From positions 1 through 41,377 of the forward strand of contig JBGUGD010000033.1 in assembly GCA_041697335.1 (NCBI GenBank): DNA of 41,377 nt. The letters are read 5' to 3'. The stretch comes from Vampirovibrionaceae bacterium NZW_1234 (GTDB taxonomy: Bacteria; Cyanobacteriota; Vampirovibrionia; Vampirovibrionales; JAGQHJ01). Position numbers and translations under genes: made by a program. Shown here piece after piece: positions 1 through 41,377 of the stretch. The notes beneath the pieces were generated by a model. The model worked only from the letters and a program-made list of their open reading frames with translations, made no database searches and was not told the DNA's origin. The first letter of the stretch is position 1. The number at the start of each line of letters is the position of its first letter.

Positions 1-918
1 GGGAAGCTCTCGCCCTGGGTGGAAGGCAACTTGAAACCGTTTAAAGTAGCCGACCTGGTGGGGACGGAAAATGCCGAAGCCTTCCCGGTGCTGATGGATG
101 CTGAGGGCAATCTGACGGACAAGAACAATGTGCCGCTGCGTATGATGGACACCCATCCCTCGATCGCTCATTTATCAGTCCTAGGACGCAAGCTCAAAGA
201 GGGCGAAAAAATCGAGCAGCCCATTCAGGAGCTTCTGGGTGAGCTGTCGGGCGAGACCCTCAAGGACGATTTCTCCAACCTGGTCATTCCCAAAGAGGCC
301 ATCAAAACCGACTTGAACCAGAAATCCACGGAAAAGCAAGCCAAGTACGAACAGGCCTTAAAACTGATGCAATTTGCCATGGCCGATATTAAATCGCAGC
401 TCAATAATAAATCCCTGCCACCGGAAAAGCGCAAGGAACTGACCGCTCGCCTGGAGACCCTGAAAAAAGCCTATGAGAAGGCATGGCAGCCTCAGCGAGA
501 CGTTTTTAACGGTCAAATCCAAGAGGCCACGAAAAAGCTTCAGGCCTTGAGCCCCAGCGATCCGGAGTTTGACAACAAGCGGGCTGCCATTGCCAAGGAG
601 CTGGGGAAGACCATGGCCTGGATTATTAAACTGGGCAACCGTGAAAACAAGCTTAGAGCGCTGACCTATCTGTCTATCAACAACGCCCCGCCGCCGGAAG
701 ATTATATGAGAGCCACGCTCGGGTTCTTTAACCTGAACCTGCTGGACCCCGAGGATGTGGAGTGCTTCAAGCAGGTGGCTGCGCTGTACAAGAGCTGGAA
801 TACCCCCAAGCTGACCGAGAATCGTCAGAAACAAGTCGAAGCCGACATCAAGGCCCTTCAGGATCTGATTAACATCGATTCGGAGAAAAAGCCCACGATC
901 ACGGCCAAGAAGGATTAG
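1..918 (+). CDS. Hypothetical K/E-rich alpha-helical protein, 5'-truncated by the window edge
   Basis: Frame is open from base 1 (GKLSPWVEGN...) to TAG at 916-918. Composition is coiled-coil-like; no catalytic motif recognised. Confidence 0.75.
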   Translation, partial: GKLSPWVEGNLKPFKVADLVGTENAEAFPVLMDAEGNLTDKNNVPLRMMDTHPSIAHLSVLGRKLKEGEKIEQPIQELLGELSGETLKDDFSNLVIPKEAIKTDLNQKSTEKQAKYEQALKLMQFAMADIKSQLNNKSLPPEKRKELTARLETLKKAYEKAWQPQRDVFNGQIQEATKKLQALSPSDPEFDNKRAAIAKELGKTMAWIIKLGNRENKLRALTYLSINNAPPPEDYMRATLGFFNLNLLDPEDVECFKQVAALYKSWNTPKLTENRQKQVEADIKALQDLINIDSEKKPTITAKKD

Positions 919-981
919 CCGGTATAAATCCTAAAAGAACATTAACCCTAACACAAACACAGTGAGCTCCTGTTTTTATAT

Positions 982-1026
982 ACATAGTGGGTAATAAGTC
1001 ATCTGAAGTATGACTTTCTACTATGT
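982..1026 (+). promoter_or_regulatory. Nested inverted repeat / stem-loop upstream of the large helical-protein gene
   Basis: ACATAGT (982-988) pairs with ACTATGT (1020-1026), and AAGTCAT (996-1002) pairs with ATGACTT (1010-1016). Function unknown. Confidence 0.35.
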
Positions 1027-1056
1027 GTGTGTGGCCTAAACTGGAGTTATGGTGCA

Positions 1057-3978
1057 ATGTTTTCTCGGCAAATGGACCCGGATAGCCTTAACCTGAATGG
1101 TTTTATGGCAGGGTCGAAACTGAAATCAAGACCGAAAACGGAGGTAATACCTCGCCCGGTATCGACGTCACCCATGGAAGTTCCTTTTGATTTAGGCGGC
1201 ATACCCACCATGCCGGTGCAGTATGTTAAATATACGCCTGCCAGGCCGCTGACCTCTGCCAAGAGTGTTCCGATTGCGACGAAGCCCGATCGGGAGCAGT
1301 TGGATGAGTGGGCAGAAGGGTATTCTCCCATATTCCCGATTGACAGCGCCGATTACCTTGACCGGCTCCAAGGGTTGATTGATAAGTTCCCTGCCGTGGA
1401 TCAATTCATCGCTGAGGCCAAGGCCAAGAAAAAAGAGTATATTACGGAACGCTATGCTGCTGCTGGCAGAATCGCGGATGAAAAAGAACGTCTCAGGGAA
1501 CTTGAGCGTGTCAAACGCCTGGAAAAAGATTTGGATCCCGTTACAAAGCACATTAGCGACAACGTTTATGAATTGAGCCGACTCGGTCGGGAGTATACAC
1601 AGGCCTACCTCAGAAACTTTACGAAGGCTCTGGATATTAATAAAGAGGCCTATAAACCGATCTCGGTGGACAAGAATCTCATTGATAAATATCGCGGCAT
1701 CAAGGGCAAAGATAACGATGAAACAATACGTTTACGAAAAGAATTTGTAGACGGCCTTTACAAGGATTCTCCGACCCAAAAAGCCATCGATCAGATGGAG
1801 ACGGCCATTAAAAACTTTGATAAAAACCATGAAAAAATTGTGAAACTGCTGGAAGGTTGGAAAGAACGCTATAGCCAGATTTTAGGGCCAAATGTAGAAA
1901 GCCAGCGCCTTATGCAGGTCTTATACGACATCAAGCACAAAAAAGAACAAATGATGGCGGTTAAAGGCCTGCTGGAAAACGTGAAAAACATCACTGATCT
2001 GGAATTGACCATGAAGTCAATCCCCGAGGACCAGAAAGACGAACTGAGGAAAAACGTTAAAAAGAATATTGAGGAAATCCGGAAAAACTCGTCCTGGTTA
2101 TCTCGTCGTGGAGACGACGTTCTGGATTGGTTTAATTCCGGAAGCTCGGGGACTCAGGAAGATCTCTTGAAAAAGATCGAAAATGCTGATTTTTCGAACC
2201 TCAATGAAGTGTTCAAGGAAGTCGATAAACTCAAGGGCAAATACACCGAAAAGCTGACGGAAGCCATGCCCAAAATTAAAAATAACATGGAAGCCATGCA
2301 AAAAGATTTGGAAGCCATGTCCAAGGGCTTTTTCGCAATCAGTCGAAATCCTGAAGTGGCCAAGAGTGAAAAACAAAAAGACCTTATTTTGGCAACTGTT
2401 GAACGCGTGACGGGTGAATATAACGTCAAAAATGAAGAGACGGATAAAATCATTAACGGAGTTAATGAGGCGTTTGCCGAGATCCAGAAAAAGCTGCAAG
2501 CAGCTATCAATGAGGGTAATAAAGATTTAGGCTCGTTACAGAATATTATCAGTACCGAATTGAATAACTATATCTCACGGTTAACGACAGCAACGCTGGC
2601 TGCTGCAGCCGTTTTAATGATAGCCATTACCGTTGCTTCGGCAGGGTTGTGCTCTTGGCTTGGAGGGGCTATTGCAGGAACGCTGGGTACTGGAGCCGCA
2701 GGGACAGCAGCGAGCATCGCCACCAATATGGTTGTTGGTGCAACTGTGAACGTTTTAGCCGGTATGGCGATGAGACCCAATCCGACTGTTAAAGATGCCT
2801 GTATTGATTTCTTATTAGGACTTTGTTTAAGCGGTGGTGTTATGGCTACTGAAGCCGCATTAGCCAAGAGCGTTGCCATGGGCTTTAGCAAATTTGGCAT
2901 TCAGTTTGTCAAAAATAACCATGGCGTTGTTACCGGGTTCACCCGAGTTATGGAAGGTGGAAAAGTCGTTTTAACGCCTCTGACAGGCGCTTCCCGATTC
3001 GCTTCCGGGACCTGGGCGAGTGTCGTTAAACCGGGCCTTATCGGTGCCGCAATGATGCCTGCTTTCCATGCCCTGGAAGTCAAGCTAAGAGATATGACTG
3101 GCTGGAAACGACCAGGGTATAACAAGCCTTGGACGGCAGACGAATGGAAGCTTAATTTGGGCTTTGGCGCTTTCATGGGTGTCTTATGCCACAATACAGC
3201 GATGTATACCAGCGCCAAGATCGATCCTTACTTGCGCAACAATAATATTGATCCTTTAAAAACGTTGAAACTGGACAAAAAACCCCAAGAGCTCACTCGT
3301 TCGGAAATTAACACCCGAACCAACGAGGCTCTGGAGGAAGTTTATAAGGGCTATGAAGGACCCCAGAAAAAGCAAACCAACGAAGTCGACGTTGGTGGTA
3401 AGAAGGTTCCTCAGGAAGAATCCACAGCGGACTGGGCGGCCCGTAATTATGAAAAACTCGAATTCCAGTATGGTGATCGCCAAAACCCCTATAAAAAAGG
3501 CGACCCGAAATACGAAGAGTTTGAGGCCAAACTCAAGGAAATTCCCGAAGTCAAACCGGAGCCCAATAGCCCTGATTATAAGCTTTATCTGGAGCTTAAA
3601 AAGGTCTTTTTCTCCCAAAGCAATGTTTTACGTTCCTATAACGAGGCCTTGCTGTTGGGCATGAAAAAAGGCGGCAACATCAAGGAAAGCTTCCAAAAGA
3701 CCTTTGGCAAGGACCCTGAAGCCATTAAGGATATGGCCGAATTGGAGGCCCTTGTCCTGGCAAAATATAGAGATACCGTACCGCCCAAAGAAGACCTTGA
3801 GCTCATTGAAAAAATGATTATCGCCAGGACGCTGATGAAGAAGCCCCTGTCTGATGTCAAAGTCACCAATAAGGGCATTGAAATTGAGGAGGTGCAACAA
3901 CCCGAGAAACGACCTTCTGTCGGGGTGGAGGATTTGACACGTCTAGCGCCCCCAAGTTCTGATCCGATAAGGGTTTAG
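1057..3978 (+). CDS. Large coiled-coil protein with central Gly/Ala-rich hydrophobic segments (putative membrane-inserting/translocator-like protein)
   Basis: Long ORF; ATG 1057 follows GGAG (the track's start is GTG 1027). About 500 aa of K/E-rich helix precede AAAVLMIAITVASAGLCSWLGGAIAGTLGTGAAG... and further hydrophobic stretches, then a charged C-terminal domain. Confidence 0.8.
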   Translation: MFSRQMDPDSLNLNGFMAGSKLKSRPKTEVIPRPVSTSPMEVPFDLGGIPTMPVQYVKYTPARPLTSAKSVPIATKPDREQLDEWAEGYSPIFPIDSADYLDRLQGLIDKFPAVDQFIAEAKAKKKEYITERYAAAGRIADEKERLRELERVKRLEKDLDPVTKHISDNVYELSRLGREYTQAYLRNFTKALDINKEAYKPISVDKNLIDKYRGIKGKDNDETIRLRKEFVDGLYKDSPTQKAIDQMETAIKNFDKNHEKIVKLLEGWKERYSQILGPNVESQRLMQVLYDIKHKKEQMMAVKGLLENVKNITDLELTMKSIPEDQKDELRKNVKKNIEEIRKNSSWLSRRGDDVLDWFNSGSSGTQEDLLKKIENADFSNLNEVFKEVDKLKGKYTEKLTEAMPKIKNNMEAMQKDLEAMSKGFFAISRNPEVAKSEKQKDLILATVERVTGEYNVKNEETDKIINGVNEAFAEIQKKLQAAINEGNKDLGSLQNIISTELNNYISRLTTATLAAAAVLMIAITVASAGLCSWLGGAIAGTLGTGAAGTAASIATNMVVGATVNVLAGMAMRPNPTVKDACIDFLLGLCLSGGVMATEAALAKSVAMGFSKFGIQFVKNNHGVVTGFTRVMEGGKVVLTPLTGASRFASGTWASVVKPGLIGAAMMPAFHALEVKLRDMTGWKRPGYNKPWTADEWKLNLGFGAFMGVLCHNTAMYTSAKIDPYLRNNNIDPLKTLKLDKKPQELTRSEINTRTNEALEEVYKGYEGPQKKQTNEVDVGGKKVPQEESTADWAARNYEKLEFQYGDRQNPYKKGDPKYEEFEAKLKEIPEVKPEPNSPDYKLYLELKKVFFSQSNVLRSYNEALLLGMKKGGNIKESFQKTFGKDPEAIKDMAELEALVLAKYRDTVPPKEDLELIEKMIIARTLMKKPLSDVKVTNKGIEIEEVQQPEKRPSVGVEDLTRLAPPSSDPIRV

Positions 3979-4033
3979 GCCCGGATTCACAATCCAATTG
4001 ATTTATTAATAGAGGCTATGGAAATCGTACACT

Positions 4034-5536
4034 ATGTCGTCAATTAACTTGTTAACAAGTCTAAGCGCGTTAAGCCTGGGTGCACCTCCTGTCACGGCGG
4101 CGACCCCCGTTACGCATACTATTAAGGCACCTCCCGCGGAGCTGCCCACGCCCGGGGCGGGAATTCCGAAGGTGGAACTCCCCCGAATCGAGTTTCCGGC
4201 GGAAGCAGTCAAAATCTTTCGAGGCAAGCTGTCGGAGCCTGAGGCCAAGCGCCTTTTTGGCGAAGAAACCCTGAAGCCGGGCCAGAAAATGGCGCTGGAG
4301 GGCAAACAGGTCGAAGACTTCATGGACGTGTTTCGGGGGCTGAACAAGACCAAACAGGACGAGATCCTCAAGGAACTCAGAACCTCCCCCGAACTGAAGG
4401 ATCTGCCGGAGATGATCCCGCTGATCAAGGCCATGGAAATTGCCAGAACGCCCAATACCACGCTCAAATTTGAGCCGCCGAAACTGGAGGCACCGAAAAC
4501 AGTACCCACTGAGGAAAAAAAGCCGGTAGAGGTCGCGCCTGAAAAGTCCCCTGGCGAGAAAAAGCCGACCGTCAGTAACGATGATTTGGGTGAGGCCGTC
4601 GTACCTGGGAAAGGTCCAGCCGAATTTAAAACGGAATTGGAAAAGATCTTCAAGGAATTCCCCGAGCCCCTGGAAGCCATTGAACTTGCGCGAGCAGAGG
4701 CGGGCACGGATGCGGCCAAACTGACAGCCTTGAAAGAGTATTTGCCGGACTATCTGAAAACGCTCAAGCCCGAACAAATCACGCAATTAAAAGCAAAATT
4801 ACAGGACGCCTCCACCAAGTCCAAAGACATGAAAGCCCTGCAAGAGTCCCTTGCCAATAAGCTTGATCTGGCCAAAGCCTTGGTCGAAGCGAAATTAGCC
4901 GACGCCAAACTGGTGACGACCGTAAGGCAAAATGCCCAACAAGAAGCACTGACGCTGATGAAAGAGGGCAAGCTCAAAACGGTCGATGAGTATAAAGCGG
5001 CCCAAAGCATTTTAGAGCGAGACCAGTTTAGCCAGGCCATTCGTGATCGGTTTGAAGTTATGGCCGAAACTCTGAAAACGGGTAATTTGACGACCCAGGA
5101 TGCTAAGGAGCTGATTAGACTGGGCAACGATCTGGCCAAAGAACTGGGCCTGGGCAAACCCTGGGAAAAAGCCATGGGAGACAAAGGCTTTAACCCGGAT
5201 GGCACACTCAAGCCGCCGGGTGGCATTCCCAAGGCCAGAGCAGACTATCTGCCACCCAAAGAAGCTGAGCAACGCCTCATCGACCTGGGCTTCGAAGAAA
5301 TCCCCGGCCAAACCAGCAAAGGTGAAAAACTGTACTACGACAAGAAAAATAATGTGGCCTGGACCATTGATAAACCTGTCACCGCCAGTAGCGATTCCTC
5401 ATCGCATGGCTCCAAGAGTGGGGACTCCAAAGGTGCCGGGACCTATAAAGCCTACCCGATGAAGGGGGGCAAAGCCAATTTACAGGCAGAACGTTTCGGG
5501 ACCTATGACGCTAACTTCCGATGGATTCGGGAGTAG
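4034..5536 (+). CDS. Polymorphic-toxin-like protein with C-terminal Ntox21-like (CdiA-CT ECL / colicin E3-fold) RNase domain
   Basis: C-terminus KEAEQRLIDLGFEE...SKGEKLYY...WTID...H...GTYKA...RFGTYDANFRWIRE* follows the Ntox21 pattern as recalled (LGY..SHGQ.VY...ITPD.DGH.GG.WK...R.GTYD.NL.RIGD). N-terminus is P/T-rich, then helical. Confidence 0.75.
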   Translation: MSSINLLTSLSALSLGAPPVTAATPVTHTIKAPPAELPTPGAGIPKVELPRIEFPAEAVKIFRGKLSEPEAKRLFGEETLKPGQKMALEGKQVEDFMDVFRGLNKTKQDEILKELRTSPELKDLPEMIPLIKAMEIARTPNTTLKFEPPKLEAPKTVPTEEKKPVEVAPEKSPGEKKPTVSNDDLGEAVVPGKGPAEFKTELEKIFKEFPEPLEAIELARAEAGTDAAKLTALKEYLPDYLKTLKPEQITQLKAKLQDASTKSKDMKALQESLANKLDLAKALVEAKLADAKLVTTVRQNAQQEALTLMKEGKLKTVDEYKAAQSILERDQFSQAIRDRFEVMAETLKTGNLTTQDAKELIRLGNDLAKELGLGKPWEKAMGDKGFNPDGTLKPPGGIPKARADYLPPKEAEQRLIDLGFEEIPGQTSKGEKLYYDKKNNVAWTIDKPVTASSDSSSHGSKSGDSKGAGTYKAYPMKGGKANLQAERFGTYDANFRWIRE

Positions 5537-6884
5537 TCACCAACGGCTTAACCCGGGCGTTAAACCCCTGCTCTGTCAGAATGTCCTGAAGCAGCGCGGG
5601 AAGCTGGCGGTTGATTTGCTCGCTGAGCGTTTCATCTACCCCGGTGTAGCCAATGCCACCCACCACGTTGAGCTTGGATGCCGGATACCGCAAGGCCAGT
5701 TGAACCGCCCCGGGTTTGTCTTCCGGCTTTAAATACCAGATCATATGGCTGGCTTTTTGATGGGTTGCTGGGTAATGCGTGAGTGCGTGCTCATAGGCTT
5801 CTTTTCGCTGCTCCTCCGGCAGGCGATGGATCAGATGCGCCGCCCAGGCCGTAATGTCCGGATGCGGCAGCGCCTTCTTGAACAGCTCAAAGCGCAGTTC
5901 CGGTGAATAATCCCCCAGGCGCCGGATGGTTTCCAACCTTGTGGCGGGAAGCTTTAACCCGTTCTCAAAAAGGGCGACCTGCTCTTTTTCAGGCAACTCT
6001 TGGGGTTTCGGCAGGGGCTTGGGGGCGTTGATGCCTTCATCGGAAGACGTCGATGCCTCTTTTGCGTCGGAGTCTGTCCCCCCGGGGCTGGCCGCGTAGC
6101 AAATCCCGCCTTTATCCCACAGAATCTTCCTGGGGCTTCGGTTGAGCCCTTCATCATCGTGGAGCTGAAGGTTGAATCGCTTCATCACGTCTTTCAGCCA
6201 CGGGCCTCCCCGTTGGTTTGGGTCCTCTTCGGGGCTTATCCATTCATCCAGAAGCCAGCCCGCCTTGGGGTTTCCGGCATAAAACCGACTGCAATCCTTA
6301 ATCGCCCATTGCGACAGGAATTGTCCGGCAGCAATTTCGCCCCAGGCCCCATGCATGGCGACATTCTCGGGAAAGAAAAATACTTTGAACAGAAAGCTGT
6401 CCTGTGGGGTCGTCAGCCGATACGTCTTGCCGCCGAGCTTTCCTTTGGCCACAAATTCACACGTGATCGTTTGACTCTCCGTGCGTTTCGGATCCACGGA
6501 AAACTGAAAAGCCGGAAGCGGGTCGTTGTCCAAGGTTCTGAGAACCGACGCAAGCTTGTCCAATTGTAGCCAGGCAATTGTGGCGGGTGTCTTCCCGATG
6601 AGCTTGTGGGGAAGTTTGCCCACGTGAGGGGATTTGGCACCCTCAATGAGTGTCACCAACGCCTCCGGGGACACCAGCCGTTGCCGACACTCCCAGCTGA
6701 CATCCACGGGCTTGGCCTTGCTGCCAAAGGCAGGCCCTTTGGGGTGGCAGGTAAAGACATCCTGCAAAGGCTGCCCCCAGCTCAGAGGCTTCGGCGGCCA
6801 CGCGTTGTTCGGCACGTGTTGACGTGTGCGTAGATTACCGGTGGCGAGAGGAATTGTGCGAATACTCGGCATAGCTTGCCCCAC
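5511..6884 (-). CDS. Atypical protein-kinase-like domain plus C-terminal helical (HEAT/ARM-like) repeats
   Basis: Gly loop AKGKLGGKTY, beta3 Lys LFKVF, helix-C Glu WGEIAA, hinge WLLDEWI, catalytic-loop-like LHDDEGLN, DFG-equivalent LWDKGG. Start is GTG 6884 after GGAGG, or ATG 6872. Overlaps the toxin gene 3' end convergently by 26 bp. Confidence 0.7.
   Translation of the reverse strand: MGQAMPSIRTIPLATGNLRTRQHVPNNAWPPKPLSWGQPLQDVFTCHPKGPAFGSKAKPVDVSWECRQRLVSPEALVTLIEGAKSPHVGKLPHKLIGKTPATIAWLQLDKLASVLRTLDNDPLPAFQFSVDPKRTESQTITCEFVAKGKLGGKTYRLTTPQDSFLFKVFFFPENVAMHGAWGEIAAGQFLSQWAIKDCSRFYAGNPKAGWLLDEWISPEEDPNQRGGPWLKDVMKRFNLQLHDDEGLNRSPRKILWDKGGICYAASPGGTDSDAKEASTSSDEGINAPKPLPKPQELPEKEQVALFENGLKLPATRLETIRRLGDYSPELRFELFKKALPHPDITAWAAHLIHRLPEEQRKEAYEHALTHYPATHQKASHMIWYLKPEDKPGAVQLALRYPASKLNVVGGIGYTGVDETLSEQINRQLPALLQDILTEQGFNARVKPLVTTPESIGS
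5645..5996 (-). repeat. Four ~29-30 aa tandem helical protein repeats
   Basis: LPEKEQVALFENGLKLPAT.. / YSPELRFELFKKALPHPDI.. / LPEEQRKEAYEHALTHYPAT.. / LKPEDKPGAVQLALRYPAS.. Confidence 0.65.
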
Positions 6885-7061
6885 TGTGATGCTTCCTCCA
6901 ATGAAATCCCTCAATCTTTAAAATTGCCCCCACCAAACCCTTTTTCCAAAAACGTGTCGAATTTAACCCCCCTTCGGCAACGATAGGATGGCAATCCCTA
7001 TTTCAAAGAGTCGCCCTCTTGGCTCAGCAAGGGGGCTGGGCCAGTCTGGAGCACGGCAGTT

Positions 7062-7895
7062 TTACTTCAAAAATTGTTGAATTGCTTTCACGGCTTTTTC
7101 ATCCACATCTTTTTCCTCGGTATTTTCTAAAGCCGGATCATCCGGTGACATTTGTGAAACGAATTCAACATCTTGGAGTGGAACTTCTTTGGTAAAAACA
7201 ATTTCTGGTGCATCAATTTTGGAATTTGTATGGATATATTCGTTTAAAGTCATGCCTTTACGCGCGTGGTCAATTTCGTGCTGATGAGCATGGTAGTGTT
7301 CCTTCATCAACTCCTGGAATATCCGAGGAAAGGCACTCGTAAACTCTTCGCCAGGCTTCAATTTTTGTTTGATTTTTTTCTCGTCGACAATGCTGGAATG
7401 GGGTGTCGCTTGATAAAGAGTATCATCCCAATTCACATCCCGAATTCGAATGGTATCATATTCTGATTTAGGGACTTTGACTTTTAAAAGGACTATCTTG
7501 TCCCCACGGTCTACTTTTCTTCTGATAAACGTGAGGAGCCGCCATAAACGACTATTTTTTCTCCACCCTTTAAGGTTCTCCAGATCTAACGTAAAAATAC
7601 CTTTAATATCCTCCCAAGAGTCAACACCCATTTCATGCTTGCTGGGTATCAGCTTCCCTGACGCTTGAATTTTTTGCCAGAGCCTGCCAGATGTAAAATG
7701 ATAAACAAAATTGGGCAGCTTTCTTGCCTTGTTGTCTGTTTTTACCGTTGTTTCTCCAGAGCAGGCCTCATTGACCCCTGTGCTCATTGGAGCAACCGGA
7801 GTGGACGAAAATCGAACCCCTGTCGGCGAATTTTGCAGACGTATTGGGTCAATTCGTGTTGCGAATTTGGATGTCTGAGTTAGAGCTAGAGACAT
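7062..7895 (-). CDS. Putative ADP-ribosyltransferase-fold protein (His-type ART)
   Basis: VYHFTS..WQKIQASGKLIPS (His strand plus helix), KGIFTLD (aromatic strand), VLLKVKVP, and late APEIVFTKEVPLQDVEFV (candidate catalytic Glu strand). GGGGGGA SD-like sequence lies before ATG 7895. Confidence 0.6.
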   Translation of the reverse strand: MSLALTQTSKFATRIDPIRLQNSPTGVRFSSTPVAPMSTGVNEACSGETTVKTDNKARKLPNFVYHFTSGRLWQKIQASGKLIPSKHEMGVDSWEDIKGIFTLDLENLKGWRKNSRLWRLLTFIRRKVDRGDKIVLLKVKVPKSEYDTIRIRDVNWDDTLYQATPHSSIVDEKKIKQKLKPGEEFTSAFPRIFQELMKEHYHAHQHEIDHARKGMTLNEYIHTNSKIDAPEIVFTKEVPLQDVEFVSQMSPDDPALENTEEKDVDEKAVKAIQQFLK

Positions 7896-8084
7896 TCCCC
7901 CCTCGTCCTTTGTTGTTTGGTGTCAGCATAATAAGTTCGCTGAAACTGCGTTTGTGATGATTTGTGTCCTATTGTTTACAGGTCATCACCGGTGTGGCGA
8001 ACGGCGATCGAGTGTGTCCCTTAAATCAGGGTGATGCGAGCCTTCATAGGGGCGGTTTGTTAATTCAGCATAGTTGCATACGTG

Positions 8085-8117
8085 CCCTTTTTATCCGTGC
8101 CCGGGTGATAAAAAGGG
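8085..8117. promoter_or_regulatory. Perfect 11-bp inverted repeat in a divergent intergenic region (operator or hairpin)
   Basis: CCCTTTTTATC (8085-8095), 11-nt spacer, GATAAAAAGGG (8107-8117). Confidence 0.4.
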
Positions 8118-8322
8118 TCTGAAGGCGTCCATCGCAAAGAATAGAAACAATATTAGACACATGGTGAGTAGCCTATGGCGCAGGTCATCTTAAGATGAAG
8201 GAGGGTTCTCGAGTATACTTGGAGGTGAGCTTGCGACCAAGGGAGCTGATTGGTTCATCCCAACACAAGGGAGCCTGCTTCGCACCCATGAATTTGACCC
8301 GTCATAATCGAAAAGAGACGCG

Positions 8323-8667
8323 ATGATTGAACTGTGGATTAAAGAGATCATTTCATTTTTGGCCATTGCTATTGAAGCGATTGCTGCTCTTTTCATTGGG
8401 ATAGGGGCGATAGAAGGGGTCAAAAATACATTTGCGAACCTCTCCTCGAAGAATGCTCATAAGGAATCACGACTTCGCCTTGGAAGATGGCTCGCCTTAG
8501 CTTTGGAGTTTTCGTTGGCGGCAGATGTTTTAAGAACGGCGGTGTCACCGACATGGAATGAAATAGGCCAGCTCGCTGCCATTGCCACGATTCGGACGGC
8601 CTTAAATTATTTTCTTGAGAGAGAAATTGATCGGCAAGAACGGACTTCAGAGAGTGCCGATATTTGA
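8323..8667 (+). CDS. DUF1622 family small membrane protein
   Basis: RLRLGRWLALALEFSLAADVLRTAVSPTWNEIGQLAAIATIRTALNYFLERE is the typical family signature. Confidence 0.9.
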   Translation: MIELWIKEIISFLAIAIEAIAALFIGIGAIEGVKNTFANLSSKNAHKESRLRLGRWLALALEFSLAADVLRTAVSPTWNEIGQLAAIATIRTALNYFLEREIDRQERTSESADI

Positions 8668-8977
8668 AGAAATTGTTTTGAAAGCTGCCATTGCTTTTCT
8701 GAATCTTGTTGTTGCGGGTATTTTTAGCAGGTCTCTATTTCTTGCAATGTCCTTGCTTCCTGACCTTAAAGCGGCCCAGATAGAAATGTTGGGAGGCGTA
8801 TTGTATGGGTTTGATTTTATCTTGGCTGGTACCCTCCTGAAGACGTTAATCGTAAAAGATTGGCAACAGTTGTTGATGTTAGTTGCAATTTTATTACTCC
8901 GCACTATGGTGAAAACAGCGTTTGCTTGGCAAAACGCGTTTCTCTCGAAACAAAGTTCATATAAAAGCCACGGATAA
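8654..8977 (+). CDS. DUF1622-like membrane protein (divergent second member)
   Basis: GFDFILAGTLLKTL..DWQQLLMLVAILLLRT parallels the DUF1622 motif. GTG 8654 overlaps the upstream gene end; start uncertain. Confidence 0.7.
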   Translation: MPIFEEIVLKAAIAFLNLVVAGIFSRSLFLAMSLLPDLKAAQIEMLGGVLYGFDFILAGTLLKTLIVKDWQQLLMLVAILLLRTMVKTAFAWQNAFLSKQSSYKSHG

Positions 8978-9151
8978 ACACTCACTCCAAATAATCATTC
9001 GAGTTGTTTATGCGCTTTTCTCTCACCCCTTTATTTATTGGCAAGAGGTCCCGTGAAGCTGTAAGTAATGTAGGGACAGTATGAGAGAGTTTAGCAGGTT
9101 GTTTATGGCCGGGTTATTATTTTTCAGGGGGCGCTTAGGTCTATCCGGAGC

Positions 9152-9245
9152 CTACGTCTTAATGCCCGCCAGCAGGGTTTCGGGGGAGACTTGACCGATG
9201 GCTTCCAGGAGGCGGGCCTGGGAGCGGTTGTAGTTGATTGTGGCG
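9152..9245 (-). pseudogene. Detached 3' fragment of the TolC-family gene (direct repeat of 16226-16319)
   Basis: 85/94 nt identical by manual alignment. Encodes ATINYNRSQARLLEAIGQVSPETLLAGIKT* versus ATINYNRSQVRLLEAIGQVSPETLLTGIKT*. Confidence 0.9.
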
Positions 9246-9434
9246 GCCTATATGTTGTACTGAAATCAAAGGTTCGATTTCTTCCCATTGCTCATCGGTT
9301 CATTTCTGCCAAGCCATGGTTTTGTCCTGCTGACTCGCTTTCACGTAAGAAGAGTGTCGAAAAAACTTACCAAATTAGTTCTGCATATCTGGCGAAACGT
9401 TGCAAACTAGTAGCGAACTAAAGTCGGTTAGGCA

Positions 9435-10790
9435 TTATTTCGATCGACTCTTCAAAAAGACATAACTTTGTTTTGCGATTTTAAACATCAAAGAGTCTTT
9501 TGTAAAAAATCGACGAAAAATCTGCTCAGAATCCCGTTCTAGGCAATGGAAAATATATTCCATGGGAGATTGCTGCCGATAGTATTTGAAATATTGAGCC
9601 AGCTCTTGTTCAGTTTGAGCACGACCATTATCGGAAAATTTACAGACCACTGGCGTAAAATTCGGGTATAAGCTATCAACATTGTGCAGTGTCGTTTTCA
9701 TAAAATTGCCAATCAACAGATCGTCAAAAATTTCATAGCTCATAGCTGTAACAAGCGAGTTGCGAGGACATTCGAAGGTAATACCCGTTTTTAGATCAGA
9801 ATTTAAAACAATATAGTTATCCTCTCCCCCCACCTTTAAGTTAATAAATCCAAAGTGCTCGGCTAGCCTTTCTTTGGAAGAGAAATATCGATTTGCAAGT
9901 TCAAGATCTTTTTTGTCTAATGTTTCAGACCAATCATCTCCAAATTCAGCAGGTTGATAGATAAGAGATTCTCGCTCCACTGTCTTGATAGAAGAAATTT
10001 CACCAGTCACACAGTCAATCTGTTGGAATGGTGATAGAAGCTCACCCAAACGATAGTCAAATCCCTCAGTATAGCTACTTGCAGGTGTCGTGTACTCGTT
10101 GGCCCAAATACTATCTGCTCTCTGGTAGGTGTGGAATGAGCTGAATGGAATTACATGATTACATCGGTACAGCTTCAAATACGTCGTTAGTTGTGAACCA
10201 ACACTACGCTTCTTTGCGGCATCTGGCAAAATGCGTTCTCCAGACTCTGTAAAAAAGTTAATCATATCCGCATCACCATACCCGCTGAGCTTGAGTAGGT
10301 AGGTATTCTTGTAATTATTTACTATGCTTCGAACGGTTTTACCCCAACCTCTGTCATTGGCATCATTTAAGTTAACAAACAAATGCCCGTTAATATCTAC
10401 AAGCAAGATGCTATCTTGAAAATAATCCGAAATACAAAACACCTTAATATTCTTGGAAAGCTGTACCCATTCGCGGTTCGGTAAAATCGAGACTTGGTAG
10501 CCTTGTTCCAACAAATCCGAATAGATACGTTTGCCATAGTGATCCGGCAATAAGATCTGGGCATTTTTGAAATACGCTAGTGAATCCCCATTGAGATGGT
10601 CAGGATGACCATGCGAAAACCAAACATATTGGCAAGCTAAAATTTCATCCTTTTCTTGTTGAGGAATAGGGTGTGACAATGTCCAGCTTCCAAAGTAAGC
10701 TCCTTCACCCAACCAAGGATCTGTCGCCAAAATGGGAATATCTTCAAATGCAATCAGCGTTGCATTGCCTATTGTTTTGCATCCAAGCAT
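9435..10790 (-). CDS. Metallo-beta-lactamase-fold protein (UlaG / CMP-Neu5Ac hydroxylase MBL-domain-like)
   Basis: LATDPWL..AYFGSW, SHGHPDH (HxHxDH), QDS, NLND, IPFSSFH. No Rieske CxH motifs. Confidence 0.85.
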   Translation of the reverse strand: MLGCKTIGNATLIAFEDIPILATDPWLGEGAYFGSWTLSHPIPQQEKDEILACQYVWFSHGHPDHLNGDSLAYFKNAQILLPDHYGKRIYSDLLEQGYQVSILPNREWVQLSKNIKVFCISDYFQDSILLVDINGHLFVNLNDANDRGWGKTVRSIVNNYKNTYLLKLSGYGDADMINFFTESGERILPDAAKKRSVGSQLTTYLKLYRCNHVIPFSSFHTYQRADSIWANEYTTPASSYTEGFDYRLGELLSPFQQIDCVTGEISSIKTVERESLIYQPAEFGDDWSETLDKKDLELANRYFSSKERLAEHFGFINLKVGGEDNYIVLNSDLKTGITFECPRNSLVTAMSYEIFDDLLIGNFMKTTLHNVDSLYPNFTPVVCKFSDNGRAQTEQELAQYFKYYRQQSPMEYIFHCLERDSEQIFRRFFTKDSLMFKIAKQSYVFLKSRSK

Positions 10791-10841
10791 ATAATACCCT
10801 TTGTCAATTTCACTTATCTATCAATAAGAACCCGCTTAACA

Positions 10842-11882
10842 CTAGAGCCGATCAAATGTGTTAATTACCGGTATCAAGTAATTAGTCACAAGTTGCTTAA
10901 CGCCTTTTTCATTCATATGTGCTTGATCGTAGAAGAATGTGCTATCAAAAGCATCCGGAGAGACGAATTTAACACTCTCATTGAGAAAAGGAGCGATGTC
11001 ACGATGAAGCATTGATTTAAAGGATGGATGCAACTGTTTTAGTCTTGCCATATCCGGGCGCTCAAAGTTAATCGGAGTCAAATAGATTACTACTTGCAAG
11101 TTATTTTCCTGTAGATATTGTAACATCCTTTTTACAATTTGCATTTGCCCTCTGTAAGAGTGGTGAAACGGAAACGGACTTGTTTGTGCTATAGAGCTTG
11201 GACGCGGCTTCAAGAATAATTGATTTAATTTGCTCCATGCAAGCTGCTGCTTTTCATACAATGAATAATTTAAAAGTATATTTTGCATCAGCATTCTATA
11301 GGAATAAAAATGCCAATGGTTCATAAGCCAATTATTAAGGCCAGCTTCAACCTCACCCATCCAATTACGATACGTAGGTCTCATTGCATAATGTCCGTTC
11401 TTGATCTCAAACAACTCTAACCAAGGCCGGGAAAAGCCATTGGCAGGTGCACCAAATCTCATCAAATTTAGTTCCATGATAACAACCTTGGGTTTATGGA
11501 TAGGCAATACCAAATGCAGCATTTGTTCCATATCTTCAAGAGTAGCACCTTTCATGGCCAAGCTTGAAACAAAAAGATTTTGATGTTTCAGTGCAGCCAT
11601 CATCTGAGAATCAATGGTTTCCCTCCGCCAGTTTCTCACATGGTGCGAAGCCAAAACCTGGCAAGTAACGGTAGAATCACCGATAATAAGAATGTCTGGA
11701 TTAGAACGGCTTACCTTATGATATAGAACTTCCGGATAACCGACATCGACAGGTATCTCATACAATGCAAGCCGAGAGACAAGCATTTCTAGGCAGAGAT
11801 CCAAAGCGACAAAAAAAGCAATAATACTAACGATACAAAGAATCCGCTGCTTTATCATGACAATGTTGGCTTTCTTCTGCAT
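10842..11882 (-). CDS. Membrane-anchored SGNH/GDSL-like protein (DltD/AlgJ-like acyl-transfer component)
   Basis: N-terminal TM (ILCIVSIIAFFVALDLCL), block I ILIIGDS, C-terminal FYDQAHMN (DxxH). Start is probably 11882 or 11858 rather than 11906. Confidence 0.8.
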   Translation of the reverse strand: MQKKANIVMIKQRILCIVSIIAFFVALDLCLEMLVSRLALYEIPVDVGYPEVLYHKVSRSNPDILIIGDSTVTCQVLASHHVRNWRRETIDSQMMAALKHQNLFVSSLAMKGATLEDMEQMLHLVLPIHKPKVVIMELNLMRFGAPANGFSRPWLELFEIKNGHYAMRPTYRNWMGEVEAGLNNWLMNHWHFYSYRMLMQNILLNYSLYEKQQLAWSKLNQLFLKPRPSSIAQTSPFPFHHSYRGQMQIVKRMLQYLQENNLQVVIYLTPINFERPDMARLKQLHPSFKSMLHRDIAPFLNESVKFVSPDAFDSTFFYDQAHMNEKGVKQLVTNYLIPVINTFDRL

Positions 11883-11892
11883 ATTAATCGAC

Positions 11893-12003
11893 TTAAAATT
11901 TTTCATAATGGAAAATGGCCACAGAAGGGTTAGAACATAAAATCAGAATAACAATCTTGCAGATAACAAAAAAGACATTTAGCCACATTTGCTTAGAAAT
12001 CAT
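11893..12003 (-). CDS. DltX-like small membrane peptide (36 aa), not in the ORF track
   Basis: MISKQMWLNVFFVICKIVILILCSNPSVAIFHYEKF*: one TM helix and C-terminal FHYEKF, matching the DltX FIYNEF hexapeptide. Fills the gap between the MBOAT and SGNH genes. Confidence 0.8.
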   Translation of the reverse strand: MISKQMWLNVFFVICKIVILILCSNPSVAIFHYEKF

Positions 12004-12018
12004 GACTCAATCCAGTAC

Positions 12019-13221
12019 TCAAAATTTAATCAACTGCGGAGCAACTTTCCAAATCAGTTCGTTGGGTAAAACACCTAGCCATATGGTAAACGAGACAAAT
12101 AGATATGTCGCTACGCCTGCCATAGGCTTCGGCCACGGCTTTAGTTTATACTGCTTCCCAAGTTGAATCATGAATAACGCACAGGCATGCAGTATTCCAA
12201 ATATTAAAAAGCCAAATGTTAACCCATGCCATAACGTAATCAGAACCATGCAAAACATGTAACTCATCGTAATAAGAAACCAGTGATATTTCGCATGGCA
12301 TCCCTTATAGATCAATCTGGAAAGAGGAACAAACACATAATCTCGGATAAATTCAGTCAAACTTATATGCCAGCGAGTCCAAAACTCTTGAACATTAGAA
12401 GCCAACCAGGGTGACCTAAAATTTTCGGGAAGATGAATCCCCATTAACGCAGCTAGTCCAATAGCAATATCACAATAGCCACTAAAATCCATATAAATAA
12501 CAAACAAGGTTAAGAGAATACTCAGCCAGAGTATTTCTGTAGAGACATTACTGGTTAAGCTAAACTGTTGTTGAGTATCGATAAATATCATTAAATTGTC
12601 AGCAATAACAAATTTTTTAACGAAGCCGGACAAAATACGATTAATTTGGCTTAATAGTTGTGAACTTTGCTCAGGTTTCTGTGACAAAAGTATCGAGTTC
12701 TGGAACTCTTTATATCGCGCAATTGGGCCAGCTAAAAGAGAAGGGAAGAAGAACAAATAATTAATATATGGAATAATCGCTAAATCGTCATTTATATCCG
12801 AATCAACAATGTAGGACATTGCTCGAAACAAGATATAAGAGAGTCCAATAATTTTAATAGGAAGCCGTATTCCAACGAAATCCGCCAAAATTGAGTGTAC
12901 CAAAACACTCTTTAACCCTAGAAGCAATCCAAATGTAACCAGAAATAACACCCCAAAAATCAAAAAAGAATGATGTAACTTTTTAACTTTATATATTTTC
13001 GCCAGGCTAAAAGAACTGAGTGTGATAATCATAAAAAAAACAAGTGTCGACAGACTGGAAATTGTAAAATACAGAAAATAGGCATTACTGCATAGCAAAA
13101 CAAATTGTCTCACAGACTGTGAGCGTATATTTCTATAGAGCAGAATGACCAGAAAACTGAAGAGGAAAAAGTGAAATGAAAGAAATTTGATTGCCGAATT
13201 ATGGGCAAAAAAGGAATCCAT
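12019..13221 (-). CDS. MBOAT family O-acyltransferase (DltB/AlgI-like)
   Basis: IGLSYILFR, FFPSLLAGPIARY, GFVKKFVIAD, YMDFSGYCDIAIG, PENF, EFWTRWHISL, catalytic LWHG. Confidence 0.95.
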   Translation of the reverse strand: MDSFFAHNSAIKFLSFHFFLFSFLVILLYRNIRSQSVRQFVLLCSNAYFLYFTISSLSTLVFFMIITLSSFSLAKIYKVKKLHHSFLIFGVLFLVTFGLLLGLKSVLVHSILADFVGIRLPIKIIGLSYILFRAMSYIVDSDINDDLAIIPYINYLFFFPSLLAGPIARYKEFQNSILLSQKPEQSSQLLSQINRILSGFVKKFVIADNLMIFIDTQQQFSLTSNVSTEILWLSILLTLFVIYMDFSGYCDIAIGLAALMGIHLPENFRSPWLASNVQEFWTRWHISLTEFIRDYVFVPLSRLIYKGCHAKYHWFLITMSYMFCMVLITLWHGLTFGFLIFGILHACALFMIQLGKQYKLKPWPKPMAGVATYLFVSFTIWLGVLPNELIWKVAPQLIKF

Positions 13222-13224
13222 GGT

Positions 13225-13461
13225 TCAAGCCTGTTGCAATTTCGCTTCTAATAGCACTCTTAAGTCACCTACATTTTTTAGCCGAGCAATCTCCGATGTT
13301 GAAAGCTGGATGCCAAAGGTAGTCTCTACCTCCAAAATCAGCAAAACATGTGTAACAGAGTCCCAGTTCGGGACATCTGAGGCCGTCATCTCATCTGAAA
13401 TAACCAGTTCAGGAACATTAAACACCTTACAAAAGACATCGTTTAGCTGCTGATAAACCAA
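13225..13461 (-). CDS. Acyl/aminoacyl carrier protein (DltC-like role)
   Basis: WDSVTH phosphopantetheine-Ser motif, LEVETTFGI, NVGDL. TTG start at 13461 follows AGGAGG. Confidence 0.92.
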   Translation of the reverse strand: MVYQQLNDVFCKVFNVPELVISDEMTASDVPNWDSVTHVLLILEVETTFGIQLSTSEIARLKNVGDLRVLLEAKLQQA

Positions 13462-13640
13462 AATGCCTCCTGATGCTTTAAGCCGTTTTCCCAATATTAA
13501 GAATAGTATACAGGCTTGAACCGGAACAAATGTCCTTCAGGTACATGACTTTTTTCTATACACTCCTTCTATCTGGCCTAAATGGTATTATTTAGATATT
13601 CTAAGAGTCTCAGCCCGATAGAATGGTAAAGTGTTAATCC

Positions 13641-14243
13641 ATGCATACAGATATTAAGATCACTTCATTTAATGCTCTCCAAGATGAACACTACCAGTCA
13701 CTCGCTCATCTTATAGAAGCAGCGAACCCCCAATATTATTCCTTATTACCCTTTTCTCCCACTCAACGAACAGAAAGCATCGTGCAATTCCTTCGTCAGG
13801 AGAGCTGTCCCCTTCCAGAATTTACTCGGCTAATATATAAAGGTACATATCTTGCAGGTGCTGCCATAGCTTATCCTTCTAACTTGCAAGCCCAAGTCCA
13901 AATGTCCGAAGTAAAAGCTTTTCTGCAAAACCTGTCTAGTAGTGAAAGACAAATATACATATCCAAGTTACAGAGCTTTGCAAACGCAACTGTAAATGAG
14001 TTACCTCAAAACACCTATTATTTATTTAGAATTGCTGTGCTCGAATCCTTCCGTGGCCAAGGGCTAGCCAAAATGCTTATAGAGGATTACCTGGACATTG
14101 GCAAATATAGCCAGGGGTACTGCTTACACGTAAAGAAAGACAATTTTGCAGCTATAACGCTCTATGAAAAAAACGAGTTTAAACCAATTTCAACCTATGA
14201 TGAGACTAAAGACTATATTCTAATGCTCAAATCTTGCCAATAA
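13641..14243 (+). CDS. GNAT family N-acetyltransferase
   Basis: YLFRIAVLESFRGQGLAKML (acetyl-CoA motif A), LHV..DN.AA..LYEK..F. Confidence 0.9.
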   Translation: MHTDIKITSFNALQDEHYQSLAHLIEAANPQYYSLLPFSPTQRTESIVQFLRQESCPLPEFTRLIYKGTYLAGAAIAYPSNLQAQVQMSEVKAFLQNLSSSERQIYISKLQSFANATVNELPQNTYYLFRIAVLESFRGQGLAKMLIEDYLDIGKYSQGYCLHVKKDNFAAITLYEKNEFKPISTYDETKDYILMLKSCQ

Positions 14244-15875
14244 TTATAGCAATTGCTTTTCTGAATTACGCTCCAATTCAATCAGATCTTTATAATTGAT
14301 TTTACCGTTTGTATTATAGGGTAACTCTGGCAGCCATGTGATTCGAGAAGGTACCATATAATCTGGCAATTTTTGTCTACATTCATTCAAAATGCTAGTT
14401 GAGGCCGCTTCCGATTGATCAGAATCCAAATCAACAATAAAAGCTAAGATTCCCATAAAGCCTTCTGTTGCATTAGGAGGAATACCAATAACCGCCACTT
14501 GATCGGTATTCACAATACCTCTCAGAGCAATTTCAACTTCTTGTAACTCCACTCGAAAGCCCCTAATCTTAACCTGGCGATCTTTTCTGCCAAGAAAATG
14601 TAGTACACCTTCCTTCAAGACAACAAGGTCTCCGGACTTATAATAAACATCTTCTGACGCCCCCAACTGATGTAAATGAATAAACGCATCAGCAGTTAAA
14701 ATAGTATTTTTATAATACCCCTCTGTGACTTGGGGCCCAGCAATCAGCAATTCCCCTGGCATACCCGGGGGTACGGCCTCTAAATTATCATTTACAACAG
14801 CAATATGTGTTCCCAAAAGAGGATTTCCAATCGGCACAATTCCTTCATCTTCTTGGACTTGATCGGCTTGTGTCCACTGATAAATCGTCATAGCAACTGT
14901 GGTTTCAGTTGGGCCATACGTGTTATAAATTTGGGCATTGGGTGCTGCCAATTGAAACGACTGAACCAACTTACGACTAAGAGGTTCCCCAATAAACATG
15001 GCATTTTTCAACGACATTAAGGAATTCGGATGCAGTAAACCTAATTTTTTTAATAGTGACGCCGTTGAAGGCACAGAAAACCAGTGAGTTAATTGATTTT
15101 CAGAAACGAATCTGCCGGTCAGCAAATTAGCGCTTTCGGGAATATTATACAAGCAGGCTCCAGCTTCCCAACAACATATCATGTTATGAACCGATACATC
15201 AAAAGTCATATCAAATAATTGAGCAAACCGATCGGTCTCAACAGCTGCAACATATTGACGAATGCCCTTTAAATAGGCCAAGAAATTGGCATGTGAAACT
15301 GTGATCCCTTTGGGCTCTCCCGTACTTCCAGAGGTAAACAGAGTATAAAGTGCTGTATCCCGATGTATAACAGGCATTTGGAATTGATTTGAATTAATAG
15401 CCTCTATATCATCCTTAAAGAAAAAGCTATGATGGCTACAGGCAGGAGGTATCACCTCGAGCGAGTTGATTTCAGGGAGCAAAACAATTACAGAGGTTTC
15501 AATTTCGGATAGAATTTCTAAACTCTGCTTTAAGCAACGATTATCAACAATCCAACAACTTGCAGCAGTAGAAACAGCCATTTTTACATTCCGTTCCTTA
15601 GGAAAGCGAGGATTCAGTGGCAAATAAGTCATCCCGCTTTGTATGCTAGCCACCACACCGACATACGCGGTCAAAGAACGATAACCAAAAAGAGCGATAT
15701 AACTTTCGGAATGCAAGCCACACCCGGTAGTCACATGTTGGCGTATCAAAACACTCATTCGTGCCGCAAGATTCCACATAAATTCGTAGCTATATTCGTT
15801 ATCATCTACCCACAAGCACGGTCTTTCAGGCCACTTATGGCAGGCCTGAGAAATAAGATGAAGCACATTGTCCAT
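14244..15875 (-). CDS. Stand-alone amino acid adenylation enzyme (DltA-like carrier-protein ligase)
   Basis: YLPLNP, YTLFTSGSTGEPKG (A3), FDVSV (A4), NTYGPTE (A5), GELLIAGPQV..GY, YKSGD, GRKDRQVKIRGFRVEL, LPDYMVP, NGK (A10). Confidence 0.95.
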   Translation of the reverse strand: MDNVLHLISQACHKWPERPCLWVDDNEYSYEFMWNLAARMSVLIRQHVTTGCGLHSESYIALFGYRSLTAYVGVVASIQSGMTYLPLNPRFPKERNVKMAVSTAASCWIVDNRCLKQSLEILSEIETSVIVLLPEINSLEVIPPACSHHSFFFKDDIEAINSNQFQMPVIHRDTALYTLFTSGSTGEPKGITVSHANFLAYLKGIRQYVAAVETDRFAQLFDMTFDVSVHNMICCWEAGACLYNIPESANLLTGRFVSENQLTHWFSVPSTASLLKKLGLLHPNSLMSLKNAMFIGEPLSRKLVQSFQLAAPNAQIYNTYGPTETTVAMTIYQWTQADQVQEDEGIVPIGNPLLGTHIAVVNDNLEAVPPGMPGELLIAGPQVTEGYYKNTILTADAFIHLHQLGASEDVYYKSGDLVVLKEGVLHFLGRKDRQVKIRGFRVELQEVEIALRGIVNTDQVAVIGIPPNATEGFMGILAFIVDLDSDQSEAASTSILNECRQKLPDYMVPSRITWLPELPYNTNGKINYKDLIELERNSEKQLL

Positions 15876-16225
15876 ACCTGGCTCCGAACAAAGTCAAGTT
15901 ATGATTGCATTTTTGATATCGTACAAAACCTGAGCTATAAACTAGTCATTCAAATACAGTATCTTTCTATTCATTTCCATTAGAATAATGAGATAACTAA
16001 CGAAGCTCCATCAGAAAATCCTGTATTTCTGAATAACGGCTAAAAATATAACATTTCTCTGAATGACATATATTAGGTGTGCCCAATGATCCGGGCCAAA
16101 ACGGGCGTTGTTTAGAGCTTATCTGGTAAGTTTTGGACGTAGGATTTATTGCATAAGCTCAACCAGATAAGTGTTGGTTTGTTTGAAATTTTTTCTTTCC
16201 AGAAGTTTTTCGTTATACAAGAATA

Positions 16226-17686
16226 TTACGTCTTAATGCCCGTGAGGAGGGTTTCGGGGGAGACTTGGCCGATGGCTTCCAAGAGACGGACCTGGGAGCG
16301 GTTGTAGTTGATCGTGGCGCGAATCAGGTTGTTGTGCGCGTTGATGCGGGAGGTCTGGGCATTCAGGACGTTGAGATAAATGCCCTTGCCGGCCTGATAA
16401 TTTTCTAACGCTATCCGGTAATTCTCATCGGCCAGGCGATCCTCTTCTTCGGCCTTCGTCACCGACTCGGAAAAGGTGTTGACATCAATGTAGGCGTTCA
16501 TCACCTGGCTCTCGATGTTGCGTCGGGCGGCCTCCAGGGCGAAGACCTTGCGTTCGATTTCCAGCTTTTTTTCCTGAAGCCGATACGGAATCGCCACGCC
16601 CATGTTTTCCAGCAAGTTAATGTCCAGGGCAATGCCCTTGGTGAAGTTGTAGTTCATGGTGTCCCAGTCCGCCCCGTTGCCGCTTAAATTGCTCCGCAAC
16701 GTCACGGACGGAATCAGGGTCGAGCGAATGGTTTTGTACTCGTACTCCAAGGCCTTCTGCTCTTCGGCTTGGCGCTTGAGAACCGGATGATTCCGGCCGG
16801 CAAATTCCAGCAGCGCCTCCGCGGATGTCGCCGAATCAACCAGGGGGCGTTGCGTCGGCCTGTTTTCAGCGGGCACCACATTGGCGGTCAATGCCAGGTT
16901 CAGCCGGTTGAGCAACCCGATTTTAGCTTTGGCATAGGTGTTCTCGGCATCAATGCACATGCGCTCCATCTGGATTTTCTGGTTTCGGGCCTGGCTCAAA
17001 TCCAATTCCTCCACCGTGGCCTGCTCCAGACGGGCTTCATGGTAAGCCACCTGTGCCTTGGCTTCGGCCAGACCGTTTGAGACAACCTGGTAATACAGAT
17101 AGGTCTACAGAACCCGGTAATAATCCTCCACGGCCCGGGCCAGTTGCTGCTGCAAGGTCTCCTCCACCTGCATGGTGCTGGCTGCCTTGCGGCGCTTGGC
17201 CGACCGAATCTCATATAAGGTCCGCCCCCCGGGATGCAGCGTCACGTTGGCCTCCAGCGCAGGCTGCTGGCTGCGGCGGAGGATGCGGTCATTGGCGCGG
17301 CTGCCGAAAACCGGCACCCCAGTTTGCAGGGTATTGGTGTTATACAGGCCCCGGACATTGGGCAACAACTTTGCCTGGTTCTGGCGCAGCCGGGAATGGG
17401 CGATTTTGGCGGACAGCTTCTCCTGGGCCAGGGTTAAATTCTGACGCTCCGTCAGGTCAATCACCGTGGCCAGGTCAATGGGTATCGCCTGTGACTGCTC
17501 GATGTGCCCCCGCAACACAGGGCCTTTCTCCGGCTCCGTGGTGGCCACATCCGTAGGGTGTCCAAGCTCACCCGGCGCTTGGGCGAGACCAGCGCTCACA
17601 AGCCCGGCCAGGATTATTACAGTCACGGCAACTACACACCAAACCCGAAGCGGCCAATTTGTCAGGAAGATTCCCATCGCGTGCAT
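16226..17686 (-). pseudogene. TolC-family outer membrane efflux protein interrupted by one in-frame TAG (17105-17107)
   Basis: ORFs 17105-17686 and 16226-17050 are in the same frame: ...EDYYRVL*TYLYYQVVSNGLAEAKAQVAYHEARL... Signal peptide present; OEP motifs LLPNV, LIPSVTL, YRIALENYQAGKG.YLNVLNAQ. Confidence 0.85.
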
Positions 17687-18086
17687 CCAACTCCTGCTAC
17701 CACCTATCTCTTCATCATTCGAACACCGGGCGTATTATCCAGGATGTTAGCGGATTCAGGCAAATTGGTCCAGTGTTTTTTCACCGCCTCCACTCCCGGG
17801 CCCTGGCGATTGGTGGCCTGCCCCCCTCTCAGGCCGAATTCTCCCCTCAAATGCGGCTTTCGATGATGACCATTGCCAACCCCGGGTTCTCCTCCCGGCG
17901 GTGCTCCGATCCGGACTCGAGAATCGGGTCATGGCAGTATTTTTTGAATGGCTGAAAGCGGATGAATAAAAATTGCCACGGTGTGGCGTGTGTTTAGGAT
18001 CACCCTCCGCTATGGTGGGAGAAAGACAATGACGTATCCATCTCGTATGACAGATAGAAAACGCATATGGCAGAGGAGGTCATCTC

Positions 18087-18296
18087 ATGGTGAAAAATGC
18101 CGGGTTGCTGGTAGGGCTTTTGACGTTGAGCCTGGGCATGTTTAACGGGTGTGCAACGCAACGAGGCGAAATCGGGGAGGAAGACCAAGGGATTTATGGA
18201 GAAAGGCCGGTCGGAACGGAGGAAGGTATTTACCGGGAAGAGGAAGGAGGAGCTGTAGAAGGCGCGGGAGGATACGGAGAACGGGAGGAAGAATAA
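18087..18296 (+). CDS. Small acidic Glu/Gly-rich lipoprotein
   Basis: GAGGAGG SD; MVKNAGLLVGLLTLSLGMFNG-C lipobox; E/G-rich tail with repeated GIY.E. Confidence 0.8.
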   Translation: MVKNAGLLVGLLTLSLGMFNGCATQRGEIGEEDQGIYGERPVGTEEGIYREEEGGAVEGAGGYGEREEE

Positions 18297-18635
18297 ATAG
18301 CGGCAAGGGCATTACCAAAAAGCACGTGACCATAATGAGAGCCATACACGTCCCATCGATAGCGACAGGCGCCAGTACGTCTGTGATTGTTGGCCCGAGA
18401 AGTGTTTTGTCCCAGGCTTCATCCATTTGCCGACACGGCTCCAGGCTGAAAAGTAAGACGAGGTCAGAGTGTTTCGTATTTCAAGTCCCCTGTGTATCCG
18501 GTTCACTCTACAGGGGAATTTCTTTCCAGTAAAAATACGGGCACGATAAACTAGGGTAATTCTCAGTGATTTTTCCCCGGGTGCGTGTGAATACCCGGGC
18601 ATCAATCTAAAAGACGAGAGGGGAGGGTGAGCGCA

Positions 18636-18827
18636 ATGCCCAAGAGAAGCAATGGAGAGGTTTCAAGCAATCTGAAGAAAAAACAGCACTCCGGCGCTGA
18701 ACAGCCGGATGAACCTCGGTTTTACAGCCGCAAAAAAAGAGGTGAACCGGTTAGTGAGGATAATATGCTGCGGGAAGAAAGGCTCACAATGGCAGAACTG
18801 GGACGTCCCACCGAGCCCTCGCAGTAA
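18636..18827 (+). CDS. Small hydrophilic hypothetical protein
   Basis: Purine-rich SD (GAGAGGGGAGGG) upstream; start GTG 18627 or ATG 18636; charged and probably disordered. Confidence 0.55.
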   Translation: MPKRSNGEVSSNLKKKQHSGAEQPDEPRFYSRKKRGEPVSEDNMLREERLTMAELGRPTEPSQ

Positions 18828-18862
18828 TTTACGTTTAAGCTTCCTGGAGGAACCTTTGTATT

Positions 18863-19015
18863 ATGGGTGAGCACGTATTCGATGCACTATGGTATATGCT
18901 TCTGTTTTTTCTTGCCGTAGTGAGTCTGGGAACTGCCGGCGTGATGGCCATTGTTCTGGTCAGGTTCTTTAAAAAGCGTACTTTGCTGAAACGAGGTGGC
19001 CGCTATCCGAAGTAG
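18863..19015 (+). CDS. Small single-TM protein (50 aa), not in the ORF track
   Basis: GGAGGA upstream. MGEHVFDALWYMLLFFLAVVSLGTAGVMAIVLVRFFKKRTLLKRGGRYPK*: TM helix followed by a basic tail. Confidence 0.6.
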   Translation: MGEHVFDALWYMLLFFLAVVSLGTAGVMAIVLVRFFKKRTLLKRGGRYPK

Positions 19016-19140
19016 GGTGCTGGTAGCTTTGCAAGGCGCTATTTCCCACCAATATCCCCGTTGTGCTGGCTGAGTCCTCTTTTCACGTTGGCCCGTCTGT
19101 TGGATTGCAGATCTCGCCTTCAGGTTTCAGAATACTCGCC

Positions 19141-19485
19141 ATGATGGAACGGTGGATCGACGAGGGCATATCATTTTTGGCTTTGGGCCTTGACGTGATT
19201 GCTGCCTTATTTATTGGGATTGGGGCAGTCGAGGCGGTCAAGAACACATTTGGCAAGCTCTCCATAAGGAATGCCCATCCGGAATCCAGGCTTCAATTGG
19301 GACGATGGCTGACCTTGGCCTTGGAGTTCCTTTTGGCCGCAGATGTTTTAAGAACAGCCATGTCACCCACCTGGAACGAGATCGGTAAACTCGCTGCCAT
19401 TGCCGCCATTCGGACGGCACTCAATTACTTTCTGGAAAAAGAACTGGACAGGCAAGAACAGGCTGAAAAAGAATCCGGGACCTGA
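19141..19485 (+). CDS. DUF1622 family small membrane protein (paralog of 8323-8667)
   Basis: RLQLGRWLTLALEFLLAADVLRTAMSPTWNEIGKLAAIAAIRTALNYFLEKE. Same length (114 aa) as the first copy when started at ATG 19141. Confidence 0.9.
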   Translation: MMERWIDEGISFLALGLDVIAALFIGIGAVEAVKNTFGKLSIRNAHPESRLQLGRWLTLALEFLLAADVLRTAMSPTWNEIGKLAAIAAIRTALNYFLEKELDRQEQAEKESGT

Positions 19486-19925
19486 TAAACGTTCTCTGGG
19501 ATGTGATCACGCTACGAGTCCTGGACATTCAGATGGAAATAGATCATCCGGTTTCTTTCCTGTTGGGTGATGCTGTGTATTTAAGCCAACGCACAAGACT
19601 CTCTAAACGATTCTCCTGTAATAGTCTAATGGCGTTGCAGCCCATGGAATCAAACGACAAAATGATTCTGAGGGTCTTGAATATGCTATGTCGTAAGACG
19701 ATCAAAGGCGACTATCGTTTTTATTTGGGATTTTTTGTGGGTAGTTTTGTTTTCTATGAAGGTTTTTGGGAATATTTTATTCTTAACCCCTTGCTAAATC
19801 AATCTTCTGAAGATGTTTTACTCTGCAAAAGCCTGAAAAGGAACTATAAAGAAACTATTAATTCCATTCAAGTTTTCATCCACACTGCCGAAGACCAATT
19901 TAATTGGAGTCTACCTGAGGCGTTT

Positions 19926-21257
19926 ATGGCTCATATCCTGTATATTGCTCAATTTTACAGTTCGGCAGAGCAGCCTGGAGGGCAGGGATTTCGGCATTTT
20001 AAACATACTCAAGCTTTGGCAGAGAATGGCCATCAGGTTACATTAATCACCAGTGGCAATACAACAATGTCCAATAATCATCGGGAACAGGACGTCGTCC
20101 CCAGCCATCCGGATGTTACAATTGTCCACTTGAAATCCAAACCATTGAATAAACGCAATGTCATCAGTCGTGCCATCAATTATTTTCAATTTGGGTTTAA
20201 TGCACTCGCTGCTGGTATCCAGCTAACCCTGACAGAAAAGCCACGATATGAGATTGTTCTAGGATCATCTCCATCGATTGTGATTGGTGTCATTGCCTTT
20301 ATACTGGCTTTTTTAAATCAAGCCAAATTCTACCTGGAAGTTCGTGACTTGTGGAGTCAGGTCATGGCTGCCAATGGCTTTATTCGAAATAAAATGGTCA
20401 TTGCCCTGAATGCTTGGGTTGAAACGTTTTTGTACCATCATGCGGATACAATTATTGTCCTTTCACAGGCTTTCGAAGAGGAGATCCGAAAACAGGCTCC
20501 TGGAACAAAAGCCGACTTCTTCTTTATACCCAACGGAGCAGATTTTGAAATTGCAGCACCGGCTCAGTCACGAGTCACGTCAGCGCCGGTTAAGAGCAAG
20601 CCGTTTGAAGTCGTTTTTGCTGGTGTATTTAGCGATTATACCAAGTTGGAAACCTTGATTGAGACCGCAAAAATTCTTCAAGCTAAAGAAGAAATCGTAT
20701 TTCACCTTGTTGGAGGGGGATATGAGTATGAAAAAATTAAAGCGCTTGCCGAAGAAGCAGGACTCGAAAATGTCAACTTCTGGCCTGCAATCTCCAAGTC
20801 AGAAGTCTCCCATTTCCTCGCCCGATGCGATTTGTCTGTCATCAGTTATCGTGATTTGGAAATCTATAAGACCGTTCTGCCCAATAAGTTGTTCGAATAT
20901 ATGACAATAGCACGCCCCATTGTCGCTAGTGTTTGCCCCGGGGAAATTACCAAAGTTATCGAAAGTAGTGAATGTGGAATAGTTGTACCTCCTGAGTCTC
21001 CCGAACAGCTTGCACAAAGTATTGTGTGGCTCTACGAGCATCCAGCAGAACGGCACAAGATGGGCAAAAATGCTGTGAGATATGTGAGAAAGCATTTCGA
21101 TAGAAGCAGACTAGTGCAACAGTATGTCGATATTTTCCCAATGACGGAAGAACAGTCTATGCCTATGCAGATGGCGATATGGAATGATGAAATGGAAACC
21201 ATTAAACTCAGTCCAGTCGTGGTTGCTTCTGGCTCGGAAAATCGACAGACCGCCTAA
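19926..21257 (+). CDS. Glycosyltransferase family 4 (WbuB-like)
   Basis: MAHILYIAQFY, GHQVTLIT, SSPS, LEVRDLW, IPNGAD, FAG, LPNKLFEYM..ARPIV, G.VVPPESPEQLA. Confidence 0.93.
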   Translation: MAHILYIAQFYSSAEQPGGQGFRHFKHTQALAENGHQVTLITSGNTTMSNNHREQDVVPSHPDVTIVHLKSKPLNKRNVISRAINYFQFGFNALAAGIQLTLTEKPRYEIVLGSSPSIVIGVIAFILAFLNQAKFYLEVRDLWSQVMAANGFIRNKMVIALNAWVETFLYHHADTIIVLSQAFEEEIRKQAPGTKADFFFIPNGADFEIAAPAQSRVTSAPVKSKPFEVVFAGVFSDYTKLETLIETAKILQAKEEIVFHLVGGGYEYEKIKALAEEAGLENVNFWPAISKSEVSHFLARCDLSVISYRDLEIYKTVLPNKLFEYMTIARPIVASVCPGEITKVIESSECGIVVPPESPEQLAQSIVWLYEHPAERHKMGKNAVRYVRKHFDRSRLVQQYVDIFPMTEEQSMPMQMAIWNDEMETIKLSPVVVASGSENRQTA

Positions 21258-21298
21258 ATTCATCGACCCTAATCATTAAACTCAATGTTTGGCTTATT

Positions 21299-22645
21299 TT
21301 AAGGAAGTCTTGGCTCTCTGCGAGTTTGGTGCAGCCGAATTGTCTTGTCAAACGCTGCCATCATTTCCTGATATAGTGATTCGGAACTATATGTCCGGGT
21401 TACAAAAGAAAACCCATTCATACCCAGCTGTTCAGCCAGTGCCGGATTATCCCAGAGTTCTTTTACACACTGGCGCAGAGAGGTCACATCACCAGGTGGG
21501 TATAATAATCCGGTTTCTCCATGATGAACCAGCTCGGGAATGCCACCAACTTGTGTTCCAATAACGGCTTTTGAAAAGGAAAACGCTTCTAGAATAACCA
21601 TGCCTAAGTTTTCGTAGGACAGAGAGGGAATAATAACTGCAAGTGCATTCTGAAACAGTTCCGCAAGCTCAAGACCACTTTTCCATGGGAGTAAATGAAT
21701 ATGACTTAAATTGCCGGACTTGATGTAGGCCTCCATCTCTGTACGATATGGGCCGCTCCCGGCAATATAAAGAGGAATATCCGGAAGTGCTTCGAATGCT
21801 TGAATTAATGAAAGATAGCCTTTCGAAGCTTGAAGCCGCCCTAAGGATAAAAAATAGTGATTTTGACTGCTTGAGTGGGATGGCTTCTCCTGCCTAATTA
21901 ATCCATCTCCAAAGCTATTGCGTAATATTCCGACCTCGTTATGTCTAAACTGATAAGATTGTTGGATAAGAACTTTAAGAGACTGACTTGGCGTCACAAT
22001 ATAGTCGACAGAGTCCGGTAAGCCTTTCAAAACGTCTCTGAATTCCATGAGTCGTGCGATACGTTTCAAGGGGTTGGCAATGCATTTATAAGTAATACAT
22101 GATTTTCCCCAATCATCTTTTTGAGTGCAAAGGCCTTCGCAGTTGTTGGTTATATCGTAACGAGCTCCTTTATTTAATTCTCTGTTTGGACATATGAGGG
22201 TTGGGCCATGGACCTTATAAATACTGGGAATACCAAGTTGCTTTGGAAGCTGAAACAACTCTTTAAACCGTAAGAAATCACCCGTAGAGTGAAAGTAGAC
22301 AATGTCAGGCTTAAAATCCTGGATAGCAGCTTTCAGCCTGCGGGTAATGATAAAGGGGCGTAAAGGGTTTTTTTGCTCTACCAGATAAAAATATCTCCGA
22401 ATTTTATATAAGACCTTTCGCCATAAGCTCGATGTATCCTTTAGTTGATGGTAGACATAGAAATCCGGAAATGCGAAATAATGCATGGCACTGCATTTGG
22501 ATTCGTGTGGAAAAAAGCTTAGATTAAAATGAAGACAAAAATGACCGATCGTATGCGAATGTTCTTGTAGCAATTTAGTCTCGTTAATCAGAACGGTTGG
22601 AACCCCACCGCCGGAATGGCGTTCAAAAACAAATAGAATTCGCAT
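21299..22645 (-). CDS. Glycosyltransferase family 4
   Basis: MRILFV...GGG, FKPDIVYFH, LGRLQASKG, PSLSYENLGMVILEAF (EX7E), GGIPELV.HGETG. Confidence 0.93.
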   Translation of the reverse strand: MRILFVFERHSGGGVPTVLINETKLLQEHSHTIGHFCLHFNLSFFPHESKCSAMHYFAFPDFYVYHQLKDTSSLWRKVLYKIRRYFYLVEQKNPLRPFIITRRLKAAIQDFKPDIVYFHSTGDFLRFKELFQLPKQLGIPSIYKVHGPTLICPNRELNKGARYDITNNCEGLCTQKDDWGKSCITYKCIANPLKRIARLMEFRDVLKGLPDSVDYIVTPSQSLKVLIQQSYQFRHNEVGILRNSFGDGLIRQEKPSHSSSQNHYFLSLGRLQASKGYLSLIQAFEALPDIPLYIAGSGPYRTEMEAYIKSGNLSHIHLLPWKSGLELAELFQNALAVIIPSLSYENLGMVILEAFSFSKAVIGTQVGGIPELVHHGETGLLYPPGDVTSLRQCVKELWDNPALAEQLGMNGFSFVTRTYSSESLYQEMMAAFDKTIRLHQTRREPRLP

Positions 22646-22828
22646 TGTCTGGGATCCGTTTGCCTTCAAGTGTCCAAGAAATACAAAGAGGTTATCTAGT
22701 ATACATTATAGTTTAGTTGTCTCCGGAATTATCATTCGTACAGGGGAATTTGAAATTTATCGGCACGGTATAATAAAGAAAGTGTTTTGCTGGGGCTTTT
22801 GCTGCCCAGGCGGTGAGAGAAGGGAATC

Positions 22829-23866
22829 ATGTCTCTGCCTGAGAAACTTGAACAACAACCATTACCCAAGGTATTGCCACCATTAGTTATTTTTGGTTAT
22901 AGACGCCCTGATAAGCTTAAGCTCGTTTTAGAGGCCATCAAGCACCAAACGGTTTTACCTGAAAAAATCATCGCCTTTATTGATGGTCCTGCGGAACCGG
23001 AAACACAAACTAAAGTGGACAAATGTCTACAGTGTCTTCGTGAGTTTGATGTTGTACAAATTGATATTCGAGCTCGTGAGTGTAATTTGGGATGCCGTCA
23101 GAACATTCTTCAAGGAATAGATGAGATTTTAGCCAATAATGATTCTATAGTTGTTTTGGAAGATGATACAGTACCATCACCGGCCTTCTATGAGACTATG
23201 TGTCGGCTTCTGAATAGTTATAAGCCATTTAAAAAAATCTTTTCTATAACAGGGTATAATGCCTTGCATGCAACGGATTATGTTCGTACCTATCCTATTG
23301 GTGGTCGCAAGCTTCTTCAAAAGTTGAAAACAGATATGTTTTTGACAAACCGGTTTTCGACCTGGGGTTGGGCAACCTGGGGTGATCGATGGAATGAGAT
23401 ACGAGAGATGGTCTTTAATGTAAAACATCCTTACGGATCATTTCATAAGATACCATTACTATTGACTACTTTTGATACCGTTTATATTGCATACTATTTT
23501 GCCAGGCCGGGTCAGCAGTCTTCACGATGGGGAATATCAGTCTTTCTAGCTGTTCTATATAAAGGCTGTTATACTCTGACTCCTCGCTTTTCAATGATTA
23601 ACAATATTGGTTTTGGCGATATAGATGCAGCCCATAATACGCGTTATCTGTCCTGGGTCAATGATCTTTACTGCGAAGACTACGTCCCGGAGACCTTACC
23701 TGAATCATTGGATCTACTACCTGAATTTGAAAAGCCATTGAGTCCGATGTTGGTCATGTATTTTATTGTGATCAGGATATTCGGTAGGTTGAGATTTTAT
23801 TTTCAGAAAACTGTGGCTCGTTTCCTTGGCTTAAAATTAGTTTCGGCTCAGATGAGGGATGGCTAA
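22829..23866 (+). CDS. GT-A fold glycosyltransferase (family 2-like)
   Basis: PLVIFGYRRP, FIDGP, NLGC..NI..GI, IVVLEDD, FSITGY, TWGWATW.DRW, NIGFG. Confidence 0.9.
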   Translation: MSLPEKLEQQPLPKVLPPLVIFGYRRPDKLKLVLEAIKHQTVLPEKIIAFIDGPAEPETQTKVDKCLQCLREFDVVQIDIRARECNLGCRQNILQGIDEILANNDSIVVLEDDTVPSPAFYETMCRLLNSYKPFKKIFSITGYNALHATDYVRTYPIGGRKLLQKLKTDMFLTNRFSTWGWATWGDRWNEIREMVFNVKHPYGSFHKIPLLLTTFDTVYIAYYFARPGQQSSRWGISVFLAVLYKGCYTLTPRFSMINNIGFGDIDAAHNTRYLSWVNDLYCEDYVPETLPESLDLLPEFEKPLSPMLVMYFIVIRIFGRLRFYFQKTVARFLGLKLVSAQMRDG

Positions 23867-23869
23867 TTC

Positions 23870-25105
23870 ATGTCTCACCGTCTTACATTCTTTGCTGCAT
23901 TTGTGTTTATGGCTCTCTATATTTCCATTGATATCTTGGTCAATTTTGTTCCCTTGTCTCGGGAAATGATATATGTAGGGATATACGGATTTTCCTTTAT
24001 TTGTTGTTCTATTCTTTGGTGGATTGGTCCTATTAATTGGGGTTCTATCTTATTTAGTAGGACTCCTTTGCCTGTTTGGCTTCTAATTTTGCTGATGGCC
24101 TGGAGTGGATTTAGCATATTGTGGCTTGAGCCACAGTATCAGTCCACTGCATGTATGGTTCTAATGCATGAAGTTGGAAAAGCCAGTGTAATTTATTTTG
24201 TTGGTATGTATGGAGATATCGCAAATATGTTTCGTGGCGGTGTCTTGGGGTATGCTGTCGGTTCTCTGGTTTCAATTTTGTATCTTCTGAGCACAATAAA
24301 TATTTCATCGGTCCTGCGTTTGGGCTCGGAAGGCATTATAAACCCCAACGATCTTGGGATGATTATGACGTTTTCTATATTGGTCTGTATCTATCTATTT
24401 CTCCAGACGAGACAGGTAGGTTATCGACTGCTGATCGGCATGGCATTTATAATTTTTCTCAGCGGCTTAATCATGTCATTCAGTAAGACAGCGATTGCAA
24501 GTATGGCTTTATGCTCTCTAGTTTTTCTTATACTTAAAGGTGTAAAGTTACGCAATTTACTAATATTTATTGCCATTTTGATTTTAGATGCCGCCTTCTT
24601 TTTTGATAGAATTAAAGCCAATATTATGAATGTGAAACATTTTGAAACGCTTACACATCGAACCGAGGTTTGGGACTACACGTTGCAGATGATTAAAGCG
24701 AACCCAATTTGGGGCTATGGATTTAAAAGTTTCCAGAGCGCGGGTCCATTTAACTTTATTACAGCACATAACGATTATTTGAGCCGATGGTTTGAGGGTG
24801 GAATTGTCGCTGTCGTTCTTCTTATAAGCATTTATCTGGCCTATCTGGCTCTAAGTATTAAGGTCTATAAAACGCCAGGTTTAAAAATTCATGGCTCTTT
24901 TGCCTTATCTATGTTGTTGTTCTTTTCCTTGCGCGGTTTCATGGAGGGGAGCCATATTTTGATATTTTACCCTCCTATTTTAACAATGACTTCTCTCGGT
25001 TTATATTTTATGTGGCGTAAGGCTGTTATGTCCCAACTCTACCAGTCCGTTGTTCTTATGAATCATAAGGTCGGTTTTGAGTCATCGAATCCGGTGACAA
25101 GTTAA
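23870..25105 (+). CDS. O-antigen ligase / Wzy polymerase family membrane protein
   Basis: Many TM segments; RLG..INPNDLG, SFSKTA, LTHRTEVW, NPIWGYG, AHNDYL...EGG. Confidence 0.9.
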   Translation: MSHRLTFFAAFVFMALYISIDILVNFVPLSREMIYVGIYGFSFICCSILWWIGPINWGSILFSRTPLPVWLLILLMAWSGFSILWLEPQYQSTACMVLMHEVGKASVIYFVGMYGDIANMFRGGVLGYAVGSLVSILYLLSTINISSVLRLGSEGIINPNDLGMIMTFSILVCIYLFLQTRQVGYRLLIGMAFIIFLSGLIMSFSKTAIASMALCSLVFLILKGVKLRNLLIFIAILILDAAFFFDRIKANIMNVKHFETLTHRTEVWDYTLQMIKANPIWGYGFKSFQSAGPFNFITAHNDYLSRWFEGGIVAVVLLISIYLAYLALSIKVYKTPGLKIHGSFALSMLLFFSLRGFMEGSHILIFYPPILTMTSLGLYFMWRKAVMSQLYQSVVLMNHKVGFESSNPVTS

Positions 25106-25276
25106 TATGGCTGATTTAATGCCAGCATGCCCGGCAATGATGTTGAAAATAGCTTCTTAATTTTAGAGGTCCTCCTTTCTCGCTAAAATCAAGCCTTGTA
25201 GCTCCTATGGTAGCATGATATGTCTTTTCTCTTATCTGCTAAAATGAGTGTATGAGGGCCACAACGAAGTGTTGGT

Positions 25277-27490
25277 ATGTATCAGATCTTTCAAAAATCT
25301 TATCTGAAACCTGAAATTTGTATCGATGATGTTCCTGCGCCAAACTTGCATCCACAAGGGATTCTCGTTCAGACCTATTTCTCCTTAATTAGTCCAGGGA
25401 CTGAGCGGGCAGCGATTAGTTTTGCAAGAAAGAGCCTAATTGGTAAAGTTTTTTCCCAATCTGAACGTGTTAACCTGTTGGTTCGTAAAATGAGGCAAAA
25501 TGGGATATTTCCTACCCTCCAGCTTGCAAAACGCAAGCTGGAAGTCCCTGTGCCTCTAGGATACAGTGCTTCGGGTATTGTTGTGGCCGTCGGGGAAGAG
25601 GTGAAAGATATATGTATTGGGCAACGTGTTGCCTGTTGCGGATCACAATTTGCAAACCACGCAGAATTTTTATACATTCCCCAAAACCTCTTTGTTCCGC
25701 TGCCCGCAAATTTGTCCTATGAGGAAGGGGCGTTTGTAGCTCTAGGAGCCATTGCTTTACATGGAGTTCGACTGGCATCGATTGCATTGGGGGAGACTGT
25801 CGTTGTTATTGGTTTGGGCTTGGTAGGACAGTTAGCAGTTCAGCTCGCAAAGGCTAACGGTGCAACAGTTATTGGAATTGATTTGGATGCAGAACGCTTG
25901 GAGAAGGCACGCTCCCTTGGGGCTGCAGCAGCTTTTAATCGGTTTGACAATAATTTAATCAGTCAAGTTTATTCATTGACACAAGGCAAGGGGGCTGATG
26001 TTGTATTAATCGCTGCGGCCACCCCATCGGATGATCCCGTATTTTTGGCAGGTGAGCTTGCGCGTGATAAAGGACGTATCGTCGCCATTGGCGATGTTGG
26101 AATGAGGTTGCCCCGCAAGATTTATTACGAGAAAGAGCTATCATTTATTGTGTCTCGCTCCTATGGTCCTGGCCGGTATGATGATGCCTATGAGAAAGAA
26201 GGCCAATCTTACCCTTCAGCTTATGTTCGCTGGACAGAGCGGGACAATATGGCATGCTTTCTGAAATTGGTGGCTGAAGGCCAAGTACGCCTGGAACCCT
26301 TGGTGAGTGGGAAATACCCCATGCATGAAGCGGCTAAAGCCTATGAACTTTTAATATCACCCGAGAGAAAACAGTCTCAGGTGCTTGGAATACTCATCCA
26401 GTATCCGGCTAGCCAGGAAGAATCCAAGGTGATGGATACCTCGCCTACAGAGAAAATCTTCCTGGCCAATGCTATTAAGCGCTCTGTTGATGGGTGTTTA
26501 GGCCTCGGTATTATTGGTACAGGTGATTTTGTTCGTTCTGTGATGTTGCCTATTTTTAGCAAGCACCCACTCATCAAGTTGAGAGGGATTGTTTCTAATA
26601 ATGGTCTACATTCTAAAATCCTTGCGACTCAATATCGCTTTTCGTATTGTGCTTCAGAGCTATCGGCCCTAGTATCCGATCCGGACTGCCAAGTGGTTTA
26701 TATTGCAACCCGGCATGACAGTCATTGCGCAATTATCAAGGAAGCCCTGAAAGCAGGCAAACATGTCTTGGTGGAAAAGCCTTTGGCGACAACACCAAGT
26801 GAGCTTCAGCAGTGTATCGATGCATTGCTCGCTTGTCCCGGACAACATTTTATGGTGGGATTTAACCGCCGGTTTGCTTGTGCGACCCAAAAATTAAAGC
26901 AAGTATTTGAAACCCAGAACTTGTCTCAGGAGCCGATGTCAATATTTTACCGAGTTCATGCAGGACCTGTCCCCGCCAATAGTTGGGTCCATGAACATGG
27001 TGGTCGAGTTGTTGGAGAAATATGTCACTTTGTTGATTGGATTATTTACATAACCGGCTCGCACCCTGTAGAGGTTCGGGTTCACCAATTGGGAGAATCC
27101 CCGAATCCAGATTTGATTATTCACCTGATGTTAAAAAACGGTTCACAGGCTACAATACAGTATGTTACACGTACTTCATCGGCTCGGGGAAAGGAGTATA
27201 TAGAACTATATGCCTCGGGTCTTTCCTGTCAAATTGATGATTTTCGAACATTAAAAATAGCAGATATTAACGGAAAAGCGATGGTTGATGAGCGTTATAG
27301 AAAAAACGTGAAAGGGCATGCCTCGGAAGTGGCTCTTTTCTTGAATCAGATAAAACAGGGGGGAGAACCCATTATTTCTATTCAAGACCTGATTGCAACG
27401 ACTTTGACAACGTTTTCGATTTCTGAAGGAATTTATCTAGGTGCAGGTGTATCGGTTCCGCCTGTTTCTGAATGGCTCAATCCAGCTTGA
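25277..27490 (+). CDS. Bi-domain oxidoreductase (Zn-ADH-like plus Gfo/Idh/MocA) of polysaccharide clusters
   Basis: SLISPGTE, PLGYSASG, GLGLVG, SRSYGPGRYD..YE, RWTE; second domain GIIGTG, IATRHDSH, GKHVLVEKP, VGFNRRF, GEICHFVD. Confidence 0.93.
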   Translation: MYQIFQKSYLKPEICIDDVPAPNLHPQGILVQTYFSLISPGTERAAISFARKSLIGKVFSQSERVNLLVRKMRQNGIFPTLQLAKRKLEVPVPLGYSASGIVVAVGEEVKDICIGQRVACCGSQFANHAEFLYIPQNLFVPLPANLSYEEGAFVALGAIALHGVRLASIALGETVVVIGLGLVGQLAVQLAKANGATVIGIDLDAERLEKARSLGAAAAFNRFDNNLISQVYSLTQGKGADVVLIAAATPSDDPVFLAGELARDKGRIVAIGDVGMRLPRKIYYEKELSFIVSRSYGPGRYDDAYEKEGQSYPSAYVRWTERDNMACFLKLVAEGQVRLEPLVSGKYPMHEAAKAYELLISPERKQSQVLGILIQYPASQEESKVMDTSPTEKIFLANAIKRSVDGCLGLGIIGTGDFVRSVMLPIFSKHPLIKLRGIVSNNGLHSKILATQYRFSYCASELSALVSDPDCQVVYIATRHDSHCAIIKEALKAGKHVLVEKPLATTPSELQQCIDALLACPGQHFMVGFNRRFACATQKLKQVFETQNLSQEPMSIFYRVHAGPVPANSWVHEHGGRVVGEICHFVDWIIYITGSHPVEVRVHQLGESPNPDLIIHLMLKNGSQATIQYVTRTSSARGKEYIELYASGLSCQIDDFRTLKIADINGKAMVDERYRKNVKGHASEVALFLNQIKQGGEPIISIQDLIATTLTTFSISEGIYLGAGVSVPPVSEWLNPA

Positions 27491-27493
27491 GTT

Positions 27494-29353
27494 ATGAGTG
27501 TTATCCGTAAGTTAAAAACCGCGTCGTTGTTTCCTGTTAATAGGATTTTACACCGTTTCTCGATTCGGACTCGGCGATATTTTTACCGTCACAAGATAGG
27601 GAGCGCTCAGGAATTTCTGTTTACCGATCCCTGGCAGAACGTTTTAAGTTACCACGGCTGGATAGAGAACAATGCTGACGCGAGCAAAGTCACTATGGAT
27701 GCTGCTGCTAAGCTTATTGAGTGCTCTGAAGGGACTATTCTGAACCAAAGTTTTCTGTTAGCGACAACATCTGAAGAGCTGGTTACGCTTTTGACCTCCC
27801 GAAGTCCTTTATGGCAAGAGAATTATAGCTATCTGCATTTTTTATTACCACTAGTCTGGTCTCACGAAGAACGATTAGAGGAAGCCGCTCTTGTAATACT
27901 GTCACACCAGCTTGACTTGTGGTGGCAAATGCCTTTCAAAGTGCAATTCTGGTCGACCTATGCAGTTTCACAACGAATAATTGCCTGGAGCGAAATACTA
28001 CATCATCGGCCTCAGCTTCCGGTAATGCTGAAGAATCGAATTGTACAGTCCCTATATCAGGACGCCCGCTATGTTTACCATTTTTTGGAATGGGACGTAC
28101 AAGGCAACCATTTGGTTCGAAATATTAAAGCGCTATTGATTGCGGGACTGGCATTAGAGCAGTGTAAGGACTCTGCCACCTGGCTGCGCAATGCAAGAAG
28201 CATAGCATTGCATATTATCTCAGATCAGATTCTGCCGGACGGTGTTCATATGGAAAGAACACCGATGTATCATGCCTGGGTTTTACAGGATATTCTGGAA
28301 ATGTCTGCCTTGCTGAAATCCTGTAGTTTGCCTGAAAGTGGCCCATTAATGGCTCAAGCAAGGCGCATGTTGAATGTATTAAGTGAAATACGACACGCGT
28401 CAGGTCAGTTGCCATGCTTTGGTGATACCTCGCTACAGCAGATACCCGATTTAGGAACACTGTATGCCTATGCCACCCTGGTCAGTGAAGAGGCTTTCTG
28501 TCTCCCGTCATTTGCCTCGTTGACGAAAAGCACGGTTTTTCCCGATGCGGGTTGGTTAGTTCTTCGTAATCTTCCGAATCAAGCCAGTTTAATCATGGAT
28601 TTTGGTGATTTTGGGCCTCGGGCGCTACCGGCTCATGGGCATTGTGATTTGGCGAGCATTGAAGTTCATGTGAAAAACAAGCCGATCATTGTTGATTCGG
28701 GGGTATCGGAATATCAGGATTCGAAGGAACGGCAGTACTTTCGTGGTACAGGTGCCCATAATACTCTTTGGGTCCCAGGTGAAGAACAGGCCGATATATG
28801 GGGGAGTTTTCGAGTAGGGGCATACCCGCGTCAAGTGGAAGTTCAGGCCGGACAAGACATTTTTCGAATGCGCTACCAAAACCATAACGGGCATTATACT
28901 CATTTGCGGCAGTTGCGCACAGTTGCCGATCATTTCTGGCTTATTTCGGATTACGTATGTTATCACCGAGAGGGCACATATGGATATTCTCTACTTCATC
29001 TCCATCCGGACTGTGTCGTTACTCCGTTCGAAGGGTATTTTCTACTGTCTGGAGGCTTAATTGTCATTGCATTGGGTGGTTCTGCAGATCATATTGTCAG
29101 TGGTAACTGGCAAGGGAACTTAAACTTGTATTCCGCGAGCCTCAATGGTTTACAGCCAGGACACATGCTGGCAATAGATTGTCCCCAACAGCAGGCTTAT
29201 GGCTGGGCTCTCATTCCTTGCAGTCAGAGTATGCCTCAAATCCAGTGGCAATCCACGACGAACCTGATCCTCATATTTGAGAATGGGCATATATATTCGC
29301 TTGTGATCGAACCACATGGCATAAATTTATTTTATAATGGTACCCAGCAGTAA
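27494..29353 (+). CDS. Heparinase II/III family protein
   Basis: LEWDVQGNHL..N.KAL, QILPDGVHMERTPMYH, P.FGD, AHGHCD, VDSG..Y, R.YFRGTGAHNT, WGSFRVG. Confidence 0.9.
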   Translation: MSVIRKLKTASLFPVNRILHRFSIRTRRYFYRHKIGSAQEFLFTDPWQNVLSYHGWIENNADASKVTMDAAAKLIECSEGTILNQSFLLATTSEELVTLLTSRSPLWQENYSYLHFLLPLVWSHEERLEEAALVILSHQLDLWWQMPFKVQFWSTYAVSQRIIAWSEILHHRPQLPVMLKNRIVQSLYQDARYVYHFLEWDVQGNHLVRNIKALLIAGLALEQCKDSATWLRNARSIALHIISDQILPDGVHMERTPMYHAWVLQDILEMSALLKSCSLPESGPLMAQARRMLNVLSEIRHASGQLPCFGDTSLQQIPDLGTLYAYATLVSEEAFCLPSFASLTKSTVFPDAGWLVLRNLPNQASLIMDFGDFGPRALPAHGHCDLASIEVHVKNKPIIVDSGVSEYQDSKERQYFRGTGAHNTLWVPGEEQADIWGSFRVGAYPRQVEVQAGQDIFRMRYQNHNGHYTHLRQLRTVADHFWLISDYVCYHREGTYGYSLLHLHPDCVVTPFEGYFLLSGGLIVIALGGSADHIVSGNWQGNLNLYSASLNGLQPGHMLAIDCPQQQAYGWALIPCSQSMPQIQWQSTTNLILIFENGHIYSLVIEPHGINLFYNGTQQ

Positions 29354-29376
29354 ATATAGGCTGTGTACATAGTTGG

Positions 29377-30726
29377 CTATGTTGGGTTAGGTATCTGATC
29401 TTTGTTTTTTGATATTATCCAATGGATCGTGCCGTAATTTATAGCGGAAATAATGGCATATTCGATGACGTGAGTAACAATTATGCCGAAAAATCCCCAG
29501 TACCTTAAGCCTATCCAGGCCAGAATGATTCGAGCGATAAGCGAACGTACACCAAATAATAATTGTTGCTTGTTGGATGCGATGCTATTGAGGCAGCTAC
29601 TCGCCACCTGATGAAATCCAACAAATGGGAGTCTAAAGAGAAGAATCTGCACGCAAAGTGTTAACTTTGTCATATGTTCCGAAGAAAGCTTATCATACCA
29701 TGAAAATAACTTTGGAAGTATGATTGGGGCCAACACGCAGCCAAGACTAATAATAATAATGCTTATGATGAATAGCTCAAAAATACTGGTATTAAGCTTT
29801 TTTGTGAGTTCGTTGTATTTCCGAGTGCTTCCCAGTAATGCCATTTCTGGGATAATTGTTGTCTGGGAATTAAACACGGTTAGTGTTGCTAGTACAGTTA
29901 TTAATGTTGATGAGTAGCGAAATACGCTGAGATCTCCTGCAGGTAATAATGTCAAGAAATAATTGTCGACATAAGGTAATGCTGCAAAGCAAGCCCACGA
30001 GATCAGGCGAGTCGATATTTTTTTGATACCAATATCAAAGTCTCTCAGCTTCCAGAACCATTGGAATCGAAAGCTGGATGTTACAAGCTGTGATATAAAT
30101 AAAATTAGCGATGTGAACGGGAAAGCCCATATCAGTGCATAGGCTTTCATGAAATAGGCAAGCACAGTTAGGATAGTAATAAAAATAATACCATTTATGA
30201 TGTCAAGCAGGAAGTATTTGTTAATTTCCTGCCGTTGGAGCATGAGCTGAGACAAGAAGTTCGAAGCTTGAAATAAAATTGTGACAGGCAGAGTATAGTG
30301 AAGCAAAATTGAAATGATGTGATATTCGGTTGTTGAGAGCTTATCATGGAGGGGGCCGATTAGCTGCTCGTGAAGAACGTAAATGATTAGTGCTATCCCG
30401 AAGCTGAACGTTAGAAAATAGTTGAAGCAGAGAGAAATAAATGTTCTCTGTCGTGCTTGAACATCTTCTGGAGAAGCTTGGTTACGGTTGTATTGTTCGT
30501 TATATACCGGAATAACGAGGTTCAGGGACATTTGTTGTATAAAACCTGAAACTGTTGTCAGGATGGTTGTAAAGATAAAGTAAGCGTCCGATATTGCACC
30601 TATTCCAAATAGATGGGTAATTAAAATGGTTTTAAAAAAGCCGATAAAACTAGACAAAGAGCGGTAGGAAAGTATGGAAATAAACTTTTGTATTCGATAA
30701 GTGTTTACATTTAATTTGCTTAGCAT
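29377..30726 (-). CDS. MurJ/MviN-like (MOP superfamily) flippase, probable repeat-unit exporter
   Basis: Polytopic; LSSFIGFFK..LI..LFGIG..SDAYF, VD...TLLPAGDLS.FRYS. Confidence 0.8.
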   Translation of the reverse strand: MLSKLNVNTYRIQKFISILSYRSLSSFIGFFKTILITHLFGIGAISDAYFIFTTILTTVSGFIQQMSLNLVIPVYNEQYNRNQASPEDVQARQRTFISLCFNYFLTFSFGIALIIYVLHEQLIGPLHDKLSTTEYHIISILLHYTLPVTILFQASNFLSQLMLQRQEINKYFLLDIINGIIFITILTVLAYFMKAYALIWAFPFTSLILFISQLVTSSFRFQWFWKLRDFDIGIKKISTRLISWACFAALPYVDNYFLTLLPAGDLSVFRYSSTLITVLATLTVFNSQTTIIPEMALLGSTRKYNELTKKLNTSIFELFIISIIIISLGCVLAPIILPKLFSWYDKLSSEHMTKLTLCVQILLFRLPFVGFHQVASSCLNSIASNKQQLLFGVRSLIARIILAWIGLRYWGFFGIIVTHVIEYAIISAINYGTIHWIISKNKDQIPNPT

Positions 30727-30827
30727 GGCTAGTTTTGAGCATGATTGGCATGGGTATGGATTTCCTTCAAAGGAAAAAGAGTAGAGGATTTCATAATGAG
30801 TAGGGACATCTAAGCTAGCTCTGGTTA

Positions 30828-32078
30828 TTATTCCAATGCACTAACACTTGCGCGGATACCAGATGTAAGGAAGAAGAAGGATTGGGCAATTTGTTGCAGG
30901 TTGGCTGTCATGCGTAAGCTGGGCACAAAAATGGTGTCATTTGGATGTAACTGAAAGTCAGTTTCAAGAGCGTTTACAAGGTGCTTTTCCAAGCTTCCAT
31001 CTTCTTTCTTACGCATAACAACAATCTTCCTCAGGTTGGCTCTTGGGTCAACATTTATACCCGAGAGGGCCCGGTGAAGCGTCATGTTGTTTCCAGGTAA
31101 GGTGAGTGATATACTGTAGCTCCCGTTGTTGGTTGTCGAGTTTAATTTCTGGATGTAGCCGATAACGTTGATATTATTATTTTCAGGACTCAGGGTAGAT
31201 GAGGCAAGCATGCTATCAAACTTCGGTTCACCCTGACATTTAGGAATATAGACAACATCATCTGCTTCCACTTTGACGTCTTGTTCAATGTCTCCTTCAA
31301 GTAACTTATTCAGATCGACCGTAATATCTTTCTGTGTTCGAGCATTGGTAACGCGAATATGTTGAATATCGGATGTTAGTTTAATGCCACCTGCTTTAGC
31401 CACCATTAAACTGAGCCGGGGTTCATAGAAATGTTGCTCAGCTTTTTGTGTAAGTGTATTGCCAGAATAGGCAAGATGTGCATTTTCTGGAGCATTTACG
31501 GTTGCGTATGCTCCGGGTCGGTTAATTTCACCAAGCATATAGATTGTGGAAGGTCTGAGTGACTTTAGCGTGACAAATACTCGAGGGTTTACCAGATAGT
31601 ATTTGCTCATGGCTTCCAACATTTTGGATAAGCTATCGGTTGTCATGCCGGCAATTTGGAAGGTACCAAAGGGCGGAATTGTTGCTTCACCATTATCACG
31701 GATAACGACCTCAATGATTTCCTGAATCGCTTCTGCGTTATAAGATTTGTTAACGATATCATCTTCGTCATTTATAGTTAATTTGGGAATGGAAATCGCA
31801 ACCGTATCCCCCGGGTTGAGGATATACCCATTTGAACTTGACATGCTGATCGCACCTTTGAGTACAGCCGGCGTGGTTGCCTTGAAAGCAGTTGACAGCC
31901 ATTGGTTGGCAATATTTTGGAAGAATACGCTTTCTTGTGAACCCTGAGTCTCGCTGGCTTTGATAACTGATGTTACAGTATTACTTGAAAATACGGGAAT
32001 TGTTGTGCTTATCAGGATTGTACAGAAGAAGAAACAAGCGCTGAATAGATTGGTTGTTTGCCGATGCGAGATGTTCAT
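30828..32078 (-). CDS. wza: Polysaccharide export protein with SLBB domains (Wza/OPX-like)
   Basis: YILNPGD.V, V.IRDNGEATIP..G..IAGMT, YLVNP.V.V, LGEINRPGAY, AGGI, DDVVYIP, LHPNDTIFVP. Confidence 0.85.
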   Translation of the reverse strand: MNISHRQTTNLFSACFFFCTILISTTIPVFSSNTVTSVIKASETQGSQESVFFQNIANQWLSTAFKATTPAVLKGAISMSSSNGYILNPGDTVAISIPKLTINDEDDIVNKSYNAEAIQEIIEVVIRDNGEATIPPFGTFQIAGMTTDSLSKMLEAMSKYYLVNPRVFVTLKSLRPSTIYMLGEINRPGAYATVNAPENAHLAYSGNTLTQKAEQHFYEPRLSLMVAKAGGIKLTSDIQHIRVTNARTQKDITVDLNKLLEGDIEQDVKVEADDVVYIPKCQGEPKFDSMLASSTLSPENNNINVIGYIQKLNSTTNNGSYSISLTLPGNNMTLHRALSGINVDPRANLRKIVVMRKKEDGSLEKHLVNALETDFQLHPNDTIFVPSLRMTANLQQIAQSFFFLTSGIRASVSALE

Positions 32079-32165
32079 TAACCTTCTCCTCAGTTTGGAA
32101 AGGAATATAACCCTGTTTATGGTTATTCAAACTGTGTTTTGCTCTGTTCTAACATTTCTAGTCGC

Positions 32166-34349
32166 CTATCTGCAGGAATATTCACAGGAAAACTCCCGTA
32201 TGACCGTACCGATAAGGGGGGCTTTAATAAAGCGCAGTTTTTTATACACTTGTTGGAACTGTTCTTTTGTTGCTTTTTGTTCAATAATAAGTACTGTTCC
32301 GTCCGCTTTTGTTGCTATTGTGTAGCCTTCAGCTTTGCTTATCAATGGTGGTACATCAATCAATGTCCAGTTGAAATTGAGCTTTGTGGCTTGCAGGAAT
32401 ACGTCGAATCCTCTTGAAAAGAACAGTTCAAAAGAATTTCCAGATAGATTACCTATATTAATATAAAAGAGGTTGGGGTTGATAGAGGATGGCTTAATAA
32501 CCTGCTTGATCCAATTGGCTAAAATTGCCGGGTTTACTTCGTTATGCTGAGCCAGCATGGTGTTTATCTGGGTAATGATTTCCGGTAGAGTTAATGTGTC
32601 TGAGTTTAGATCTTCAATTACAGTATTGTTCAAGCTGATGTTTTTATCGGTCTCGATTACCAATACTCGGTGCCCAGCCAGCGCTAATGCTATGCCGGTT
32701 CGTGTTAATACACTGGTACTTTGTTTACTACCTGAAAGTAGCGAGGCAAAAACGACAATTTGACGCTGGGTATTACTCTGGTCTGCGACCAGGCTTATTG
32801 CCAGATCTTTGAATGCGTTATCAATAACTGCGAGATTGGACTTCAATTGTTTTGACGAGAGCCAGGGGATCGTTGTTAATACTGGAATATTCAAAATATT
32901 TTGAAGATATTCGGCATGAGGTGTGTCTCTGAAGATGTGATAATGTCGGCGCGATACACTAATGAGGGGTAATAGTAGCGATACAAAAAATGCCAAGCAA
33001 ATCAAATGGATACGATTGGGTGCAGCGGCTTCTTTAGGAAGCGTGGGCTTCATAACAACATTCAATGGTGTGTAGGATACATGAATATCGACATCAGCAA
33101 GAGCGGAATGGAGTTTGTCAATAATCTGCCCAAGCTGCTGTTGCTTGAGTGTTAAACTATTCAAGTTAACCTGTTTTTCAGGGAATTGCCGCAACTCGTC
33201 TTCTGCTTGACTCAAGTGCGTACGATACACGTTCAGTTTTTCAGTCAGACCATTTGCTTCAACATCGGCCCGTGTTAATTGCTGAATCATATCAATTCGC
33301 ACATTGTCTTTTACTATTAATTTGCTGTTGGGGCGATGACCTAGAGTTAATATTTCCTGATCTTGAATTTCTTTTTCTAAGTATTCTATTTTTTCTTTCA
33401 GCTTAACCATATAGGGGTGTGTTTGGCTATACGTAATGGACTTGGACCAATAAGAGCGGTTTAGTTCGGCCAGCTGATTGCTCAGATTGGTGTATGACTC
33501 ATTTTGGCCACGGGCTGTTGATTCAATTGCCAAATGTACGTCTAGACCCAGTCGTTTCTGAAGTCCATCTCTCGTTTTTTCTGTTTGGGCGAGCAATGCT
33601 TCCGTGTCGTTGACTTGTTGTTTTAGGGTCTCAATTCGGCGAATGTGTTCTCCGATTTCGAGGTTCAGGTCTGCATCCGAATTTTCTTGCTGGTAATTGC
33701 GGATTTGTTCATTGATATCGGCCAGCTTAAATTCGTTTTCCCGAATCTGTTTCTCAATAATCATTTTTTGTTTCTTATAGGATTGGCGAGACTGTTCTTG
33801 TGAGAATTGCATGAAACATTGCAAGTAAATGTCTGCTATGCCCTTTGCCTCTTGTGGTTTAAGCCGTGTGACTTTAAGACGAAAAAATTCTGTTTGCTTG
33901 ATTCTGAAGAATTGCAAGCTGTTTTCAATGGTATCGATATCCTCCACCTTACTCAAAGCGGGGTCTTTACGAAGCTTTTCCTTGAGGCGGTTCAGTAAAA
34001 TAGGGCTTCTTAAGATTTCTTCCTGGTTTCTGAAAGGGTTTACGTCTTGGAAAACCTGGACGTTTCTGCGTACACCCTGTGTAACATATTCTGGCATGTC
34101 ATCCGGTTTTAATGACAAAATAGAGACTGACGAATAACTATCTTGCCAGAATACGCCGATTAAGGCACCGGAAAGTAGAGTTCCAGCCAGTGTAAAGGTG
34201 ACAATTTGCCGTAAATGACTCCTCAGAATGCTGACCATTTTGCCAAAAGATAAATCGACATCCTTCGGATAGTGACCACTGATAGGTGTTCTGCTTTCTA
34301 CCGCTGATAACTGGTGCGGATCAGTGTAGTTCTCATTGTACAGAAGCAT
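32166..34349 (-). CDS. wzc: Polysaccharide co-polymerase GumC/Wzc family with degenerate BY-kinase domain
   Basis: Two TM segments flank a coiled-coil (EILRS..L, Y..THP), then IPVLTTIP, G.RVLVIETD, LIDVPP, ADGTVLI. Confidence 0.85.
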   Translation of the reverse strand: MLLYNENYTDPHQLSAVESRTPISGHYPKDVDLSFGKMVSILRSHLRQIVTFTLAGTLLSGALIGVFWQDSYSSVSILSLKPDDMPEYVTQGVRRNVQVFQDVNPFRNQEEILRSPILLNRLKEKLRKDPALSKVEDIDTIENSLQFFRIKQTEFFRLKVTRLKPQEAKGIADIYLQCFMQFSQEQSRQSYKKQKMIIEKQIRENEFKLADINEQIRNYQQENSDADLNLEIGEHIRRIETLKQQVNDTEALLAQTEKTRDGLQKRLGLDVHLAIESTARGQNESYTNLSNQLAELNRSYWSKSITYSQTHPYMVKLKEKIEYLEKEIQDQEILTLGHRPNSKLIVKDNVRIDMIQQLTRADVEANGLTEKLNVYRTHLSQAEDELRQFPEKQVNLNSLTLKQQQLGQIIDKLHSALADVDIHVSYTPLNVVMKPTLPKEAAAPNRIHLICLAFFVSLLLPLISVSRRHYHIFRDTPHAEYLQNILNIPVLTTIPWLSSKQLKSNLAVIDNAFKDLAISLVADQSNTQRQIVVFASLLSGSKQSTSVLTRTGIALALAGHRVLVIETDKNISLNNTVIEDLNSDTLTLPEIITQINTMLAQHNEVNPAILANWIKQVIKPSSINPNLFYINIGNLSGNSFELFFSRGFDVFLQATKLNFNWTLIDVPPLISKAEGYTIATKADGTVLIIEQKATKEQFQQVYKKLRFIKAPLIGTVIREFSCEYSCR

Positions 34350-34602
34350 AAATGTTACCTAGTTTACTAGCAATATCTAATCGTTTTTACGGTTCTTCCT
34401 CATCATACAAATAAGTGAAGTTATCTTATGCAGGTGGAGTCGGCAGGCTCAGAAGCCCTGTGTTCCTCTTAAAAAATCATAAACATGTAGGATTTGAATA
34501 CGGTAGCCAAGATGTATGCTCTGCATAGTAATGAGACTTTTAACTCTCAAAGAGGCATTTGTTGTTTCTTTTCGTGGAGGAACACTATTGTAGGGAGTCC
34601 TC

Positions 34603-35862
34603 ATGAAAGAAATCTGTATTTTGGGGCTGGGATATATCGGCTTACCCACAGCCAGTACCTTGGCTGTAAATGGGTTTAAAGTACATGGGGTCGATATTGA
34701 TCCGACAATTGTTGAAAAACTGAATGACGGAGGTACTCATGTCGAAGAGCCGGGGTTAAGTACAGTATTGTCTGCTGCGCTATGCTCTGGAAATCTTGTC
34801 GTTTCGTCTGTTCCTAAGCAGGCGGATGTTTATATTATTGCCGTTCCAACTCCCATCAAGGAGGAAAACAAAGCTGACTTGTCATGTATTGAAAATGCGG
34901 CGAGATCCATTATCCCTTTGTTGAAAAAAGGTGATATTGTGATTTTGGAGTCTACCTCTCCGCCAGGTACTTGTTTGGGATTTCTTAAACCGTTGCTTGA
35001 GGAATCTGGTCTGGAAATGGGTGTGGATTGCTATTTAGCTTATTGTCCTGAGCGTGTCTTGCCTGGAAATATTGTTAACGAATTGTCCCTCAATAATCGA
35101 ATCATTGGGGGGATTAACCAGGCATCTGCTGAGCAAGCCAAGAAAATTTATGAAACGTTTGTTTGTGGAGAGATCCATTTGACCTGTTCTACAACAGCCG
35201 AAATGGTTAAGCTCATGGAAAACTCTTATCGTGATGTCAATATTGCACTTGCGAACGAACTGGCAATGGTATCTCATGACTTGGGAATTAATGCCTGGGA
35301 TGTCGTTCGACTTGCCAACTTGCATCCTCGGGTCAATTTACACTTGCCGGGGCCCGGTGTCGGTGGGCATTGTATTTCAGTTGATCCCTGGTTTATTATT
35401 GAAAAATTTCCGCAATCCACGGCCTTAATTCGTCAAGCCCGAATGGTAAATGATGAAATGCCAAGCTTTGTGTGTTGCGAGATTGATAAGAAAGTTGGTC
35501 ATTTGGGCCCTATCAAGTTGACAATTTTGGGGCTAAGTTATAAAGCGAATGTGAATGATATACGAGAATCTCCAGCACTAAAAATTTTTAATCGGTTGCG
35601 GTGTAATCCAAACTATCAAATTGCTTTGCATGATCCCCATGTGAGCAGCACGGAGTATCCATTATATGATTTGGAAACAGCATGTCGAGATTCAGACTGT
35701 ATAGTGCTGGTTACGGATCATAAAGAGTTTAGGCAAATTCGGCCGTCTCATCTATCGTGTTGGGTTAAGCGGAAGATTCTCATCGATACACGCAACTTGT
35801 TTAATAAGCAGGAATGGCTTGATCATGGCTTTGATTTTACGTTGATCGGAGCCGGGGTATAG
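34603..35862 (+). CDS. wecC: Nucleotide sugar dehydrogenase, UDP-N-acetyl-D-mannosamine dehydrogenase-like
   Basis: ILGLGYIGLPTA, IAVPTP, LESTSPPGT, CPERVLPG, KLMENSYRDVNIALANEL, PGPGVGGHCISVDPWF, GLSYKANVNDIRESP. Confidence 0.9.
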   Translation: MKEICILGLGYIGLPTASTLAVNGFKVHGVDIDPTIVEKLNDGGTHVEEPGLSTVLSAALCSGNLVVSSVPKQADVYIIAVPTPIKEENKADLSCIENAARSIIPLLKKGDIVILESTSPPGTCLGFLKPLLEESGLEMGVDCYLAYCPERVLPGNIVNELSLNNRIIGGINQASAEQAKKIYETFVCGEIHLTCSTTAEMVKLMENSYRDVNIALANELAMVSHDLGINAWDVVRLANLHPRVNLHLPGPGVGGHCISVDPWFIIEKFPQSTALIRQARMVNDEMPSFVCCEIDKKVGHLGPIKLTILGLSYKANVNDIRESPALKIFNRLRCNPNYQIALHDPHVSSTEYPLYDLETACRDSDCIVLVTDHKEFRQIRPSHLSCWVKRKILIDTRNLFNKQEWLDHGFDFTLIGAGV

Positions 35863-35953
35863 TTGTTATTTTGTTTTTTAACATTTGTTAGCCTCGCCGG
35901 ATTAGGGGGTGTGACTGTGATATGCTACACACCTCCAGGAGTTGAGGTGTTTC

Positions 35954-37132
35954 ATGGCTATTGAGAAACTCTTTGCCCGTCATCAACACATGCCGCTGCC
36001 TAATCCTAATAGGGTTCGGCTGTTTACCGATGCTCCGCAGGACTGTGCAGTGGTTGGCTTGGGGGTACGCTTTGGTGGGAAACAGGTGTTTGGTTCCGAA
36101 TTTCTGTCTCGCCAGCAGTTGGCGGTGCCCGTTTATTGGCGTAAGGATGTTGCCAGACAACTGAATAGCTTGCTTGGTGGCGACGCAATCAACGCCGTGT
36201 ATCCTCCGTTGGATACTGGCCAACCCCAGGAAAGCCGCTTTCAGCGAAAAACCGTGTTTGGACCCATCACTCTCAAGGCAGCCTACCGGCCCAAGCACCA
36301 CGATATCATGGTGGCGCCAGAGATCCCGTCGTTTTTGGGTCGTCCGTATCTGCGCGTACTTTTGGATGAAACTCACCAACCTCGTCACCTATTGGTCATG
36401 AAGGACCCTTACAATATTTTTGGTACGTTGTTTCGACGTACTCCTCTGGGATATCTGCTGGGAGATGCCACGGCGATGACATGGAAAAACAATACGGAGC
36501 GGGTGTTGTATCGCATTTACTTGTATCAGCATGCTCTTGTGCGCATGGGCAGTGTACCGCATCAATTTGTCGACACGGTTCTTCAGGCCTTGTTGAAGCA
36601 TACGCCGGAGGAGATGAAACGATTCATTCGCCGAAGAAGCCGAGTACACTGTGCCGAACGTGTTATTGATGTGTTTCCCCACTTGGCGAGCAGGAAAATC
36701 CCTCTCAGCCCAGACGGTGCCACCTTTGATACAGCGGCTGGTGTTTATGATCCCTTGACCCGAAAGGTGGTTGTTGCTCGAACGTCATTGAGACCACTGT
36801 CTCGGCTGTATCTGGAAAATTATGACATTGCCAATATTACCAGCCACGAGTTGGGTCATGCGCACGATGATGACGATAACTATTTCTCCCAATCCCGACG
36901 CTTCGCCCTGGCCTACAGCAGGGACTTGAAGCGCATGACCCAAAAGACAAAGCAACAGGTGGCAGACTGGCTGGGTGTGCGTGTTAATAAGCTCAAGGCC
37001 GCCTATGCCAAAGGCGAGGTCTATGCTCGAATTTATGCCCAGCTTCGCCAAGGCAAGGAGTTCGGCCTTGACTTCGATCCTCTCAAAGCGCTTTCCTCGG
37101 TGACCGCATTACTCAGACACTCACTGCAATAG
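35954..37132 (+). CDS. Zinc metallopeptidase with anthrax-lethal-factor/PPEP-like C-terminal domain
   Basis: HL....P....TFD.AAGVY, HELGHAHD (HExxH), SQS.RF..AY..D, downstream EVYA third ligand. GAGGTG SD before ATG 35954. Confidence 0.8.
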   Translation: MAIEKLFARHQHMPLPNPNRVRLFTDAPQDCAVVGLGVRFGGKQVFGSEFLSRQQLAVPVYWRKDVARQLNSLLGGDAINAVYPPLDTGQPQESRFQRKTVFGPITLKAAYRPKHHDIMVAPEIPSFLGRPYLRVLLDETHQPRHLLVMKDPYNIFGTLFRRTPLGYLLGDATAMTWKNNTERVLYRIYLYQHALVRMGSVPHQFVDTVLQALLKHTPEEMKRFIRRRSRVHCAERVIDVFPHLASRKIPLSPDGATFDTAAGVYDPLTRKVVVARTSLRPLSRLYLENYDIANITSHELGHAHDDDDNYFSQSRRFALAYSRDLKRMTQKTKQQVADWLGVRVNKLKAAYAKGEVYARIYAQLRQGKEFGLDFDPLKALSSVTALLRHSLQ

Positions 37133-37308
37133 CGGGTGGTTGTTTGGGTCCTAAAGTTGCCTTGATGTCTTGCTGATATATGAACCAATGACATCAAGCA
37201 ACGCTCAACTTGATATCTTTTGTAAGGAGGCATAGGGTTAGGGCAATTCTGAGCTTGCAGGGGGTTTATAGAAGTAGCTTCCATTTTTTTCGATAGGTAT
37301 TGTTGCCC

Positions 37309-40300
37309 ATGACACCCATCACTCCCACTCGGCTTGGCCTTGGATTCATTGAACGCGCTCGGCTTCTTGCCGGACGCCCTTCAGAAACAGTATCCCCTCA
37401 GAATTCCTCAATCGTGATTTCCGAACCCCTGGCGCGAGACGAGGTTCGCTTCGGTGCTCGGAAGAAATCCAAAAACGAGAAGCGCACACAACGCAAGAAA
37501 GATAAGGCCCGACGTCAGATTCAGCGTGCTCGCTCTGAGGCACCGGAACCGAGGGGAACGGTTGAAAGCACGCTCCGGCCACCCCTGTTTAACGCCACTT
37601 CTCCCTTAGGAGAGATTCCTAAAACCGTGCGGCCTGAGATTCAACAGGCCATGGGGCGGATCATCCATGCCTACCCCCCGGAGAGTCTGGTGAATGCGGA
37701 TAAGATTCAGGATGAATTGGCAATCCCCAGAGCACATGCGGAAGAAGCCTTGAAAGCCTTGTATGATGCCGGTCGCAGTGTGCCGGTTACCCATCCTACA
37801 GACAACCCCGAAACCCCTTGGCGTATTTTAGATCCCAAATCATATCTCGAAGACCTTAACCCTCTGGTGACGGCTGCCTTGCTCAGTCAACGTGTTAAGA
37901 AGCAACCACTGACCCTGCTCAGTGCTGTCGAACCTTTCGTCTATATTGCCTTTTTTAAATATGGACTTCGGCAAGGCTCTCCGCTTCCCTCGGCTCAGTT
38001 TTTTAACGGATTGATTCCACCTCAGTTTCGGGCTCAGATTGCCGATGCCGATAAACCCCTGGATGCGCTGATTCAATTGGGACGTCCCGTGGCAGCGCTG
38101 GAGTCTGGGATTTATCGCTTTCAAGGTGCCGAACCCGTCGTGCCGGAACAAAATTTTATGATGTCTATTTTGGAAACCATGTCCCCTGGGGAAGCCTTCT
38201 CTTCCGATAAGATGGTCAATCTCTTCAAAACAAAACTTCTGACTCCCGACTCCAAAGTGCCGTACGCTTTTTTAAAGGCCCTTCTGCAGTACTCGCTGCC
38301 CTACAGTCTCGAAGGCCAAATCCGGACCTTCGATCGCTACGGGATCCAGAATCTGGATACCCGAGCCAATTTGTCTTTGCCGTTGCAATGGGGAGCCCAA
38401 ACTCTTGTCGCCCTTGGGTTTTTGGATCCCCAAACCCAGCGTTTCACCCAACGGGTCAGTGAATGCCAGTTTGGGCTGTCGCTGCTGCAAGACGTGCAAA
38501 AAATACCCAACCGGGTTGATGGGGCCTGTCTGTTTTTCAGAAACGACCCGGTCAGCAAGAACGTTATTGTCTCCACCAGTCACGCGGCATCCGCCGGAGA
38601 TAACTCGCGTTCGATGGCCTATTTTGAACATCTTCGTGGTGAACGCCCGATTTATGTGCCGGAAGAGATGGCGATGATCTATCAAAAGGGCGGTTACATG
38701 GGGCAGCCTGCCGCAGAACAGGCCTTGAAGGAATTGGCGCAACTGTATCCGGCCTTAAAACCCTATCCTGGTATTCCGCCTCGCCCCCTAGTGTTAAGTG
38801 TCGACGAGGCGAGCAATTTGAAATCCTTGATTGAGGCACAGCACCGGGATGGAAAACTGAGAGCCATTGGCATGGTGGATAATCCCCCGGCACAGCATTC
38901 CTCGGTATCCCCCTTGGCATCGCCCGAAGCTGCCCGCTTGGCGGTGCCACCCCTTGTTAAAGCCTTGTGCAGTCAAATTCTGGAGCGGTATCCTGTCGAA
39001 ACGTTGATCAATACTTCAAAAATTACTAAAGAACTGGGCCATACCAACCCTCAAACCATCCAGGCGTCCCTGATGCATTTGTATCACACGGGCTATCTGT
39101 TGCCTTTGATGGATGAGCGTGGACCCTGGATGGTGCTGAATTCCAAATACCTGCCCCCGGCTCATGCCGCATTGGTTGGGCGTCAGGTGGCCAGCAGTTC
39201 TTCGCCTGCTTATGAAAAGTTTAATGCCTATGCCACCTATTTTAAGTCCCTGCGAATTCCCGGCCAAGAGCGATATATTATGCCCAGCATGGCCTATTTT
39301 GAAGCCGTAGCTTCCAAGACCTCTGATAAACCGCTATTGCGGGAACTGATTCTCAAAGCCTCGACTGTGGATACCACCGGATTTCATCGGGCTAATCTCA
39401 ATGGCACCCTGGCAGAAGTTCAGGAAAGTGATACGAAATGGCAAAAATTTCTTCTGACGCTGACACCGGGAGAAAGTCTGTTTGCGGAAGACACGGCACA
39501 AAAGTTCACGGCATATCTGAATGCCAACATGAAAGGCGCGACCATAGAGTCTGGGGTTGTCAAGCGGATTCTCTCAGCATTAACAGAGAAGGATCTGTTC
39601 ACGGTGCTGACTGAGCAGAAACCCTTTGCCAAGGTACGCCCGCAGTTGTCCCCCCAAAACCAGGAAGCCTTGTTGCTGCGGTTGAACGCGTATATTTCCA
39701 ATATGTTGATTAAAGGTTATCTGAACGAGCAGTTTGTGCTGACGGACAAACTGCGGGAGTTTCAGCAGGGCCAGGCCTTGGTTGAGCGATATAATGCGAC
39801 GCCCAACAAGCAGCTGACCATGTCCCTGATACCGCCTAAGGGACAGGAATTGCACTGGAGCATTTCGTTCTCATGGACCCTGCCACCTCGGGTTCCCGAT
39901 GAACAGGAAGCCCGCCTGGATATTCCGGCCAATCGTCTCGTGCCCCATTACGTGCTTCCTTTCCTCCCCGCACATCAACAGTTTACGCTGCGTCAGGATA
40001 CGGAGGCCGCTCTTGATGCCGCCAGTGGTGCTGACGGCTATCCCAAGCTGAAGGAAGCTTACTATAAAGACTTGCCTCCACAACCGATGGCTCTGGATAC
40101 GGCCGAGGTGCTGGACTTCCTTAAACATGCCAATAAACTTAAAGCCAAGGGCATCCGGATATTATTGCCCCAATCGCTGATTGAAGGTCCGAAGGCTGGT
40201 GGTACTCCCACCAACCCTCTTCAGGTTCCTGTGGGCGCTGTTGATGCCATGGTGGGTGAAAAGCCGACCACCACAAACCCGGAAGTCACCAAAACCATTC

Positions 40301-41377: not shown

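Follow-up and report, generated by a model that had tools for sequence, protein, structure and literature searches.

A candidate Dlt-type aminoacyl relay and its MBL-fold and GNAT neighbors in a diderm bacterium of the Vampirovibrionaceae

The locus at positions 9435..15875 of the window, as the whole 41,377-nucleotide stretch analyzed herein is called, raises the question of whether its seven genes encode one surface-modification pathway or a smaller Dlt-type relay accompanied by unrelated genes. The initial annotation had proposed the former, namely counterparts of DltA, DltC, DltB, DltX and DltD extended with GNAT and MBL-fold tailoring enzymes. All seven open reading frames were confirmed at the positions it gave. 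The minus strand carries predicted genes for an MBL-fold protein (9435..10790, 451 aa), a membrane-anchored SGNH protein as the DltD counterpart (10842..11906, 354 aa), a DltX-like micro-protein designated X (11893..12003, 36 aa), an MBOAT (12019..13221, 400 aa), a carrier (13225..13461; 78 aa from a likely TTG start behind GGAGG, the longest open reading frame starting at 13494) and a stand-alone adenylation enzyme (14244..15875, 543 aa). The plus strand carries that for a GNAT acetyltransferase (13641..14243, 200 aa), antisense to the others and likely a passenger. The domain assignments held with unequal firmness: AMP-binding, GNAT (Acetyltransf_1), MBOAT and, at the cut-off, PP-binding were matched in Pfam, the MBL match was weak (E 0.003), and the SGNH protein and X had no Pfam match and were backed by alignment and fold.

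The carrier, MBOAT, X, SGNH and MBL genes form a tight run with gaps of 3, 15, -14 and 51 nt. The GNAT gene, whose stop abuts that of the adenylation gene with a gap of zero (14243/14244), separates the latter from this run, and such strand differences weaken the idea of a single seven-gene system. All seven genes have a GC3 of 0.35-0.44, and this same low value suggests that they likely arrived together, the low-GC block as a whole being likely acquired. The block was not found in 40 relatives and, as the initial annotation had overlooked, is bounded on either side by a copy of a tolC 3' end (a 93-nt repeat): a decayed copy at the left boundary (9153..9245, minus strand, 91% over 93 nt), and one at 16227-16319 within the tolC-like gene at the right boundary (16226..17686, minus strand), whose frame has a TAG at 17105-17107. 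Four low-depth contig runs, which came from two samples at most and perhaps from the source itself, contained no junction of the kind that an empty site would give and are uninformative on this point. Both the promoter scan (23 vs 20.0) and the terminator scan (4 vs 5.5) were at chance level. The neighboring region (19503..35862), identified by profile matches as a Wzx/Wzy-type polysaccharide cluster, comprises two GT4, a GT2, Wzy_C, an oxidoreductase, a heparinase II/III-like protein, a flippase-like protein, Wza, Wzc and a WecC-like protein, and its GC3 is as low as that of the block.

The adenylation enzyme stayed below the cut-offs of the DltA models (TIGR01734, 259.8 of 559.85 bits; NF003417, 267 of 476), and DltA was far outscored by AlmE and two Streptomyces-type small-amino-acid enzymes, with the AlmE structure 4OXI as the best stand-alone PDB match. 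Its pocket code D-V-H-F-M-I-T-V-A-(K) departs at five of nine positions from the family code DLHFLCLIA (28/38 members), which is near-identical to the DLHLFCLIA of AlmE. In particular, Val227 lies at the position of L248 in AlmE and L198 in DltA, and Ile295 at that of C316 and C269, respectively, so that the window enzyme reproduces neither the Leu/Cys D-Ala pocket of DltA nor the Leu248/Cys316 glycine pocket of AlmE, while most of its family has Leu/Cys. An AlmE/DltA-like pocket for a small residue, Gly or D-Ala, is predicted from the sequence, and this call is soft because of the divergence from the family code. The window has MBOAT, X and SGNH in the place of AlmG, a lipid A late-acyltransferase-type enzyme, and in this respect, as at the L248 and C316 equivalents, it differs from AlmEFG. 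With the AlmEFG system of Vibrio cholerae (PMC11253843) it would nevertheless share the passage of a small amino acid via a carrier to an envelope acceptor, and AlmE is the closest solved stand-alone adenylation enzyme. The enzyme, whose nearest relatives were P0122 and P0202, may form a cognate pair with the carrier, but an antisense gene lies between the two.

The carrier, with its WDS motif and intact Ser35, narrowly exceeded the PP-binding cut-off (21.4 vs 20.8 bits) and gave no match to the DltC model; it was closest to carriers of split cassettes, in which MBOAT and X are separate, fed by either FkbH or an adenylation enzyme (47-48% identical to those of L262/L264 and 43% to that of L249). 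Two PPTase matches were obtained in G000. The MBOAT, which is of DltB length without a fused C-terminal FxYxxF, has an invariant His332 (8/8) and reached 178 of 375 bits against the DltB model TIGR04091, under the cut-off. X consists of a single hydrophobic helix with a C-terminal FHYEKF that includes Tyr33 and conforms to the FxYxxF motif as defined in PMC12148441; the motif was present in 6/6 aligned peptides, which were chosen for having it, and none of six X-type members matched Pfam DltX. In the SGNH protein, the triad Ser78/Asp327/His330 was invariant in 61/61 aligned relatives, and the DltD model was absent from the matches of 61 SGNH members. Structures of DltD ranked below other SGNH folds (Z 15.8 and 14.9, against a best of 17.1), with DltD 7DXM giving the longest fold alignment (248 residues, Z 15.8). 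A HMMER search retrieved 81 SGNH relatives, whereas a word-indexed search returned the protein alone. Pairwise BLAST with the corresponding proteins of L249 and L103 was not significant and the SGNH profile missed both, these being termed SGNH-like solely on the grounds of gene position, size, a hydrophobic N-terminal segment and a DxxH at the C-terminal end.

The Dlt-like five-part relay of the initial annotation finds support in the catalytic residues, together with the same architecture in four other loci (L103, L249, L262 and L264) in which a split MBOAT and X are clear. L249 has the order A-carrier-MBOAT-X-SGNH-like without GNAT or MBL, and L262 and L264 carry FkbH (above the NCBIfam cut-off) and MaoC and lack an adenylation gene. 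In the MBOAT tree (17 rows), the window was sister to L264 (99/99) and L262 to L249 (100/100), long branches being seen in both trees. This nearest relative of the window MBOAT, that of L264, belongs to a carrier/MBOAT/X/SGNH module with FkbH and MaoC as its loader. On account of these two FkbH/adenylation sister pairs, loaders appear swappable between export modules, and here an AlmE-like adenylation enzyme likely took the place of the FkbH + MaoC loader; no FkbH or MaoC match was found in G000 at E 1e-4. L249 was the only locus where the window's adenylation family directly heads a split cassette, but its MBOAT is not the sister of the window's. A metagenome scan with the adenylation alignment gave 79 loci, mostly generic NRPS, none with an MBL or GNAT match, and nine of them were carried into the 50-locus core-type count. 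Six plasmid regions matched by the MBOAT and adenylation enzyme contained no split cassette, and a literature survey, mostly at the level of index entries, found no description of this cassette type. In L263, which was included in alignment A5 and left out of the split-cassette count, an FxYxxF frame overlaps the MBOAT call and may represent a frameshifted fused form.

Considering these features, we regard it as moderately probable that the five core genes encode a Dlt-type relay esterifying Gly or D-Ala onto an envelope glycan, with the MBL and GNAT genes as passengers. The adenylation enzyme would activate the amino acid and load it onto Ser35 of the carrier, the MBOAT would pass it to Tyr33 of X, X would in turn transfer it to the periplasm-facing SGNH protein at Ser78, and the latter would acylate the acceptor, for which the neighboring Wzx/Wzy polysaccharide and LPS are candidates. 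The chemistry of the steps after loading is modeled on Dlt and PatAB as presented in PMC12148441. The carrier, MBOAT, X and SGNH make up the export half and are of a module family for which FkbH and a MaoC dehydratase serve as loader elsewhere. PatAB/AlgIJ-type O-acetyltransferases share the MBOAT-Tyr-SGNH relay but use acyl-CoA and have FxYxxF fused to the MBOAT, and PMC12148441 describes them as devoid of carrier and micro-protein.

The MBL-fold protein bears HxHxDH, as do the di-iron beta-hydroxylases CmlA and FrsH and the sugar-modifying NamH (Rv3818) and CMAH. Its H60-H62-D64-H65, D143 and H220 were invariant in 120 sequences, while the third-motif His is missing and D122/Q125/D126 are conserved there. 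The family (3099 proteins at E<=0.001) has no named member. Model residues 1-260 align to residues 250-532 of CmlA and 251-531 of FrsH, a C-terminal part of ~180 residues (271-451) was unmatched in fold searches, and a viral fold search gave generic MBL matches alone. CmlA (Z 16.7) shared the top of the fold ranking with matches that include UlaG-type hydrolases, and the window protein, whose MBL fold begins at residue 1, lacks both the ~250-residue N-terminal domain of CmlA/FrsH and their NRPS context. By ESM features it lay near an SCP2_Rv3818 cluster, at rank 29 of 30 with a score of 0.94, and 52% of the members of this cluster carry PF25451; among 30 MBL members, neither a Rieske domain nor PF25451 (at E 0.1) was matched. 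Rv3818 is namH, and in NamH a Rieske domain is fused to the MBL domain (PMC13574776).

Could these two enzymes still act on the relay, the GNAT N-acetylating and the MBL hydroxylating the carrier-bound amino acid before export, for example by turning an N-acetyl into an N-glycolyl group, the reaction that NamH/CMAH carry out on sugars? The MBL gene is co-directional with and 51 nt behind the SGNH gene, which also speaks against its being a passenger, and it shares the GC3 and the repeat-bounded block; the ESM neighborhood and the CmlA fold match point the same way. For the GNAT, unrelated N-acyltransferases adjoin adenylation/carrier pairs in at least 7/50 loci and a formyltransferase gene lies behind the L249 cassette, by which the proposed tailoring survives in a weaker form. 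However, co-conservation was absent both ways, which is the conservation part of what the initial annotation had named beforehand as refuting: no MBOAT occurred in 80 MBL-family loci, no MBL in 50 core-type loci, and neither MBL nor the window GNAT in five genomes tested (three with the closest split architecture; no positive control). The 80 loci, of which 37 had full 10-kb flanks, represent relatives of 45-53%, the closest (55-61%) not being among them, and they showed a weak AMP-binding match in three and a carrier in one. No close relative of the antisense GNAT was found, and its profile matched among the 50 loci only L124, itself in the profile and hence circular, whose protein matches the window GNAT only at E 4e-4 over 64 residues. 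The CmlA analogy also fails on the substrate, since the pocket predicts Gly, which has no beta carbon, or D-Ala. Recent functional recruitment of MBL or GNAT would leave no conservation signal. The seven-gene pathway is rated unlikely. Because it lacks the CmlA N-terminal domain and often adjoins glycan genes (within 3 kb in 22/80 loci, or 22/47 after dropping three kin blocks), the MBL is more likely a separate cytoplasmic metal-dependent enzyme whose substrate would be a nucleotide sugar or a precursor of a glycan, and for which NamH/CMAH-like N-acetyl hydroxylation is a weak lead.

The block might also be a mosaic, in which an export module deprived of its FkbH loader, idle or otherwise fed, lies beside a cytoplasmic adenylation/GNAT pair serving, for instance, nucleotide sugar aminoacylation. 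Strand continuity breaks exactly between the halves, the MBOAT, SGNH and carrier have their closest kin in modules fed by FkbH, MBOAT is missing from 22/50 core-type loci, and the flanking tolC is broken and without the MacAB-type genes found behind it in 4/4 relatives fetched. Against this reading, which we consider doubtful, all seven frames are intact with their catalytic residues even though a stop interrupts the adjoining tolC, a single carrier would have to serve both halves, and L249 shows the same A-carrier-MBOAT-X order.

A remote but genuine orthologue of the Dlt system, adding D-alanine to LPS or a lipid in the manner suggested for Dickeya, is quite improbable: five counterparts are present, among them a short MBOAT with its His, a separate FxYxxF micro-protein and a Ppant carrier as in the Firmicutes system (PMC12148441), T-V-A occupies pocket positions 322/330/331 as in DltA, and the diderm host encodes LpxC, but all parts fall below Dlt cut-offs, DltD and Pfam DltX are unmatched, AlmE and its Streptomyces-type companions far outscore DltA, the carrier and SGNH belong to other subfamilies, the export half is related to modules fed by FkbH, and the order is A-(GNAT)-C-B-X-D. 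Dlt-type genes of diderms are already known, dltBAC/dltD being active in Dickeya and reported also for Pectobacterium and Photorhabdus with an acceptor either unidentified or probably LPS (PMC3544676 and PMC5541007). These are annotated Dlt homologues, with no DltX mentioned in the passages on them, and are set apart from the window by description, not sequence.

The preferred five-gene relay may, in a bolder and improbable version, belong to a widespread diderm export chassis of carrier, MBOAT, micro-protein and SGNH with plug-in loaders (FkbH + MaoC, acyl ligase + decarboxylase, or AlmE-like adenylation), to which GNAT and a Rieske-less NamH-like MBL would have been freshly added. Carrier-bound glycine or D-alanine would then become an N-acetyl or N-glycolyl amino acid, to be joined by an ester bond to a polysaccharide of the surface. 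The seven-gene pathway is not supported; what is new is the carrier/MBOAT/X/SGNH module with an FkbH + MaoC loader as kin of the window MBOAT, and the apparent exchange of loaders. The MBL family, lacking a named member and often located in glycan clusters, is itself worth study. According to PMC12148441, from 2025, MBOAT/SGNH pathways besides Dlt have neither a carrier protein nor a micro-protein of the DltX kind, whereas the window and the four loci, from samples of different phyla, have both. Because closely related MBOATs of sister position go with different loaders, the range of donors that the MBOAT-Tyr-SGNH relay accepts is directly testable by in vitro loader swap.

All seven genes reported in the initial annotation were found in the window as open frames. 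The carrier gene (13461-13225, with a likely TTG start 4 nt behind GGAGG), the MBOAT gene (13221-12019), X, which is a 36-codon frame ending in FHYEKF (12003-11893), the SGNH gene (11906-10842), and the MBL gene (10790-9435) form a tight run of five on the minus strand, the successive gaps being 3, 15, -14, and 51 nt. The adenylation gene (15875-14244) shares this strand, and the GNAT gene (13641-14243, plus strand), whose stop directly abuts that of the adenylation gene, sits between it and the five-gene run, a feature on which the initial annotation was silent.

As to function, we infer that the system works like Dlt, as had been proposed; as to family, it falls short of the Dlt cut-offs and is not a member. 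The MBOAT scored 178 bits against the DltB model (cut-off 375), and its His332 was kept in all eight aligned sequences. Like DltB, it is devoid of the C-terminal FxYxxF, which is fused to 7 of the 17 MBOATs in our tree; in the window, this motif is carried by X, a small frame next to the MBOAT with one hydrophobic helix. According to PMC12148441, FXYXXF is the acyl shuttle of DltX, and MBOAT pathways other than Dlt have neither a DltX-like micro-protein nor a carrier. A second MBOAT of the genome (contig C4, 67393-68565) has an AlgI-like N-terminus and is truncated by the contig end. The window SGNH protein itself gave no Pfam match, 48 of its 61 aligned relatives matched Lipase_GDSL_2, and Ser78/Asp327/His330 were invariant in the alignment. 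The protein bears an anchor at its N-terminus, and the predicted model (pLDDT 91) matched SGNH folds (Z 13.6-17.1), the longest structural alignments being those with DltD (248 and 245 residues). The WDS serine is intact in the carrier, and two PPTase matches were found in the genome. Dlt genes in diderms are already published: PMC3544676 and, in restatement, PMC5541007 report that Dickeya, Pectobacterium, and Photorhabdus carry dltBAC and dltD, whose substrate was unidentified. A literature search, which did not extend to Schultz 2023 and Pandin 2016, found no account of a diderm cassette that is split and carrier-fed.

The nearest solved stand-alone relative of the adenylation enzyme was AlmE (4OXI), with DltA ranking behind. 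Pocket codes were taken from alignments by position, following the GrsA numbering. The window code was DVHFMITVA, compared with DLHLFCLIA in AlmE, DLMVFCTVA in S. aureus DltA, and DLHFLCLIA in 28 of 38 adenylation family members. In AlmE and DltA, the positions occupied by Leu and Cys act as gates for D- and L-side chains; in IdnL7, an L-Ala/Gly/Ser enzyme, they are Cys and Ala (PMC11253843). Val and Ile at these positions of the window enzyme would make room on the D side and block the L side, which, within a pocket changed at five positions, tentatively predicts D-Ala or Gly as the substrate.

The initial annotation had further enlisted the GNAT and MBL proteins as tailoring enzymes. No close relative of the GNAT was found in anything searched. 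We collected 50 core-type loci, 42 via the adenylation family (about 20 from one clade), four as plasmid regions, and four via SGNH. At least 7 of these 50 have an unrelated N-acyltransferase beside the adenylation/carrier pair (L104, L120, L121, L124, L215, L248, and L250, of which a single one has an MBOAT), and the cassette of locus L249 is followed by a formyltransferase, so that the reading of GNAT and MBL as outside the relay is weakened. In L215 (8823-11253) and L248, a GNAT-carrier fusion lies immediately upstream of the adenylation gene within a nucleotide-sugar cluster (DegT, oxidoreductases), and this unit looks like cytoplasmic sugar N-aminoacylation. Membership of MBL in the relay was not borne out: MBOAT was present in 28 of the 50 core-type loci and MBL in none, and profile searches of the 80 best genome loci of the MBL family (3099 members; 45-53% identity; full 10-kb flanks in 37) detected no MBOAT, one carrier, two weak SGNH, and three weak AMP-binding matches. 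A glycan-biosynthesis gene lay within 3 kb of MBL in at least 22 of the 80 loci, or 22 of 47 without three kin blocks (20, 7, and 6 loci), both being lower bounds because annotation covered only recurring clusters and near neighbours. In L001, the neighbours of MBL are a heparinase II/III-like gene and one for a UDP-sugar dehydrogenase, a pair that the window polysaccharide cluster has too. In L013 and 19 other Myxococcaceae-type loci, MBL follows a topoisomerase-RecQ fusion of ~1600 aa in a conserved block with no nearby glycan genes. As fold matches to the MBL model (pLDDT 90.5), hydrolases and CmlA tied (Z 16.5-17.2), and the suggested analogy to CmlA-type hydroxylases fails on domain content, the window MBL missing the CmlA N-terminal domain. 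The sole pointer to NamH (described in PMC13574776) was at the feature level and was not confirmed by Pfam; a Rieske domain is absent from the window MBL.

The genome (3.70 Mb, 41 contigs) encodes LpxC and a cyanobacterial-type RpoC1 barely above the cut-off (978.3 vs 975.9), and its host is thus a diderm, likely of Cyanobacteriota. The block is likely an acquired insert. Measured against 1567 long frames (mean GC3 0.565), its seven genes rank in the 1st to 6th percentile (GC3 0.35-0.44), while the adjoining tolC has a GC3 of 0.75. Copies of the tolC 3' end flank the block (9153-9245 and 16227-16319; 91% over 93 nt) and are the only two in the genome. All four relatives fetched carry MacAB-type genes directly after tolC and no cassette; the window tolC-like gene is not followed by them. 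In 40 relatives from the same family or order, only weak partial matches to the SGNH profile (one genome), the MBL profile (one), and the GNAT (two) were obtained. Of 300 other genomes in the phylum, one had a match to the adenylation profile, and this distant member has a different pocket and lacks an MBOAT. No joint across the tolC repeat, i.e., an empty site, was seen in four low-depth contig runs representing at most two samples, possibly the source. The tolC-like gene (16226-17686, minus strand) has an in-frame TAG at 17105-17107 and an unusually high GC3. DUF1622 genes at 8319-8641 and 19137-19459 (75% over 323 nt) flank the tolC/cassette region as a second sign of local duplication, and a further one lies at 8615-8977. 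The Wzx/Wzy polysaccharide cluster (19503-35862), with GC3 as low as that of the block, has alternating strands and includes a WecC-like dehydrogenase, a bi-domain oxidoreductase, and the heparinase II/III-like gene. Six long frames (277-983 aa) at 19-7895 and 35942-37132 had no Pfam match above the cut-off, and five of them, compared with NCBIfam, no match there.

Strong SGNH matches among 392 genomes searched were restricted to two loci, L262 (9354-15451) and L264 (5730-11893), both of which combine FkbH, MaoC, a methyltransferase, a carrier, an MBOAT, a separate DltX-like FxYxxF peptide, and SGNH, with the adenylation gene absent. With these cassettes, an acyl group derived from glycerate is likely exported to the envelope; a literature search found no paper on this type, and neither FkbH nor MaoC had a match in the window genome. 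L249 (1 of 151 genomes) has an adenylation enzyme, carrier, MBOAT, X, and SGNH-like gene in the window order, and L103 has an SGNH-like gene, X, MBOAT, two carriers, a PLP decarboxylase, and an AMP ligase. In about 18 loci, apparently of one clade (L218-L236), a conserved three-gene unit of carrier, divergent MBOAT, and adenylation enzyme (pocket DAYEVGSIC) was observed, with no FxYxxF at the MBOAT C-terminus and neither X nor SGNH seen. In the MBOAT tree (17 rows, unrooted, with long branches, after exclusion of short fragments and of 11 near-identical rows from a single clade), FkbH-fed L264 was the sister of the window (99/99), and adenylation-fed L249 that of FkbH-fed L262 (100/100). Most simply, this is explained by an export module that has had its loader swapped more than once.
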